Assembly (NCBI GenBank): GCA_041740855.1
Contig: JBGSLF010000195.1
Location: 11,384-75,383 of the forward strand
From: Gemmata sp.
GTDB taxonomy: Bacteria > Planctomycetota > Planctomycetia > Gemmatales > Gemmataceae
Direction: 5' to 3'
DNA length: 64,000 nucleotides
How positions within the stretch are numbered: the stretch's first letter is position 1; every line of letters starts with the position of its first letter. The notes under the pieces are model-generated. The model did no database searches, had not been told where the DNA came from, and was given only the letters and a program-made list of their open reading frames with translations. Positions 1-64,000 of this stretch are shown here, piece by piece. Made by a program: the position numbers and the translations under genes.

Positions 1-27
1 CCCATCCTCGATTTGCGCTTTGAATGG

Positions 28-1590
28 TCAGCGAACCCGCTCGAACATCACGCCCCGCTTGCCGCGTGCGATTTCTCGCCATCGTTCGGTGTGGGCAAGC
101 AAATATTCTTCAATCGAAGAACGTTTCTTCCCGGGTGGGCGGGCCATGATCACAGCGCGATCGAAGCCATACTCATCCGCCCACTTCTCGAAGATTGGCC
201 CCAGTTCTTCCGCGGGCAATTGCATGGCGTCGTAGTAATTCTTGAGCCATTCATCGCCGTAGAGTTCGCACCGATCATCCATGAAGATCTTCAAGCCAGG
301 AGCGTGATAGATCAGGTAGCCGCCCAGATTCGCATCGTTGAAGATCCGCGTTCCTTCCGGCACACGGGCCGCGTATTCTTCCACTGCGGAATTCAGATCG
401 CCAGGAACGAAGTTGGAATCGAACCGGACCCAGCCGTGGCCAATCACCGGAACGGGAACGCGGGCGAGTTGTAGCGCGAACGCGGTCAACACCACCGCAA
501 CCGGCAACACCCACCACCACGCCCCGCGGGCGGCCGCGAGCCGCTGCGAATCGCACTCGGGATTCCAGGCCAGAGAGCCATCGCCATGCTTCACAAGTAA
601 TCGGTGCCAGAGTGTGTGCCGCCACATATCCGCAATCGCAACTGCGGCGACGATCGCAAACAGCGGAGCCTGGCGAATGCCCTTAAAACTGAGCACAAAC
701 CACACAAGCGGGATGAGCCACGAGATGTGCGGTCGCCGTGGTAAGGTGCCCGCAAGCATAAGCAGGTAAAAGCCACCCAATCCCACAACGGCCATGCCGA
801 GCGGAGTTGTGGGGTCTGTGGGCATGTGTTCGACAATTACTTCGGGCAGCACCTTCGAGCCAACAATTCGCTCCCAAATGCGAAGCATTTCCATGCCGTG
901 TGGGTTCACGAATGGCGTGAGCAAACACGCAAACACAATCGCAATGAGAACGAACGCGGTACGCCAGTTGCGGATTGGTGAATCACGAGCCGACGCCAGG
1001 AACAGCAAGCCCCAACCGCCGACGGCCAGGCCCAGTGTCATGGTTCCACCGAGAACGCCGCCGTGCAGATTCGTCCAGAGCACATAAAGCGGAATCAGAG
1101 TTGCGAGCCGTGCTATCGATGCCGTGCCCCGCTCGAAATCAACCACGCACATCATCGTCCAACCGAGCAGCGCGATGGTAAACATGTGCGGGCGAACGTA
1201 GTAATGGAACGAGCCAACAAACAGGCACAGCCCCACAACTAACGCCGCAAGAAGTGGCCCCATTCCGCCTTGCACACATCGCCGAAACACCAGCGTGAAC
1301 AAGAACGAAACGCCCGTGACGAAGGCCAGCAACAGCGCATCCAACCCCGCGGCGTTGTGCGTGAGCGCCATCAGCACTTCCGCCGCCCACTGTTGCGGAA
1401 CCCAGCCATGCCCTTCGAAGGTGTAACTGAACGGATCGGTTTGCGGCATTCCTTCGTTAAGAATGATCTCGCCCACTTTGATGTGCCAAAGTGAACCAGG
1501 GTCGTAAAAACCCCGCTCCCGGAACGCCAACAGGAGCAGCAGCCAAACGACCAGGAAGAATACCGTATCCGGCCGGAACAACCGTTTCAT
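28..1590 (-). CDS. polytopic integral membrane protein, 520 aa (GT-C/ArnT-like glycosyltransferase fold suspected)
   Basis: Longest ORF in the region. Many hydrophobic helices (VFFLVVWLLLLLAF, LLAALVVGLCLFVGSF, VLIAIVFACLLTPF, WWVLPVAVVLTAFAL) followed by a soluble C-terminal domain. The overlapping + strand ORFs look like shadow frames. Confidence 0.75.
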   Translation of the reverse strand: MKRLFRPDTVFFLVVWLLLLLAFRERGFYDPGSLWHIKVGEIILNEGMPQTDPFSYTFEGHGWVPQQWAAEVLMALTHNAAGLDALLLAFVTGVSFLFTLVFRRCVQGGMGPLLAALVVGLCLFVGSFHYYVRPHMFTIALLGWTMMCVVDFERGTASIARLATLIPLYVLWTNLHGGVLGGTMTLGLAVGGWGLLFLASARDSPIRNWRTAFVLIAIVFACLLTPFVNPHGMEMLRIWERIVGSKVLPEVIVEHMPTDPTTPLGMAVVGLGGFYLLMLAGTLPRRPHISWLIPLVWFVLSFKGIRQAPLFAIVAAVAIADMWRHTLWHRLLVKHGDGSLAWNPECDSQRLAAARGAWWWVLPVAVVLTAFALQLARVPVPVIGHGWVRFDSNFVPGDLNSAVEEYAARVPEGTRIFNDANLGGYLIYHAPGLKIFMDDRCELYGDEWLKNYYDAMQLPAEELGPIFEKWADEYGFDRAVIMARPPGKKRSSIEEYLLAHTERWREIARGKRGVMFERVR

Positions 1591-1668
1591 CCGCTGATGC
1601 TCCCGCGATTAGGCCGGATTCGCCGCTTCGCAAACGTAGAACACGTTGCGCGGCGGGGCGTGCGAGGG

Positions 1669-1708
1669 CATCCGGGCACATCCGGGCACATCCGGGCACG
1701 TGCCGGGC
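1669..1708. repeat. 10-bp tandem repeat CATCCGGGCA x3 plus one degenerate copy
   Basis: Read directly: catccgggca at 1669-1678, 1679-1688 and 1689-1698, then cgtgccgggc at 1699-1708. Lies in the divergent intergenic region between the 28-1590 (-) and 1795-3012 (+) genes. Confidence 0.9.
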
Positions 1709-1794
1709 GAAACCGGCGTAATTGGCGGGCAAACTCGCCCAGTTTCGATCACGGGTTGCTAAACTGACCAGAACACACCCGCGGAGCACTTCCG

Positions 1795-3012
1795 ATGTAC
1801 GATCCCGACGAAGCCCCCGAGAAGTTGCCATTCGACCCCGCCGCGTTCGAACGCGTTCGTGCGGCGTTGGCTTCGAGCGGTCCACTCGCCGCAGCCGATA
1901 AACTGGTCGCGGAACTCCGGGCCGCCGAAGACTTCCAGGGTCTCTTCTACGCCTTACTTCTGAAGAAGCGAGTTGAACTCGGCGTGTCGCCGTTCCCCAC
2001 GGGGCCAGCCAACGAGTTGCCGTCGGAATCGCACGAACCCTATGAGCAGGCCATTCGGGAAGCGGGCCGCGAAGTGGGCAACGCGCTACTGGAACGGAAG
2101 CAGTTCTCGCAGGCGTGGGGGTTTTTCCGCATGCTCGGCGAACCCGAACCGGTGAAAGCCGCGTTGGAAGCCTTCGATCCTGGCCCGGACGACGATATCT
2201 ATCCCGTTATCGAAATTGCCTGGCAAAACGCCGTGCTGCCCAAGAAGGGCTTCGATCTGGTGCTGGATCGGCATGGCGTCTGTTCCGCGATCACCATGGT
2301 GAGCAGTTCGGATGTGTCTGGCAATCCGGACCTTCGCGATCACTGCGTCGGCCGGCTCATTCACGCGCTTCATCTGCAATTGAACGAACGACTTCGCGGC
2401 GAACTCACAGCACGCGGGGCGAAAGTCGCGGCCGGTGCGACAATCGCGGAAATGGTCGAGGCTCACCCGGAACTGTTCGCAGACGATGCGTACTACATCG
2501 ATACTTCGCACCTGTCGAGCGTGGTGCAGATGGCCACGCACTTGCCCGCCGGCCCCGAAAGCGAACTGGCCCAAGAATTGTGCGTCTACGGGCGAAAGCT
2601 CTCGCCGAGCTTTCAGGGCCACAACGATGCCCCCTTCGACGACGGCTACGACGATTACCTGGCCTTCTTGAAGATCATCGCCGGAGCGCCCAATCCACCT
2701 CGCACGGGTAACAAGGCTGATGTGGATGCAGGGTTGGAACGCTTTCGCGCCAAAGCCGAGCGTGAAGCGGCCGAGGGAAGCACATATGCGGCGCAGGTGT
2801 ATGTCAACCTGCTACTGCGAGCCAATCGCCCCGCCGATGCGCTCGCCGCGGCCAAAGCCCACCTGCTTGCCGAGGACGAGCGGAACATGATCTGCCCCGG
2901 CGTGAATGAACTCGCCCGCAAAGCCGGCGACTTCGACACGATTGCCGAAGCTGCGAAAGCACGGCAAGACCCGGTCGGGTATTTGGCTGGCCTTATCGCG
3001 GGTCGCAAGTGA
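1795..3012 (+). CDS. conserved hypothetical protein, 405 aa, soluble
   Basis: Long ORF with an ATG start and balanced composition. The antisense ORFs are Arg/Ala-rich shadows. No catalytic motif recognised. Confidence 0.7.
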   Translation: MYDPDEAPEKLPFDPAAFERVRAALASSGPLAAADKLVAELRAAEDFQGLFYALLLKKRVELGVSPFPTGPANELPSESHEPYEQAIREAGREVGNALLERKQFSQAWGFFRMLGEPEPVKAALEAFDPGPDDDIYPVIEIAWQNAVLPKKGFDLVLDRHGVCSAITMVSSSDVSGNPDLRDHCVGRLIHALHLQLNERLRGELTARGAKVAAGATIAEMVEAHPELFADDAYYIDTSHLSSVVQMATHLPAGPESELAQELCVYGRKLSPSFQGHNDAPFDDGYDDYLAFLKIIAGAPNPPRTGNKADVDAGLERFRAKAEREAAEGSTYAAQVYVNLLLRANRPADALAAAKAHLLAEDERNMICPGVNELARKAGDFDTIAEAAKARQDPVGYLAGLIAGRK

Positions 3013-3203
3013 GTAATCGGAAGTGAAGTAAATGGTGAAGTAAGCACCCTTTGCACTTCGCTGATGCTCTTGGCTTTCAATCTCTCGACATCCACACTCG
3101 CGCTGGAGTAGACTGCTTCTTACCAATTCGGCCAGTCGCACGATACCCCTTTGGGGTTCCGAACATCTTCGGTCGACTGGCCATTTCTCTCCTGGAGTGG
3201 GCG

Positions 3204-3380
3204 ATGAATCACAGCGCTCGCAAGCAACAACACGAACAGGCCCGTAAAAAGCATCGACAGGATCATGAAGAGCATTTGCGAGAACTCTCGCGGCAGAAGC
3301 GTTCGACTCTCCCGATGTGGTTTCTGGGAATCGGAATCACACTGCTACTTGCGCTCGTGGTGGCCGCGATGTTGTACTGA
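3204..3380 (+). CDS. small basic protein with C-terminal transmembrane anchor, 58 aa
   Basis: ATG at 3204 preceded by GGAG at 3194-3197. Basic N-terminal part (KQQHEQARKKHRQDHEEHLR), then a TM helix (MWFLGIGITLLLALVVAAMLY). A strong hairpin follows. Confidence 0.5.
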   Translation: MNHSARKQQHEQARKKHRQDHEEHLRELSRQKRSTLPMWFLGIGITLLLALVVAAMLY

Positions 3381-3406
3381 TGCCACACACCGCCTGGTAC
3401 ACAACA

Positions 3407-3440
3407 CAAAGGCCGGTGGAGTTTCCCCCACCGGCCTTTG
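3407..3440. terminator. bidirectional hairpin terminator between convergent genes
   Basis: Perfect 13-bp stem caaaggccggtgg / ccaccggcctttg with an 8-nt loop, located between the gene ends at 3380 (+) and 3462 (-). Confidence 0.7.
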
Positions 3441-3461
3441 CTTGAAATTGCGTTACCGACT

Positions 3462-4601
3462 TTACTTGCTATCCGGGCGAACCGGCCGCTCGTTCGAACC
3501 ACTCGGCCGACGCGGAGCATCATTATCTGGTCGCTCGGCTCCCGGTCGGCGTGGCGTGTCGGTGGCTGGTCGTTCGCCACCGAGCCGTCCTGGCCCTTGC
3601 ATCAATTCTTCCACTCGCCGCACCTGATCTTCTGACAAAACGGAACGAAGCTCTTTGAACAGTTCGCTGCGAATTTTTTCCATTGCGGCACGGGCATCGA
3701 TCGGGTCGAGATTACCCCCGCGAACCTTTTCCATCATTTCGCGCATTTTCGGCCCGAATTCGCTTACAAGGTTGCGAATGCGGTCTGCCTCTCGTTCGGG
3801 CAGTTTCAGTTCGCCGATGATGCGGGCTGCCATGTCCATACCACCAGGGCCACGAGCGTCTGGGCCTTTGGGTGCAGGACGATCGCCGGGTCGCCCATCC
3901 GGACCTTCTTTGGGTGCAGGACGATCGCCGCGGTCGCCAGGGCCACCCATCGGTCCCATCGGGCGACCCGGTCCCATCGGTCCCATTGGTCCCATCGGTC
4001 CCGTTCGTGGGCCACCGTCGCCCGGGCGACCATCCAGACCCATTGGGCCACCCGGCCGACCCATTGGCCCCATTGGTCCCATCGGGCCACCCGGCCGACC
4101 CATTGGCCCACCAGGACCGAACGCACCACCGCCAGGACCGCCAGGGCCGCCGGGGCCGCGTGCGATGCCGGGTTGACCACCAGTTTCGCGATGGCGTTCG
4201 ATCATTGCGATTACATTGCGTGCGGCGACCGCTTTCACGTTGTCGCCACCTTCGGCCAGTTGACGCAAAGTCGGAATAGCCTGCGGGCCAACGTGAACCA
4301 ACGCCGCCCGAGCGCTATCGCGAACGGTATCGTGCGGGTCGGCGATCTTCTCGACCAGCACTTTCACCCATGCATCCACGGTGGCATCAGGTCGCGGGCG
4401 TTCGCCCATTGGCCCCATTGGACCTTTGCGATCGGGTTGTTGCCCGCCGCGTTTATCGTCTGGACCTTTGCGATCCGGTTGTTGTTCATTGCGTTTGTCG
4501 TCTGGCCCTTTGCGATCGGGGGGCTGTGCGACAACCGTAGCAGCCGCCACAACGCCTGCGATAAGCATGGCAGGGGCGAGCACCTTTGATACCCAGAACA
4601 T
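3462..4601 (-). CDS. secreted repeat protein: PDRKGPDDKR repeats, HEAT-like segment, Gly-Pro-Met tract, LTXXQ-like C-terminal helical domain
   Basis: N-terminal signal or anchor (VLAPAMLIAGVVAAATVVA). Three QPDRKGP repeats. DTVRDSARAALVHVGPQAIPTLRQLAEGGD resembles a HEAT repeat. Long GPMGPMGRPGGPMG tract. C-terminal part contains LSEDQVRRVEEL, resembling the Spy/CpxP LTXXQ motif. Confidence 0.75.
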   Translation of the reverse strand: MFWVSKVLAPAMLIAGVVAAATVVAQPPDRKGPDDKRNEQQPDRKGPDDKRGGQQPDRKGPMGPMGERPRPDATVDAWVKVLVEKIADPHDTVRDSARAALVHVGPQAIPTLRQLAEGGDNVKAVAARNVIAMIERHRETGGQPGIARGPGGPGGPGGGAFGPGGPMGRPGGPMGPMGPMGRPGGPMGLDGRPGDGGPRTGPMGPMGPMGPGRPMGPMGGPGDRGDRPAPKEGPDGRPGDRPAPKGPDARGPGGMDMAARIIGELKLPEREADRIRNLVSEFGPKMREMMEKVRGGNLDPIDARAAMEKIRSELFKELRSVLSEDQVRRVEELMQGPGRLGGERPATDTPRRPGAERPDNDAPRRPSGSNERPVRPDSK

Positions 4602-4785
4602 GCGTTGCCTCCGGGAGAGTGAATTGCGGCCGCACGAAGAATGACGGCCCCAGGAGTGAAAACGGTAACCGATGCGAACCGAGACACACCAGCCAGATTT
4701 TTGGCTTGTATGCCCGCGATCGTTTTCTAGCTGACGTGGATTAAAGCCGGGTTATAGTCTTTGGCACAAGCGGAATGAATTGGCG

Positions 4786-6219
4786 TTACATATCGAAGTA
4801 GAGCGCAAACTCGTACGGATGAGGGCGAACCCGCACGGCGGCGACTTCTTCCTTGCGTTTGTAATCGATCCACGTTTCGATCACGTCTTCCGTGAAAACG
4901 CTTCCCTGCAGCAGGAATTCGTGATCCTTCTCCAACGCCGTGAGTGCATCGTCGAGCGTTTGCGGCACGCGCGGCAGGTCTTTGAGTTCCTCCGGCGGCA
5001 TGTCGTAGATGTCTTTATCGAGCGGCGGGCCAGGGTGCGTTTTGTTGCGAATGCCATCGAGCATGGCCATGAGCATTGCGGAGAATGTGAGATACGGGTT
5101 GGCGGTGCCATCAGGCACGCGATATTCCAATCGCTTCGATTTCGGGCGTGAAGAATAGACAGGAATTCGCACGGCCGCGGACCGGTTACGCTGGCTATAA
5201 GCCAGGTTGACCGGTGCTTCGAAGCCGGGAATCAGCCGCTTATAGCTATTCGTCGTGGGATTGGTAATCGCACACAGAGCAGGTGCATGCTTGAGCAAGC
5301 CGCCAAGGGCGTACATGGCTTCGTCCGAGAGATTCGAGTAATCGCTGCCGGCAAACCGATTCACGCCATTCTTCCAGAGCGAAACGTGAACGTGCATGCC
5401 GCTGCCGTAGTCGTCGAAGAGCGGCTTGGGCATGAAAGTGGCGGTTCGGTTGTTGCGGCGTGCCACATTCTTGACGATGTACTTGTACTTCAAAACGCTA
5501 TCGGCCATCGGCACAAGTTCGTCGTAACGAATGTTAATCGCGCACTGCCCGCCGCTCGCCTTCTGGTGATGGTGGCTCTCAACGGTAAGCCCGCACTGCA
5601 TCATGGCGAGCATCATCTCGCTACGGAGATCATGAACGCTATCGGTGGGCGGGCACGGAAAGTAGCCCTGGCGATACGGAACCTTGTAACCGAGATTGGG
5701 CTTCTCGTCGCGACCGGTGTTCCACTCCCCTTCGCCGCTATCGACGTAGTAGAACGCGGAGTGCGAAGTCTGCGCGAACTTCACATCGTCGAACACAAAG
5801 AACTCGAGCGAAGGGCCGAAATACGCGGCGTCGGCCACGCCCGTGCTCTTCATGTAGTTCACGGCCTTGCGGGCCACGTTTCGCGGATCTTTGCTGTAAT
5901 CTTCTTTGGTGAGCGGATCTTGAATGTTGCAAATCATCGCCAGCGTAACATCGCGGCAGAACGGGTCCAGAAACAGCGTATCGGGTTGCGGAACCAGAAG
6001 CATATCGGACTCATTGATCGGCATCCACCCGCGCAGGCTGGAGCCATCAAAGCCGATTCCGTCCTCGAACACCGCCTCTTCAAGTACCTCGGCGGGAACC
6101 GTGAAGTGCTTCCATTGGCCGGGGAAATCCATGAAGCGAAGGTCAACGGCCTTCACTTCGTGTTCGCGAAGCAGAGCCAAAACCTCGCGGGGAGTGCGAG
6201 CAGGTTCTCGGGTGGACAC
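4786..6219 (-). CDS. glnA: glutamine synthetase type I
   Basis: 477 aa with a GTG start and GAGGGA about 8 nt upstream. GS-I hallmarks are present: VKAVDLRFMDFPGQWKHFTVP, GSGMHVHVSLWK, NPTTNSYKRLIPGFEAP, SAAVRIP. Confidence 0.95.
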   Translation of the reverse strand: MSTREPARTPREVLALLREHEVKAVDLRFMDFPGQWKHFTVPAEVLEEAVFEDGIGFDGSSLRGWMPINESDMLLVPQPDTLFLDPFCRDVTLAMICNIQDPLTKEDYSKDPRNVARKAVNYMKSTGVADAAYFGPSLEFFVFDDVKFAQTSHSAFYYVDSGEGEWNTGRDEKPNLGYKVPYRQGYFPCPPTDSVHDLRSEMMLAMMQCGLTVESHHHQKASGGQCAINIRYDELVPMADSVLKYKYIVKNVARRNNRTATFMPKPLFDDYGSGMHVHVSLWKNGVNRFAGSDYSNLSDEAMYALGGLLKHAPALCAITNPTTNSYKRLIPGFEAPVNLAYSQRNRSAAVRIPVYSSRPKSKRLEYRVPDGTANPYLTFSAMLMAMLDGIRNKTHPGPPLDKDIYDMPPEELKDLPRVPQTLDDALTALEKDHEFLLQGSVFTEDVIETWIDYKRKEEVAAVRVRPHPYEFALYFDM

Positions 6220-6419
6220 GACGGATGTCCCTCAATTGGCCGATGGGAAGATGGTGGCGGACGCGGGAGAGAGATGTGCGTCGGAAGTGTGTTATACGAA
6301 ATCTGCCACGTTGCGGAACCCCGGGCACGGTAATGGATTAAACGTGGTGGTGCAGGAACGAGAACATGCCAAGAGCCGCGATAAGTTTGCCAGATTTCGC
6401 ACCAGCCGAGTATCTGTCA

Positions 6420-7376
6420 TCAGGCTTGCGATTCGTAGCGAATCGATTGGGCGGTAGTCGCGTTGGAGACAACCCGCCACGGACTGCCTTCCTCTTTGCG
6501 CACGGCCTTGAGTCCGTGAGCGGTGAGAATGGCCGTCATGAAGTCGCAGCAGGTGGGAAAGCGATCTTGCGGTGCGGGCGACAACGCACGACGCAGCGCG
6601 GGGCGTTCTGCTTCGGTAACGAGTGAAAGGTCTACTAAAGGTTGCGTGCTACTGCGTGAGAGCACATCGGGCGACGAAGAGAACGGGAACGAACCAGTGC
6701 GAAGAACATGGTAGGTTACCGCCAAACTAAACTGATCGGATGTGTCGGAGTAGTAACCGAGAAACACTTCGGGCGCTGCGTATTCACGCGTTCCTTGTCG
6801 CGGGCATGGCGTGTTGGAACCATGCGTGGGTGTGGCCAACCCGTGATCGGTCAACTTCGCCGTGTCGCCCACAAGCAGGATGTTGTTCGGCTTCACGTCC
6901 CCATGCTGAAACCCGACTCGCCGCCCTTCAAGCGTGTGCCGCCGCGAATTCAAGAAATCGAGCGCCGTGGCCACCTGCCACATGTACAGGCCCAGTAGCG
7001 GAGCATCGATCCGCTGGCCCAGTTCGTTGTGGTACACCATGAGCAAGTCGAGCAGCGTGGCGTCAGCCAGCTCCATGTTAATGACGATGTACCCCGGAAC
7101 CGACCAAACGCTGTTTGTCTGGATCAGGTGCGGGTGGTTCATTGCCAGAAACGATTGCATCGATCGCACTTCGCGTGCGGTGGTGCTGGAGTTTGAACTC
7201 AGGATAAACTTCAACGCCACCGGTACGCCCGACGGGGAATATGCTTCCCACACTTCGGCGAACCCGCCCCGCCCGCGAACTCGCCGCAGTTTATAACCTG
7301 GCGAAGGTTCTGCACCGGCCTGAAGAGAGAGGGCACCAGGCGTACTCGAACGCACTTTTGGGAAGAAGGCCAACAC
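6420..7376 (-). CDS. serine/threonine protein kinase (Hanks type), kinase domain only
   Basis: GRGGFAEVWEA glycine loop, VALKF lysine, HGDVKPNNILL catalytic loop, LTDHGLA (DFG-equivalent), EYAAPE. GTG start. Confidence 0.85.
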   Translation of the reverse strand: MLAFFPKVRSSTPGALSLQAGAEPSPGYKLRRVRGRGGFAEVWEAYSPSGVPVALKFILSSNSSTTAREVRSMQSFLAMNHPHLIQTNSVWSVPGYIVINMELADATLLDLLMVYHNELGQRIDAPLLGLYMWQVATALDFLNSRRHTLEGRRVGFQHGDVKPNNILLVGDTAKLTDHGLATPTHGSNTPCPRQGTREYAAPEVFLGYYSDTSDQFSLAVTYHVLRTGSFPFSSSPDVLSRSSTQPLVDLSLVTEAERPALRRALSPAPQDRFPTCCDFMTAILTAHGLKAVRKEEGSPWRVVSNATTAQSIRYESQA

Positions 7377-7518
7377 CGCCTCCCCTTTACAACAATTGGA
7401 ATGACAATGAAGACTCGCGGGGCCATGCGAGCGAGGTTGAGGAACTGTAGCACACGATCAACCGATACGTGTGACAGGCAACGGATTAACACGATCCGGT
7501 GTGCGGACGCCCATCAGA

Positions 7519-8025
7519 TTAAGAGAGCTGCGAGTTGTTCACGGTGCTGTAAGACCATCCAGCCGGGCGGCCCGCTTCATAAGGCATGACGCCGTGAAAC
7601 TGCGGCGATTGGAAATCAAAGACTAGCGGCAAGAAGTAGCGGTCGCCTTCCCAGAGTGGCAAGCACGGAACTTGCTCCACCGCGACCCATTCCAGCGAAC
7701 CCTCCGGATTCGCCTTGAAAGGCACACCCGTAAACGCGGTGATGCGGAAGATAAAACCGAACCAATCTTCGCCATGTTTGCCAAATCCCGGCCACGAAAT
7801 GGTGCCCGCCAGTTCCAGTGCGTTGCACTCGATCCCCGCTTCTTCGCGAACTTCACGCCGCAAACCGGCCACCACATCTTCGCCAGGTTCCAGCTTCCCA
7901 CCCAGACCGTTGAACTTGCCGAAGTGCGCATCATCTGGCCGCGCATTACGGTGGATCATCAGCACCTGACGTTGATCGGGAGAAAACACATACCCGAGTG
8001 TGGCGAGAATGGGTGTGTAGGGCAT
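7519..8025 (-). CDS. NUDIX hydrolase
   Basis: Nudix box GGKLEPGEDVVAGLRREVREEAGIE. I chose the start MPYTPILATLGYVF at 8025, because the longer ORF (to 8283) would overlap the neighbouring 93-aa gene. Confidence 0.8.
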   Translation of the reverse strand: MPYTPILATLGYVFSPDQRQVLMIHRNARPDDAHFGKFNGLGGKLEPGEDVVAGLRREVREEAGIECNALELAGTISWPGFGKHGEDWFGFIFRITAFTGVPFKANPEGSLEWVAVEQVPCLPLWEGDRYFLPLVFDFQSPQFHGVMPYEAGRPAGWSYSTVNNSQLS

Positions 8026-8074
8026 AGTTATTCCGGCCGCGATAACTGGCCGGTCCCGCGACATCGAACGGGCA

Positions 8075-8356
8075 TCATTGCTTGGGAAGTGCGGCGATGG
8101 TCTGGCGTACGTCGTGCAGATCGCGATCGGAAACACCTTCGCGGCGTTGATAGCGGCGTTCAAGCGCGTCGAGAAGGGTATCCCACATTTCGCGAGTAAC
8201 TTCCGCTGCGGGTTCCCAGTTCGTGCGACGCTTGAATCGCACGACAAACTCCCAGGCGCGGGCGAACTTCCGGGCGCAAACAAACCGCCGCTCGCCGGTG
8301 AGCGGGTCGATATCAGTCCACTGGATTTCCACGGAGTGTTGTCCTCGGCATCGCAA
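8075..8356 (-). CDS. hypothetical protein, 93 aa
   Basis: ORF with non-shadow composition directly upstream of the NUDIX gene. No motif recognised. Confidence 0.45.
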   Translation of the reverse strand: MRCRGQHSVEIQWTDIDPLTGERRFVCARKFARAWEFVVRFKRRTNWEPAAEVTREMWDTLLDALERRYQRREGVSDRDLHDVRQTIAALPKQ

Positions 8357-8447
8357 CTACAATAGCAGCACGATAGTATAATTCACCTTAGCAGAAGCCG
8401 CGTGGCTCGGTATAGCCCGGTCCGCACACGGGTTGTGGAGTCGCGAT

Positions 8448-9326
8448 ATGTTACTTTATGCAGACCACACCGCCGTCGTTTCCGCCCTGTCGTTCGCGCC
8501 AGATGGCTCAACATTGGCGTGCGGTTCTCGTGATGGCTCGGTATTCCTACGAGACGCGATTGGCACGCGGCAACCTCTCACGGAACCGGGACCCGATGGC
8601 CTTCCCATTCAAGCGATTGTGTACACTCCGGACGGATCGACTGTTCTCATAGGAGGCGCTTTCGGTTGGCTCGGCGTGCGACAAGTCGGCGAAACATGGA
8701 AGATCTTCGGCCCGCAACAATCCGCCCCGGTCACATCGCTTGCGATGCTCGACGACCACACACTTGCGGTGGGCACCGGTGATCGGGCGAAGACCAGTGC
8801 CGGGAAGTTCGAACTCTGGGATGTGGCAACCTGCCAGAAGCGGTCGCCGTGCTTCCTGGAACCTAACGGGGTGCGTGCGGTCGCCGCGTGCCCGGCCAAG
8901 CGGATGGTTGCGTGGGCAACGGGGCATCGCAAGATCTGCGTGTGGGAAGTGGTTAAAGCCAGCCCGATCGAGTTCCCGCAACCCAAACCGTGTCACGCGG
9001 TCGCCCTTGCGCCAGATGGCACGCAATTCGCTGCTGCCGTGGATTACGCCGTCAAGGTTTACTCGGTGGGCGGGCGACGCGAGCGGCTCGAACTCAAAGG
9101 GCACAAGGGGCAAGTCTCTGCGGTCACGTTCAGCCCGGATGGCGTAACGCTTGCCACGGGAAGCTGGGACGGAACCGTGAAGATCTGGGACGCGGCCACG
9201 GGCGGCGAGCGTGAAACCTTCCGTTGGCCGGTGGGTCGCATCTATAGCTTGGCTTACGCACCAGATGGGCTTCGACTGGCCGCCGGCGGCGATACAGGCG
9301 GCGTCGTGGTCTGGGACATGGAATAA
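8448..9326 (+). CDS. WD40 repeat protein
   Basis: Repeats of the type FSPDGxxLATGSWDGTVKIWD and ALAPDG/YAPDG. The ATG at 8448 is in frame with a TTG at 8433. Confidence 0.85.
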   Translation: MLLYADHTAVVSALSFAPDGSTLACGSRDGSVFLRDAIGTRQPLTEPGPDGLPIQAIVYTPDGSTVLIGGAFGWLGVRQVGETWKIFGPQQSAPVTSLAMLDDHTLAVGTGDRAKTSAGKFELWDVATCQKRSPCFLEPNGVRAVAACPAKRMVAWATGHRKICVWEVVKASPIEFPQPKPCHAVALAPDGTQFAAAVDYAVKVYSVGGRRERLELKGHKGQVSAVTFSPDGVTLATGSWDGTVKIWDAATGGERETFRWPVGRIYSLAYAPDGLRLAAGGDTGGVVVWDME

Positions 9327-9533
9327 CGGCCACACGCCACATCGCATTCGCGCTCGCCAATCACTTCCGTTAAATCTCGCAGTATTGTTACAATCACGGC
9401 TATTCCAGATTCCGGCTTTGAGTGGTATCTCTACACATAGGCAATCGCAGAAATGTAAGGGGTTGACAGGCGAAGGCAATCGCGCCATCGTCTAGGTTAC
9501 ATCATTGGGCAAGCGAATCCTCTCTGACGGACG

Positions 9534-12440
9534 ATGGCACGCTCCATCGAGAATCGAATGGCTTCACAAAAGATCCCGTATCCTCCTCCACCTGCAGATA
9601 TCCCCGAGGGATTAACGGATTATGCGGACTCATTTGTTAAGCAGCAAAGCCTGTTGCTGGCCGGGCTGTTCGTGTTCCTGATCTTCTACATCTTCATGGT
9701 CGTTCTGTTCGGGATGCTCGCACTCTGGTGCATGCTCACATTTTCGAGCGCAACCGTATTGAAGATCATTGGGTTGGTGCTAAGTCTCACGTTCTTCCTG
9801 TTCCTCGTGAAGGGTTTCTTCAAGAACCCTGGGGCCAGCAAGGATATGCACGTGGAGATTACCGAAGATGAACAACCCCTACTGTTCAGCTTCATTAATC
9901 AACTCTGCGACGAAATCGATGCCCCATTACCCAATCGGGTTTATCTTGCACCAGACGTGAACGCGGCGTGCATGTCGCGCACTTCATTGGTGAATCTGTT
10001 CGTGGAACCCAAGCGCGACTTGCTCATTGGCTTGGGTCTGGTGAATTGCATGAACCTGAGCGAATTCAAGGCGGTGCTCGCGCACGAGTTTGGCCACTTC
10101 TGCCACCTTGGCAAAACGAGCAGTTACGCCGTGGTGGTGAAGCGGATCATCTTTGATCTGGTCGAAGGGGAAGACTGGTTCGATCGACTGATTATCTGGT
10201 GCAAGCGGCAAGAAAGCGCGGTGGGGGCGTTCGGATACGCAATCGGCGGTTGCCTGTGGGTGGGGCGGAAAGTGCTCTGGTGGATGCTCAAAACGATTGC
10301 CCTGCAAGATCGGGTGGTGTCGCGCGAGCAGGAATTCCACGCCGATCGCGTTGCGGTGAGCGCCGCCGGCAGCGATGCGGCCACGCATGGCTTGCTGCGT
10401 GCCCGCTTCGGCTTCCAGTGTTTCATGCAAGCCATCGATGATCTGGCCACGGCACTCGATCACAAGCTCTACACCAACAATTTGTACTTGCACCAAGATC
10501 GAGCCGCTGCGGTGGTGCGACGCAAGAAGAAAGACTACACACTGGGCCTGCCGCCCGAACTTCCCACGCTCAATTCCGGGGCCAAGATCAAGGTCTTCGA
10601 TGCCGAGCAGGATGAAATCGAAGACCAGGACGATACCCCGCCGATGTGGCGAACGCATCCGGCCGATGCGGATCGCGAAGAGAACGCCAAGGATCCGTTC
10701 GTCGCCGCTTCGCAGGACCACCGCTCACCGTGGATTCTCTTTTCGGATGTTCCCGAACTGAAAGAGCGATTGACGTACAAGTTCTACCGCGTACAGCTTC
10801 GCATCTCGAAAAGCACCGAACTGACCGAAGCGCAGAAGGTCCAAGAATACATCGATAACGAACACGCCGAAACCACCTACGACCCCAAGTATTACGGAGC
10901 CTACGACGACCGCCCGATCGAACCCGGCGACTTGAGCGAACTGAACACCGCGATCGAAGATTCGCCGTGGGATGAAGAGCGGATGGAAAAGGTATACGAC
11001 AAGCTCTTTGATGGGTGCAAAGCGCATGCGGAAGCCCATGCGGAACTCCACAAGGAGATGTACGCGCTGGAAGAACGCGTGGTGGGGAAACCATCGAGCA
11101 AATTAAAGAAACAGATCGAGGCGCAACAGGAAAAGCTGGATGAAAACTGGGAGTGGTTCAAGGCGTTCGACCGCCGCGTGTACTTGCTTCACATACAGAT
11201 GGCCGCAGAAGTGGATCCGCAACTGAAGCAGGAACTCATCGAGCGGTATCGCTTTCAGCTTGAAGTGCAGCGGCTCTATAAAGAATCCCGTTTCAACTAC
11301 AACAAAGCCAATGCCTACCTGAACGCGCTGTTTAATGCCGATCCCAATAACCCGCCCCCGCCAGACTTCGGGGCGGAGGTGATCTCGGTCTTGCGAAAGG
11401 CGTGGAAGTCGCTCAAGACGATGATTCAGGATGCACGCGAGATTAACCTGCCCGCAATGAAGAACTTCGCCGAGGGAGATCGCCTCGCCGACTTCATTCT
11501 CGAAGGGAAGTTGGTGCCGGAGCCTCCGCTCTCGGGCGTGAAGGGTGTCTGGATCGATAAGCTCATGACGCAGCTCAATCGCGTGCGGAACCGCTGCTTC
11601 CGGCTTCACTTCAAGAGCGTCGGTGGCATCCTCGCGCTGCAAGAGAAGATCGCCGCGGCGTGGGTCGCAGCACGTGTGCCCGTTGCGTCCGAAGTGGCCG
11701 ACTTCGTGGCGGAATCCGACGATGTGCTCGCGGCCGAAATCGTCGATGCCGAACCGGCGCGGATCTACACTTCTCTGGATGAAGTGCGAGTGGAATCGCT
11801 CACACGCGGGCCAAATGGCAAGCCATACCCACTCGACGATGGCGAAGCGGTCTTTGAGATTGTCGATGGCGAAGTGGTTGCGGAACCGGCCGGGTTGATG
11901 GATGGCCCGATGTCGCTGGACGATATCCGGGTGGAATCGGTCGGCTCGCCGGGGGTGTTCACGGCGGCACCCATGGCCGCGTTCAAAGCGCATCCCACCG
12001 CACCACGCACCGCAACGCCTGCACCGCCCGTTGCACCGCCGGCCGCCCGACCTGTGGCACCGCCCGTTGCACCACAAGTCGCGCGACCGGTGGAACAGCC
12101 CAATCCGTTCGCTTTCGGCTCTTCGGCACCACAGGAACCAGCCGAAGTGGTCTTTAGTCTCGTTGCGGATCCGATTGCAATGCCTGCGGCAGAGCCGATT
12201 GAAGAAGTCTTCAGCCTGGATGCGAGCGAACCGGTGCCAGTCATGCCGCCGGCACCTGCGGCACCGGTTGTTGCACCGGTCGCAAGCGTTGCGGCTCCGA
12301 TCGCACCATTGGAAACCATTACCGTGCCGCCGGTGCTCAATGGCATGAAACGAGTCGTGGAGAAGCCGGCAGAAGGTCGCCGACCGGCTCTGAAGATCAC
12401 GTTCGTGCTACCCGGCGAAAAGGCACCATTCGAGAAGTGA
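9534..12440 (+). CDS. membrane-anchored M48-like zinc metallopeptidase with long helical region and Pro/Ala-rich C-terminal tail, 968 aa
   Basis: Two N-terminal TM helices and HEFGH at 10083-10097. Roughly 450 aa of charged helical sequence, then a PVAPPAARPVAPPVAPQVARPV-type tail. Confidence 0.8.
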   Translation: MARSIENRMASQKIPYPPPPADIPEGLTDYADSFVKQQSLLLAGLFVFLIFYIFMVVLFGMLALWCMLTFSSATVLKIIGLVLSLTFFLFLVKGFFKNPGASKDMHVEITEDEQPLLFSFINQLCDEIDAPLPNRVYLAPDVNAACMSRTSLVNLFVEPKRDLLIGLGLVNCMNLSEFKAVLAHEFGHFCHLGKTSSYAVVVKRIIFDLVEGEDWFDRLIIWCKRQESAVGAFGYAIGGCLWVGRKVLWWMLKTIALQDRVVSREQEFHADRVAVSAAGSDAATHGLLRARFGFQCFMQAIDDLATALDHKLYTNNLYLHQDRAAAVVRRKKKDYTLGLPPELPTLNSGAKIKVFDAEQDEIEDQDDTPPMWRTHPADADREENAKDPFVAASQDHRSPWILFSDVPELKERLTYKFYRVQLRISKSTELTEAQKVQEYIDNEHAETTYDPKYYGAYDDRPIEPGDLSELNTAIEDSPWDEERMEKVYDKLFDGCKAHAEAHAELHKEMYALEERVVGKPSSKLKKQIEAQQEKLDENWEWFKAFDRRVYLLHIQMAAEVDPQLKQELIERYRFQLEVQRLYKESRFNYNKANAYLNALFNADPNNPPPPDFGAEVISVLRKAWKSLKTMIQDAREINLPAMKNFAEGDRLADFILEGKLVPEPPLSGVKGVWIDKLMTQLNRVRNRCFRLHFKSVGGILALQEKIAAAWVAARVPVASEVADFVAESDDVLAAEIVDAEPARIYTSLDEVRVESLTRGPNGKPYPLDDGEAVFEIVDGEVVAEPAGLMDGPMSLDDIRVESVGSPGVFTAAPMAAFKAHPTAPRTATPAPPVAPPAARPVAPPVAPQVARPVEQPNPFAFGSSAPQEPAEVVFSLVADPIAMPAAEPIEEVFSLDASEPVPVMPPAPAAPVVAPVASVAAPIAPLETITVPPVLNGMKRVVEKPAEGRRPALKITFVLPGEKAPFEK

Positions 12441-12459
12441 AAGCTCGAAAGTGCGGCAA

Positions 12460-13710
12460 TTACTGTGCGGTGAACACCACGCGTTCACCGTACTTGTGCC
12501 GCAACTCCGCCCGCGACTGACCGCCGAAGTCGCCACCGCTCAGCACGAGTGCGGCCAGATCGCGTGGCACCTCGGCATCGAGCAAGTATCGCACACCCAT
12601 GAGCGAAACCGGATTATCCCGCAGATCCAATTCCACGAGATTGGGCCAGAACTTCGCGCGGGTAATTCGCCGCAAACCTTTATCGCCAATGCGGCACCCG
12701 TGCAAATCCAGCGACCGCAACCCCGCCAGCGGCCAGGAAGCCGACAACACCCGTGCGGCACGTGGTGAAAGCGGATTGCGGCTCAGATCGAGGCGACGCA
12801 GGCTTCGAAGATTCTCGGAGCGAGTGAGCGCTTCCAAGCCATCGGCATGGCCGCCGGCTTGAGCCATTCGCAAGGTGTGCAGGGATGCGGGCAACGCGCC
12901 GGCCAGCACACGCAGCCCCTCGTTGCCGAACGGTTCATCCGAGAAACTCAATTCGCTTAACCCCGCCATCGTGGGGCCATCACTCAACCGGCGGATGAGG
13001 TCCGAAGTCATTCCCATTACGGAGAACGAAAGCCGCTCCAGTGTGGGGCGAGTGTGCAGCGCATCGATCAAGTCTTCAAGCGATTCATACCCCACATGGA
13101 AATGCAGACCGCGAACGACCGAGCCAAGCGGAGATTGCAGCAAATCTTCGATCACAACCGGCATACCCGCCCCGCCGGATCGCTCGAAATACAGATCCGT
13201 GAGGCCAAGCGCTTCGGGGCGATCACGCAGCACCCGCAACGGCTCGATCGGGCTGTTCACGAAGTGGAGTTTCTGCAACTGTCGAATCACCGGCGACTGC
13301 GCGAATCGAATCCAATCGTCCAGTGTGGCATTCCACAGACGCATTTCGCCAATGGGTGCAAGGCTTAATACTTCGGGTGCCGCATCCGGCCATAACCCCA
13401 CCGATCGCACATTCAGCCGCCAACCCAGACCGCGCCGGAACGCCTCGTCGTGCCACTCCAGATGAAACCCATCGAGTGGCGGAAGCGTGTCGCGGAACGA
13501 TTTGCCCGTCATCCGCTCCGGATACCGCCAACGACACGCAACGGCAAATGGCTCCCATTCAAGCGTGCGTGCCAGCGCGATCTGCTCGCGAACGAATGCG
13601 GCCCGCTCGGGTTGATCGTGCTCTTCGAGCCAATCCGCAAACGCGAGCCGCAGCGTATCCTCGCCCGGATCGGCACAGATGGCGGCCAGAAGTGCGTCGT
13701 AGTCCGACAT
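12460..13710 (-). CDS. TIGR02996-type N-terminal domain protein with leucine-rich repeats
   Basis: N-terminus MSDYDALLAAICADPGEDTLRLAFADWLEEHDQPERAAFVREQI is typical of the Planctomycete TIGR02996 domain. The C-terminal half has LRR units (LRSLDLHGCRIGDKGL, LVELDLRDNPVSL). Confidence 0.8.
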   Translation of the reverse strand: MSDYDALLAAICADPGEDTLRLAFADWLEEHDQPERAAFVREQIALARTLEWEPFAVACRWRYPERMTGKSFRDTLPPLDGFHLEWHDEAFRRGLGWRLNVRSVGLWPDAAPEVLSLAPIGEMRLWNATLDDWIRFAQSPVIRQLQKLHFVNSPIEPLRVLRDRPEALGLTDLYFERSGGAGMPVVIEDLLQSPLGSVVRGLHFHVGYESLEDLIDALHTRPTLERLSFSVMGMTSDLIRRLSDGPTMAGLSELSFSDEPFGNEGLRVLAGALPASLHTLRMAQAGGHADGLEALTRSENLRSLRRLDLSRNPLSPRAARVLSASWPLAGLRSLDLHGCRIGDKGLRRITRAKFWPNLVELDLRDNPVSLMGVRYLLDAEVPRDLAALVLSGGDFGGQSRAELRHKYGERVVFTAQ

Positions 13711-13737
13711 GGAGTTGGTTTATGGTGTCGAGCGAAT

Positions 13738-13766
13738 CTGACTCACTTCGTGGGATTCGCTACAAT
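13738..13766 (+). promoter_or_regulatory. candidate sigma70-type promoter of the LysR gene
   Basis: CTGACT, 17-nt spacer, TACAAT, about 40 nt upstream of the ATG at 13808. A dyad ATCG-N11-CGAT (13773-13791) lies between the promoter and the start. Confidence 0.3.
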
Positions 13767-13807
13767 GGCGTTATCGATTCGAATTCGCGATATTATCGGG
13801 CTTGCTT

Positions 13808-14683
13808 ATGGAACTGCATCAGCTTCGCTACTTCGTTGCCGTTGCAGAAACGGGCAGTTTCACGCGTGCGGCCGAGCGAGAAGGCGTTACGCAGCCCACG
13901 CTCAGTGAACAGATTCTACGACTGGAGGGCAAGCCGCATGGCGTCGGTCGCCGGCTGTTCGATCGCCTTGGTAGAAAGGTGTTGCTGACCGAAGCGGGGC
14001 AAATGCTTCTGGGCCACGCACAGGTGATTCTTGCGGCGGTGCGCGAAGCCGAACGGGCGGTCATGGATTCAGCGGAAGGCGGGCGATTGCGTGTGGGTGC
14101 CATTCCCACGGTGGCACCGTTCTTGCTTCCGCGGGCTATTGCTCGCTTTCGCAAAGAGCACCCCACCGTGCAACTCCGGCTCGACGAAGATTTAACCGAT
14201 CGCCTTTTGGCCGGGCTGCATTCCGGCGAGATCGATGTCGCGCTCATGGCGCTTCCCATTCGGGACGAACGATTGCATGTCGAAAAGCTCTTCAGCGAGC
14301 CACTCGTGATCGCAATGCCCCCGCGACACCGCCTGGTAGCGAAGTCAGAAGTGCGATTGAGCGACGTGGCCGACGAACCGTTTATTCTGCTCGATGATAT
14401 CCACTGTTTCGGCGATCATGTGCTTAGCTTCTGTCGCCGGGGCGGGTTGGAACCGCGCGTGGTTTGTCGCGGGGAGCAGATCGTGACTCTTCTGGCGATG
14501 GTGGCGACAGGCGCGGGCGTTTCGGTCGTTCCCGAGATGGCCGCGGTAGCGGACACCGCGAAAAGTTGCGTGTATCGGCCACTCGGCAAGCCATCGCCCA
14601 CGCGAACACTTTGCGCCGTCTGGCATAAACAGCGATTCCGCCCCGCTTCGCTCCGCGCGTTCGTTGATGTGGTAAAAGGTTAA
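13808..14683 (+). CDS. LysR family transcriptional regulator
   Basis: MELHQLRYFVAVAETGSFTRAAEREGVTQPTLSEQI is the canonical LysR wHTH, followed by a substrate-binding domain of about 200 aa. Confidence 0.9.
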   Translation: MELHQLRYFVAVAETGSFTRAAEREGVTQPTLSEQILRLEGKPHGVGRRLFDRLGRKVLLTEAGQMLLGHAQVILAAVREAERAVMDSAEGGRLRVGAIPTVAPFLLPRAIARFRKEHPTVQLRLDEDLTDRLLAGLHSGEIDVALMALPIRDERLHVEKLFSEPLVIAMPPRHRLVAKSEVRLSDVADEPFILLDDIHCFGDHVLSFCRRGGLEPRVVCRGEQIVTLLAMVATGAGVSVVPEMAAVADTAKSCVYRPLGKPSPTRTLCAVWHKQRFRPASLRAFVDVVKG

Positions 14684-14819
14684 CTCGCAACGATTTGGCA
14701 TCGATACTTCAACGCGCAACAGCGGTGAAAAGCAATCCGCAATAGCTGCTATCTCGTCTAAACCCACAGAAGCCGCGGCTTCCAACCGTACACGCTCTGT
14801 TCCCTTACTGGATGGCTTT

Positions 14820-17800
14820 ATGACTTTGCAAAAGCGTCTCATCGCTTTCGGCGTCTCAACGGTGTGCATCGCTGTTGGAGTAACGCTCATGGCTCGGGCC
14901 TTTACGAACGCTCAGTTGCCACGCGATGAACGGTGGAAAAAGGTTGCGGAAGCCAACGCCAAGGGGTTGCCTCGCACGGCGATTACGGAACTGGAACCGA
15001 TCATTGAAGGTGCCATCAAGGACAAGGACTATCCCGAGGCGATCAAGGCCATCGCCACGAAGATAAATCTGCAAGGGAACATTGAAGGGAACAAGCCGGA
15101 AGAGAAGATCATCCGGATGCGCGAAGCCATCGCAGCGGCACCGCCCGAAATGCACGCGGTGTTGAACGCGATCCACGCCCACTGGTACTGGCACTACTTC
15201 CAACAGAATCGCTGGCGGTTCATGCAACGCACGCAAACCGGGCAATCGCCGGGCGAAGATATCCAAACCTGGGATCTTCCCCGCATCTTCGCCGAGATTG
15301 GCAAAACCTTCGAAGCCGCACTCGCCAACGAGAAAGAACTGAAAGCCACGCCGATTGGCACATACAGCATTCTGCTGGAGAAGGGCACCATCCCTGACAA
15401 GTTCCGCCCCACGCTCTTCGATTTCCTGGCGTTCGAAGCACTGAGCTTTTACTCGTCCGCCGAGCAAGCCGGTGCGCGACCGCAAGACTCATTCGATCTG
15501 AAAGCGGATTCGCCCATCTTCGATAGCGTCGAGAAGTTCCTTGCGTGGACGCCGCAAACGACGGACCAAGGGAACCGCACGATCAAGGCCATCAAACTGT
15601 TTCAGCAGTTGCTTGCGTTTCACAAGGGCGATGCGGAATCGGCCGCGTTCCTCGATGCCGATCTGCACCGCCTGCGGTTCGGGTGGAATAAAGCGGTGGG
15701 TGAGGACAAGAACGCCCGCTACAAGGCCGCACTCGAAGCCTTCGCCAAGGCGAACCGTGATCACGAACTGTTCGCGATGGCACAGTATCAGTTAGCTGGC
15801 GTGTTGCAGGCGGAAGGCGAGTTGGTGAAAGCGCGAGAGACCGCACTCAGTGCCCTGAACGCGTTCCCGGAAAGCCCCGGCGGCAAACTCGCGTTCAATC
15901 TCATTCAGCAGATCGAATCGAAGTCCGCGAGCATCACCACGGAACGGGTGTGGAATGATCCGCTGCCGGATATCCGCGTCTCATACCAGAACATCACGAA
16001 GGTCTACTTCCGCGTCATCAAGTCGGATTATCTTGATCGCCTCAAGACCGCACAGTGGCGGCCCGAGCAGTTGAACGAGAACGAAGCCAAGATGCTCTTG
16101 CGGCAAGACCCGACGCAATCGTTCGAACACGATCTGCCCGCGACCACCGACTTCAAAAATCGCACCGAAAGCATTCCCGCACCCAAGGGCCTGAAGCCCG
16201 GCTTCTACTACATCTTGGCGGGGCACGATGAACAGTTCTCCGACACCACGCCAGTGAGCTATACCGAAATCTTCGTATCCGATCTGGCGATTGTGGAACG
16301 GCGAGATCATTCCAGTGGCGTTGCCGCCGGGCAAGTGATGCTGGCGAGCGCGGGCACGCCGATCGAGGGCGCACAGGTGCAAACCTGGATTCGCCAGAAC
16401 AACGGCGGGTGGGCCACGGGTGGCATCGGGCAAACGGACAAGAGCGGCCTCTATCGCATTGCGGTGCCCATGAATCGCGCGCACATGGCGGTGGTCACCC
16501 ACAACGATCAACTTCTCGCAACTGCCAACGATTCGTATTCCGGCGGCCGTCGCGGGGAACCGCAGGCCCATGAGCAAGTGGTGTTCTTCACTGATCGATC
16601 GCTGTATCGGCCGGGGCAAACAATTCAATTCAAGGGAATCCTGATTCGCGTGGATCAGGCAGCAGATAACTACGCCGTGGTGCCCAACCGTGCGATCACG
16701 GTGCAGTTCAACGATGTGAACGGCAAAGTAATCGGCAAAGTCGAGGCGACGAGCAACGATTACGGTTCCATTTCCGGCAGCTTCATCGCCCCGCGCGACC
16801 AGCTCATGGGTCGCATGCACATCAATGCGATGGGGCTTAACGGTGCCGCTTCGTTCAACATCGAAGAGTACAAACGCCCGAAGTTCCGCGTTGAGGTGGA
16901 AGCACCGAAAGACGCCTTCGCACTCAACGATACAGTGAAGGTGCCGGGCAAGGCGATGCAATACAACGGCGTGCCCGTGGGCGGTGCCAAGGTTGCTTTC
17001 CGCGTCACACGCGAGGTGCGATACCCGGACTGGTTCTTTGAGTATTGCTGGTGGCGACCAATCCCGCGTGGCCCCGCACAGGAGATCGCCAGTGGCATCG
17101 TGATGACGGAAGTCGATGGCTCTTTCGCCATTCCGTTCGTGGCTCGCCCCGATCTCTCGGTCAACCCCAAGGATGAACCTGCGTTCCGCTATTCCATCAC
17201 GGCGGATGTCACCGATACCACGGGCGAAACGCGCACCGGCACGCGATCCGTGCAAGTGGGCTACGTCGCCTTGCGTGCCACCGTGACCGCAGATGCGTGG
17301 TTAATCGTTGCGAACGATGTGAAGTTTGACATCAGCACCACGACGCTCGATGGCGAAGGCCAAGCCGCAAAGGGCACGCTGAAGGTGTTCGCACTGAAGC
17401 AGCCGGCGAAGCCCGCACGCCCCGAAGTGCAGGGGCAAGTCTGGTGGCCGCGCCTGAAAGAAGACGAAGTGCCGAAGCCCGACCCCGCCAAGCCGATTAG
17501 CTGGGAACTCGGCGAAGAAGTCTTCGGCACGGACTTCGCCAGCAACGAGAAAGGCCAGACGAATGCCAGCACCAAACTCCCTGCGGGCATCTATCGAGCC
17601 GTTCTGGAAACCACCGACAAGTTCGGCAAGAAGGTCACGACCCGGCACCAGTTCACCGTGCTCGATCCCGCCGCGAATGCGTTCAACGTGAAAGTTCCCA
17701 ATCATGTTGCCGCACCGAAATGGTCGGTCGAACCGGGCGAGGAATTCGTGCTGTTCTGGGGCAGTGGCTACGACACCGCCCAGGCGTTCATCGAGGTCGA

Positions 17801-20800
17801 ACACAAGGGCCAGATTCTCAAAGCATGGTGGACCGAACCGGGCAAGACGCAGCACATCGTGAAGCAACAAGTGACCGAAGCCATGCGAGGTGGCTTCACG
17901 GTTCGCGTGACACAGGTGCGCGAGAATCGGGCATATCTCACCAGTCGGCAGGTCGAAGTGCCATGGTCGAACAAAGAACTCTCGGTGAAGTGGGAGCGGT
18001 TCGTCTCGAAGCTCGAACCCGGTCAGAAAGAAACCTACACCGCGATTGTCAGCGGGCCGAAGGCCGAGCGGGCCATCGCGGAGATGGTGGCCGGCATGTA
18101 CGATCTGTCGCTCGATGCGTTCCTGCCGCACCAGTGGATGGAGCGGTTCAGCGTGTTTCGCCACGATCACACGTGGATTAACTTATCCTTCGAGAATGTC
18201 CCCAGGCACTTCAACCACTTCAAGGGGCAGTGGCCTCACACGCACAAGCCGGTGGATTTGACCTATCGCGGTTTCCCCGGCGATCTCACCACCAACTACA
18301 TCCGCTACGAGTACTTCGGCAAGGGCGGCGGATATACGTTCGGCAACCAACACTGGGGATTGGAACGTGGAGCGATGTTCGATGGCGTCGCTATGCCTGA
18401 TGCCCGACATGGTGGCTTGGCCAACGGAATGCTGGCAAAGGGTGAGGCCCAAGGTGCGGATGGCGCACCCGCTGCACCACCGGCAGATGCTGCCGCTCCC
18501 GGCGAAGGAGGAGGAGCAGGCGCTCCGCCTGCAACGAATCCCGGGCCAGACCTGGGCAGCATTAGCCCACGCAAGAACCTGAACGAAACCGCGTTCTTCT
18601 TCCCCAATCTGGTGTCCAACGCGGAGGGCGAAGTTCGCATCGAGTTCACCGTGCCCGAAGCACTCACGAAGTGGAAATTCATGGCGTTCGCCCACGATCA
18701 GAACCTGCGCAGCGGGTTCCTGCGTGATGAAGTGATCACGGCCAAAGACCTGATGGCCCAGCCCAACCCGCCGCGATTCCTACGCGAGGGCGATGTGATT
18801 GAGTTCACCGCCAAGGTGAGCAATCAGGGCAAAGCTGGCCAGAAAGGTTCGGTGAAACTCGCACTCGCGGACACTCGCACGCAGAAATCGCTCGACACCG
18901 AGTTGAGCAATACCTCGGCCACGCAAGAATTCGATCTGCCAGCCGGCGAAAGCAAGACCTTCTCGTGGCGGTTAACGGTGCCAGACGGCACGGGGCCAAT
19001 CACTTATAAGGTCGTGGCTGCCAGTGAACGGAACTCCGATGGCGAGGAAGGGATTCTTCCGGTGCTGTCGCGGTATGTGCTGGTGCAAGAATCGTTGCCG
19101 CTGCCGATCCGCAACCCGGGCAGCCGCAACTTCGAGTTCACTCGCCTGCGTGAAAGTGCGCAGAGCGAAACCATTCGCCACAAGAGTTTCACCATTCAGA
19201 TGGTGTCGCAACCCGCGTGGTATGCCGTGCTGGCATTGCCCTATCTGATGGAGTTCCCACACGAGTGCAGCGAGCAGACTTTCAACCGGCTGTATGCCAA
19301 CGCCCTCGCACACCACATCGCCAGCAGCGATCCCAAGATTCGCAAAGTGTTCGATCAGTGGAAAGGAACCGATGCTCTGGATAGCCCGCTCGTGAAGAAC
19401 CAGGATCTCAAGAGCGTGCTGATCGAGGAAACGCCGTGGGTGCGGCAAGCTGTGCGTGAAAGCGAAGCACGGCGAAACGTCGGCATTCTGTTCGACGAGA
19501 ACCGCTTGCAGTTTGAAACCACGATGCTGACGCAGAAACTCGCGCAGATGCAGAATCCGGATGGGAGCTGGCCGTGGTTCCCCGGCGGCAACGGCAACGA
19601 TTTCATCACGCTCTACATCACCACCGGATATGGCCGCCTACGCCAACTCGGCGTGAAGATCGATACGGCCGCAGCGGTGCGATCGCTCAACCGGCTCGAT
19701 GATTGGGCCGATCGGCAATACCAGTGGGCGATGAAGAACAAGCCCGACGAGAACCACCTCAATCCATCGATCGCGCTTTATCTGTATTGCCGCAGCTTCT
19801 TCCTCGCGGATAAGGCCGTGGACAACATTCATCGCGAGGCGATCGAGTACTGGCTCGGCCAATCGCGCAAGCACTGGTTGCAACTGGCCAATCGGCAATC
19901 GCAGGCCCACCTCGCGGTTGCCCTCAAACGATTTGGTGACAAGGAAACCCCGACCGGCATTATGAAGTCCATCAAGGAACGCTCTAAGACCGACGCGGAA
20001 CTTGGCATGTACTGGCGCGATCTGGAACTCTCGTATTCCTGGTTCCGCGCACCCATCGAAACCCAGGCGATGATGATCGAGGCGTTCGATGAAGTGATGA
20101 ACGATGTGCAATCGGTGGAAGATTGCAAGGTTTGGTTGTTGAAGATGAAGCAGACGACCAACTGGAAAACCACGAAGTCCACGGCGGATGCGGTCTATGC
20201 GTTGTTGCTGCGTGGCGACAACCTATTGAAATCCGATGCGCTGGTCGAAGTCACTGTTGGGAACCAGTTGATTCAGCCCGAGAAGATCGAAGCGGGCACC
20301 GGGTTCTACGAAAGGCGTTTCCTGGGTGCGGAAGTGCAACCGGCGCTGGCGGCGATCACGGTCAAGAAGACCGATCCCGGCGTGAGTTGGGGCAGCGCGC
20401 ACTGGAGCTATCTGGAAGACATCTCCAAGGTGTCTCGCCACGAAGGCACGCCGCTGCAACTGGAGAAGCGGCTCTTCAAACGAACCAACGCCAAGGCGGG
20501 GCCGGTGATTAACCCTGTCGCCGAAGGCGAAGTGCTCGCAGTGGGCGATGAACTGGTGGTGCGCATCGTGCTACGCACCGACCGTGACATGGAGTTCATC
20601 CACCTGCGTGATCAACGCGGTAGCGGAACGGAACCGGTGAATGTGCTTTCGCGATACAAGTGGCAAGATGGGCTTGGTTATTATGAAAGCACCCGCGACA
20701 CCGCGAGCCACTTCTTCATCGATTACTTGCCCAAAGGCGTGTATGTGTTCGAATACCCGGTGCGGGTGCAGCACCGCGGCAAGTATCCAACGGGTTACGC

Positions 20801-20870
20801 CAACGTGCAATGCATGTATGCCCCGGAGTTCAACAGCCACTCCGAGAACATTAACCTCGAAGTGAAGTGA
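14820..20870 (+). CDS. alpha-2-macroglobulin family protein, 2016 aa, N-terminal membrane anchor, intact thioester
   Basis: N-terminal hydrophobic anchor (LIAFGVSTVCIAVGVTLMA). Thioester motif CSEQ at 19266-19277 (FPHECSEQTFNRL). Gly/Ala/Pro linker followed by RKNLNETAFFFPNLV, matching the post-bait R-x-x-F-x-ET motif of A2M proteins. Confidence 0.9.
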   Translation: MTLQKRLIAFGVSTVCIAVGVTLMARAFTNAQLPRDERWKKVAEANAKGLPRTAITELEPIIEGAIKDKDYPEAIKAIATKINLQGNIEGNKPEEKIIRMREAIAAAPPEMHAVLNAIHAHWYWHYFQQNRWRFMQRTQTGQSPGEDIQTWDLPRIFAEIGKTFEAALANEKELKATPIGTYSILLEKGTIPDKFRPTLFDFLAFEALSFYSSAEQAGARPQDSFDLKADSPIFDSVEKFLAWTPQTTDQGNRTIKAIKLFQQLLAFHKGDAESAAFLDADLHRLRFGWNKAVGEDKNARYKAALEAFAKANRDHELFAMAQYQLAGVLQAEGELVKARETALSALNAFPESPGGKLAFNLIQQIESKSASITTERVWNDPLPDIRVSYQNITKVYFRVIKSDYLDRLKTAQWRPEQLNENEAKMLLRQDPTQSFEHDLPATTDFKNRTESIPAPKGLKPGFYYILAGHDEQFSDTTPVSYTEIFVSDLAIVERRDHSSGVAAGQVMLASAGTPIEGAQVQTWIRQNNGGWATGGIGQTDKSGLYRIAVPMNRAHMAVVTHNDQLLATANDSYSGGRRGEPQAHEQVVFFTDRSLYRPGQTIQFKGILIRVDQAADNYAVVPNRAITVQFNDVNGKVIGKVEATSNDYGSISGSFIAPRDQLMGRMHINAMGLNGAASFNIEEYKRPKFRVEVEAPKDAFALNDTVKVPGKAMQYNGVPVGGAKVAFRVTREVRYPDWFFEYCWWRPIPRGPAQEIASGIVMTEVDGSFAIPFVARPDLSVNPKDEPAFRYSITADVTDTTGETRTGTRSVQVGYVALRATVTADAWLIVANDVKFDISTTTLDGEGQAAKGTLKVFALKQPAKPARPEVQGQVWWPRLKEDEVPKPDPAKPISWELGEEVFGTDFASNEKGQTNASTKLPAGIYRAVLETTDKFGKKVTTRHQFTVLDPAANAFNVKVPNHVAAPKWSVEPGEEFVLFWGSGYDTAQAFIEVEHKGQILKAWWTEPGKTQHIVKQQVTEAMRGGFTVRVTQVRENRAYLTSRQVEVPWSNKELSVKWERFVSKLEPGQKETYTAIVSGPKAERAIAEMVAGMYDLSLDAFLPHQWMERFSVFRHDHTWINLSFENVPRHFNHFKGQWPHTHKPVDLTYRGFPGDLTTNYIRYEYFGKGGGYTFGNQHWGLERGAMFDGVAMPDARHGGLANGMLAKGEAQGADGAPAAPPADAAAPGEGGGAGAPPATNPGPDLGSISPRKNLNETAFFFPNLVSNAEGEVRIEFTVPEALTKWKFMAFAHDQNLRSGFLRDEVITAKDLMAQPNPPRFLREGDVIEFTAKVSNQGKAGQKGSVKLALADTRTQKSLDTELSNTSATQEFDLPAGESKTFSWRLTVPDGTGPITYKVVAASERNSDGEEGILPVLSRYVLVQESLPLPIRNPGSRNFEFTRLRESAQSETIRHKSFTIQMVSQPAWYAVLALPYLMEFPHECSEQTFNRLYANALAHHIASSDPKIRKVFDQWKGTDALDSPLVKNQDLKSVLIEETPWVRQAVRESEARRNVGILFDENRLQFETTMLTQKLAQMQNPDGSWPWFPGGNGNDFITLYITTGYGRLRQLGVKIDTAAAVRSLNRLDDWADRQYQWAMKNKPDENHLNPSIALYLYCRSFFLADKAVDNIHREAIEYWLGQSRKHWLQLANRQSQAHLAVALKRFGDKETPTGIMKSIKERSKTDAELGMYWRDLELSYSWFRAPIETQAMMIEAFDEVMNDVQSVEDCKVWLLKMKQTTNWKTTKSTADAVYALLLRGDNLLKSDALVEVTVGNQLIQPEKIEAGTGFYERRFLGAEVQPALAAITVKKTDPGVSWGSAHWSYLEDISKVSRHEGTPLQLEKRLFKRTNAKAGPVINPVAEGEVLAVGDELVVRIVLRTDRDMEFIHLRDQRGSGTEPVNVLSRYKWQDGLGYYESTRDTASHFFIDYLPKGVYVFEYPVRVQHRGKYPTGYANVQCMYAPEFNSHSENINLEVK

Positions 20871-20890
20871 CTTGATGTGAACGCTCAAAC

Positions 20891-20914
20891 GCCCACCCGT
20901 AAGCACGGGTGGGC
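20891..20914. terminator. hairpin terminator between convergent genes
   Basis: 10-bp stem gcccacccgt / acgggtgggc with a 4-nt loop, followed by cgcttt. Lies between the gene ends at 20870 (+) and 20935 (-). Confidence 0.65.
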
Positions 20915-20934
20915 CGCTTTAACCGAGCCAGTCG

Positions 20935-23688
20935 TCAGAAGCCCACAGACATTCGCTGTTGCTCCGACCGGCGGATGCGGCGAAACAAACCGAACGCTCC
21001 GACCGACACGACGCAGATTGCCAGCACTGATCCCGGTTCTGGAACCGGCGTGAAACCGTAGAGAACGATATCGTTCCCACCGGTCAACGAAATGTCATTG
21101 CCTGTCAGATTGCCTACATAACTCAACTTAAATGTCCCGGCTGGTGAGTTATTGCCAAACACTGCGTTAACAGTCCCATCTTGTGCGACCCCCGCGAACA
21201 TGCCGTCAATCTGGTTGGGAGTTTGGTTGTCCAGAATGGTAAATCGTTCGCTGGATGACGGGTCAAATCCAATCGCCAGGCCCACTGTCAGAACGGAACC
21301 CGTCACATCCACCGTCCCCGTACCGCGGACAGTCAACCGACTGTAGCTGTTTGGGCCACCAGCGGGGTCGAAGTTTGTTCCGTTCAGCAGGGCCAACACG
21401 TTCGACGAGGTACGGAGCGTAACCGGTGTGTTCACACCGTTAGTGCCGATCTGCAGATGTCCCGGTATGAACTCGCCATTGTCAAGGAACACGAACGCAC
21501 CTGGCATCGCGGTAAACCCGTTTCCACTCGAAGGCGCGATGATCCCGTTGCCACGGAGTGCATCGTTGATGATCACGCGGCCGGTTCCGGTCGCCGACCC
21601 TGTAGTGTTGCTGATCAACAGGACACCGGAGTCCACGGATGTGCCGCCCTGGTACGTGTTTGCTCCGGTCAGTTCCACCGCTCCGCCCCCGGAGAAGGAT
21701 AGCGACGAGTTGGGGCCGCCGGATATCACCTGTGTGAAACGAACGCGAGAAGCAATGCCCCGGGAGCTGGTTTGGGAGGATGGCCCCTGAAGCAGGAGTT
21801 GCCGAGTTTCGGGCGGATTCGCGGCCGACCCGTCGTCGAGGGCAAGAGCGTTCGCAAACGTGACAATGCCGGTCGAAGTGAAATAGCCGAACCGCAGGGC
21901 GGCCCCGGACCGGACGAAGTACTGGCTGTCGCCTGTCGTCCCGTTCCAGAGGAGTTGGTGCCCGTCCCCGCCGATGTTCACCGTAAGGTTCCCGTTGATC
22001 GCGGCGAATCCACCAGACCCGCGGTCCGCGACGTTCGGCGTGTTGATCCAGTTGACTTGCCCTGCACCAACCCCAAGTGATCGGGTGAAGGTACTCGTCC
22101 CGCCGCTGGCATCGACCTCCAGTATCCCGCCCCGGAACGCCACGGAATTGTTCAGCCCAAAGTTCAGTGTCGGACCGTCGATCCTTGCCCGGATCGCCCC
22201 CTGATTGATGACCACATAGTTGTTGATCGCCATCTGATCGGTGGTCCCCGTCAGTCGCAGTGTGCCGCCACCGGCCTTGACCACGGCCGCACCGGGCGCG
22301 AACGTTGCTCCCATGCTCAGCGTGGTGGTGTTGGTCCCGAGAACGAACACATTACGGACACTCGGCCCATTCCCCGCGACGATCCCGTTGGTGATGGCGA
22401 AGTCGAACACCGTCGACCCAGTTGTCGCCCGTTCCAGCATCAGCCCAGCGGTCGCGATCGTGTTCCCGTTGAGGTTGATCGAATACCCGTTGACGGGCGG
22501 TTCGAGCACCAGTGTCATCGGGCTGATGCTGTTGGTCAGAGTGGCGGTCGATGTGGAGGTCGGCTTGTAGATCACATTCGACCCCGGAAGGGCGGTCGAG
22601 AGGTTGGACTGGTTGAGTGTGGTCCCGAGTTGCGCAGTCACCTCGCCGGTGGCCGGGTTGATCGTGGCAAACCGCCCCCCGAAACTGACACCGGTGACAG
22701 ACCCCGTCAGGATGACGTATGGCGAGCCACCACCGTCGATAATCACTCCATTCTGGTTGGGGATGCCGAACGGCCCAGGTGCCAGGAACACCGAACCGAC
22801 CGCGCCGGTGAAGCCTGGAATCGCGCCACCGAAAGCGAACTCCAGGGTGCCAGACCCGCCACTAGGTGGGGTGCCCGTGAACCGGTCGATTCCCGACTGC
22901 AGAGTTGAGTTACCAAGGTTCAGGCGGGTGGTCGGGGTGATTCCAGAAGACCCGGCGAAGACACCCACGCTGGCGTGCCCGGACGCAGCAGCAATCTGGT
23001 TCAGGTTGAACACATCGTCGAGCCCATCCGCTCCCTGGAGGCTCAGATTGCCGCCACCCTGGAATCGAATCGCCCCTTGTGCGTTGTTGTTTACCCCAAG
23101 ACCGTTGGTGATGCGGGTGCCCGAACTCAGCGCAACCAGCGTCCCGCTGATCGTCAGGTTGTGGTTCGTCGTTCCGGCCGCGTCGATGAGGCGGAGTTCC
23201 GACCCATTCTGGAGGATGAATCGGGAATTGAACCCCGAAAAGTCCATTGCCCCGACGTTACTGGCGTAACTCCCTGCCGCATACGAGGTGCCAGTGGCGA
23301 TGTTCGTCCTCAGGTTATCCAGGGTGATGGTCGCCCCGAACGTGCCGCGAAAGGCGAAAGTCGGGTCGGTCATCACCCCGCCGGTGCCAAGAGTCAGGGT
23401 GTTCCCGTTCCCGAACATGGTGCCGACCGAGAGTCCACGCGGGCCAAGGATGCGGAACCGGCCGGCGGCCGCGTTGGCCGAGAAACTGGGAACGTTGTAC
23501 GTCGGCCCGTCGAACAGGCCGAGCACGGCCGTGGAGGCACTTGTCGGCACCCCATCGGGCGACCAACTACCGGACGTGTGCCAATCGGTCCCGCTGTAGT
23601 TCCACTGATAGGTTGTTTGGGCGGCAACGGGCTGAACAACACTCAACGAAGCTGCAAAAGCCACAGCGGAGCGGATGATGAGACGCAT
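20935..23688 (-). CDS. PEP-CTERM-anchored secreted protein with autotransporter-associated beta-strand repeats, 917 aa
   Basis: Signal peptide (MRLIIRSAVAFAASLSVVQPVAAQ). Repeats such as GGGAVELTGANTYQGGTSVDSGVLLISN and GGTLRLTGTTDQ. C-terminus VPEPGSVLAICVVSVGAFGLFRRIRR is a PEP-CTERM sorting signal. Confidence 0.85.
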   Translation of the reverse strand: MRLIIRSAVAFAASLSVVQPVAAQTTYQWNYSGTDWHTSGSWSPDGVPTSASTAVLGLFDGPTYNVPSFSANAAAGRFRILGPRGLSVGTMFGNGNTLTLGTGGVMTDPTFAFRGTFGATITLDNLRTNIATGTSYAAGSYASNVGAMDFSGFNSRFILQNGSELRLIDAAGTTNHNLTISGTLVALSSGTRITNGLGVNNNAQGAIRFQGGGNLSLQGADGLDDVFNLNQIAAASGHASVGVFAGSSGITPTTRLNLGNSTLQSGIDRFTGTPPSGGSGTLEFAFGGAIPGFTGAVGSVFLAPGPFGIPNQNGVIIDGGGSPYVILTGSVTGVSFGGRFATINPATGEVTAQLGTTLNQSNLSTALPGSNVIYKPTSTSTATLTNSISPMTLVLEPPVNGYSINLNGNTIATAGLMLERATTGSTVFDFAITNGIVAGNGPSVRNVFVLGTNTTTLSMGATFAPGAAVVKAGGGTLRLTGTTDQMAINNYVVINQGAIRARIDGPTLNFGLNNSVAFRGGILEVDASGGTSTFTRSLGVGAGQVNWINTPNVADRGSGGFAAINGNLTVNIGGDGHQLLWNGTTGDSQYFVRSGAALRFGYFTSTGIVTFANALALDDGSAANPPETRQLLLQGPSSQTSSRGIASRVRFTQVISGGPNSSLSFSGGGAVELTGANTYQGGTSVDSGVLLISNTTGSATGTGRVIINDALRGNGIIAPSSGNGFTAMPGAFVFLDNGEFIPGHLQIGTNGVNTPVTLRTSSNVLALLNGTNFDPAGGPNSYSRLTVRGTGTVDVTGSVLTVGLAIGFDPSSSERFTILDNQTPNQIDGMFAGVAQDGTVNAVFGNNSPAGTFKLSYVGNLTGNDISLTGGNDIVLYGFTPVPEPGSVLAICVVSVGAFGLFRRIRRSEQQRMSVGF

Positions 23689-23868
23689 GGCAGAACCCTG
23701 TTAGAAGCTGGAGAATATTTTCCTTATACACTGCCATGCGCAGGCATATAAGTAGTTTGGGTGAAATATATTAGAGGTGTGGAATCGAGAACCCCGAAGC
23801 ACCCATGCGATAGGATGTCGGGGTTAGGAAATGTGCTCTTAAACGGGCTTCTGCGAGTTGTGAGAACC

Positions 23869-25044
23869 TCATCCCTTCAGCATCTCGTCGTGCTTCATGC
23901 CGCTTGGGGGCAAGTCGGCTTTGTGGCAGTTGGCGAGTGCGGCTTTCGCTCCGGAGAGTTGGTCGGCGTCGTTATCTTCCCATTCGATGCTCACAGCCCC
24001 ATCGAAGCCAACTCGGTTCAACTCGATGAAGATATCTTCCAGGCTATTCGCGTCGCGAGCGGTGCCAGCGGTCACGAAGTTCCAGCCGTTGGTCCAGTGG
24101 CCCATCGGGCGATGCCCGCCCAACCGGCCCGCACGGCAGTGTTCGCGTGCCACCCAAACGCCCTTCACGTGGGCGCAGTGAATGAATTCCTTGAACTCGC
24201 GAATGAACTCGATCACCGACACGTTCTGCCATTCCATGTGCGAGCCATCGAGGTTGAAGCCAACCACGCCTTCATACCCCGCTTTGCACATGTGCGTGAT
24301 GTAATCGTTCGCGCTTTCGATGTCGCCCATCGCGCGTTCGCTCGGGTGGCATTCCAGGTCGAACGTGATGCCGTACTTCTTGCACTCATTCCACACGGGG
24401 CCGAACCGCTCGACGAGCAATTCCAGCGAAAGATCGCGCACATCGGGGAGCTTGTAGCCTTCAATCTCGGTGGGCAAGGGCGGAAACAGGAACCAGTGGC
24501 TCCAGCAATTCGCAGGGCTGCCGACAAACCCCGGCAACGCGACCTTGCGGCCTTGCAGTTTGCTGAGATGGCCGGCGTAACGCACGCAGGCGAGTAAGTC
24601 TTTCTGCGCCTCGGCGTGAACGAGCTTGGCCACTTCCGGCGGAACGAAGTAGGGGTCCGTTCGCGGCGGATTGTTGCCGGCCGCTCGCCAGGCTTTGTAC
24701 GCTGCCTTGGCGTCGCCCTTGCCGGAACAGAAGTTCAGCGTCTTGGCGCTGGGTTCATCGCCGAGCACTTGCCCCTGAAGGTGTGTCGCCACCGTGAAGA
24801 TTTCCATCCCGTGCTGCTTCGCCAGGTTCACGCGTTCGGCGGCGTACGACGCGGCTCCGCCGTCGGTGTCGCAGCGCCTCAGATCGAGTTCCCAGGAAGC
24901 TTCTTCCCAGCCATCGAACCCGGCATCCGCGATGAACTTGATCCACTTATCTTCGGGCACGTTGCCAAACTGCCCGCGAACAAGCCCAATCTGGTGAAAG
25001 CTAGCCTTGCCGTTTTTGTGCGTCTGAGTCTGTTTGAAACCCAC
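23869..25044 (-). CDS. sugar phosphate isomerase/epimerase (xylose-isomerase-like TIM barrel)
   Basis: Motifs are consistent with TIM-barrel family members (FDGWEEASWELD, ITFDLECHPSE, GFDGAVSIEWEDN). The ORF extends to 25215, but the first 57 codons are atypical. A GTG at 25044 with GGAGAC upstream is the likelier start. Confidence 0.7.
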   Translation of the reverse strand: MGFKQTQTHKNGKASFHQIGLVRGQFGNVPEDKWIKFIADAGFDGWEEASWELDLRRCDTDGGAASYAAERVNLAKQHGMEIFTVATHLQGQVLGDEPSAKTLNFCSGKGDAKAAYKAWRAAGNNPPRTDPYFVPPEVAKLVHAEAQKDLLACVRYAGHLSKLQGRKVALPGFVGSPANCWSHWFLFPPLPTEIEGYKLPDVRDLSLELLVERFGPVWNECKKYGITFDLECHPSERAMGDIESANDYITHMCKAGYEGVVGFNLDGSHMEWQNVSVIEFIREFKEFIHCAHVKGVWVAREHCRAGRLGGHRPMGHWTNGWNFVTAGTARDANSLEDIFIELNRVGFDGAVSIEWEDNDADQLSGAKAALANCHKADLPPSGMKHDEMLKG

Positions 25045-25213
25045 GGGAGAGTCTCCAGGGTAAGCGGGGTGAAGGCGAACGACCGGCCTCGACCGGCGTG
25101 TTTGCGAGATAAGGATTACCGCAGACTCTATCGGCGACCGAAACGGCGGGCAAGCGGTTGACGCAAGCCGCAGGTATGCGAAAATTGCCACTCCAACTCT
25201 AACCGAGGCGTTC

Positions 25214-25417
25214 ATGCGACTGGAAATTCACAAGGCCGGGGCCAAAACCGAAGACGTGACGATCGACATTAACGAAATCTTCCCGGACAAACCCGCGAAC
25301 CTCGTGGAAGTCTGTGAGACCGAAGCACGAGCACTCTACGACGTATTGAAAAGCACACTCCACCCTGAAACCAAAGCCGCTCTCGTGCGGATGATTGAAC
25401 GGAGTGGGCTGGAGTGA
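25214..25417 (+). CDS. hypothetical small protein, 67 aa
   Basis: ATG ORF with ordinary composition. Its stop overlaps the GTG start of the next gene (GTGA). Confidence 0.45.
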   Translation: MRLEIHKAGAKTEDVTIDINEIFPDKPANLVEVCETEARALYDVLKSTLHPETKAALVRMIERSGLE

Positions 25418-25857
25418 CAACGACGCCGAAGAATGCCCCGCTGCTGTTCCGAATGGTGCAGTTGAACGCTGCGATATTGCTATTCGCCGCACCCTTCGTG
25501 CTCATACCCTTCTCGCTGATGGATTCGGTCCATCGCGATTGGCTTGGGCTTGGCTCGCTGCCGGATGTTCCGATCACGCACTACATGGCACGTTCTCTTT
25601 CGCTGGTCTATGCCATGCACGGGGCGGTACTTCTGGCCGTTACTTGGAACTGGGAACGATTCTGGACCGCTGTCCCATTTCTGGCGTGTCTTCACATCGT
25701 TTTCGGTTTGTGCATGGTGGTTATCGATTGGGATGCTGGCATGCCGTGGTGGTGGACCGCTGCGGAAGGGCCGGGAATGATCGCGTATGCACTGCTGGTG
25801 CTGACAACCTATCGTCGGGCCGCACGGCGTATCGCGGCCCACACGCTACCGAAATAA
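25414..25857 (+). CDS. hypothetical membrane protein, 147 aa, 4 predicted TM helices
   Basis: Hydrophobic segments AAILLFAAPFVLIPF, LSLVYAMHGAVLLAV, AVPFLACLHIVFGLCMVVI and GMIAYALLVLTTY. The start overlaps the preceding stop. Confidence 0.6.
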   Translation: MTTTPKNAPLLFRMVQLNAAILLFAAPFVLIPFSLMDSVHRDWLGLGSLPDVPITHYMARSLSLVYAMHGAVLLAVTWNWERFWTAVPFLACLHIVFGLCMVVIDWDAGMPWWWTAAEGPGMIAYALLVLTTYRRAARRIAAHTLPK

Positions 25858-26266
25858 CCTGCTCGAAAACTCCGAACGCTGTCCGCTCTGACCCGCCAAA
25901 GCGATATATCGATGGTGGGAGTCCGTATTGGCGAACGGGTCCGTGCGAGCGCCCGCTCCCGTGTGAAGACGCAACACGTTAACTATTCGTATCTTCCGCA
26001 CGATCGCCCGAAAAAATCGCCGGTTTGGCACCGCACGGGGTAAGATGATCAACCGGCGGTAGGGAAGGGCATTCTTACACTTTTCATGTAACGCCCCTGC
26101 GATCAGGAAGGATCATCGCCGGGAAAATCGGGACAGAAGGAAGTTAAGCCATCCAACGCATTACCCTGGCAGGGATCGCGTTGCGTTGCTTGTAATATGC
26201 TCCCGGTTTACCGCCCAAGTTTGAACCGAAAGAGCCGTGCCACCGTTATGACCTGTACGGGTCAAC

Positions 26267-26296
26267 TTGTCTGGCAGGTCGGTGTAACGGTATGAT
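26267..26296 (+). promoter_or_regulatory. candidate sigma70-type promoter of the HlyD-paralogue cluster
   Basis: TTGTCT, 18-nt spacer, TATGAT, about 40 nt upstream of the GTG at 26337, which is preceded by GAGGAA. Confidence 0.3.
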
Positions 26297-26336
26297 CCCG
26301 TATTAGCGCCCCCGCGTCGCCCCGAGGAACCCGCCC

Positions 26337-28502
26337 GTGACTCCCACGCCACCTGGCCAAGTTGAAGACCGAAGCCGCTACAGTCGCCAGATTGAAGAGG
26401 CGTTCGAGGCGGCGGCCAGATTGGCCGGTTCCAACCTTGCGCCAGCCGAGTTTTACGAACAATTCCTGAACCGCGCGCTCACAGCGATCGATGCCCCTGC
26501 GGGGGCCATCTGGCTGCGAACGCCGCAGGGATTCCTCCAGGTTGCGTGCCAACTCAATCTGGAGAAGGTGGGGCTGGATTCGCGTCGCGGCGGGCGACAG
26601 TGCCACAATGAAATCTTGCGTCAGGTTTTCCAGGCGGCACCGCCGCGACCGGTCATGCTGGAACCGAACGCACGCCTGGGCGGCACCACCGGCGAACCCG
26701 GACCGGTGCCACCGGCGAATCTGACCGATCACTTCGCACTCTTCGCCCCGATCGTGACTCCGGACAAGCAACCACTGGGCGTGCTGGAAGTTTTCCAGGA
26801 TCCCAACCACGATCCGCGCATGTACCCGGCGTTCTTGAACTATGCGTTCCAGATGGCGGGCTATGCCAGTCAGTATCACCAATTCATCAACGCTCGCAGC
26901 GGATCGGGCACGGAACGCACCTTCACGCAGGTCGAATCGTTCGCGCGATTGGTTCATGGCACGTTGAACCCCACCGAGGTGGCGTACCACGTTGCGAATG
27001 AAGGAAGAAAACTGGTCGAATGCGATCGCATGTGCGTGGGCGTTCGCCATTCTCGCTACAAGGTGACGGTGGAAGCGGTAAGCGGGGCCGATGTGGTGGA
27101 GAAGGCCAGCACGCACGTTCGCCGGTTGCGCCACCTGATGGAATCGGTGCTGCACTGGGGCGAGCCATTGGTGTTCAAGGGCACCAAGGACGCAGGACTG
27201 CCGCCAGATGTTTCCGAAGCACTGGAAGATTACCTGCACGAGAGCCAGCCCAAGTTGCTCGTTGTGCAGCCGATCCGCGACGACCGAGAGAAGGACACCA
27301 CCAAGCCGGCACGCTCGGTGCTGGTGCTGGAGAGTTTCAACCCACCCGAGAACCCGGAACCGCTGATTCAGCGGCTGGAAGTGGTGGGCAAGCACGCGGC
27401 CCCGGCGTTGTATAACGCGGCCGAGATGAAACGTGTGCCACTCAAGCCACTCTGGTGGCCGCTGGCCAAGCTTCAGGAAGGCGTGGGCGGTAAGGCACGA
27501 TTCTTCGGCCTGCTTGGCCTGCTCGTGGCCACCGGACTCATCGCGGCCATGATCGCCGTCCCGTATCCGTTGCGGATGGAAGCAAAGGGGCAGATGCTGC
27601 CCGTGGAGATCGCCCAGATCTTCCCACCCCGAACCGGCGTGGTGCGCGAGATTCGCGCTCGCCCCGGCGATCAGATTTCCCCACGCTTCGAGGCCGTTTC
27701 GCTCTTCGATCCCGAACTGAATGCCAAGTATGGCGAGGCCCAGGAAAAGTTCCGCCAGTCGTCCACACAGGTGGCACTATTCAATCGCGTTCTCGATGAT
27801 CCGAACATGGATCCGAAGGAGAAAGTGAACTATCGCCAGCAACTCGTGATAGCCGAGAGTGATCGCGATGCATCGCGTGCGGTGATGGATTCGCTGGATA
27901 AGCAGTTCAACTGCGACCGCCAGAAGCCTGGGTATTTCCGGGCCATTGCTCCCAGCTTCGAGGCGAAACTCGCTCGGCCACTTGGCGTTTCACAATGGAC
28001 GGTTCTCAACGACGATCGCCAAGAGACTTTGCTCGGTAAAACGGTTCGCCCCGAACAAGAATTACTCCGGGTGGGGAACCTGCAAGGGCCATGGCAGATT
28101 GAATTGAAGATCCCGCAGCGGAACATCGGCCAGATTCTCAAGGCGTTTGGCGACCCAAGCCTGCACAAGGAAGAGCCGGAAACCGGCAAGAAATATCTGG
28201 ATGTGGATGTGCTTCTTTCGAGCCAACCCGACGCGAGCTATCTTGGCCGGTTATACCGCGATGGAATCTCCGCACAAGCCGTTCCGGGCAAGACCGATCA
28301 GGACGAGAACGAACCGGTCGTTACGGCGTATGTGAAGCTCAACCTCAACGACTTCCCCGAGCAATTAAAGATTCCCACAGACCAGTTCGTCACGGGTCTT
28401 GAAGTGCGTACCCGCATCCGGTGCGGCGAACACGCCATGGGCTATTCCATGTTCCATGGCGTTTGGGAATGGTTCTACGAGAAGGTCGTTTTCTTGTTCT
28501 GA
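26337..28502 (+). CDS. GAF-like sensor / single TM / HlyD-type membrane fusion protein, 721 aa
   Basis: GTG start with a GAGGAA RBS. Cytoplasmic region of about 385 aa with two GAF-like repeats (APAGAIWLRTPQGFLQVACQL; NEGRKLVECDRMCVGVR). TM helix FFGLLGLLVATGLIAAMIAV. Periplasmic lipoyl-hairpin, coiled-coil and barrel region ending in a HlyD-like tail. Confidence 0.8.
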   Translation: MTPTPPGQVEDRSRYSRQIEEAFEAAARLAGSNLAPAEFYEQFLNRALTAIDAPAGAIWLRTPQGFLQVACQLNLEKVGLDSRRGGRQCHNEILRQVFQAAPPRPVMLEPNARLGGTTGEPGPVPPANLTDHFALFAPIVTPDKQPLGVLEVFQDPNHDPRMYPAFLNYAFQMAGYASQYHQFINARSGSGTERTFTQVESFARLVHGTLNPTEVAYHVANEGRKLVECDRMCVGVRHSRYKVTVEAVSGADVVEKASTHVRRLRHLMESVLHWGEPLVFKGTKDAGLPPDVSEALEDYLHESQPKLLVVQPIRDDREKDTTKPARSVLVLESFNPPENPEPLIQRLEVVGKHAAPALYNAAEMKRVPLKPLWWPLAKLQEGVGGKARFFGLLGLLVATGLIAAMIAVPYPLRMEAKGQMLPVEIAQIFPPRTGVVREIRARPGDQISPRFEAVSLFDPELNAKYGEAQEKFRQSSTQVALFNRVLDDPNMDPKEKVNYRQQLVIAESDRDASRAVMDSLDKQFNCDRQKPGYFRAIAPSFEAKLARPLGVSQWTVLNDDRQETLLGKTVRPEQELLRVGNLQGPWQIELKIPQRNIGQILKAFGDPSLHKEEPETGKKYLDVDVLLSSQPDASYLGRLYRDGISAQAVPGKTDQDENEPVVTAYVKLNLNDFPEQLKIPTDQFVTGLEVRTRIRCGEHAMGYSMFHGVWEWFYEKVVFLF

Positions 28503-28681
28503 TTGTGGCGCGGGCGAGTGAAAAGTGGTGCGGAACGGATGCCCATTCCCGAGACGGCTCGTCTCGGGCCTCTTACCACTCGCCCATGCGATGCTAATCC
28601 GCCGCTTGGCCGAGCAATACCGCCTCGCACCCAACGGCAACCCCGACACAACCCCGCAACCGTCCCACGGAGGACCATGCC

Positions 28682-30862
28682 ATGCGAATGCGTTCCGGTT
28701 TCCTTTCCCTGCTCGCCGCGACTATCGGCACAGGATTAATTGGCTGTTATCGCCCCACCCTGCCTGAAGGTCAGGTGAAGGTTTCTTCGGGAACCAGTTC
28801 CGATGGGGCATTCAGTGCCACTTCACACATCCCAGACAATCCGAACGCAAATGTGGGTAACGGGCTGTTCCCACCGGCCGAGGCACCACCAACATTGCCG
28901 CCTCCGCGGATCAATTCGGAACCGATCATCATCCCGAATTGCACCGTGCAATACGAAGATCGCCAAACGGTTTCCGCAGAGGTTGACGGCAAGATCGATC
29001 TCATCGCAACGCAGATGAAAAAACGCCCCGATGGCATTTGGGAATACCGCCTGCCCGATGGCACGGTGGCGGCCACGCACGACCCCGCGAAGTTCGATCC
29101 GAAAAGCCCACACCCACGCATCGATTTCAACCCACGCGACAAGACCGCGTTCCGCGACACCCCCGCATCGTGGATCCCGTACTACAAGCTCCGCGAAGGC
29201 GATGTGGTGCTCGTCGATCAAGTGCTGTGCATGCTGGACGATTCCCTCGTGAGCACTCGCAAAGCTTCCGCTGCCAAGGTGAAGCTGGCTGCGTCCGAAG
29301 GGCAAGACGCCGCCCGCGAAGGTGTGCGACTCACCAAAGCAAAGATCGCGCTGTATGAGGGCAAGAATCTCGGCATCTCTCCACAAGATGTCTTGAACGA
29401 TCAGATCACCCTCACGCGTTTCGTCGAGAACCTGGCGCAATCGTTGCAGGCGATCGCCAAGGCCGAACAGGATTACGAAGAAGCCCAGGTCATGCTGGCC
29501 AAGCACTGGGTTCGCAGTCGTGTGAACGGCGTGATCCGGAACGTGGCGAAGCGGGATGGCGAATATGTGCGAGCCGGCGAAAAGATCTTCGAGGTGCAAT
29601 CCACGCAAACCGTGCGGCTCGAAGGGAACCTGGATGTCGGCTATTTCGATCAGGTGAAGCGCGACATGGCGGTGACCGTCGAGCGTGCGGTTCCCAGCGC
29701 GCCGGTGAAGTCGCACGCCTGGCATCGGCAGGAAATCGCCGCCGTCGCCGTGACCGGCCACTCGGAACGCCCCATGGTGGTGTCGGCCGGGATGGATGGC
29801 GTGGCGCTGGTGTGGGATCCCAATCTCAAAGGCGACAAGAACCGTTCCGCCACCCCGCATGCCTTGCCGCACCCGGTCGCCGTGCGATCGGTGGCTTGCA
29901 CTCCACCCGGAATCGACGTAGTTCTCGCCGTGACCGGTGCCGATGACGGGAAAGTGCGTGTCTGGGATCTGGCTAACCCAGATATGTTGCCCAACAAACC
30001 CGCACGCGAACCGGCCGACATTCACTCATCCGGTGTTGCCGCCGTCAGCATCAGCCCGGATGGAAAATTCGCCGTTACCGCAGCCGGGCGTGAAGTGTTC
30101 ATCTGGGATTTGGCAGCGGGCAAGAAGATGTACGCCCTGCCAGATGCGCACCGCGACAGCGTGACTTCGCTCTCGTTTTCTCCGCAGGCCGAGTTGGTGA
30201 CCGTCTCGAAGGATCGCACCCTGAAGCGATGGAAGCTCGGCAAGGAACAGGCCGCCGTGGCCCAGACCATCGATCACCGGTCCGGCGCGGTCGATATTCT
30301 CGGCGTTAGCCCCGATGGGAGCCGCGTGCTGTTCGACCAGGATAAATCGCGCATCGATCTGTTGAACCTGCAAGATGGCCGAACCGTCGGGCAGCTTACC
30401 AATGTCGGCCCAAGTGTGGCGTTCTCCACTCTGGCGCTGTTTTCCCACGATTTCGCGGAACCCAACACACCGCCCGAAAAATTCCCGCCTTACATGATCG
30501 TGACAGCGGGTGGCGATGGCGATTTGAAGGGCGGGCTGCAGGTGTGGCAAGCCCCGCGAGCAGGCGGACGCGGTGCGGAGGTTGCCCGACTCATCACGCC
30601 GGGCCGCGTGGCGGTGACCAGTGCCGCCTTTAGCCCGCACAAGAACGCACGCTTTCTGGTTGTTGGCACTGCCGCGGGAACCATTCATCTCTGGACGCCA
30701 CCCGAGGGGCCAGCACCGAAGATCGAAGGGCGAATTACCAACATCGACTCAACCGATCCTCGTTACGTCACAGTTCGTGTGGAGATGAATAACCGCGACG
30801 TGGGCTTGCTCGACCGCAGCGCCGCCACGGTTATCGTTAACCCCATCAGTAATGGCCAGTAA
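28682..30862 (+). CDS. lipoprotein: HlyD-type membrane fusion domain fused to a WD40 beta-propeller, 726 aa
   Basis: GGAGGA RBS 7 nt upstream. Lipobox LIGC. Lipoyl halves (VSAEVDGKIDLIA; RVNGVIRNVAKRDGEYVRAGEKIFEV) flank a coiled coil. About seven WD repeats follow (DGVALVWD, DGKVRVWD, REVFIWD, GTIHLWT). Confidence 0.85.
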   Translation: MRMRSGFLSLLAATIGTGLIGCYRPTLPEGQVKVSSGTSSDGAFSATSHIPDNPNANVGNGLFPPAEAPPTLPPPRINSEPIIIPNCTVQYEDRQTVSAEVDGKIDLIATQMKKRPDGIWEYRLPDGTVAATHDPAKFDPKSPHPRIDFNPRDKTAFRDTPASWIPYYKLREGDVVLVDQVLCMLDDSLVSTRKASAAKVKLAASEGQDAAREGVRLTKAKIALYEGKNLGISPQDVLNDQITLTRFVENLAQSLQAIAKAEQDYEEAQVMLAKHWVRSRVNGVIRNVAKRDGEYVRAGEKIFEVQSTQTVRLEGNLDVGYFDQVKRDMAVTVERAVPSAPVKSHAWHRQEIAAVAVTGHSERPMVVSAGMDGVALVWDPNLKGDKNRSATPHALPHPVAVRSVACTPPGIDVVLAVTGADDGKVRVWDLANPDMLPNKPAREPADIHSSGVAAVSISPDGKFAVTAAGREVFIWDLAAGKKMYALPDAHRDSVTSLSFSPQAELVTVSKDRTLKRWKLGKEQAAVAQTIDHRSGAVDILGVSPDGSRVLFDQDKSRIDLLNLQDGRTVGQLTNVGPSVAFSTLALFSHDFAEPNTPPEKFPPYMIVTAGGDGDLKGGLQVWQAPRAGGRGAEVARLITPGRVAVTSAAFSPHKNARFLVVGTAAGTIHLWTPPEGPAPKIEGRITNIDSTDPRYVTVRVEMNNRDVGLLDRSAATVIVNPISNGQ

Positions 30863-30972
30863 TTAGCCTGCGTGCGGTGGTGTGTGCGTCACATGAGCCT
30901 TCTGGCTTCTGTTAAGCGCAAACCACCGCAGGGCATTCTGTATCGACCACCCCTGATGCACTGGCCATTTCC

Positions 30973-33228
30973 ATGAACGCCGAAACCGAAAACCTCAACG
31001 ACCCGGCCGAGCGGCGCAAATCCGTCCGGCTGAAGGTGCGGCCCGATCTGCAGGTGTATGAGCAAAAGTACGAGGGGAAGACGTACCACGTTGTCAAAGA
31101 CCCCGTGTGCTTGCGTTACTACCGCTTTAACCGACAAGAATACTTTGTGTTCCGCCTGTTCGATGGAGAACACACGCTGGAACAAGTGCGCGATGAATTC
31201 GAGAACGAATACACGCCGCACCGATTGGAGTATCAGGATCTGGAAGTGTTCGCGCGCCAGTTGGTAACGGCTGGCCTCGTGCAGCACGAACAACAGGGTG
31301 CCGGCCGGCATTTGTATCAGCGCCGCGACAAACAGCGACGCACGAAGCGGCTAACGGCGATGACCAACATCCTCTACCTCAAGATCCCGGTGTTCGACCC
31401 GGACCGGATCTTGAACTGGATGTACAAATACACTGCGTGGATCTTCACCACCTGGTTCTTGTTTCTGAGCGTGGCGTTCATTTGCTCCGCCATCGTCCAT
31501 GTGCTGCTGCACTTCGATACCTTCTATGCCCGCTTGCCCGCATACCAGGAGTTCTTCACCTGGAACTCGGTGCTGTATATCTGGCTATCGCTTGGCGTGG
31601 TGAAGATTATCCACGAGTTCGGGCACGGGCTGAGTTGTAAGGCGTTTGGCGGCGAAAGCCATGAGATGGGGCTACTGCTGATGTGCCTCAGCCCTTGCTT
31701 GTATTGCAACGTGACGGACGCCTGGACACTCGCAGATAAGTGGAAGCGAATCATCATCAGCTTCGCCGGCATCTACGTTGAACTCATGATTGCCGCCGCG
31801 GCCACGTTCGTGTGGTGGTATACGCCGCAATACCCGGTGGTGAACAACATCGCGCTTTGCGTCATGGTGTTGTGCTCGGTCTCGACGGTGCTATTCAACG
31901 CCAACCCGCTCATGAAGTTCGATGGCTACTACATTTTGTCCGACTGGCTCGAAGTGCCCAATCTTCGAGAGAAGGCCAACAAGTTCGTAAACAATTTGTT
32001 CATATCGAAGGCACTGGGAATCGAAGTGCCGCCCGAGCCATATATGGCTCCGTGGCGAAAGTGGATGTTCGTCCTTTTCGCCGTTGCGAGTTGGGTGTAT
32101 CGCTGGGTGATCATGTTCAGCATCCTCTGGATGTTGTCCGACTTGCTCGGGCCACAACTCAAGATTCTTAGCCAGATGCTCGCGCTGGTTTGTCTGGCGT
32201 CGATATTTGTCTGGCCCACATACCGAGTCTTCAAGAACATTCGTCAACGAGGGCGGCTACCAGACATGAAAGCAACACGCGTCTATACCACGCTCGCAAT
32301 CGTTAGCGGGTTAACGGCTGCGTTCTTCTTCCTTCCGCTTCCGATTAGTCGAATCCGCGACACCGGGCTAATCGTGATCGACTACAGTTCCGTCGAGACG
32401 ATTGCCCTCGAAGAACCGGCTCGCTTGCTGGTGACCGAAGTGAAGCCCGGCCAGTTCGTCACCAAGGGGCAAGTGCTTGGCCGCTTCCGCAGCGACGATC
32501 TGGAGTTGGAACTCGATCGCGTGACCAAAGCCCGCGAGGGGCAGTTGCAAGCCGCGAAGCAGTACGAAGCCGCGATCTCGGCGGCGCGGGTGGAAGGCGA
32601 TGAACCTGCGGTGAAACGCTACACGCTCGAAGCGGAGTTTGCCCGCCATCGAGCGGATGCGGCACAGGAGCAACTGCTGGCGCTCACGGCTCGCTGGAAT
32701 GCGATTCGCGAACTCAAAGCGCCGCGCGATGGCGTGGTGGTTGCCGCTCCTTCACCCGACGACCGCGGCAAACTCTTTGATCGCGGCTATGTGGAAGCGG
32801 AACCGCTCTTTTCCGTGGGCGATCCAAACAAGCTCCTGATCCGCGTTCCGGTCTCCCCGCCCGACTACCGACTTCTGAAAGATGACCTGGCGGAGCTGAA
32901 AGAACTGGATGCCACCATTCTGGTAAAGGGTCGCAGCGATCGTCAATTCGCCGGAAAGGTCCGCAGGCTCCCGCCGCAGAATGCGAGCACTGTGCCCATC
33001 CAGTTGACTCAACGCGGCGGCGGGCCACTCGCGGTCAAGCCCGGCGGCGACCCCAACATCCTGCAACCGCTGGCCCAGGTCTATCTCATCGATGTGGAAG
33101 TTCTCGACCCCGACAAGGCGATTGATCCCGGCCAGCACGCCGTGGTGAAAATCCACACGAAGTGGCGAAGCGCCGCGTGGTGGCTTGGCCGCACCATTGC
33201 CAATGCCCTGGATGTCGGCCTCTATTGA
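30973..33228 (+). CDS. PqqD-like domain / M50 site-2-protease-like membrane domain / HlyD-type membrane fusion domain, 751 aa
   Basis: The N-terminal segment YYRFNRQEYFVFRLFDGEHTLEQVRDEF resembles PqqD-family domains. HEFGH at 31612-31626. Second S2P motif NANPLMKFDGYY. Multiple TM helices. C-terminal lipoyl/coiled-coil/barrel region ending KIHTKWRSAAWWLG (compare HlyD EIKTGMRSVISYLL). Confidence 0.85.
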   Translation: MNAETENLNDPAERRKSVRLKVRPDLQVYEQKYEGKTYHVVKDPVCLRYYRFNRQEYFVFRLFDGEHTLEQVRDEFENEYTPHRLEYQDLEVFARQLVTAGLVQHEQQGAGRHLYQRRDKQRRTKRLTAMTNILYLKIPVFDPDRILNWMYKYTAWIFTTWFLFLSVAFICSAIVHVLLHFDTFYARLPAYQEFFTWNSVLYIWLSLGVVKIIHEFGHGLSCKAFGGESHEMGLLLMCLSPCLYCNVTDAWTLADKWKRIIISFAGIYVELMIAAAATFVWWYTPQYPVVNNIALCVMVLCSVSTVLFNANPLMKFDGYYILSDWLEVPNLREKANKFVNNLFISKALGIEVPPEPYMAPWRKWMFVLFAVASWVYRWVIMFSILWMLSDLLGPQLKILSQMLALVCLASIFVWPTYRVFKNIRQRGRLPDMKATRVYTTLAIVSGLTAAFFFLPLPISRIRDTGLIVIDYSSVETIALEEPARLLVTEVKPGQFVTKGQVLGRFRSDDLELELDRVTKAREGQLQAAKQYEAAISAARVEGDEPAVKRYTLEAEFARHRADAAQEQLLALTARWNAIRELKAPRDGVVVAAPSPDDRGKLFDRGYVEAEPLFSVGDPNKLLIRVPVSPPDYRLLKDDLAELKELDATILVKGRSDRQFAGKVRRLPPQNASTVPIQLTQRGGGPLAVKPGGDPNILQPLAQVYLIDVEVLDPDKAIDPGQHAVVKIHTKWRSAAWWLGRTIANALDVGLY

Positions 33229-33264
33229 GCGCGAAGAGATTGCGATTGAGATTCTGTGATGACG

Positions 33265-33317
33265 GAGCCTGGAAGTCGGCGGATAATCACCGTCGCACTC
33301 CAGGCTCTTTCTTTTTC
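33265..33317 (+). terminator. intrinsic terminator closing the three-gene cluster
   Basis: Outer stem gagcctgga / tccaggctc enclosing an imperfect extended stem, followed by tttctttttc. Confidence 0.7.
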
Positions 33318-33335
33318 CTCACCCGAGGTATCGCC

Positions 33336-35114
33336 ATGCGTTACTTCCTGCCACTGTTCTTTCTGCTGCCGGCGGCATCGCTCGCCCAACAACCCAAGCA
33401 GCCGCAATCGGCCGCGCCTTTGCCGCGGGTGCTGTTCATGGGCGATTCCATTCGCCTGGGATACACCCCGGTTGCGACCAAGAAGTTAGATGGTATCGCC
33501 GAGGTGTTCAGCTTCCCTCAAAATGGTGGCGATACCAACGCAACACTCAAGCAACTGGAAGGCTGGTTGAAGGACGCGAAGCCGCCCTTCGACAAAGCGA
33601 GTTCCGAAACATCGCCGCTCATCGTGCACTTCAACTGCGGGCTGCACGACTTGAAGTTCATGAAGAAGACCAACGCCTTCCAGGTGCCGTTGGAGGAATA
33701 CGAAAAGAACCTCCGCACGATTGTGAAGTTATTGAAGGGACACACCCCGCACGTGATCTTCGCCAATACCACGCCCATCATCGATGAACGCCACGCCGGG
33801 CGGAAAGCGGACTTCGATCGTTTCGACAAAGACGTGAAGGCGTTCAACGAACGTGCGGTAAAGGTCATGCAAGAACTCGCCATCCCGGTGAACGACCTGA
33901 ACCGTATTGTTCACGATGGCGGTGCGGCGGAAATGCTTGGCAAGGACGGGACGCACTACACACCTGCCGGCAATGAGCGACTCGCGGCGGCTGTCGCGGA
34001 TGTGATAAAGCGGCAACTGCGATTGTTGCGGCCCACGGTGTTGAAGACTCCCGCGAAAGGTGCGGAGGCCGCGAAGGCGTATCAGGAAGCGGAAGCGGCG
34101 AACGACAAACTCGTGCCCGAACCGTTCAAGAAGATCAAGGTGCCGGAATTCTCGGTGCCAGCATCGAAGGACGACTGGGAGAAGCGGCGTGCCGATGTGA
34201 AAGCGAAAGTCGTGGCGTCGCTCGGCGATCTGCCACCGCGACCGGCGAAGCCAGCCGCACATCTGGTATCGGCCGAGATTCACCCAGGCTTCCGGCTCGA
34301 ACGCCTTCGCATCGATAACGGCGTGGATGGTGTCATGTCCGCGCTGATGCTCATCCCGGATGGCTTGAAAGCACCAGCACCCACAATCTTCTGGCTTCAC
34401 TCATCCAGCTACGATCACCACCACTTATTGCAGCCGAACTCCAATGGCGGCGAAGAACCGCTCGGCATCACGTTCGTCAAACGCGGCTGGGTGGTGTTCG
34501 CATCGGATGCGGCTTGGTATGGCGATCGCGCGGGGCAGGGGCCAGCGGGATTGCGTGAGTTAACGCGCGAACAGCAAGATAGCTTGCAGAAGTACCACCT
34601 CTGGTTTGGCCGCACGCTCTGGGGGATGTTCGTGCGCGACGATCAAGTCGCACTCGATTACCTCTGCACTCGGCCCGAGGTGAATACCGCGAAGATCGGC
34701 GCGACCGGCATCAGCATGGGCAGCACGCGAAGTTGGTGGTTGGCGGCGGTCGATGATCGCATTGCCGCCCTGGTGGGTGTGGCTTGCCTCACACGCTACG
34801 AGAATCTGCTGCACCACGGGCAACTACGGGCACACGGCCATTACTACTTCGTCAACGGTATCTTGAAACACTTCGATACCGAAGCGGTAATCTCGCTCAT
34901 CGCCCCGCGACCGCTGTTGTTCCTCACCGGCGATCTCGATGCTGGTAGCCCGGCCGATGGCATCAAGGTGATCGAGGCCAAGGTGGGAAGCCTGTACAAA
35001 GCGATTGGTGCGGAAGCCCAGTTCAAGAACATTCTGTATGAAGGTGTGGGGCACACTTACACGCCCGAGATGCGGAAGGAAATGCTCGCCTGGTTCGATC
35101 AGTGGTTGAAGTAA
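33336..35114 (+). CDS. secreted bifunctional hydrolase: SGNH/GDSL esterase domain fused to alpha/beta hydrolase domain
   Basis: Start at MRYFLPLFFLLPAASLAQQ (signal peptide). FMGDSIRLGY is the GDS block. The C-terminal half has GISMGSTRSW (GxSxG) and a terminal GVGHTY. The ORF extension back to 33162 was rejected. Confidence 0.8.
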   Translation: MRYFLPLFFLLPAASLAQQPKQPQSAAPLPRVLFMGDSIRLGYTPVATKKLDGIAEVFSFPQNGGDTNATLKQLEGWLKDAKPPFDKASSETSPLIVHFNCGLHDLKFMKKTNAFQVPLEEYEKNLRTIVKLLKGHTPHVIFANTTPIIDERHAGRKADFDRFDKDVKAFNERAVKVMQELAIPVNDLNRIVHDGGAAEMLGKDGTHYTPAGNERLAAAVADVIKRQLRLLRPTVLKTPAKGAEAAKAYQEAEAANDKLVPEPFKKIKVPEFSVPASKDDWEKRRADVKAKVVASLGDLPPRPAKPAAHLVSAEIHPGFRLERLRIDNGVDGVMSALMLIPDGLKAPAPTIFWLHSSSYDHHHLLQPNSNGGEEPLGITFVKRGWVVFASDAAWYGDRAGQGPAGLRELTREQQDSLQKYHLWFGRTLWGMFVRDDQVALDYLCTRPEVNTAKIGATGISMGSTRSWWLAAVDDRIAALVGVACLTRYENLLHHGQLRAHGHYYFVNGILKHFDTEAVISLIAPRPLLFLTGDLDAGSPADGIKVIEAKVGSLYKAIGAEAQFKNILYEGVGHTYTPEMRKEMLAWFDQWLK

Positions 35115-35130
35115 GAACTGGCGAAACCGT

Positions 35131-35283
35131 GACGTGTGGCATCTTACTTCTGTTCTTCGTTTTGAAATCTGCGTCATCTGTGTAATCTGCGGATAACTTG
35201 TCTTTGGTTTTTAAGAGTTATCCGCAGATTACGCAGATTACACAGATTGAAAATCACAAGACAAACAGCAGAGATCAACGAGG
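35131..35283. repeat. long imperfect palindromic intergenic element, copy 1
   Basis: The left arm (aatctgcgtcatctgtgtaatctgcggataact) pairs with the right arm (agttatccgcagattacgcagattacacagatt) around a T-rich loop. The region is AT-rich relative to its surroundings. Confidence 0.85.
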
Positions 35284-35292
35284 CCACATCCT

Positions 35293-35437
35293 GACGTGTC
35301 ACTTCTGCTCTTTGTTTTGAAATCTGCGTCTTCTGTGTCATCTGTGGATCATTCGGTTTTGGTTTTTAAGAGTTATCTGCAGATTACATAGATTTGAAAT
35401 CACAAGACAAAGAACAGACAGCAAAGAGACTCGTGAG
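35293..35437. repeat. long imperfect palindromic intergenic element, copy 2 (diverged)
   Basis: Begins with the same gacgtgt and is colinear with copy 1. By-eye alignment suggests roughly four fifths identity. The left arm is more degenerate. Confidence 0.8.
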
Positions 35438-35466
35438 GTGTGCGTCGCATTTGTTATACTGATCGC

Positions 35467-36093
35467 ATGTCCACACCATTCTATCGCAAGGCGCGCGGTC
35501 ACCTGACACGCCGCTGCCCGGTGATGAAGCGGATCATCGCAACCGTTGGGCCATGCACGCTTGTGCCCGATACCGGCGATCCGTTCACACAACTGGTGCG
35601 GGCCGTTATCGCGCAACAAATTTCAACGCTTGCGGCGCGATCGATCTTCAAGAAACTCGCAACGCGGGTGAACGGACCGCCGGTGCCGATGGCAGCGCTC
35701 GCCAACCTGAGCGACGATGCCCTTCAAGAGTGCGGCCTTTCCGGTGCGAAGCGGCGAACGTTGCGTGCGATCGTTGATCACGTTAACGCGAACCCCGAAT
35801 TGCTAACCGATTTTGCGAACCACGACGACGATGCGATCCGCAAGAACTTGACGCAGATCAAAGGAATTGGCCCGTGGACCGCGGACATGTTCCTCATCTT
35901 TTCGCTCGGCCGTCCGGATGTGTTACCGGTCGGCGATTACGGGCTGAAAGCCGCGGTGCGGGCGGCATTCGAGCGGGACGAAATGCCCGGCGCGCAAGAG
36001 TTGCAAGCGATTGCCAAACCCTGGCAACCCTATCGCAGCATCGCAACGTGGTATCTCTGGCGAACCATTGATCCGCCAGTGCAATCGCAGTGA
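35467..36093 (+). CDS. DNA-3-methyladenine glycosylase II (AlkA-like, HhH-GPD)
   Basis: IKGIGPWTADMFLIFSLGRPDVLPVGDYGL is the HhH-GPD motif with the catalytic Asp. ATG at 35467. Confidence 0.85.
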   Translation: MSTPFYRKARGHLTRRCPVMKRIIATVGPCTLVPDTGDPFTQLVRAVIAQQISTLAARSIFKKLATRVNGPPVPMAALANLSDDALQECGLSGAKRRTLRAIVDHVNANPELLTDFANHDDDAIRKNLTQIKGIGPWTADMFLIFSLGRPDVLPVGDYGLKAAVRAAFERDEMPGAQELQAIAKPWQPYRSIATWYLWRTIDPPVQSQ

Positions 36094-36102
36094 TCGCACG
36101 GC

Positions 36103-36966
36103 TCAATGCAGCGGGTTTGGTGCCGGTGGTCCGGCGACTGGGAGCTTGAATCCGCACTGTTTACAGAACCGTGCATCGGAATCGTGCCCGGCTCGGTAGC
36201 ACTGCGGGCAAATGAAATCGTTGGTGAGCGAGCGAGCCGCACGATTCAATTCCACTGTCACAATCCCGGTCGGCACGGCGATGATGCTGTATCCGGTGAT
36301 CATCAGAAGCGATGCGAGAACGCGGCCAAGCGGCGTTTGCGGGGTGATGTCTCCGAATCCCACGGTTGTGAGCGTCACAACCGCCCAGTACAGGCTCGTG
36401 GGGATATCCGTGAAGCCGTTCTCTTCACCTTCAATGAGGTACATGAGCGAGGCCACGATGGTAAGAAGCGTTATCACAGCGAGCAAGAACACACCGATCT
36501 TTCGCCGACCCGCCCAGAGCGCATCGGTCAGCACGCGCGACTCGCGAAGGTATTCGGTTAGCTTCAGCACCCGGAAGATTCGCAGCACGCGAAGGAAGCG
36601 AACCACGACGAGTGTTTCGGTTCCCGGAAAGAACAAGCTCAGATACGTGGGCGAGATGGCGAGCACATCGATGATGCCAAAGAAACTGGTGGCATACACG
36701 AGCGGCCGACGCACACACACCAAACGCAAGAAATACTCCACGGTGAACAGCACGGTGAACGTCCATTCGATGGCGTGAAGTTGCACGCCGTAATCGGCGC
36801 GGAAACGCGGAATGCTCTCGATCATCACCACCAAAACACTCGCCACGATCAGCACGATAAGGATGATGTCGAACGCGCGGCCCGCGGGTGTGTCGGCCTT
36901 GAAGATGATGGTCCACAGCCACTTTCGCCAACCCGATTCCGCGCCGTTCTCGCTTGTGGTGAGCAT
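36103..36966 (-). CDS. voltage-gated potassium channel (6TM) with C-terminal zinc-ribbon
   Basis: S4-like VVRFLRVLRIFRVLKL, selectivity filter TTVGFGD, and C-terminal CPQCYRAGHDSDARFCKQCG. Confidence 0.85.
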   Translation of the reverse strand: MLTTSENGAESGWRKWLWTIIFKADTPAGRAFDIILIVLIVASVLVVMIESIPRFRADYGVQLHAIEWTFTVLFTVEYFLRLVCVRRPLVYATSFFGIIDVLAISPTYLSLFFPGTETLVVVRFLRVLRIFRVLKLTEYLRESRVLTDALWAGRRKIGVFLLAVITLLTIVASLMYLIEGEENGFTDIPTSLYWAVVTLTTVGFGDITPQTPLGRVLASLLMITGYSIIAVPTGIVTVELNRAARSLTNDFICPQCYRAGHDSDARFCKQCGFKLPVAGPPAPNPLH

Positions 36967-37058
36967 GCTGTTAACTCTCTACTTGTGTGGGTCGCGATCC
37001 GGCATCCTGGCCATACAATACTCGCACTTTCCGCCAATATCCCAAGGAGTCTCTCCCC

Positions 37059-38594
37059 ATGTCCGAATATCGTTCCGAGACGGACAGCATGGGTCCGATT
37101 CGTGTGCCGGCCGATCGGTATTACGGTGCCCAAACGGCCCGTTCACTGGTTCACTTTGCGGTTGGCAGCGATACCATGCCACCGCCCGTGATTCGTGCGT
37201 TTGGCACGCTCAAGAAGGCGGCCGCACTGGTGAACCGCGACCTTGGCTTGCTCGCCGCCGATAAGGCCGCACTCATTTCGCAGGCGGCCGATGAGGTGAT
37301 CGTGGGGCAACTCAACGACCACTTCCCACTTCGCGTTTGGCAAACCGGCAGCGGCACGCAATCGAATATGAACGTGAATGAAGTGATCTCGAATCGGGCG
37401 ATTGAGATTGCGGGCGGGCAGATGGGATCGAAGAAGCCGGTGCACCCGAACGACGACGTGAATATGTCGCAGTCGTCGAACGACACCTTTCCCACGGCGA
37501 TGCACATTGCAGCCGTCGAGGAACTGGTTCACCAGTTAATCCCAAGCGTGACTGCATTGCGCGATGTCTTCGCAGCCAAGAGTGAAGAGTTCGCGGACAT
37601 CGTGAAGATCGGTCGTACGCACCTGATGGATGCGGTGCCGCTCACGCTTGGCCAGGAGTTCAGTGGCTATGTCGCCCAGATGGATTACGGCCTCGCGGCG
37701 GTGAAGGCGACGTTGCCCATGCTCTATGAACTGGCCCTCGGCGGCACGGCGGTTGGCACCGGGCTGAACGCACACCCGGAATTTGCGGTGCGTGTTGCGA
37801 AGAAGATCGCAGAACTCACCGGTCTGCCGTTCGTGACCGCACCCAACAAGTTCCAGGCACTCGCAGGGCACGAACCCCTCGCGTTCGCATCTGGGGCACT
37901 CAAAGCGCTGGCCGCCGGGTTAATGAAGATCGCCAACGATATTCGCTGGCTTGCCAGTGGGCCGCGTTGTGGGTTGGGCGAACTCACCATTCCCGAGAAC
38001 GAACCGGGTTCTTCCATCATGCCGGGGAAGGTGAACCCCACGCAGTCCGAAGCGATGACGATGGTCTGCGTTCAGGTGATGGGCAACGATGCCGCCATCG
38101 GGTTCGCCGCGTCGCAAGGGAACTTCGAGTTAAACGTGTTCAAGCCGGTGATCATTTACAACTTTCTCCACAGTGTGCGGTTGCTCACCGATGCCTGCCG
38201 CAGTTATCGCGAGCACTGCGCCGCCGATATGCCGGAAACCGATTATGAAGCGCTCGAATATGGTGTGGGCAAAGATAGCGGCATGATTGAAGTGGATCAG
38301 GCGAAACTGAAACCGAAGGCCAGCGGAACGATTCGCAAAGGGATCGACGCCAACCGGCCGGCCATCGCGAAGATTCTCAAAGAGTCGCTGATGCTCGTAA
38401 CCGCGTTAAATCGCCACATCGGTTACGACGCGGCCGCGAAAATCGCCAAGACCGCGCACCACAACGGCACCACTCTTCGCGAAGAGGCGATCAAACTCGC
38501 ACATCCACTCAAAGATGGCAGCGGCGTGCTAACAGGCGAAAAGTTCGACCAGATTGTGCGGCCGGAAACCATGACCGGGCCAGCAGCGGGCTGA
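37059..38594 (+). CDS. fumC: class II fumarate hydratase
   Basis: AAGGAG RBS at 37044-37049. The N-terminus [24 protein letters not shown] and the signature [16 protein letters not shown] indicate the fumarase variant rather than aspartase. Confidence 0.9.
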
Positions 38595-38642
38595 CGACGA
38601 AAATGTTGAATGAGTCGCAAAACGATGAGTTAAACGAAAAAC

Positions 38643-38670
38643 GCCGAGAGGTGCGGGTACACCTCTCGGC
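38643..38670. terminator. hairpin downstream of fumC
   Basis: 11-bp perfect stem gccgagaggtg / cacctctcggc with a 6-nt loop. The run of five As is 5' of the hairpin on the + strand, so the T-tract is on the opposite strand. Confidence 0.45.
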
Positions 38671-38980
38671 GATCAGGAGACAGCACATTGCGCGTGTGCA
38701 ATCAATGAATGGAAGTTATCAGGCCCGTTAAACGAACACAATGAGACTTGGGACGATTTTTTGGCATTCAGGCATCAGCCGATTCAGATGATAACGCAAT
38801 ATCGCTTGCGCATGCGAAACGCACCCAACGCAAAGTCATCTGAAGAAAGCTCACTATCAGTGGCAAATCATGATTGGAATCAGTCTTTTCTGCGAACTGG
38901 CCAACGGTAAGGTATTGAGCATCGTCTGGTTAAAATCGGGGCTGTTGATGCCCCATCAATAATTCACCCCGGAGAATCTG

Positions 38981-39892
38981 ATGCGACTGTATCTGTTAAC
39001 CGCCGCCCTTGTGGCAGGCATTTCAACCTCAACCCCCGCTTACGCGCTGGTGATGGCTTTTGTTCCACCCGCGCAGCGAGCGATCTCGGCCGATGTGATT
39101 GTTGTCGGCAAAGTCGCCAGTGTTGCGGAAGAACTCGTTCAGGCCGAACCGTATCCCGGAGCCAAGCAGAAAGTGGGCTATCAGATCGCCACGATCAAAA
39201 TCGGCACGGGTGTTCAGGGCAGCGACAAGATGACGGAGATCAAAGTAGGGTTCATTCCCCCACCCAAACCGAACCCCAAAGCGCCAGTGGGCGGCATTCG
39301 CCCGCCGATTCGCAGTGGAGGCGGCTCCCCGCAACTGAAGGAAGGCCAGGAATGGATGTTGTTCCTCTCCAAACACCCATCCGCCGACTTCTACATTATG
39401 CCCAACATGAGTCCGCCGGTTGAGATGAAGGACGATCAGGGGAAGAAGGATCTCGAAGCGGTCAAGAAAGTCGTCGCCCTGCTGGCCGATCCGCAAAAGG
39501 GGCTGAAGAGCGAGAATGCGGAGACTCGCGCGGAAACGGCCGCTGTGCTGGTGCTGAAGTATCGCTCGTATCCGCAAGCCGGTGGCCAGGCGGATCAGGT
39601 TTCGATTGGTGCCGAGCAAAGCAAGCAGATTCTTGAAGCACTACTTGAAGGCGACTGGAGCAACAGGGGGTTCCGGCCCGATGCCCTGCCCAACGGGCTG
39701 GCGGCGTTTCAGAACCTGGGCTTGAATCAGAAGGATGGCTGGGTTCAGCCCATCGTTGTGAATCAACCCGGCGCTCCGCCCGTCGATTACGGTGCGGTTC
39801 AGAAAGATGCGTTCATGAAGTGGCTGGCTGGCCCCGGCAAGAAGTACGAGATCAAGAAGTTCGTTTCCAAGCCCGCCGCCAACGAAAAGTGA
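38981..39892 (+). CDS. secreted hypothetical protein, 303 aa
   Basis: Signal peptide MRLYLLTAALVAGISTSTPAYA and a GGAGAA RBS. No catalytic motif recognised. Confidence 0.7.
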   Translation: MRLYLLTAALVAGISTSTPAYALVMAFVPPAQRAISADVIVVGKVASVAEELVQAEPYPGAKQKVGYQIATIKIGTGVQGSDKMTEIKVGFIPPPKPNPKAPVGGIRPPIRSGGGSPQLKEGQEWMLFLSKHPSADFYIMPNMSPPVEMKDDQGKKDLEAVKKVVALLADPQKGLKSENAETRAETAAVLVLKYRSYPQAGGQADQVSIGAEQSKQILEALLEGDWSNRGFRPDALPNGLAAFQNLGLNQKDGWVQPIVVNQPGAPPVDYGAVQKDAFMKWLAGPGKKYEIKKFVSKPAANEK

Positions 39893-39904
39893 TTCGAGTA
39901 AAAC

Positions 39905-39940
39905 GCACCAACCCGCGCCAGTGACGACGCGGGTTGGTGC
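39905..39940. terminator. bidirectional hairpin terminator; contains a dispersed 28-nt hairpin element
   Basis: Perfect 13-bp stem gcaccaacccgcg / cgcgggttggtgc between convergent genes. The core (39909-39936) recurs at 43062-43089. Confidence 0.7.
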
Positions 39941-39992
39941 GAGCGGGGAACTCCGGTCGCTCAACGACCGGAGCAACGCGAAAATAATCACT

Positions 39993-40247
39993 TCAACCGC
40001 CCATGAAGATCTTCCAAATCTTCCCCATCCAACCGACCATTCCAGGCGCGGGCGGCGGCAAAGCGGGGTCGATCGATCCGGCTCCCGCACAAGTAATGCA
40101 CGTTGGCGAAGCGGCTCCTTCGCACGTCGGACATGTGAATGGAAGCCAGCCACGCGGGCCGACTTCGTAATCGTAGAACGCCTGCCCATTGCAGAGCTTG
40201 CAATCCACGTTGCCGTAGCACGGACATCGCATGTGTTGAATCGACAT
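39993..40247 (-). CDS. small Cys-rich protein with DnaJ-type CxxCxG zinc-finger repeats, 84 aa
   Basis: MSIQHMRCPCYGNVDCKLCNGQ ... CPTCEGAASPTCITCAGAGS gives four CxxC-like pairs. The 355-aa ORF spanning the same region in another frame was rejected. Confidence 0.5.
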   Translation of the reverse strand: MSIQHMRCPCYGNVDCKLCNGQAFYDYEVGPRGWLPFTCPTCEGAASPTCITCAGAGSIDPALPPPAPGMVGWMGKIWKIFMGG

Positions 40248-40447
40248 GAACAGTACACCCATCGAAAAATCGCACTGCCGGTAAGCCGAAGCGAAGACAA
40301 CCAACTGCAAGGTGAATTGTATGTATCGCCCTTTCGATGCAAATTGCCATGTGCGGTATTGCGTGCGAGCATTTGACCGGAAGCCATCTGGGTGCTAGCG
40401 ATTGATGCCAGATTCCACGCGCCTGGCGATCTCTGTTCTGCCTGGAT

Positions 40448-41026
40448 GTGAATCGCATGCTCACACGAGATACCCTTCCGCTTCCCACTCTTCGCAATTT
40501 CGCTCCTGCCAGCGAGTTCGTGCCTGAACCAAACGCGCTGGGAATTGATCTGGCACATGTGCAGAGGGTAAGCCTCGATCTCACCGCGAACACGCTGGCA
40601 GTGGAATACACGGGCGAGGCTGATATTCAGTTGTTCGCGTTTCCGGCCCCGGAAGTCGCCGACTCTTCGTTCGCGGAGCTCTCGCACCGATTGGGCATTG
40701 GCTTCCAAGTTGCTCCCGATGGGCCTGACACACGCGCGGCGATTCGTGGCCCGCTTACTCTACTGTTCTGTTCGCTGCTGCTTACTGCGATGTTCGCGCT
40801 CGCATGGAATGTGCTGGAAGATACAGCCTCGCTACGGGCCGCGGGTATGGGCCAGAATCGGACCGCGATCACGCTGCTGGAATCGCTGTTTGGTCTGCTA
40901 GATCTGCGTCTGGTGTGTGTGGTGGGCGGGGCGATGGCGGCGATGAGTCAGATATGGCTTTATCGCCGTCTCACGACGCCCCCAACGAAACTGGAACTGG
41001 TGCGAAGCTCGCCCGATGCTGCGTAA
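40448..41026 (+). CDS. hypothetical membrane protein, ~190 aa
   Basis: Soluble N-domain followed by two TM helices (LTLLFCSLLLTAMFALAW; LRLVCVVGGAMAAMSQIWL). GTG at 40448, or an in-frame ATG at 40457. Confidence 0.55.
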   Translation: MNRMLTRDTLPLPTLRNFAPASEFVPEPNALGIDLAHVQRVSLDLTANTLAVEYTGEADIQLFAFPAPEVADSSFAELSHRLGIGFQVAPDGPDTRAAIRGPLTLLFCSLLLTAMFALAWNVLEDTASLRAAGMGQNRTAITLLESLFGLLDLRLVCVVGGAMAAMSQIWLYRRLTTPPTKLELVRSSPDAA

Positions 41027-41115
41027 GGCCATCTTTGACGGTGGCAGCATAACGCGCGATTCTGGGTAAACTTCGCCGATGCGAACCGAGACCACAGGTT
41101 TTTTCGGAGGAGTCC

Positions 41116-41586
41116 GTGCAAAAGGATGATTTTGTCGAGTTGTTCAAACGCATTCCCGAAACGTCGCATGCCCAGGTGAATCTGATACTGCGAAATGGCA
41201 TGATCCTGGCAGTGGATGCCATTGCACGGTTCGAGAAGTCGTATGTGGTCTTTCGCGGGCGTGAAGGCGGAACGACAGACGAAGGGCGCGGGTTCTTCGT
41301 GAATTACGATGAAATCTGCTACATCAAGCTCGAACAAGTTGTGCGGATTGGCGAACTGAAGCGGATGTTTGGCGATACCAGCCATGTGGACGCAGAGGAT
41401 CGGTTATCCAGCGGTGCTGCGACAACTCCAACTCCTTCCGACACGCGCTCGGTAACAGCAACGCCGGGGCCAAGTATGGGCACCGATCCCGCATCGATTG
41501 CGAAACACAACTTGCTGGAGCGGATTCGTTCCGCGCGGGCGAATGTGGGTGGCGTGACTGGCAAACTCGGCGGCGGCGGAAAGTAA
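41116..41586 (+). CDS. hypothetical protein, 156 aa
   Basis: GTG start 5 nt after GGAGGAG. Globular N-terminal domain followed by a Ser/Thr/Pro/Gly tail. Confidence 0.6.
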   Translation: MQKDDFVELFKRIPETSHAQVNLILRNGMILAVDAIARFEKSYVVFRGREGGTTDEGRGFFVNYDEICYIKLEQVVRIGELKRMFGDTSHVDAEDRLSSGAATTPTPSDTRSVTATPGPSMGTDPASIAKHNLLERIRSARANVGGVTGKLGGGGK

Positions 41587-41667
41587 GTGGCACGAACTTC
41601 GCCACGGCAGAACCCAGACGGGAATTCAACGCGTGGCGTTCCGTGGCCCATCCTTCAACAGGGTGGC

Positions 41668-42954
41668 TTATCCGACGCGTCGCCAGGGTAACACCGTGTG
41701 TTGCCGCGTGCTCAGCGGTTTTTGAGCCGCGGCTCGGTACACCGTTTCTAGTTCCGGGCTAAGCATCTGCCCACGTCTTCGCATGGCGGTATCCGCAGCG
41801 GCCAGAATCCGTTCGATGTGAGTAAGTTCTTTTAGCCCATCTGGTCCGGCCTGATGAAACGCGGGCACCTCACGCGGTGCGAATCCGCCGCAAGGCAACA
41901 CGCGGGCGAACGGCCCAACCGCTGTTCCACAGTCGAAGAGCACACCCAGCCCGGTTCGGGCGTGGTCGCCGATCATGGCTCCCACTTTCGTATGCCCGGT
42001 TGACACCATAACTCCACCCACGGGTACGGAGATGGGTTGGTAGTCGTATCGCAAATCCGCAGTGTGCGTTCCGGCCGCGAGGTTCACCCATTCACCAATC
42101 ACGCTATGGCCTAGAAAGCCTTCGTGATACTTGTTCACATATCCCAGAAGGATGCTCGCTTCGACCTCGCCACCCACGCGGCAGTGCGGGCCAATCGTGG
42201 TTCCCGCTCGCACCTTGGCCCCGAGTAATACCGATCCGACTCCCACTCCGCATGGGCCTTCCAATCGCGTGAACGAATGCACGACCGCGCCCGCACCGAC
42301 CGAAACCGGCCCGTTAGTGGTATCGGCCACAACCATCGGATCGATTCGCGCGCTTGGGTGAATGAAGAGGCGTTCAGCGGGGCCAACGAGCTGAAAACCC
42401 TCCGGGTAAAAGCCCGCCGCGGTCTGATCCGCATCGGCTTCGAAATCAATCGCGATCTGTTCGGCGTTCTTCTCCAAGAGATCCCACGGCCGCGAGAGGA
42501 GTGACCCACCGACTTCCGCCAGGGGAAGAGATTGCGTCCAATCGTTCAGGCAGTCGTCCACCGTGGTGAGCGACACAGCTTGCAGGTGCTGCGGATCGAG
42601 AACGGCATACGCGATGTCGTTGCCGGCCATCGCAATATGCGGGCCGTTGATGAACGGATTGGCCGGGGTTTGCCGGGTGGTTGTTGGTGCGGGAGGCACC
42701 CAGCGGGCGTTCACGAGCACAGTGGGGGCGGCGCGAAGCCAGTGCGGATCGTTGATCATTGCGTCTGGATTGGTCGCACGCATGAGACCTGCCATCGCGG
42801 GGCGGCAGAGGTGCCCAACAGCTCCGGCGGGGAAGTAGCGAGCTTGCTTTTGTGCCAGAGTATCCAGCCCGCATAGCAACGCCGCGACGGGGCGGGTGAG
42901 TGTGAACGGTCCCAGCCCGCTGACATCTCGGTCTTCGTAATGGCAGATACGCAT
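41668..42954 (-). CDS. putative sugar nucleotidyltransferase with left-handed beta-helix (GlmU-like) C-terminal domain
   Basis: Start MRICHYEDR at 42954. Hexapeptide-repeat region GVGVGSVLLGAKVRAGTTIGPHCRVGGEVEASIL ... VNLAAGTHTADL. Confidence 0.7.
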   Translation of the reverse strand: MRICHYEDRDVSGLGPFTLTRPVAALLCGLDTLAQKQARYFPAGAVGHLCRPAMAGLMRATNPDAMINDPHWLRAAPTVLVNARWVPPAPTTTRQTPANPFINGPHIAMAGNDIAYAVLDPQHLQAVSLTTVDDCLNDWTQSLPLAEVGGSLLSRPWDLLEKNAEQIAIDFEADADQTAAGFYPEGFQLVGPAERLFIHPSARIDPMVVADTTNGPVSVGAGAVVHSFTRLEGPCGVGVGSVLLGAKVRAGTTIGPHCRVGGEVEASILLGYVNKYHEGFLGHSVIGEWVNLAAGTHTADLRYDYQPISVPVGGVMVSTGHTKVGAMIGDHARTGLGVLFDCGTAVGPFARVLPCGGFAPREVPAFHQAGPDGLKELTHIERILAAADTAMRRRGQMLSPELETVYRAAAQKPLSTRQHTVLPWRRVG

Positions 42955-43061
42955 CCTGCGACCTCTAACCGGACTGGAAGAATAGAAATGCAGTCTAAGG
43001 TTGAAGCGATCCAGAAGGGAAGGCGAGTTTCGGGGTGGGGTGCGGCTGTAGCTTTTTTTCA

Positions 43062-43103
43062 CAACCCGCTTCAGTCCTGACGCGGGTTGCGCCGAAACCC
43101 GCG
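43062..43103 (+). promoter_or_regulatory. two mutually exclusive hairpins sharing the segment CGCGGGTT (first one is the dispersed 28-nt element)
   Basis: aacccgc (43063-69) pairs with gcgggtt (43082-88). Alternatively cgcgggtt (43081-88) pairs with aacccgcg (43096-103). Lies in the divergent region upstream of the desaturase gene. Confidence 0.35.
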
Positions 43104-43244
43104 TGCTCACACGGCTCGCCAAGACGCCTAAATCTACAGCCGCACCCAGAACGGCGCTGACACACGCGGCCAGATGCTCTATCTTTTTTGAAGCGTGGCC
43201 GGCCCCCGTACCCCCGCCGAGACCTTGCCGTGAACTCCACTGCG

Positions 43245-44183
43245 ATGACCGTTCCCCTTTCGACTCCGCTCACACGCCCGCGTCTGGTCGTCTGGTTTCT
43301 CGTTACTTTAATTGTCATTCACTTGCTCGCACTCACAGCATTCACGCCCTACGTGTTCGCGTGGTGGGGCATTCCGATGATTCTCATCGGCAACTTCATC
43401 TTTGGCTCCATTGGCATCAATCTCGCGTATCACCGCATGCTCACGCACAAGGCGGCCTCGTTCCCGCAATGGCTGGAGCGCGTGTTCATTCTGTGTGGCG
43501 TATGTAGCCTGGAAGGCTCTCCGCTGTGGTGGGTCTGCGTTCATCGCATGCACCATCAACACAGCGACGACGAAGGCGATCCGCATAGCCCGCAGAAGAG
43601 CTTCTTCTGGGGGCACATGCAGTGGATCTACACCGCCGATCCGCGGCAGCGTTCCATTTCGACATTCGAGAAGTATGTGCCCGATCTGATGACCGATCCG
43701 TTCCTGCGCTGGCTGCATCGCGGCAACAAGTGGCTTTTCGTGTATGCCGCTCAGGCCGTAATCATTGCGCTGGCGGGTTTTGGCCTTGGCTTTCTGATCG
43801 CCGACACCACCGAGCGTGCGGTGCAGATTGGTGTGCAAGTGTTCGTGTGGTGTGTGCTGGTTCGCACCGTGTATGTCTGGCACATCACCTGGCTGGTGAA
43901 CTCGGCCGCGCATCGCTGGGGTTATCGCAACTACGAAACGACTGACCGGAGCCGCAACAACGCCGTGGTGGCCCTGCTCACCAATGGCGAGGGCTGGCAC
44001 AACAACCACCACGCCACGCCGCGTGCGTGTTCGCAAGGGCACCGCTGGTGGGAAGTGGATCTCACATTCACATTCGTTCGCATGCTGCAAATGGTTGGGC
44101 TGGCGTGGGACGTTGTGGGAGTGAAAGTGCCCAAGCACATCGCCGGGAAGTCAACCGAACCGAATAGCCCAGCTTCAACATGA
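43245..44183 (+). CDS. acyl-CoA/acyl-lipid delta-9-type fatty acid desaturase
   Basis: Histidine boxes HRMLTH, HRMHHQHSD and GWHNNHH. TM helices near the N-terminus. The ATG at 43245 is preferred over the TTG at 43188. Confidence 0.85.
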   Translation: MTVPLSTPLTRPRLVVWFLVTLIVIHLLALTAFTPYVFAWWGIPMILIGNFIFGSIGINLAYHRMLTHKAASFPQWLERVFILCGVCSLEGSPLWWVCVHRMHHQHSDDEGDPHSPQKSFFWGHMQWIYTADPRQRSISTFEKYVPDLMTDPFLRWLHRGNKWLFVYAAQAVIIALAGFGLGFLIADTTERAVQIGVQVFVWCVLVRTVYVWHITWLVNSAAHRWGYRNYETTDRSRNNAVVALLTNGEGWHNNHHATPRACSQGHRWWEVDLTFTFVRMLQMVGLAWDVVGVKVPKHIAGKSTEPNSPAST

Positions 44184-44214
44184 AATGACGGCTGAAGGCC
44201 GCGAGACGAAGCGA

Positions 44215-44246
44215 GCCACGAGGCGGAGGAAAAGTAACCTCATGGC
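44215..44246. terminator. hairpin between convergent genes
   Basis: gccacgagg / cctcatggc (8 of 9 bp) followed by ttggatttgg. Lies between the gene ends at 44183 (+) and 44284 (-). Confidence 0.35.
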
Positions 44247-44283
44247 TTGGATTTGGCGGCCTTGGATAGATCGCCCGCGCGTT

Positions 44284-45390
44284 TTAGCCGTCCTTGTTCC
44301 ATACGCTCATCATGCACGGTTGCCCGAGCATTCGCACGCGAAACGAGCGAGCGGGCACCCAACGCCGGGCCAGCAGAATCCGTTTGAGGAGTTCATGCTC
44401 CATTGCCAGAAGCACCGCGCGGCCGCCGGGGCGCAACACGCGGTCCCACTCGGCGCTCGCGGCTTCATACAACGGGCCAATCTGTTCCACCGATGAAAGC
44501 TGCTTGCCGAACGGCGGGTTGGACACGATCCGATCCACCGATTCCGTTTCCAGTGGAAGGGCACGGGCGTCCCAGCGAACGAGTTCCGCCTGCCCCACTT
44601 GCTCCAGATTCTGCGAAGTGACGAACACCGCGTTCGGGTCGATGTCGCCACCGAGCACGCGAACTTTGCCGCCACGGCTCCGCTTCTCGGCCACATCCAG
44701 CGATTCCGCCAGAATGGTGCCCGCGCCGCAGAACGGATCGAGAATGGTCATACCGGGGCCAATGCCGGCGAGGCGAACCATCGCGGCGGCAACCGTGGGG
44801 CGAAGCGAGGCGGCGATGTGATCGAGTTTATAGGTGCGGTGACGCATGGTGCGATCCGACAAACGCACCCCGCACACAGCGGTCTTGCTATAGATCGTGA
44901 GCCAGATTTCGAGCCAGGCGTTCTCGTTGTTGTACACCCAGCCATGCGGGATCTTGCCTTCAAGCCCTGCCACGAATGCCTCTCGCGCATCGGCTCGCCG
45001 GTATCCGTGTTCGCCCTGCATCTGGCACACAATGTGGTATGTGGGCCGTCCCTTGGTTTTGGGGCGAATCTTGTGGTGCAGCTTGAAGAGATGTTCCCAG
45101 TCTGGCTTGCGTGCGGTCCAGTTGCGGATGGTTTCGAGGTCGTCGGTTTTGTAAGTGAGCGAGTCGGAACCCCAGGCGAGCAGGAACACATCTTCGGTGG
45201 TGCGAAGCGAGAGAATGGCATCCGTGAGCTGTTCAACACGGAACGCCACCAACCCGCGATACGTGCGTTTCACTTCGCCACCCAGATCGCGCGTGATCTC
45301 GTCGGCAGCCACGCTTTCGATCCCGGCGTGGGTCATGGCGTAGAGCGGCGGGAGCGGTTTTTCGTCGGTCGGCCGGCCAGAGCGGGACAT
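44284..45390 (-). CDS. THUMP-domain class I SAM-dependent RNA methyltransferase
   Basis: DPFCGAGTILAE (motif I) and NPPFG (motif IV). The N-terminal ~150 aa look THUMP-like. Confidence 0.8.
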   Translation of the reverse strand: MSRSGRPTDEKPLPPLYAMTHAGIESVAADEITRDLGGEVKRTYRGLVAFRVEQLTDAILSLRTTEDVFLLAWGSDSLTYKTDDLETIRNWTARKPDWEHLFKLHHKIRPKTKGRPTYHIVCQMQGEHGYRRADAREAFVAGLEGKIPHGWVYNNENAWLEIWLTIYSKTAVCGVRLSDRTMRHRTYKLDHIAASLRPTVAAAMVRLAGIGPGMTILDPFCGAGTILAESLDVAEKRSRGGKVRVLGGDIDPNAVFVTSQNLEQVGQAELVRWDARALPLETESVDRIVSNPPFGKQLSSVEQIGPLYEAASAEWDRVLRPGGRAVLLAMEHELLKRILLARRWVPARSFRVRMLGQPCMMSVWNKDG

Positions 45391-45435
45391 GGTGCGTCTC
45401 GTAGGAGTAATCTGTCATCATATCACCCGCAACCG

Positions 45436-46101
45436 CTACCTTGCGAATTGCTCGCGGGCTTCCTCGGAACCGAGCATGAGCAGCCCCCACAATCCGGCGA
45501 TCGAACCGGGGAGGCAACAGAAGTGGGGAATGTTCAACATGGCGGCCACGCAACCAACTTGTGCGAGGCGATACGATCGCCGCGTTGCCATCGCCAAGCC
45601 ACCCGCGAACACCACACCGCTTACCACCATGAACAGCGGCAGCACCCAACGCATGGCACGCGCGGCCGTCTCGGCGCGTTCATCATCGATGCGGTCGCGT
45701 TCCGCGGGCGGATCGTCGGCACCCACGCCGGCATCTCGCAACGCCGGAAGTTGATTGCGAATGTATTGCTTCGCTCCCGCGGGATCGGTGAGGAACTGAT
45801 ACGACAGCACACCGTTAACCACCAATCCGGCCACACCGCAGAACAGCAAGCCGAACGCGGGGAGCAACAACGCCGCATCAACCGGCTTGCGTGTTGGCGT
45901 TCTGGCGGCACCCGAAGTGCCCGGCCGCGAGATGAGCACCGCAGGCGTGAAACCACCGCTGCCATCGCGCACGGGCGCGCGAAACATTGACCGGCATTCC
46001 GGGCACTGAACTTGCTCACCAAGAAGATCGATCGGCACCCGCAACAGGTGATTGCACGCGGGGCACGACACAACTTCGGTTTCGGGTTCGGCGGATGACA
46101 T
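45436..46101 (-). CDS. zinc-ribbon membrane protein, 221 aa
   Basis: Start at MSSAEPETEVVSCPACNHLLRVP...QCPECRSMF (CxxC...CxxC), followed by four TM helices. Confidence 0.65.
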   Translation of the reverse strand: MSSAEPETEVVSCPACNHLLRVPIDLLGEQVQCPECRSMFRAPVRDGSGGFTPAVLISRPGTSGAARTPTRKPVDAALLLPAFGLLFCGVAGLVVNGVLSYQFLTDPAGAKQYIRNQLPALRDAGVGADDPPAERDRIDDERAETAARAMRWVLPLFMVVSGVVFAGGLAMATRRSYRLAQVGCVAAMLNIPHFCCLPGSIAGLWGLLMLGSEEAREQFAR

Positions 46102-46186
46102 TGGTTTCACCGGTCGGAAAGAGTACCGGGATAGAATACGGAGCGAGACTGATTTCACCCCGAGATAGGACAACGGAGAAACGACG

Positions 46187-46654
46187 ATGCCTGAATGGCT
46201 GGCAACGCGACTGCCAGAAGGATGGACCGCCTGGCACCTCGCCGCACTGACCATCGGGTTGGCGGTGTTGTCGGCCTTGGTGAGCATGCCAATCATTGGA
46301 TATGTGCTCACCCGCTTGCCCGCAGATTACTTCGTGAATGCCGCTTCTCGCCAGAAGCAGAAACGACGGCACCCGGTGCTTCATGTTCTGGCGGTGATGG
46401 CGCGAAATCTCTTCGGCGTATTGCTTATCCTTCTGGGTCTGGCGCTCTCTTTGCCCGGTGTGCCTGGCCAAGGCGTGCTCACCATTCTCATGGGCGTGAT
46501 GCTCGTCGATTTCCCAGGCAAGTTCCGCGTGGAGCGTTGGCTCATCACTCGACGCGGCATCTTCTCGACTGTGAACCGACTGCGTGCTCGTTATGGCCAA
46601 CCGCCATTGCTGGCGCACCCAGATTCCCAACTGCTGTCGCCATCGGACGCATAG
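46187..46654 (+). CDS. PGPGW-type small membrane protein
   Basis: TM helices, plus LSLPGVPGQGVLTILMG matching the PGPGW motif family. Confidence 0.65.
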   Translation: MPEWLATRLPEGWTAWHLAALTIGLAVLSALVSMPIIGYVLTRLPADYFVNAASRQKQKRRHPVLHVLAVMARNLFGVLLILLGLALSLPGVPGQGVLTILMGVMLVDFPGKFRVERWLITRRGIFSTVNRLRARYGQPPLLAHPDSQLLSPSDA

Positions 46655-46781
46655 CGAAGAGTCGTGACTCGATAAATGATCTGTGGGAAGAAGAGATTGA
46701 TTTGGCCCGGCGAATGATAGCCCTTTGGCCCGGACCGTGTAAACTGGCGGCGCGTTCTCTCTCTCAACTTCGGAGGCATAT

Positions 46782-47681
46782 ATGAGCTTCAATCGCCGTC
46801 AGTTCCTCGCTACCTCTGCATCCGTCGCACTCACAGGTGGCATTTGCCCCACGCCGGGCTTTGCGATCGATCCCATCAAGCGGCCAAGCGACAAGCCCGA
46901 TCTGAAACTGAGCCTCGCGGCTTACGGCTTCCGCCAGGCGTTAGACCTGAAGAAGCCAACGATGACGCTATTCGACTTCATCGACTACGCAGCGGAGTTA
47001 CCGCTCGATGCAGTCGAACTCACATCGTATTACTGGGCCGAAACGAGTGATGCGTATGCCGAAAAGCTCAAGGCTCATGCGGCCAAGAAGAAGCTCGCCA
47101 TCTCGGGCGTTCCCGTTCGCAGCGATTTCTGCCAGGCCGATGAACAGAAACGCAAAGCGGACATTCAGCATGTGAAAGACTGGATCGGGCGGGCCGCGAA
47201 AGTGGGAGCGCCCACCGTGCGCATCTTCGCCGGTGCGATTCCGAAAGGGGAAACCCTGGAGATTGCTCAAAAGCGTGTCGTGGCGGCGTTGGAAGAATTA
47301 TGCCCAATCGCCGAGAAAGCCGGCGTGTTCCTGGCCCTGGAAAACCACGGCGGCATCACCGACACGCCCGAGAACTTGCTCGCGTTGGTGAAGCCAGTGA
47401 AAAGCCCTGCGTTGGGTGTGAACATCGATATGGGCAACTTCCGCACCGCCGATCCATACGCCGACATCGCGAAGATCGCTCCGTACGGCGTTGTGGCACA
47501 AGTGAAGACGGAAGTTTCCCCCGGTGGCAAAACGCAACCCGCAGATCTGGCACGCGTGGTTCAGCTTCTCAAAGACGCCAACTTCCACGGATATGTGGCG
47601 TTAGAGTACGAAGCGAAGGAAGACCCGAAGATCGCCGTTCCGAAGGCCATCAAGGAATTGCGGAAGCTGATCAACGGGTAA
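46782..47681 (+). CDS. Tat-exported sugar phosphate isomerase/epimerase (xylose-isomerase-like TIM barrel)
   Basis: Twin-arginine leader MSFNRRQFLATSASVAL, a GGAGG RBS, and LALENHGG. Confidence 0.8.
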   Translation: MSFNRRQFLATSASVALTGGICPTPGFAIDPIKRPSDKPDLKLSLAAYGFRQALDLKKPTMTLFDFIDYAAELPLDAVELTSYYWAETSDAYAEKLKAHAAKKKLAISGVPVRSDFCQADEQKRKADIQHVKDWIGRAAKVGAPTVRIFAGAIPKGETLEIAQKRVVAALEELCPIAEKAGVFLALENHGGITDTPENLLALVKPVKSPALGVNIDMGNFRTADPYADIAKIAPYGVVAQVKTEVSPGGKTQPADLARVVQLLKDANFHGYVALEYEAKEDPKIAVPKAIKELRKLING

Positions 47682-47705
47682 TGCCCAAACGTGCCACTAT
47701 CTGGC

Positions 47706-48071
47706 TCAGTGGCGGAACCGGTGCCAGCCTCGCACCGGCACCGGTTGCACCATTGGGCCGACAAATACCGGCTCTGTGATTGTTATGCTGGGCGTCAGCG
47801 TCGCAGGAGCTTCGTGAATGATGATGATCGGTTCTGCAACCGGAGCCGCTTGCGGATAGATTCGCTTGCCACCGTTTCGCGGGTTGAACATCGAATGGGC
47901 ATACCCTGAAGTGCGGGAGGGGAATGGATCGATGCGGGGAACCAATGGCGAATAACCGAAGAGTTCACCCACGGGCGGTGGATGGCCCGCCCAGTCGGGC
48001 GGCTGTGCCGTCGCAACCGCTCCAGAGAGTGCGACCGCGATAACCGATACCCCAATCGTGATGCGGTTCAT
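47706..48071 (-). CDS. small secreted Pro-rich protein, 121 aa
   Basis: Start MNRITIGVSVIAVALSGAVATAQ (signal peptide). Confidence 0.5.
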   Translation of the reverse strand: MNRITIGVSVIAVALSGAVATAQPPDWAGHPPPVGELFGYSPLVPRIDPFPSRTSGYAHSMFNPRNGGKRIYPQAAPVAEPIIIIHEAPATLTPSITITEPVFVGPMVQPVPVRGWHRFRH

Positions 48072-48137
48072 GACCGAATTCCTTTCAAGATCACGCAACA
48101 TCCTGAACGAGATAACACCTCTTATCCCACCTCGCAC

Positions 48138-49520
48138 TCATCGACCCAGCCCCAGAGCTTCGAGCAGCATTTCCTTGACGGATGTCATCAATACCGTGCC
48201 GCCCGGGTTGGGGCCATGACCAACGAGAATAGGACGATCAATTGCGTCGGTTGCAGCGAGGCCATGACTTCCCCGCACAATCGCTGCATCCAACGGAACC
48301 ACGTCCATCGTCATGCGGAATCCGAGCTTCTTCTGAATCAACCGGCGGGCGGCGTGCGCTTTGGGTAACCAGAGTTTGGGATCGAAGAAGAGTTCGCAAG
48401 GATCGAAGCCCGGCTTGTGGTGAATCGCCACGGCACGCGCGTAATCCGGGGCGATGCGGTCGTCGAGCCAGAACGGATAGGCGAACCATGCGTCCGGCTC
48501 CGAAAGCAACACGACCTCGCCACTCCGTTCGTGATCCAGGTGAATCGCGGCCCGTTCTTCGCCCGCAAGCACCTGTGCGACGCCGGGCAAGCCCGTGAAC
48601 AGCGACTTCACTGCGGGAACATGTTCGGGATCTTTTACATAGATGTGTGCCAGTTGGTGATCGACCACCGCGAACGCTTGCGAACTGTACATGTCCAGTT
48701 GCTCGCCAAATGGGCCACGCCGCACCTCAAGGAGTTTTGCCTCCCGTAGCACTCGGTTCGGGTAGACTGGTCGCGACACATCGCAGTGGCCATATTCGCT
48801 CACCACCCACACTTGCGCACCGATCGCCTGAGCTGCATCGAGCAGCGGCGCACAGGCGTCGTCCAGTTCCTTCACGCACTTCGCCATGTCGCAGCCCTTC
48901 GGGCCAAACCGCTGCGGGTCGTAGTCCAGGTGCGGTAGATAGACCAGTGAAAGCGTGGGCCGCCGTGTGCGAACCACTTCGGCCGCTGCCGCCGCGATCC
49001 ACTTTGTGCTTTCCACGCCGGCCATTGGCCCCCAGAATTGTGGGAAGGGAAATGCGCCGAGCTTCTTTTCGAGATCGATCGAGAGTTGTTGCGGTTCGCC
49101 GGTGATGCCGAAGGCTTTGTTCCCGTTCACGGCGTAGTGCGGCTTCGGCGTCACCGAGATATCCACGGCGGCGCCCTGGTTGAACCACCAGAACATCTTG
49201 GCACTGGTGAACGGCTGCCCGCGTTCTTTGGCTCGCTGTCGCGCGGTGGCAGGCAAGGATTCCGCTTGCACGAGGCGATTGGACTGTTGCCAGAAGCGAA
49301 CTTCGTTGGTGTCGCGGAACAGCCACCCGTTCGCAACCACGCCGTGCGTGTTGGGCAACTCACCGGTGAGCAGCGTGGCCTGAGCCGTGCAAGTGACCGC
49401 CGGCAACACCTCGGGCATGTTCGCCATCCAACCGGAATTGGCGATTGCCTTGAGCCGCGGGGCGAGTTGGATAAGTCGGGGCGTGAGTCCGACCGCATTG
49501 ATGAGTACGATGGGTTGCAT
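48138..49520 (-). CDS. alkaline phosphatase superfamily protein (nucleotide pyrophosphatase/phosphodiesterase type)
   Basis: LPAVTCTAQATLLTG matches the NPP nucleophile-Thr block. Start MQPIVLINAVGL at 49520. Confidence 0.75.
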   Translation of the reverse strand: MQPIVLINAVGLTPRLIQLAPRLKAIANSGWMANMPEVLPAVTCTAQATLLTGELPNTHGVVANGWLFRDTNEVRFWQQSNRLVQAESLPATARQRAKERGQPFTSAKMFWWFNQGAAVDISVTPKPHYAVNGNKAFGITGEPQQLSIDLEKKLGAFPFPQFWGPMAGVESTKWIAAAAAEVVRTRRPTLSLVYLPHLDYDPQRFGPKGCDMAKCVKELDDACAPLLDAAQAIGAQVWVVSEYGHCDVSRPVYPNRVLREAKLLEVRRGPFGEQLDMYSSQAFAVVDHQLAHIYVKDPEHVPAVKSLFTGLPGVAQVLAGEERAAIHLDHERSGEVVLLSEPDAWFAYPFWLDDRIAPDYARAVAIHHKPGFDPCELFFDPKLWLPKAHAARRLIQKKLGFRMTMDVVPLDAAIVRGSHGLAATDAIDRPILVGHGPNPGGTVLMTSVKEMLLEALGLGR

Positions 49521-49606
49521 AAGAACACGGTATTCGCCAGGAGAGCAGGCGTCCCGGCCACTCTCCAAAGATGCGAACGAGCGGCCCGCGTTTCCAGGAG
49601 TTATGC

Positions 49607-50569
49607 ATGCAAACCCGCAAGCTCGGCAATTCCGATTTAGCCATCACGCCCATCGGTTTTGGGGCGTGGGCCATCGGCGGTGGCGGTTGGGCCTTCGGTT
49701 GGGGTTCGCAGGACGACGCCGATAGTATCGCAGCGATTCGCGAAGCGATCGATCTCGGCATCAACTGGATTGATACCGCTGCGGTCTATGGCCTCGGGCA
49801 CTCCGAAGAAGTCGTCGCGAAGGCGCTCGAAGGCGTGAAACAGCGGCCGTATGTGTTCACCAAATGCGAACGCATCTGGGACGATAACCGCCAGATTGGG
49901 AAGAGCCTGAAAGCGGAGAGCATTCGCCGTGAGTGCGAAGCGAGCTTGAAGCGACTGAAAGTGGATGTGATCGACTTATACCAGATTCACTGGCCCGAAC
50001 CGGATGAGGATATCGAAGAAGGCTGGCAAACTCTTCAACAACTCAAAGAACAAGGGAAGATCCGCTGGGCGGGCGTATCGAACTTTTCGGCCGAGCAGAT
50101 GGCGCGAATCGCGAAGTTCGGGCCAATCGCATCCTTGCAACCGCCGTACTCGATGATTCGCCCCGAGATTGAAGAAAGCATTCTGCCGTATTGCGAGGCG
50201 AACAATATCGGCGTGATTGCGTATTCCCCCATGGCATCGGGCTTACTCACCGGAGCGATGACACGCGAACGGATCGCCGCCATGCCGGACGACGATTGGC
50301 GAAAAGAAAAGAATAAGCACTACCAGGAACCACTCCTGACGCGCAACCTGAACCTGGTGGCGTTGCTGAAGCGAATAGGTGATCGGCATGCGAAGTCGCC
50401 CGGCGAGGTCGCAATTGCGTGGGTGTTGCGACACTCGGCTGTCACTGCGGCCATCGTGGGTGCTCGCAAACCCGGGCAACTCAAAGAGCTTATGGGTGCC
50501 GCCGACTGGCGATTATCGCCCGAAGAACGCAACGAGATCGCGACCTTCCTCAAATCCAATGTGGGGTAA
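49607..50569 (+). CDS. aldo/keto reductase
   Basis: MQTRKLGNSDLAITPIGFGAWAIGG, IDTAAVYGLGHSEE, LYQIHWP. Confidence 0.9.
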   Translation: MQTRKLGNSDLAITPIGFGAWAIGGGGWAFGWGSQDDADSIAAIREAIDLGINWIDTAAVYGLGHSEEVVAKALEGVKQRPYVFTKCERIWDDNRQIGKSLKAESIRRECEASLKRLKVDVIDLYQIHWPEPDEDIEEGWQTLQQLKEQGKIRWAGVSNFSAEQMARIAKFGPIASLQPPYSMIRPEIEESILPYCEANNIGVIAYSPMASGLLTGAMTRERIAAMPDDDWRKEKNKHYQEPLLTRNLNLVALLKRIGDRHAKSPGEVAIAWVLRHSAVTAAIVGARKPGQLKELMGAADWRLSPEERNEIATFLKSNVG

Positions 50570-52502
50570 TTCCGTGACGCATCGTTTCCTGCTCGCACTA
50601 GCTGCGGCGTTCCTTCTTGCCCCGCTGCCGGCGTTCTCACAGCCTGTGCCAAAGCAACCGCCCGCCAAGGCGGACTCGGCTGCCGAGATCCGCGACCACA
50701 TCAAGGCGAACTACACGAAGTACGAGTACATGATCCCGATGCGGGACGGAAAGAAGCTCTTCACCGCCGTGTATGTGCCCAAGGACGACACACAGACATA
50801 CCCATTCTTACTCATGCGTACGCCATACAGTTGCCAGCCATATGGCGTGGACAAATACCCCGACACACTGCGGCCGGGCGAGAAATACATGAAGGCGGGA
50901 TACATCTTCGTGTATCAAGACGTGCGCGGGCGTTGGGCCTCAGAAGGCGAGTTCGTGAATGTTCGCCCGCACAACCCCGCCAAGAAAGATAAGGAGATCG
51001 ACGAGAGCAGCGACACTTACGATACCGTTGCGTGGTTGCTGGACAACGTGAAGGGGCACAACGGCAAAGTGGGGCAATGGGGTATCTCGTATCCGGGGTT
51101 TTACACCGTCGCGGGCATGATTGGCGCTCACCCGGCGGTGAAAGCCGTTAGCCCACAAGCACCAGTCATGGACTGGTTCATCGGCGACGATTTCCACCAC
51201 AACGGTTGCTTGTTCTTGCCGCACTGCTTCAACTTCATGTACGCCTTCGGCAAACCTCGCCCGGAGCCGAGCAAGAAGTTCGGCCGCACGCCGTTCGACC
51301 ACGAAACGCCGGACGGCTACAAGTTCTTTCTCGAACTGGGGCCGATCAAGAACGCCGATGCGAAGCACTACAAGGGCGAGATCGCGTTCTGGAACGAAGT
51401 GATGTCGCACCCCAATTACGACGAGTTCTGGCAGGCCCGCAACATGCGGCAACATGTGAAGAACATCAAGCCGGCGGTGCTAACAGTCGGCGGATGGTTC
51501 GATGCGGAGAACCTGTTTGGTGCACTCGAAACATTCAAGAAGTGCGAGGCGAATAACCCGCCCGCGCACAACCATCTGGTGATGGGGCCATGGGTTCATG
51601 GCGGGTGGAGTCGCCCCGGCACCGGCGATAAACTCGGCGATGTGAGCTTCAACGCCAAGACGAGTGACTATTACCAGGAACACATCGAGTTCCCGTTCTT
51701 CGAGCATCACTTGAAAGGCAAAGGCGAGAACAAGGTGCCGAAGGCGTGGGTGTTCGAGACTGGCACCAACCGCTGGCGAAAGTTCGATGCGTGGCCGCCG
51801 AAGGGGGCGAAGGCGGTCGATTACACGTTCCAAGATGACGGTAAACTTCGCTGGGAGAACCTAGTCAATTTCTCGGTGGGGATTTTCGATCTGGAATACG
51901 ACGAATTCGTGTCCGACCCCGCGAAGCCGGTGCCAACCATGAATCGTATCGACATCGGCATGCCACAGGAGTACATGACCGCCGATCAGCGATTCGCCGC
52001 CACACGGCCGGACGTGCTCGTCTATCAGACGCCGGAGTTGAAGGAAGACGTAACGATCGCCGGACCAATCGAGGTGGAACTCTACGTGAGCACCACCGGC
52101 ACCGACGCCGATTGGGTGGTGAAGCTCATTGATGTATACCCCGACGACTTCCCCAATCCGGACCCGAACCCGACCGGCGTGAAGATGGGAGCATACCAAC
52201 AACTCGTTCGCGGCGAGCCGTTCCGCGGGAAGTATCGCAATTCGTTCGCGAAGCCGGAGCCGTTCAAACCAGGCGAAGTGGCGAAGGTGAAGTTCACGAT
52301 GCCGGACACGCTACACACGTTCCGCCCCGGGCATCGCATCATGGTGCAGGTGCAATCGACGTGGTTCCCTCTCGCCGATCGCAACCCGCAGAAGTTCTGC
52401 GATATCTACAAAGCGGACATCACGGACTTCCACAAGCAAACGCACCGCGTTCACCGCGACGCGAAGCATCCCTCGAAAGTGACTCTCAACGTGTTGAAGT
52501 GA
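50559..52502 (+). CDS. CocE/NonD family hydrolase (S15 X-Pro dipeptidyl-peptidase-like), secreted
   Basis: Signal peptide FLLALAAAFLLAPLPAFSQP and GISYPGFY (GxSYxG). The start is the ATG at 50559 (11-nt overlap with the AKR gene) or the GTG at 50574. Confidence 0.8.
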   Translation: MWGNSVTHRFLLALAAAFLLAPLPAFSQPVPKQPPAKADSAAEIRDHIKANYTKYEYMIPMRDGKKLFTAVYVPKDDTQTYPFLLMRTPYSCQPYGVDKYPDTLRPGEKYMKAGYIFVYQDVRGRWASEGEFVNVRPHNPAKKDKEIDESSDTYDTVAWLLDNVKGHNGKVGQWGISYPGFYTVAGMIGAHPAVKAVSPQAPVMDWFIGDDFHHNGCLFLPHCFNFMYAFGKPRPEPSKKFGRTPFDHETPDGYKFFLELGPIKNADAKHYKGEIAFWNEVMSHPNYDEFWQARNMRQHVKNIKPAVLTVGGWFDAENLFGALETFKKCEANNPPAHNHLVMGPWVHGGWSRPGTGDKLGDVSFNAKTSDYYQEHIEFPFFEHHLKGKGENKVPKAWVFETGTNRWRKFDAWPPKGAKAVDYTFQDDGKLRWENLVNFSVGIFDLEYDEFVSDPAKPVPTMNRIDIGMPQEYMTADQRFAATRPDVLVYQTPELKEDVTIAGPIEVELYVSTTGTDADWVVKLIDVYPDDFPNPDPNPTGVKMGAYQQLVRGEPFRGKYRNSFAKPEPFKPGEVAKVKFTMPDTLHTFRPGHRIMVQVQSTWFPLADRNPQKFCDIYKADITDFHKQTHRVHRDAKHPSKVTLNVLK

Positions 52503-52585
52503 CGCCGCCGGCCCAAGTGCGAGCCGAGTCCGCGCGACTTGAACCGACCGCTACAATACCGTTGTTTGCCCGGAAGGAGTCGTGT

Positions 52586-53500
52586 ATGTGCCGGTATAAG
52601 TGTTTGGCGTTGGTGGCGGCGATTCTCATTCCCGCCACATCACGAGCCGACGATGCCAGGCCTGACGCGGTGAAGATTGAGCAGGGCGTCACTTACGCGA
52701 CAGTTGGCGATGAGAAGCTGACGCTCGATCTCGCCATTCCCGCCGGAGATGGCCCCTTCCCATGCGTGGTGATGCTGCATGGCGGGGCGTGGCAAATGGG
52801 GAGTCGTGCGGAGTTCACCAGTGGCGGAAAGGACAAAGCCGGCAACCGCACGCCGGGTTGGATGGAGAAACTCGCTTCGGAAGGATACGTGGCGGCCGCG
52901 GTGAGCTACCGGCTCGCACCCAAGCACAAGTTCCCGGCCATGATCGAAGACGCACGCGCGGCCGTGCGATTCCTTCGCGCGAACGCCAAGAAATATAAGA
53001 TCGCGCCCGATCGCTTCGCGGCTCTCGGCACTTCAGCGGGTGGGCACCTCGCACTGCTCTGCGGTCTGTGCGATAAGTCGGCCGGATTTGATAAAGGCTC
53101 GAACACTGAAGTGAGCGGGAAGGTGCAGTGCGTTGTCGATTTCTTTGGCCCGACCGATCTTACCCTGCTAGCCGCTACACCCAAGATCGAAGAAGGCTAT
53201 CTTTTCCCGGTGTTCGGCAAGGAAGGGCGGACCGATCCCACGGTGTATAAAAACGCCTCGCCGGTGAATTACGTGAAAAAGGATGCACCCCCGATATTAA
53301 TTCTGCATGGCACCTTCGATCTGGTTGTGCCCATTAAGCATTCCGAGTTGTTGCGCAAAAATCTCACCGATGCGGGTGCAACTGTTGAGATGATATCGAT
53401 CTCTTTTGGGGGCCACGGCGGTTGGAGTGCTCGCGATTCGGAGAAAGCTGCGAAAGCTGTGCTTGAGTTTCTCGATAAACACTTGAAGGCGAAGAAATGA
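52586..53500 (+). CDS. alpha/beta hydrolase fold-3 esterase, secreted
   Basis: GGAAGGAG RBS at 52572-52579. Signal peptide, HGGAW oxyanion block and GTSAGGH nucleophile elbow. Confidence 0.85.
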   Translation: MCRYKCLALVAAILIPATSRADDARPDAVKIEQGVTYATVGDEKLTLDLAIPAGDGPFPCVVMLHGGAWQMGSRAEFTSGGKDKAGNRTPGWMEKLASEGYVAAAVSYRLAPKHKFPAMIEDARAAVRFLRANAKKYKIAPDRFAALGTSAGGHLALLCGLCDKSAGFDKGSNTEVSGKVQCVVDFFGPTDLTLLAATPKIEEGYLFPVFGKEGRTDPTVYKNASPVNYVKKDAPPILILHGTFDLVVPIKHSELLRKNLTDAGATVEMISISFGGHGGWSARDSEKAAKAVLEFLDKHLKAKK

Positions 53501-53764
53501 CCGGCTTCCTCCGTCGCGATGCCATTGATAACGCGGTTGTCGGGCGTGCTCGCTCGCTGGCCTTCGCCCTCATTTCACTTCTTTGTGTTGTTCCCATCTT
53601 CGCGCATGGTTGCCATCGCGGCGACCACGACGATGAACCTCTTTTTCAGCCGGTTGAGTATCGGATGATGGAAAGGGAACTGGCCGATAACGCAATTGGT
53701 GGCACGCAATCGGTTGCGGAATGATGAGCAACAACTTCTTGCGTGAGTAACTGACCCAACGACG

Positions 53765-54796
53765 TTAAAGCGAATCGCTTTCCGATGCAGGTTGCAGAGT
53801 GAACACGGCGACTTCTGGCCGAACGCCGAAACGGAATCTCCAGCCGAAGCCAACCCCGGTGTTCACATAGATGTGCCCGCCCTCGTACGAATAAAGCCCT
53901 GCCGCCCAGCGCTTGGCCTTCTTACCCAGCAGAACGCGCCCCATGCCGGGTAAGTCGATCTGCCCGCCGTGGGTGTGCCCACTCAGAATCAGATCGGCTC
54001 GCTGTTGGCCGAAAGATTCCAGCGATTGGGGATTGTGAGCCAACACCAGTCGTGGTGTTAGGGGGCACTCGCCACTCAGGGCTGCGTGCGGGTTGGAAAC
54101 GCCGCTCCACAAGTCGTCCACGCCGGCGACCACCAATGCTTCGCCGTTGCGTTCGAGCCGCACCGCACGATTGCGGAGCACGGTAACACCTTCTTGTGCA
54201 AGAGCCGCAGCGACAACGCGATCGATCCCGGGGTGCCGCTGCACGCCACGCACCGTGTGTACCGAGAAATCGTGGTTCCCAAGCACCGCGAACACGCCCA
54301 GCGGAGCGTTTAATCGGCGAAACAGCTTCGCCGCTGCGTGAATGTGGTGTGTCCCGCGATCGATGAAATCGCCGGTTAGTGCGATCACATCGGGCTTTTC
54401 CGCCATGGTACGATCCAGTGCGTCTTCGATGTAGCCCTTGGGAATGTGGTTGCCAAAGTGAAAGTCGGTCAGATGGGCGACGCGGACGCCACTAAATGCC
54501 GGCGACAGACCTCGGATACCGATCGGGATGCGATTCAACGCCAACCAAGTTGGTTCCACATGCCGCGCATAACCAACACGTGCCCAATTGCGGCCGAGAA
54601 ATCGAGCAACCTTGGCTTTCACAGTGGAACGGGGTTGCGGAAGGTGTGTGTGCGATTGGCTAAACGGCGGTTGCAAGTGAGCTCCCAATAGTTGGCCTGA
54701 TTCAACACAGCCGAAGCGTTGGAGTTGATGGGATGAAGAGAGGATTCGCCAAATCGCATTCCCCTCGGTCGGCCTCACTCGGAACCACTCCATCAC
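53765..54796 (-). CDS. metallophosphoesterase (calcineurin-like)
   Basis: HLTDFHFG, GDFID, GNHD and GHTHGG. The start codon is uncertain, because the N-terminal ~60 aa are atypical. Confidence 0.8.
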   Translation of the reverse strand: MMEWFRVRPTEGNAIWRILSSSHQLQRFGCVESGQLLGAHLQPPFSQSHTHLPQPRSTVKAKVARFLGRNWARVGYARHVEPTWLALNRIPIGIRGLSPAFSGVRVAHLTDFHFGNHIPKGYIEDALDRTMAEKPDVIALTGDFIDRGTHHIHAAAKLFRRLNAPLGVFAVLGNHDFSVHTVRGVQRHPGIDRVVAAALAQEGVTVLRNRAVRLERNGEALVVAGVDDLWSGVSNPHAALSGECPLTPRLVLAHNPQSLESFGQQRADLILSGHTHGGQIDLPGMGRVLLGKKAKRWAAGLYSYEGGHIYVNTGVGFGWRFRFGVRPEVAVFTLQPASESDSL

Positions 54797-54842
54797 TCTG
54801 TTTCCACATTACCCCAAACATCTGCTGTATCCAAACAATAAC

Positions 54843-54863
54843 GGGACGGGCTAAACCCGTCCC
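54843..54863 (-). terminator. intrinsic terminator downstream of the acidic gene
   Basis: gggacggg / cccgtccc with a 5-nt loop. On the minus strand it is followed by gttattgtttgg. Confidence 0.6.
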
Positions 54864-54894
54864 GCCTTGATGATTATCCCGCCTTGATGATTAT
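54861..54894. repeat. perfect 17-bp tandem duplication cccgccttgatgattat x2
   Basis: Read directly. The second copy contains the TAA stop (54891-54893) of the acidic gene, and the first copy overlaps the terminator stem. Confidence 0.9.
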
Positions 54895-55226
54895 TCGTCG
54901 GCTTCCTCTTCTTCTTCCTCGTCGTCATCATCATCATCATCATCGAGATCGTCGTCGAGATCATCATCGAGATCGTCGTCGAGATCATCATCGAGATCAT
55001 CGTCGAGGTCTTCGTCGTCGAGGTCTTCGTCGTCGAGGTCATCATCGTCATCGAGGTCATCGTCGTCGTCGTCGTCGTCGTCATCGTCATCGTCGTCGTC
55101 GTCGTCCTCCAAGTCTTCCTCTTCATCGATGGCAACAACTTCAGGCAGGATCGAGTGGACCATCCACGGTGACAATTCTTCGGCCGTGGAAAGTCCCGGT
55201 GGCACCAACAGGCAGCGACCGGACAT
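54891..55226 (-). CDS. extremely acidic poly-Asp/Glu protein, 111 aa
   Basis: After a 35-aa ordinary N-terminus, about 75 residues are almost only D, E and L (DDDLDDDLDDDL...). A terminator lies downstream on the same strand. The other frames of the repeat give poly-Thr or poly-His/Arg and have no such signals. Confidence 0.55.
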   Translation of the reverse strand: MSGRCLLVPPGLSTAEELSPWMVHSILPEVVAIDEEEDLEDDDDDDDDDDDDDDDDDLDDDDDLDDEDLDDEDLDDDLDDDLDDDLDDDLDDDLDDDDDDDDEEEEEEADE

Positions 55227-55747
55227 CAGGCATCCTCATGTACGTGTGAAGCGACCGGCAAACCCAAAGACCACACTGCTATCGGCGTCTGACGGTCTGG
55301 AATCGACTCAAGTCCGCAGAGGGTAGGCGAAGCAGACGTCCACCATCGGCGTAATTTGTACTTTTGTAACCACGCCCGTATCGGGTTCAGAGTCGTAAAC
55401 GAACTCTGCCTCGGGCGGTTTTAAGGTAGGTGATTCTTAGTAATCACGCCGGTGCTCGTCAAGTGATTGCGGCAACTTTTTCACTCATCTTAAACCATTG
55501 ATATTAAACACTTTGTGTCACGTCGTTTCGAATAAGCTTGAAATTCCGTCCATCCGTTCCTTGTGGAATACAAGAAACTTCACCTCTCGGCACCCCAACA
55601 AGACCTCACGGCGATCTTTTGCGACAAACCAGGCAACATCAGGACGGCAAAGGCGGTACTGGTTCCGTAGTATATGTTGGCCTGTTAGCATGCCAAACCA
55701 CGACAATCGAATCCGGAGGTTGAACCTCCCTCTCGCCAAGAAGTGCC

Positions 55748-58621
55748 ATGTCTGATCGTCAACTCCACCTGCTCTCCGCGTCCCGCATGCCGACCTCGTA
55801 CCCACTGCAATTGGCTGCAGACGAGACAGCGGCGTGGCTAAACGGCTATGCGGCCCTTTGGCATCCGGCCGCACTCGCGGGTGCGAGCTTGGCTCCGCAG
55901 CCATCGGTTTCCTACGACCACGATTCGCCGCGAACAGGGGCGATTTACTGCACGCCACGCGGGCCGCATCTTTTCCAGCCCGACGATTGGCGGATTCGCG
56001 TTGAAACTGTTGGTGCGTATGTCTTCGAAAGCACCGATGATCGCACCGAAACCATCAACAATCTCTTTGCTGCGCTGCGAGAAAAAGGCGAGTCCGGGGT
56101 GCTGTTCGAAACCCCCGCGGAAGTCGTGCGATTGTTTCTGGGCCTTGGCTATGGTTACCTCGTGCTCGATAATCTCTTCGAAGCCGCGGACCACGAACGG
56201 CTCCTCGATGCCGGTGCGTTCTGGGCCGATGTCACGGCCGCGGTCGATGCAGTGCGGGAGAGTCGGCCCGAGTGTCAAGATCATCTGAAAGCCGCGGCCG
56301 AAAAGCTGATGGCGGCACGCGAGCAACTCCATTCGCAAAGCATGCACTGGCTCGATTTCGTGCAGCTCGATGCGAATAACCTTGCCACACCGTGGCCGGA
56401 TTCGCTGGCAGCCGGGCGGCCGATATGCGTCTTTGGCAGCGGCGAACTCTTTGAACGCCTGGCGGAACAGTCGCCCGAACGCTTCGCGGAATTAAAGAGC
56501 CACTTTCACCCGGATCTGCCCACGGCTGTGGATCTCTGTTGTGGGGCGTTTCGGGAACGCGAAGATGCGATGCTGCCGCCCGAATCGCAATGGTGGAACC
56601 TCGGAGCCGCCCGCGCAACATTGAAGAAGTTGTTTGGCGTCGAGCCAGATGTGTATTCCCGCAAGATGAGTGCGTTCCACCCGCAACTTCCCGGCTGGCT
56701 GCAGCACATGGGCTTCAAGCATGCCCTGCTGATTAGCCAGGATGGCGCGATGATCCCAACTCTTCGATCCACCGCCGTGAACTGGCCAGGACCGGATGGG
56801 AAGGCGATTGATGCGTTCTCGCGCGAGCCGCTCCCCGCCCACGATCCACTTACGTTCTTCAATCTCGTCTACCACATGTACCAGGCGACGAGTAACGACG
56901 CGGCCCCCACGATTGCCCTCGTTCACAAGGGTGAACCGGCTTTCGATTCGTACCACGATCTCATCGCTCTCGCGGAGCTTGGCCCCGTGTTCGGCAACTT
57001 TACCAACCTGAGTCGATACTTCACCGATGCCACCAGCGGCGACTACATCGGAGTGCAACAAGCAGACGAGTTCTTCAACGATTATCTCGATGATCGCGTT
57101 ACGAATCAGAAACGGCCCGGAGCAGTGTCCGGCTTTGCGGAACACATGCGATTACGTCGCCGGCTCGATTCCGCATACACGCTTGCGGCGTTGCACAACT
57201 CGGTGACACCAAACCCAGGAGAGGAAGAGGCGAAACTGCTGGCCGAGTTGGTGGCGGTCGAAACAGCCATCGAGATGGAAGGTGTGAACGGGTTGCCAAA
57301 CCCTGAAACGCGGGGCGATACGGGCACCGAAACACTCCGAGCCACGAACAGCAGTTCACGCCCCGAACTCGATTCCCTGGCCACGATCGAAGCCGCATGG
57401 GCCAAGAAACTCGCGGAGCGACTTCAGACGCGTTCGGCCGAAGGTCAACCCGGCTTGCTCGTCTTCAACCCGTGCGGATTCACGCGGCGAGTGGCGTTAG
57501 AAGTAACGGGCTTTCGTGGGGCCATCGCCGTAAGCGATCCGGTAAAGGCCGCGGAGTTCGATGGCGACATCGCCCGGTTGGTTGTGGAAGTGCCACCGCT
57601 CGGGTTCGCCTGGGTGCCGCGTGCGGGGACGGCTTCACCGCCCAAACCACGCATCAAACTGGCCGATGGGCTTACCGTTCGCAACGAATTCTTCGAATGC
57701 GATGTCGATTCGGCTACCGGTGGCATCCGCTCGTTCCGCGACATGCGCACGCGCCTCACTCGCTTCGGGCAGCAACTCGTTTTCAACCCCGGTAGCAAAA
57801 TGGTCGGCAAGGATATCCGCGTGACCAACGCCGGTGCTGCGCTGGGTGAGATTGTGAGCACGGGCGATATCGTGAACGACCGCGATGAGGTTCTGGCATC
57901 ATTTCGCCAACGATTCCGCGCATGGCTCGGCCGCCCCGTGCTGGAACTCCGCATTGAGCTTGATGTGAAGCACGAGCCAAGCGGCTACCCCTGGCATTCC
58001 TTCTACGCGACGCGATTCGGATGGCGTGACGAGCGAGCGGTGATGTTTCGCGGGGTGAACGGTGCGAACGCGCAAACCGGCGTAACCCGGCCCGTCTCGC
58101 CCGACTACTTCGAGGTGCGGCTCGGTTCCGAACGATCGTTCCTGTTCACCGGCGGTCTCCCCTTCTTGCAGCGGCATGGGAACCGAATGCTCGATGTGAT
58201 TCTTGTGCCCGAGGGCGAACAGGCGCGAAGTTTCGATCTGCTGTTGGCAACCGATCGCGATATTCCGATGCAAACTGCGGCAGGCTGGGTTTCACCGGCT
58301 CCGGTGGTGGAAACGGAGAAAGGTCCGCCGCACTTTGGCACGTCCGGTTGGTTGGCCCATGTCGATATGCCGAGTTTGATTGTGACCGCACTGCAACCTT
58401 GCCCGCCGGATGAGGGAGCGAACCGGGCTGTTGCGGTGCGAATGATCGAAACGGCAGGCTTTGGCGGCGCGGCCGAACTGCGATTTGCCCGCGATCCTTC
58501 TCGCGCTTCGCTGATTGATGGCGAAGGAAAATCTCTCCATCCGCTGACGATGACCGCCGAAGCGGTGCTGCTAGAGTTTTCTGCGAATGAAACGTTCCGG
58601 GTGAAGCTCGACTGGGAATGA
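55748..58621 (+). CDS. large conserved hypothetical protein, 957 aa (function unknown)
   Basis: Unambiguous long ORF with ordinary composition. No signal peptide, TM helix or catalytic motif recognised by eye. Confidence 0.75.
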   Translation: MSDRQLHLLSASRMPTSYPLQLAADETAAWLNGYAALWHPAALAGASLAPQPSVSYDHDSPRTGAIYCTPRGPHLFQPDDWRIRVETVGAYVFESTDDRTETINNLFAALREKGESGVLFETPAEVVRLFLGLGYGYLVLDNLFEAADHERLLDAGAFWADVTAAVDAVRESRPECQDHLKAAAEKLMAAREQLHSQSMHWLDFVQLDANNLATPWPDSLAAGRPICVFGSGELFERLAEQSPERFAELKSHFHPDLPTAVDLCCGAFREREDAMLPPESQWWNLGAARATLKKLFGVEPDVYSRKMSAFHPQLPGWLQHMGFKHALLISQDGAMIPTLRSTAVNWPGPDGKAIDAFSREPLPAHDPLTFFNLVYHMYQATSNDAAPTIALVHKGEPAFDSYHDLIALAELGPVFGNFTNLSRYFTDATSGDYIGVQQADEFFNDYLDDRVTNQKRPGAVSGFAEHMRLRRRLDSAYTLAALHNSVTPNPGEEEAKLLAELVAVETAIEMEGVNGLPNPETRGDTGTETLRATNSSSRPELDSLATIEAAWAKKLAERLQTRSAEGQPGLLVFNPCGFTRRVALEVTGFRGAIAVSDPVKAAEFDGDIARLVVEVPPLGFAWVPRAGTASPPKPRIKLADGLTVRNEFFECDVDSATGGIRSFRDMRTRLTRFGQQLVFNPGSKMVGKDIRVTNAGAALGEIVSTGDIVNDRDEVLASFRQRFRAWLGRPVLELRIELDVKHEPSGYPWHSFYATRFGWRDERAVMFRGVNGANAQTGVTRPVSPDYFEVRLGSERSFLFTGGLPFLQRHGNRMLDVILVPEGEQARSFDLLLATDRDIPMQTAAGWVSPAPVVETEKGPPHFGTSGWLAHVDMPSLIVTALQPCPPDEGANRAVAVRMIETAGFGGAAELRFARDPSRASLIDGEGKSLHPLTMTAEAVLLEFSANETFRVKLDWE

Positions 58622-58718
58622 TCCGCCCGAGCTGCCACTTCCCGTTGGCGGGTGCAACGGGTACCCTGACCCTTCCACCGATCATGGTCCGCCCCGCGAG
58701 ATTCGCCAGAGATTCGTA

Positions 58719-60254
58719 ATGTTCCTTACGCCGAATCGGATCGACGCACTTCAATCGGCCATCGGCGAGAGCCTGCATCTCTTCTTGCCGGAACTGGTGG
58801 TGTGTGCCGGGATTGTTGGCCTGCTCCTCGCCCGTTTGCTCCCACTGTTGGACCGCGTTCACCTCGGTTGGCTCGCAGCGGCGGTGCTGATCGGTGCGTT
58901 GTTCGCGGCGGGCCACCAGGTGGCGCAAGATCAGTGGGCGGGGCCATACTTCGGCGGCATGCTCAGTTCCGATGCGTTCGCGGGCTTTGTGCGCTGTCTG
59001 GTGCTGTTCGCCGCGACACTCACCGTGCTCCTCACACTGCTCACCGCCATTCCAGACCGCAACGACTCCGCCGATTTTAACGTGCTGCTGCTGGGCGGAA
59101 CGCTTGGCATGCTGTTGATGGCTTCCGCCAATCACTTGCTGATGCTGTTCATCGCGGTGGAGATGGCAAGCCTGCCAGGTTACGCACTCGCGGGTTTCTT
59201 GAAGGGGAAGAAGACCGGGAGTGAAGCCGCGTTGAAGTATGTCGTGTACGGTGCCGCCTCGGCGGGCGTGATGCTCTATGGCATCACACTGCTTGCGGGA
59301 GTGTTCGGCAGCGGATACTTGCCCGATGTGGCACGCGGCATCGCCCATCGTGGGCTTGATCTGCCCGTTATGGCAGGGGCCGCGTTCCTGTTTGTCGGGT
59401 TGGGGTTCAAGCTCGCCGCATTCCCCTTCCACTTCTGGTGCCCGGATGTGTTCGAAGGGGCCGCCGCGGAAGTCGCCGGGTTCCTCTCTGTCGCTTCGAA
59501 GACCGCCGCCGTGGCACTCACGGTGCGTGTGTTATCGACATTTGATGCTGCGGCCGGCGGTTGGGTGATAACGGGATCGTTCGGGCTGGTCGTGGGGATC
59601 GTCGGCGCGATCACCGTCACGTTCGGAAACCTCGCCGCATTCAGTCAGACCAATCTGAAGCGGTTGCTGGCGTACTCTACCATCGCTCACGCGGGCTACA
59701 TGCTGCTGGCGGTTGCCCTCGTCACACCCACGGGCAATGCGAGCGTGTTGTACTATCTCGCCGCTTACATTGTGATGAACCTGGGTGCCTTCGCCGTGGT
59801 GGCGTTGGTGCGGAACGCGACCGGCTCGGAAACTCTGACTGCGTTTCGCGGGCTGGCGTGGCGATCGCCCGTGCTAGCCGTAACGATGACGCTCTTTCTG
59901 CTCTCGCTACTCGGATTGCCCCCGCTCGCTGGTTTCGCCGGTAAGTTCCAGGTCTTTGCGGCGGTATACGAAGCGGGCAACGACGCAACAGCGGCCGGGC
60001 ATGAATCGCTTGGGCGGGGGTTTCATGTGTTGCTCGGCATCGGTGCGTTGAACACCGCTGTGAGTGCGTACTATTACCTGAAGATCGTGCGGGTGATGCT
60101 TCTGGAAGAACCCGAACCGCGTGTTGCTCCCGTGGCGGTTTCGCCCGGAAGCCAGCTCTATCTCATCACGCTCGCGGTTGCGTTGTTCGCCGCTGGCATA
60201 TTCTGGAACCCGCTCACCCGACTCGCCGAGCACGCGGCCAGCGCGTTCCGGTAA
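58719..60254 (+). CDS. nuoN: NADH-quinone oxidoreductase subunit N (antiporter-like)
   Basis: About 14 TM helices. LLMLFIAVEMASLPGYALAGF and LKRLLAYSTIAHAGYML are typical NuoN/ND2 blocks. Confidence 0.85.
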   Translation: MFLTPNRIDALQSAIGESLHLFLPELVVCAGIVGLLLARLLPLLDRVHLGWLAAAVLIGALFAAGHQVAQDQWAGPYFGGMLSSDAFAGFVRCLVLFAATLTVLLTLLTAIPDRNDSADFNVLLLGGTLGMLLMASANHLLMLFIAVEMASLPGYALAGFLKGKKTGSEAALKYVVYGAASAGVMLYGITLLAGVFGSGYLPDVARGIAHRGLDLPVMAGAAFLFVGLGFKLAAFPFHFWCPDVFEGAAAEVAGFLSVASKTAAVALTVRVLSTFDAAAGGWVITGSFGLVVGIVGAITVTFGNLAAFSQTNLKRLLAYSTIAHAGYMLLAVALVTPTGNASVLYYLAAYIVMNLGAFAVVALVRNATGSETLTAFRGLAWRSPVLAVTMTLFLLSLLGLPPLAGFAGKFQVFAAVYEAGNDATAAGHESLGRGFHVLLGIGALNTAVSAYYYLKIVRVMLLEEPEPRVAPVAVSPGSQLYLITLAVALFAAGIFWNPLTRLAEHAASAFR

Positions 60255-60270
60255 ACCACTGGACGCTGCC

Positions 60271-61053
60271 ATGCTAATCGACACACACGCTCACCTCTTC
60301 GACAAACGCTTCCGCAACGATCTTCGCGCGGTGCTGGATCGCGCCGCCGCAAGCGGCATCGAGCGGATTGTGTGCCTGGGAATCGATTGCGAATCGTCGC
60401 TCGAATCGGTCCGCATTGCAAACGAGTACCCGATCGTCGTGGCCGCAGTGGGAATTCAACCCAATCACGCGGCAGAAACGAAGACCGGCGACTGGGAAGA
60501 GATCGTTCGCCTCGCAGAAACCGAAGCCCGCGTGGTGGCGATTGGCGAAACCGGCCTGGACCGCTACTGGGATCGCGCGCCGTTCGCACAACAAGAAGAG
60601 TTATTCACGCGGCACATCGAGTTGGCCCGGTTGCTGAACAAGCCCTTCGTCATTCACTGCCGCGATGCGGAAGCCGATGTCGTGAAGGCCCTGCGAGCCG
60701 AGTTCAGCAAGCACGGACCGCTTCGGGCCGTCATGCACTCGTTCAGTGGCGATGCCGCAACGGCGAAAGCCTGCCTGGAGATGGGGTTGTATGTGTCGTT
60801 CGCCGGAATGGTGACCTATCCCAATGCGCAGAACTTGCGTGATGTGGCGAAGGATGTTCCGCTGGATCGCCTGTTGGTGGAAACCGATTCGCCGTATCTC
60901 GCTCCGCAACCGGTGCGCGGGAAGCGGAACGAGCCGGCATATGTGGCACACACGGCCGCCGTGCTGGCGCAAGTGAAGGGCGTGAGTGTGGCGGAACTCG
61001 AAGAATACACCACACGCAACGCCCGCGAACTCTTCAGCAGTGGCGAGCCATAA
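60271..61053 (+). CDS. TatD family metal-dependent hydrolase
   Basis: MLIDTHAHL, GETGLDRYW, HCRDA, ETDSPYLAP. Confidence 0.9.
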   Translation: MLIDTHAHLFDKRFRNDLRAVLDRAAASGIERIVCLGIDCESSLESVRIANEYPIVVAAVGIQPNHAAETKTGDWEEIVRLAETEARVVAIGETGLDRYWDRAPFAQQEELFTRHIELARLLNKPFVIHCRDAEADVVKALRAEFSKHGPLRAVMHSFSGDAATAKACLEMGLYVSFAGMVTYPNAQNLRDVAKDVPLDRLLVETDSPYLAPQPVRGKRNEPAYVAHTAAVLAQVKGVSVAELEEYTTRNARELFSSGEP

Positions 61054-61143
61054 TCGCACACATTGCCAGACTCCAATGGACCACCCGAGAATGCCAGGCG
61101 AACCTGGATCATCGGCTGGAAAGCCTGGCGGTTCGTCTCAACT

Positions 61144-61587
61144 TTACTTCAGCTCAAACGTGAAGTTATTGGCTTCGCCTTCTGCAACTGTGGCCCTCAG
61201 ATCGGATGTATCCGTTGACGTGTATTTCGATGGGAAGCGCGGGCGTTGCGCGGGTGCCGCTTCGTCACCTCCCTCGCCAGCATCCTCACCTTCCATTTCC
61301 ATCGTGGTGATGCTGACGGTGTATTCACCGGCGGGCGCTCCATCACCCGGTTCGTATGTCGTTAATGTGAATTCCCCGATCGGGTTGGTTGTTGCACTGG
61401 CCCGTTCTTCGCCCTCGGCGTTGTAAAACGTCACCACAACGTTCGATAAAGGCTTGTTCTTGTAGATCACCTTGCCGGATGCCGGAAACGCTTTGGGGCC
61501 TTGAGCACTGTTGACTTGCCCGCAACCCGCAGCGATCAGAGCAACGAACACGGCCAATGGTGCAACGAAATGAGTTCGAGTTAACAT
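61144..61587 (-). CDS. lipoprotein with carboxypeptidase-regulatory-like beta-sandwich
   Basis: Lipobox LIAAGC, then GKVIYKNKPLSNVVVTFYN...GEFTLTT. This is the usual partner gene of DUF1559 proteins. Confidence 0.75.
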   Translation of the reverse strand: MLTRTHFVAPLAVFVALIAAGCGQVNSAQGPKAFPASGKVIYKNKPLSNVVVTFYNAEGEERASATTNPIGEFTLTTYEPGDGAPAGEYTVSITTMEMEGEDAGEGGDEAAPAQRPRFPSKYTSTDTSDLRATVAEGEANNFTFELK

Positions 61588-61705
61588 GTTGGCGAGTTCC
61601 CTTTGAATGTGAGATGTGAAAGAAAGCTGAGCCTGGTGTCAGGCTCAACTCATGAAATGACAACAAGCACAACTCGGCTGAAGACAACCTTTGCGAATCA
61701 GTTCA

Positions 61706-62629
61706 TCAGTTCAACTGCAGCGATTCGCCGCCGTCGCGAGTTCCGGCGGCTCGCCATTGCGTTGCAGTCACGTTCTGTCGTACGAACCGAACGGAACCAT
61801 CACACATCGCCATGTTCAGCCCACCGGTGTGAAAACTCCCGAAAGCGCGTTCACTGTTCGAATTAGGAAGGTTCGTGGCCACGCTCCCGCCAGTGGCGTA
61901 ATTCCTGCGGCCCACCACGCTCATACAGCGGGACATGTCCCTACCATCGTTGCTATCCAACTGGTTGTCGAAGATGTACGCTCGGTGCCAATCCTTTGAA
62001 GGGCACAACCCGCTCACCGAGATGCAGAACTTGACATCGCCTGCCAAAAGCGTGTTGCTGGTTCCATCGCTGATGGACGGAAGAGACACTGTCGTAATCG
62101 TCTGGCGATTCGATGGTGCGTAAAACGGCCCGTTCGTGTCACGCATGTGGGCGTAATCGTCGCCATTGCCCCGGCCCATGCCGGCGTTCACGTTGTAATG
62201 GCTCGCCTGGCGAACCGTGCCGCTGGTGGTGAAAGTATCGGGGCCAGGGTGCGACGGGCACTGGAAGATCTTGAGCTTGGTGCCCACGGCTTGACGTATC
62301 TCGGCAGTCGTAATGCCGCCATTGTCCGAAGCTCTTCGCGCGGTAATGAGCTTGTCGAGCGCGGATTGTTCCACGTAGGGCAAGATGTAGGCGTGCCACG
62401 TCCAACCCCAGTTACGATGCGCGCCGGGCGGCAACCCGCCATTCACATCGTGGTAGCTGTGCATCGCAATGCCGATTTGCTTCAAATTGCTCGTACACGA
62501 CATCCGTGCAGCCGCTTCCCGCACCTTCTGGACCGCGGGAAGCAGCAGCCCAATGAGAATTGCAATGATGGCAATTACCACTAACAGTTCGATGAGAGTA
62601 AAGCCGCGACGTTTGGGAAATGAAATCAT
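61706..62629 (-). CDS. DUF1559 / H-X9-DG protein with prepilin-type N-terminal methylation motif
   Basis: MISFPKRRGFTLIELLVVIAIIAILIGLLLPAVQKVREAA and FHTGGLNMAMCDGS (H-X9-DG). Confidence 0.9.
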   Translation of the reverse strand: MISFPKRRGFTLIELLVVIAIIAILIGLLLPAVQKVREAAARMSCTSNLKQIGIAMHSYHDVNGGLPPGAHRNWGWTWHAYILPYVEQSALDKLITARRASDNGGITTAEIRQAVGTKLKIFQCPSHPGPDTFTTSGTVRQASHYNVNAGMGRGNGDDYAHMRDTNGPFYAPSNRQTITTVSLPSISDGTSNTLLAGDVKFCISVSGLCPSKDWHRAYIFDNQLDSNDGRDMSRCMSVVGRRNYATGGSVATNLPNSNSERAFGSFHTGGLNMAMCDGSVRFVRQNVTATQWRAAGTRDGGESLQLN

Positions 62630-62664
62630 TTGACACCTCGATATGGAGAGATTGAGAGAAGCAT

Positions 62665-62748
62665 GAGACCTGTAACTACCTCTCACCTTCTACCCAAGAT
62701 CATTCTGAGACCTGTAACTACCTCTCACCTTCTACCCAAGATCATTCT
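62665..62748. repeat. perfect 42-bp tandem duplication in the leader region of the DUF1559 gene
   Basis: gagacctgtaactacctctcaccttctacccaagatcattct occurs at 62665-62706 and again at 62707-62748, starting 36 nt upstream of the ATG at 62629 (minus strand). Confidence 0.95.
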
Positions 62749-63088
62749 TAGAGGCCAGAGTCTTTTATCCTTTTTTCACATCTTTCTCTCATCTTTGGGG
62801 CTGCAATTGAGCTACTTACAACGATATGCATTTGTGAATCTGAATTATTCGTTTTTACAAATAGATCGACGCAAATAATTGATATGAATCGACATGCGGA
62901 AATTGTGTCTACCGGAATAGCGCGTTTGCCTGTGGCTGCGGAATAGTCCCAAGTTGGCTAGAGATGAAGATGTATTAATATTTGGCGAAATGCGATGGAG
63001 CTGTTTGGCTTGGTCGTTGATGAGAACTGCAAGATTGCGGGAACAACGGCTGCGGCAAATGTGAGAACACACTCATCACTTGCATTGA

Positions 63089-63118
63089 CGCGAGCCAAGT
63101 TTTTGAACTTGGCCCGCG
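63089..63118 (-). terminator. hairpin downstream of the small lipoprotein gene
   Basis: cgcgagccaagt / acttggcccgcg (11 of 12 bp) with a 6-nt loop. No clear U-tract. Confidence 0.4.
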
Positions 63119-63129
63119 AGTACAAAAAC

Positions 63130-63312
63130 TCACTTTGCCTTCTTGTTTCCCTTTACAGGTGCGCCGCCGCCCTCTTCCTGGCCGATCCGGTCGGATTCTT
63201 CCGCTGCCCTTTTGAGTGAATCCGCGTCGGTTGCGACTGTTGGCTTCTCTGCACAACCCGCCGCAAGGCTTGTGGTGAAGACGAACGCGGAGAGGAACGC
63301 AATTCGAATCAT
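63130..63312 (-). CDS. small lipoprotein, 60 aa
   Basis: MIRIAFLSAFVFTTSLAAGC lipobox. Located downstream of a DUF1559 gene, as in the neighbouring cassette. Confidence 0.5.
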   Translation of the reverse strand: MIRIAFLSAFVFTTSLAAGCAEKPTVATDADSLKRAAEESDRIGQEEGGGAPVKGNKKAK

Positions 63313-63446
63313 GACCCAATCCCCAAAGTGTGAAGTCGAGATAGTGGTAGTGGGCGAACGAAATGGGTGGATGGTAGCGAAGTTGGCCCACTCAATGCCA
63401 TTACGCACTGAGTGGGCCGGTTGATAGAAGAGCAACTCTCGCTGAA

Positions 63447-64000
63447 TCACAGATCGTTAAGACTAACGGATTGACCATCGTCCCGCTTGCAAACCCGCAT
63501 GAACACGGCGTTGTTCACATCGAAGCGGATCTGTTTGACGCTTCCATCGCCAAACACCGAGTTCACGCCGTTGCTGTGGGCGGAGCCGAAACGGTAGTTA
63601 AGGTCGCGCGGGTGATAGTTCGGATCGGTGGTAGCGAGCAGAGCCGGTGTGGTGATGGCGATATCGCGCATCGGCCCCCACCAACCGCCGGCGGGGTTCG
63701 CCCGACACCCGCGAAAGATGTCGCCATCTTGGCCTGGGCCGGCCCAATATTCGTTATCCACATCGTCGCCGCCCGTGATCCGATTCCAGGCTTTCTCGGC
63801 AACGAAAATGGTGTTCGATAGCCCATCGGTCACGGCGCTGAAGCCCACTGGCCCACGGGTGTAGGAGTTATTGGATCCACGGCTCGCGGTCACGGGTCCA
63901 TCGTTATTCGTGCCATACAACTGCGTGCCACCGTTGGCGGCGTAATCGCACTTGGCCCACCCGCCATACAGGATGGCCGACCGCCGAAGTGGACAATAGT
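63447..64000 (-). CDS. DUF1559 / H-X9-DG protein, C-terminal part (5' end lies beyond the window)
   Basis: FGSAHSNGVNSVFGDGS (H-X9-DG). The reading frame stays open to the window edge. Confidence 0.8.
   Translation of the reverse strand, partial: YCPLRRSAILYGGWAKCDYAANGGTQLYGTNNDGPVTASRGSNNSYTRGPVGFSAVTDGLSNTIFVAEKAWNRITGGDDVDNEYWAGPGQDGDIFRGCRANPAGGWWGPMRDIAITTPALLATTDPNYHPRDLNYRFGSAHSNGVNSVFGDGSVKQIRFDVNNAVFMRVCKRDDGQSVSLNDL

Follow-up and report, generated by a model that had tools for sequence, protein, structure and literature searches.

Results

The three genes described here lie on the forward strand of the window, i.e. the whole 64,000-nucleotide stretch of Gemmata sp. DNA that was analysed, and all coordinates below refer to that strand. 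Gene A (26337..28502; 721 aa, GTG start) encodes a tandem GAF region, one transmembrane (TM) helix and a membrane-fusion protein (MFP); gene B (28682..30862; 726 aa), delineated by its ORF and Pfam matches, encodes a lipoprotein MFP with an inserted WD40 propeller; gene C (30973..33228; 751 aa) encodes an RRE/PqqD-like domain, a seven-TM M50 metalloprotease and an MFP. The ORFs are separated by 179 nt (A-B) and 110 nt (B-C), exactly as read in the original prediction, and HMM searches, profiles and structural models support the domains assigned at that stage (GAF, WD40 lipoprotein, PqqD-like plus M50, and three MFPs), the PqqD match being weak and the GAF match marginal.

The cytoplasmic part of A (26448..27431) comprises GAF-1 (residues 38-156) and a GAF-2-like domain (residues 197-365), delimited using Pfam, orthologues and the model. 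Residues 38-156 match Pfam GAF marginally, above the gathering score (23.4 bits vs a cutoff of 22.4), and two significant GAF domains are found in the A orthologues of loci L053, L017 and L040 (E 2e-10 to 7e-11); the model contains an alpha/beta domain at 197-365 (pLDDT about 80-90), and residues 1-196 are modelled poorly. The single TM helix (residues 387-408; 27495..27560; hydropathy peak 2.44, helix 387-407 in the model) is followed by an MFP (27561..28499) with lipoyl halves, an alpha-hairpin (residues 459-524) and a beta-barrel, recognized by profile, Foldseek and hhalign. A profile of A searched against the PDB leads to MacA, ZneB and MexA (E about 1e-4), and the C-terminal half of the model to AcrA, MexA and MacA (Foldseek, E 1e-11). 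A is anchored in the inner membrane by its one TM helix, the tandem GAF region being predicted as cytoplasmic and the MFP as periplasmic. Among the 983 homologues found, the best 120 are 64-79% identical to A and come from Gemmataceae where the source is named.

B is exported as a predicted lipoprotein and carries a periplasmic MFP. Its signal peptide (28682..28747) contains the lipobox LIGC (residues 19-22, with Cys22), identified by motif. Of 14 long-B sequences, counting that of the window, 8 have a lipobox-like motif, including those of the close relatives L001, L004 and L013; the signal peptides of short B orthologues are of the ordinary type. Pfam detects HlyD_3 (E 1.8e-8), HlyD_D23 and WD40 in B, which is 50% identical to its Frigoriglobus orthologue and orthologous to a plain MFP of ~310 aa at other loci. 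An HMM built from 23 of these plain orthologues (the short-B HMM) covers residues 78-109 and 170-342, within the N-terminal portion of the MFP (residues 78-342; 28913..29707). There follow the WD40 beta-propeller (residues 343-666; 29708..30679; PF00400, E 1.2e-21, four repeat hits, about 324 aa) and the C-terminal strands that finish the MFP beta-barrel (residues 667-726; 30680..30859), so that the insertion sits between two parts of the beta-barrel match. The second part is weak in the window (HMM positions 245-287 on B 667-707, iE 0.34) and significant in the long B of L005, L009 and L049 (iE about 1e-9). Only 15 of the 81 Planctomycetota loci compared below have the insertion in B, all of them Gemmataceae-like; judged from these alignments, WD40 is an insertion specific to this lineage, B being a plain periplasmic MFP without it across most of the phylum.

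C begins with a putative cytoplasmic RRE/PqqD-like domain (residues 19-105; 31027..31287), proposed from Pfam, NF041824 and the model (pLDDT 88.9 and pTM 0.75 for C as a whole). The Pfam PqqD match is weak and below cutoff (E 0.005); the modelled region has four strands and three helices, a pattern that would suit the winged helix with a three-stranded sheet by which RREs bind leader peptides, and 41 distant homologues all share R23, K42 and P44. The M50 intramembrane protease (31402..32331; Pfam, hydropathy and model) scores 33.5 bits against Peptidase_M50 (PF02163; gathering cutoff 27.2). Hydropathy and model agree on seven TM helices with the N-terminus in and the C-terminus out, and K/R residues abound in the loop preceding TM1 and in the one joining TM6 to TM7, which places both on the cytoplasmic side. 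Both catalytic signatures are intact: the HEFGH zinc-binding and catalytic motif (residues 214-218; 31612..31626), with H214, E215 and H218 invariant in alignment A2, and NPLMKFDGY (residues 311-319; 31903..31929), with N311, P312, D317 and Y319 invariant in the same alignment. HExxH and NPLxxxDG remain invariant over homologues of 30-47% identity. D317 is probably the third zinc ligand, a role that we presume by analogy to the NxxPxxxLDG motif of S2P. The C-terminal MFP (32350..33213; alpha-hairpin 508-577; Foldseek and Pfam) has MacA, ZneB and MexA as its top Foldseek matches (E 1e-13 to 1e-12) and matches HlyD_3 at E 2.7e-5. C is anchored in the inner membrane by its seven TM helices, with the RRE-like domain cytoplasmic, the MFP periplasmic and, according to the predicted topology, the M50 active site facing the cytoplasmic side. 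C-like proteins form 12,044 representative clusters (50% identity) at E<=1e-3, and the best 150 of these are mostly about 730-760 aa long.

The suggested link of C to RiPP-type M50 proteases was supported, since residues 43-421, which include most of the putative RRE/PqqD-like domain, span the full model of the daptide RRE-M50 leader peptidases (NF041824, E 2.7e-55). However, C reaches 188 of the 300 bits required by the NCBIfam cutoff for the daptide protease and 51 of the 225 bits for the epipeptide protease. With a score below cutoff and no daptide genes (precursor, MpaB/C/D/M) found among its neighbours, C is homologous to the NF041824 family but not a member of it.

The three proteins had been called paralogues. 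This relationship is not visible by BLASTP but holds at profile level for A and C, of which residues 386-707 and 434-740, respectively, align with 98.7% probability (hhalign). The TM-plus-MFP modules of A and C are homologous and their hairpins are of similar length, which is compatible with co-assembly. The R-S-x-x-x-aromatic tail ascribed to both proteins exists in C (RSAAWW) but not in A, which has HAMGY instead. A and C are about 66% conserved between genera, a level that suits a housekeeping function no less than the export of a specialised peptide.

Upstream of A, the promoter-like TTGTCT-N18-TATGAT (26267..26296) was recovered by motif scan. The scan count alone is not above chance (3 promoter-type sites observed in the single sequence vs 2.4 expected), but four relatives (L083, L085 and L086 among them), in which the surrounding upstream DNA has otherwise diverged, have kept the -35 and -10 hexamers at the same spacing, together with the GAGGA ribosome-binding site and the GTG start. 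Folding revealed a strong hairpin in the A-B intergenic region (28503..28681; MFE -62.6 kcal/mol and z -3.0 for 28503-28650), which may be an attenuator, a stabiliser or a repeat element, and another in the B-C region (30863..30972; MFE -47.7 kcal/mol, z -4.49). A-B-C form an operon-like unit; with strong hairpins in both gaps, their co-transcription is no more than putative. The predicted terminator is present 3' of C (33264..33319): a hairpin at 33264-33308 (MFE -31.5 kcal/mol, z -4.95), missed by the pattern scanner because its loop is long, precedes the T-tract TTTCTTTTT / UUUCUUUUU. Strong hairpins also occur 3' of C in L083, L085 and L086.

No pump or channel had been recognized in the window, and our searches concur. 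A motif scan of the window ORFs of at least 150 aa detected neither Walker A nor ABC signature motifs, and an HMM scan of 20 larger other ORFs, including all four of at least 900 aa, detected no transporter and no TolC/OEP channel; ABC, RND, MFS and TolC genes were not found in the window, and no SecA-like match lies within its 64 kb. The gene context around the triad is housekeeping-like and unrelated to the module. Likewise, no precursor-like gene was found beside the cluster, as first noted; small-ORF clustering across the orthologous loci yielded only two small genes linked to the module in relatives, DUF3467 and an unnamed family that we call S2, and neither was found in the window.

The comparative set consists of 81 Planctomycetota loci, 63 of which have enough upstream sequence to determine the order of A and C. 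A is upstream of C in 53 of these 63, in the order A-(B)-C, in Gemmataceae, Isosphaeraceae, Pirellulales, Thermoguttaceae and Planctomycetales. Within Planctomycetota, the survey proposed with the original prediction supports conservation of the triad but not the lack of a motor: a truncated SecA-like ATPase directly adjoins the module in 12 of the 81 loci (none at the other 69), upstream of A or downstream of C and in different taxonomic orders. The linked proteins are ~670 aa long (626-749), with SecA_DEAD, PP_bind and P-loop_SecA present, SecA_SW (wing/scaffold) absent, and the Walker A motif GEGKT and the DEAD motif intact. They score 470-625 bits against SecA2 models, below all SecA and SecA2 cutoffs. 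The SecA-like protein also has a conserved C-terminal tail, G-x-D-P-Y-(L/V)-D. SecA_DEAD is the only recurrent family unrelated to the triad, with 9 members in 123 neighbouring ORFs vs at most 3 for any other. Had an ABC transporter and TolC merely been displaced in Gemmata, they should recur elsewhere; the ABC_tran, OEP and RND/ACR_tran families are not among the recurrent neighbours of the 81 loci, and the displaced component appears to be the SecA-like ATPase instead. A weak OEP match lies about 9 kb from the module in L001 only. The short SecA is 69-82% conserved within Gemmataceae, and in the complete genome of Limnoglobus roseus it is apart from the module; unlinked arrangements therefore exist.

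Discussion

Based on domain architecture and gene order, the triad does not represent a novel type of system but is the T1SS-related module associated with secondary SecA_DEAD proteins. Kamneva, Poudel and Ward (PLoS One 2015, PMC4452313) described by comparative genomics a GAF-HlyD / HlyD / Peptidase_M50-HlyD locus beside "secondary SecA_DEAD" proteins in several phyla, exemplified by the Methylobacterium extorquens AM1 operon META1p2402-2399; they called its role "completely unknown" and proposed SecA_DEAD as the source of ATPase activity and the M50 protein as the membrane-spanning component. Their GAF plus HlyD/biotin_lipoyl protein corresponds to A, their HlyD/Biotin_lipoyl protein to B and their Peptidase_M50 plus HlyD protein with TM helices to C, and their survey includes the phylum of the window. 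The possible novelty of the triad is thereby withdrawn, although the module matches no experimentally characterised system: our literature search retrieved no experiment on it since 2015. The window differs in having no SecA_DEAD gene adjacent to the triad or anywhere in its 64 kb, and in the WD40 domain within the beta-barrel of B, which is absent from the text of PMC4452313. Nor did we find the RRE-like domain of C, DUF3467 or S2 in that text or in the term-searched supplements; the WD40 insertion, the leader-peptidase homology of the N-terminal 420 residues of C and the linkage of DUF3467 and S2 therefore go beyond what we found in the paper. Taken together, the module is composed of a secondary SecA_DEAD ATPase, a GAF-MFP, a plain MFP and an RRE-M50-MFP, is conserved across Planctomycetota and is reported in other phyla.

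We give roughly an even chance to the triad being, in the form found in Gemmataceae, a machine for export and processing that resembles type I secretion and has its SecA-like motor encoded elsewhere. The "missing pump" is probably such a motor, located elsewhere in this genome; a displaced motor is likelier than none, since the SecA-like ATPase stands beside the module in 12 of the 81 loci and the association reported in 2015 spans several phyla. In such a machine, the RRE-like domain of C would capture a leader-bearing polypeptide, the M50 domain would cut it, and the product would be handed outward through a heteromeric periplasmic tube co-assembled from the three MFP modules, in the manner of TriA/TriB in TriABC, to a TolC-like channel encoded elsewhere, no outer-membrane channel being linked to the module among the recurrent neighbours of the 81 loci. 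Energy would come from the truncated SecA-like ATPase, presumably encoded outside the 64-kb window, in which both nucleotide-binding domains and the preprotein cross-linking domain would persist without the SecY-engaging parts. The GAF domains of A might serve as a gate or as a coupling to the motor, and the WD40 propeller of B would be a peripheral, lineage-specific addition. Against this reading weigh the absence of the SecA-like gene from the window and from 69 of the 81 loci, the lack of a linked channel or precursor-like gene, the below-cutoff daptide and epipeptide scores of C and the high conservation of A and C; moreover, M50 domains are proteases that, to our knowledge, do not serve as conduits.

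Each component of this scheme has relatives in known systems. A, B and C share the lipoyl, alpha-hairpin and beta-barrel MFP fold with the adaptors of HlyBD-TolC, MacAB-TolC and AcrAB-TolC, but neither the window nor the recurrent neighbours include an ABC, RND or MFS pump or TolC, and the triad has three distinct MFPs, of which two carry a fused cytoplasmic or intramembrane module. TriABC-OpmH of Pseudomonas aeruginosa is a pump that needs two different MFPs, TriA and TriB. It offers a precedent for different MFP paralogues sharing one adaptor ring, an arrangement that is here predicted by analogy; in TriABC, however, both MFPs are plain and the pump is of the RND type, whereas the triad lacks an RND pump and its three MFPs carry fused GAF, WD40 and M50 domains. 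Like the RRE-M50 leader peptidases (daptide MpaP, NF041824, described as an RRE-dependent intramembrane leader peptidase; YydH/LiaK, NF058609), C has a putative N-terminal RRE/PqqD-like domain followed by a multi-pass HExxH protease. However, C adds a TM helix and a C-terminal MFP of about 290 aa, has no nearby precursor or modification genes and belongs to a phylum-wide module rather than a sporadic biosynthetic cluster. Finally, the linked ATPase of related loci is a SecA paralogue, as is the accessory SecA2 of Gram-positives and mycobacteria; unlike SecA2, it lacks the wing/scaffold and goes with MFPs and an M50 protein, not with SecY2/Asp, and it is not in the window.

A bolder version, conceivable rather than probable in our judgement, is that the module and the unlinked short SecA constitute a distinct trans-envelope secretion system in which a SecA-derived ATPase, not an ABC protein, feeds leader-bearing polypeptides to an RRE-gated intramembrane M50 protease that is both fused to the adaptors and encircled by a heteromeric ring of the three. 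As pure speculation, the strongly conserved RRE-like domain of C might dock the C-terminal tail of the SecA-like protein and not a substrate leader.

Regulated intramembrane proteolysis is an unlikely but coherent alternative, in which the M50 domain would cut a membrane-anchored regulator under GAF control and the MFPs would be scaffolds or sensors, without export. M50/S2P enzymes are classically signalling proteases, as in the case of RseP and SpoIVFB. The conserved catalytic motifs, the cytoplasmic GAF domains and the lack of a linked channel or substrate gene would suit such a role; nevertheless, if no conduit is formed, it is difficult to see why three full MFPs with alpha-hairpins should be kept phylum-wide. 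In addition, the nearest relatives of the N-terminal half of C are leader peptidases that serve peptide export, a SecA-type preprotein ATPase as linked partner suggests that polypeptides are handled, and no sigma/anti-sigma gene recurs among the neighbours of the module.

The original prediction favoured a self-contained, motorless envelope apparatus, with the M50-MFP replacing the pump, the WD40-MFP docking to the outer membrane and the GAF-MFP sensing a cytoplasmic ligand. We now consider this quite unlikely. It accounts for A, B and C being encoded together and for the absence of an ATPase or channel from the window and from most orthologous loci, but not for a SecA-like ATPase linked on either side and in different taxonomic orders, and found with the module in other phyla as well (PMC4452313). 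Furthermore, WD40 cannot be the core docking element, since B lacks it in most of the phylum. We know of no case in which transport along an MFP tube proceeds unpowered.

The homology of the RRE-M50 half of C to daptide and epipeptide leader peptidases could denote a system dedicated to maturing and exporting a RiPP or bacteriocin, its precursor and modifying enzymes being encoded elsewhere in the genome. MFP partners are typical of bacteriocin exporters, and weak matches to NHLM_micro_HlyD and DarC-type adaptors were obtained. Yet we hold this to be improbable: no precursor, modifying enzyme or ABC/peptidase exporter is present near any of the 81 loci, C scores below the family cutoffs, and the module behaves as a strongly conserved, phylum-wide core locus, unlike patchy RiPP clusters. 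An envelope-structural or tethering complex, in which an MFP ring and WD40 would tie the inner membrane to either peptidoglycan or the outer membrane, with quality control as the task of the protease, would suit the high conservation, the housekeeping-like unrelated gene context, the lack of a nearby substrate gene and the nature of WD40 propellers as protein-interaction platforms, but it is highly improbable, as no tether partner is evidenced, WD40 is lineage-specific and both the RRE-like domain and the SecA linkage are left unexplained.

Returning to the export machine with a displaced motor, a SecA paralogue driving it would define a diderm secretion route that joins a Sec motor, a type I adaptor and a RiPP-type leader peptidase, in a module that is very widespread, as the number of C-like clusters and its presence throughout Planctomycetota attest. 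The window itself holds a variant and not a new system, characterised by the WD40 insertion in the middle adaptor and the unlinked motor gene. The present analysis yields a sharper model by specifying key residues and a partner gene to be sought elsewhere in the genome, and the two small genes linked to the module in relatives, DUF3467 and S2, are candidate accessory factors or substrates.

A variant of a previously noticed module

The three adjacent genes of the window, here called A (GAF domains fused to a HlyD-type membrane-fusion protein module, MFP), B (lipoprotein MFP with WD40 repeats) and C (RRE/PqqD-like domain, M50 protease and MFP), very probably belong to the module described by Kamneva, Poudel and Ward (PLoS One 2015; PMC4452313), in which SecA_DEAD proteins are encoded with peptidase_M50/HlyD, HlyD/biotin_lipoyl and GAF/HlyD proteins. 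Those authors proposed that SecA_DEAD provides ATPase activity and the M50 protein the membrane-spanning part; they also noted OEP genes in some loci, stated that partner genes may be located at other sites in the genome, and described the biological role as 'completely unknown'. Our literature search on the module found no later paper. WD40 is not mentioned in the text of that study, and no mention of Gemmata, WD40, Singulisphaera or Isosphaera was found in the accessible parts of its supplements. The window triad is neither categorically new nor ordinary: it is a lineage-specific variant of a previously noticed module.

Gene layout and expression signals

All three genes lie on the forward strand: A at 26337-28502 (ORF of 721 aa, GTG start), B at 28682-30862 (726 aa) and C at 30973-33228 (751 aa), with 179 nt between A and B and 110 nt between B and C. 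A motif scan places a promoter-like TTGTCT-N18-TATGAT at 26267-26296; the scan returned three sites against 2.4 expected by chance, so that a match in a single sequence is at chance level. Upstream DNA of the window was read in alignment with that of three related loci (L083, L085 and L086) whose A or C is 76-80% identical to its counterpart in the window. In this alignment GAACTTGTC, GTAT(G/C)AT, a GAGGA ribosome-binding site and the GTG start are kept at fixed spacing, and the DNA around them has diverged. Because the hexamers, GAGGA and GTG are conserved amid diverged flanks, both the promoter and the GTG start codon of A are likely to be real.

Downstream of C, a terminator-like hairpin spans 33264-33308 (-31.5 kcal/mol, z -4.95), with TTTCTTTTT after it, and gene C of the relatives is also trailed by hairpins of equal strength. 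The corresponding stretch in one of them (L086:12884-13030) contains about seven tandem GTGCTTC heptamers within a very stable hairpin (-68.8 kcal/mol). Both internal gaps form strong hairpins as well, so that a single uninterrupted A-B-C transcript is not certain: the A-B gap (28503-28650, z -3.0) contains a perfect GC-rich stem, CCCGAGACG...CGTCTCGGG, and the B-C gap (30863-30972) reaches z -4.5. These hairpins may act in attenuation or in RNA stability, or may be repeat elements; in M. extorquens, an internal terminator was inferred 3' of the GAF gene (PMC4452313). The region 25000-34000 gave no Rfam match, and no convincing small ORF precedes A.

Architecture of the three proteins

Residues 38-156 of A give a marginal Pfam match to GAF, and A orthologues in other orders carry two significant GAF domains. 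The structure model shows a well-predicted alpha/beta domain (197-365), one transmembrane helix (387-407) and then the MFP, an assignment supported by a profile search of the PDB (MacA, ZneB and MexA, E about 1e-4) and by Foldseek (AcrA, MexA and MacA, E 1e-11).

B begins with a lipoprotein signal (lipobox LIGC), followed in Pfam by HlyD_3 and HlyD_D23 and next by WD40 repeats. An HMM made from 23 plain middle genes of about 310 aa from other loci matches B at 78-109 and 170-342 and then again at 667-707; this C-terminal piece is also significant in several other long B proteins (iE about 1e-9). Since these matches flank the WD40 stretch, the propeller (about 343-666) is read from the sequence as an insertion within the MFP beta-barrel domain and not as a terminal fusion. 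WD40-bearing B proteins occur in 15 of 81 loci, all Gemmataceae-like; elsewhere the middle gene encodes a plain MFP of about 300-350 aa, and it is sometimes duplicated or longer.

The model of C is confident (pLDDT 88.9, pTM 0.75) and comprises an RRE/PqqD-like domain (19-105), seven transmembrane helices with the motifs HEFGH (214-218) and NPLMKFDGY (311-319), and an MFP (460-747) that is closest in structure to MacA (E 1e-13); a sequence search of the PDB with C was uninformative. Hydropathy and charge distribution predict a cytoplasmic N-terminus and a periplasmic C-terminus, which would turn the active site toward the cytoplasmic side. Over 41 homologues of 29-47% identity, H214, E215, H218 and D317 are invariant, as are R23, K42 and P44 of the RRE-like domain. 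Residues 43-421 match the NCBIfam model of the daptide RRE-M50 leader peptidase over its full length (E 2.7e-55), with a score of 188 bits, below the cutoff of 300. For daptides, the RRE-fused intramembrane peptidase MpaP has been proposed as the leader peptidase (bioRxiv 10.1101/2023.03.08.531785); it offers a functional analogue for the N-terminal half of C that was not yet available in 2015. The family of C-like proteins is very large: at a threshold of E<=1e-3 a full HMMER search gives 12,044 representative clusters, of which 4,051 reach E<=1e-30; most are about 730-760 aa long among the 150 clusters listed.

The three proteins had been called paralogues, a term that is right only in a distant sense: BLASTP detects no significant similarity between any pair of A, B and C, and it is at profile level that A 386-707 can be aligned with C 434-740 (98.7% probability), from the transmembrane anchor to the C-terminal tail.

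Distribution of the module and of a short SecA

A scan of one genome per species gave at least 592 confirmed matches to C, and the best 80 of these fall nearly all in the Planctomycetota (Gemmataceae, Isosphaeraceae, Pirellulales, Thermoguttaceae and Planctomycetales). Together with Frigoriglobus, 81 loci were compared. For 63 of them the sequence extends 3.6 kb or more upstream of C, and 53 of these carry an A orthologue there in the same orientation as C; in five of the 81 loci A directly abuts C. The A orthologue of L069 is divergently oriented. No A orthologue was detected anywhere in the available locus sequence of nine C-like genes (L048, L052, L062, L065, L068, L070, L073, L076 and L079), several of which keep a plain MFP gene directly upstream of the C-like gene; these may be paralogous systems of different make-up.

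Among 123 flanking ORFs from 80 loci, the Pfam combination SecA_DEAD, SecA_PP_bind and P-loop_SecA recurs (nine members), and unrelated families have at most three. ABC_tran, OEP and RND are not recurrent in this set, and a displaced ABC transporter or TolC beside the module was accordingly rejected. A short SecA-like gene is present in 12 of the 81 loci. Its products (626-749 aa) are devoid of the wing/scaffold domain, retain GEGKT and DEAD motifs, and score under the SecA and SecA2 family cutoffs; conservation within Gemmataceae is 69-82%. In Pirellulales-type loci the gene lies upstream of A; in one Mariniblastus locus and two Gemmataceae loci it is found downstream of C. This pattern speaks for a functional link and against mere inheritance of gene order. 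In the complete genome of Limnoglobus roseus the short SecA sits in a neighbourhood unrelated to the module; an unlinked arrangement like that of the window therefore exists in the family.

The SecA-like proteins (genes at L002:12387-14582, L053:4496-6514, L034:4180-6426 and, in Limnoglobus roseus, L082:10001-12064) have an acidic C-terminus that is conserved, reading MGQDPYLD in Pirellulales and LGADPYVD in Gemmataceae, with MGLDPILD elsewhere; it could be a docking peptide, for instance for the RRE-like domain of C. In L082, the end of the SecA-like gene overlaps by 11 nt with a gene (12054-13568) whose product, a polytopic membrane protein of 504 aa, has no recorded Pfam match; it was rejected as a partner, having no homologue in L001-L081 and a weak 54-aa match in the window.

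Small genes adjoining the module

Clustering of every 25-160-aa ORF lying up to 2.5 kb from a module yielded, apart from antisense artefacts, just DUF3467 and a family here called S2, and an adjacent RiPP precursor was rejected on this result. The two families are not homologous to each other, and neither was found in the window. DUF3467 occurs in 18 non-Gemmataceae loci, in most of them directly after C or just before A (L020:6764-7132, L023:12243-12605, L053:12403-12735, L054:12212-12586, L042:6609-6854 and 13 other loci). Its core of about 85 aa is 55-92% identical between loci, a conservation far above that of the module proteins; we found no relative of solved structure and no paper on its function. 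S2 proteins (110-135 aa) look cytoplasmic, belong to no Pfam family and share the motifs LTRGLGD.EAR and QLAA.ERF.WPLP. In 11 Gemmataceae-type loci (L001:4692-5099, L002:4722-5099, L004:1042-1392 and L013:4480-4881, among others) their genes immediately precede A. A gene of S2 size (118 aa) occupies the same place at L084:4819-5175, and no gene was called there in the window's three closest relatives.

A possible mechanism and its alternatives

The three-gene MFP triad of the original prediction is confirmed. The accompanying statement that the window holds no pump is correct for every ORF tested, the HMM scan having covered 20 of the larger ORFs: no window ORF of at least 150 aa has a Walker A motif or ABC signature, and no SecA-like sequence occurs in the 64 kb. 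The interpretation originally given to the triad is partly supported. We prefer a reading with an external motor, to which we give as much credence as doubt. In the periplasm the three MFP modules would build a single heteromeric tube, with A and C as its anchors in the inner membrane; the RRE-like domain of C would recruit a leader-bearing polypeptide, and its M50 domain would cleave this at the cytoplasmic face. Energy would come from a short SecA paralogue encoded elsewhere in the Gemmata sp. genome, and a TolC-like channel whose gene is not linked to the module would let the polypeptide out. The GAF domains of A may serve as a gate of the machine or as its coupling to the motor, and the WD40 insertion of B may be a clade-specific peripheral addition.

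The motor-less apparatus originally proposed is a less probable alternative and fits fewer observations than this tube with a SecA motor. The same holds for a complex devoted purely to signalling by intramembrane proteolysis, for an exporter of RiPPs only and for a structural tether. An anti-phage defence system was dropped, as PADLOC returned no match for A, B, C, the SecA-like protein, DUF3467 or S2.

Surroundings of the triad

The genes neighbouring the triad are unrelated to it. Upstream lie a 968-aa protein with an M48 peptidase domain (9534-12440, forward strand), a 2016-aa alpha-2-macroglobulin with MG2, A2M and bMG10 domains (14820-20870, forward) and a 917-aa protein with a PATR repeat (20935-23688, reverse). 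An upstream 147-aa membrane protein (25414-25857) was rejected as a member of the unit, being unconserved in Frigoriglobus and the closest relatives. The remaining neighbours are a xylose-isomerase-like protein, a GDSL/abhydrolase, an HhH-GPD glycosylase, an ion channel, fumarase and glutamine synthetase; the GDSL/abhydrolase gene and then the HhH-GPD gene retain their positions in L086. A predicted 650-aa ORF (33162-35114) overlaps the 3' end of C; translation probably begins at the ATG at 33336 instead, and the N-terminus is then signal-peptide-like, MRYFLPLFFLL.
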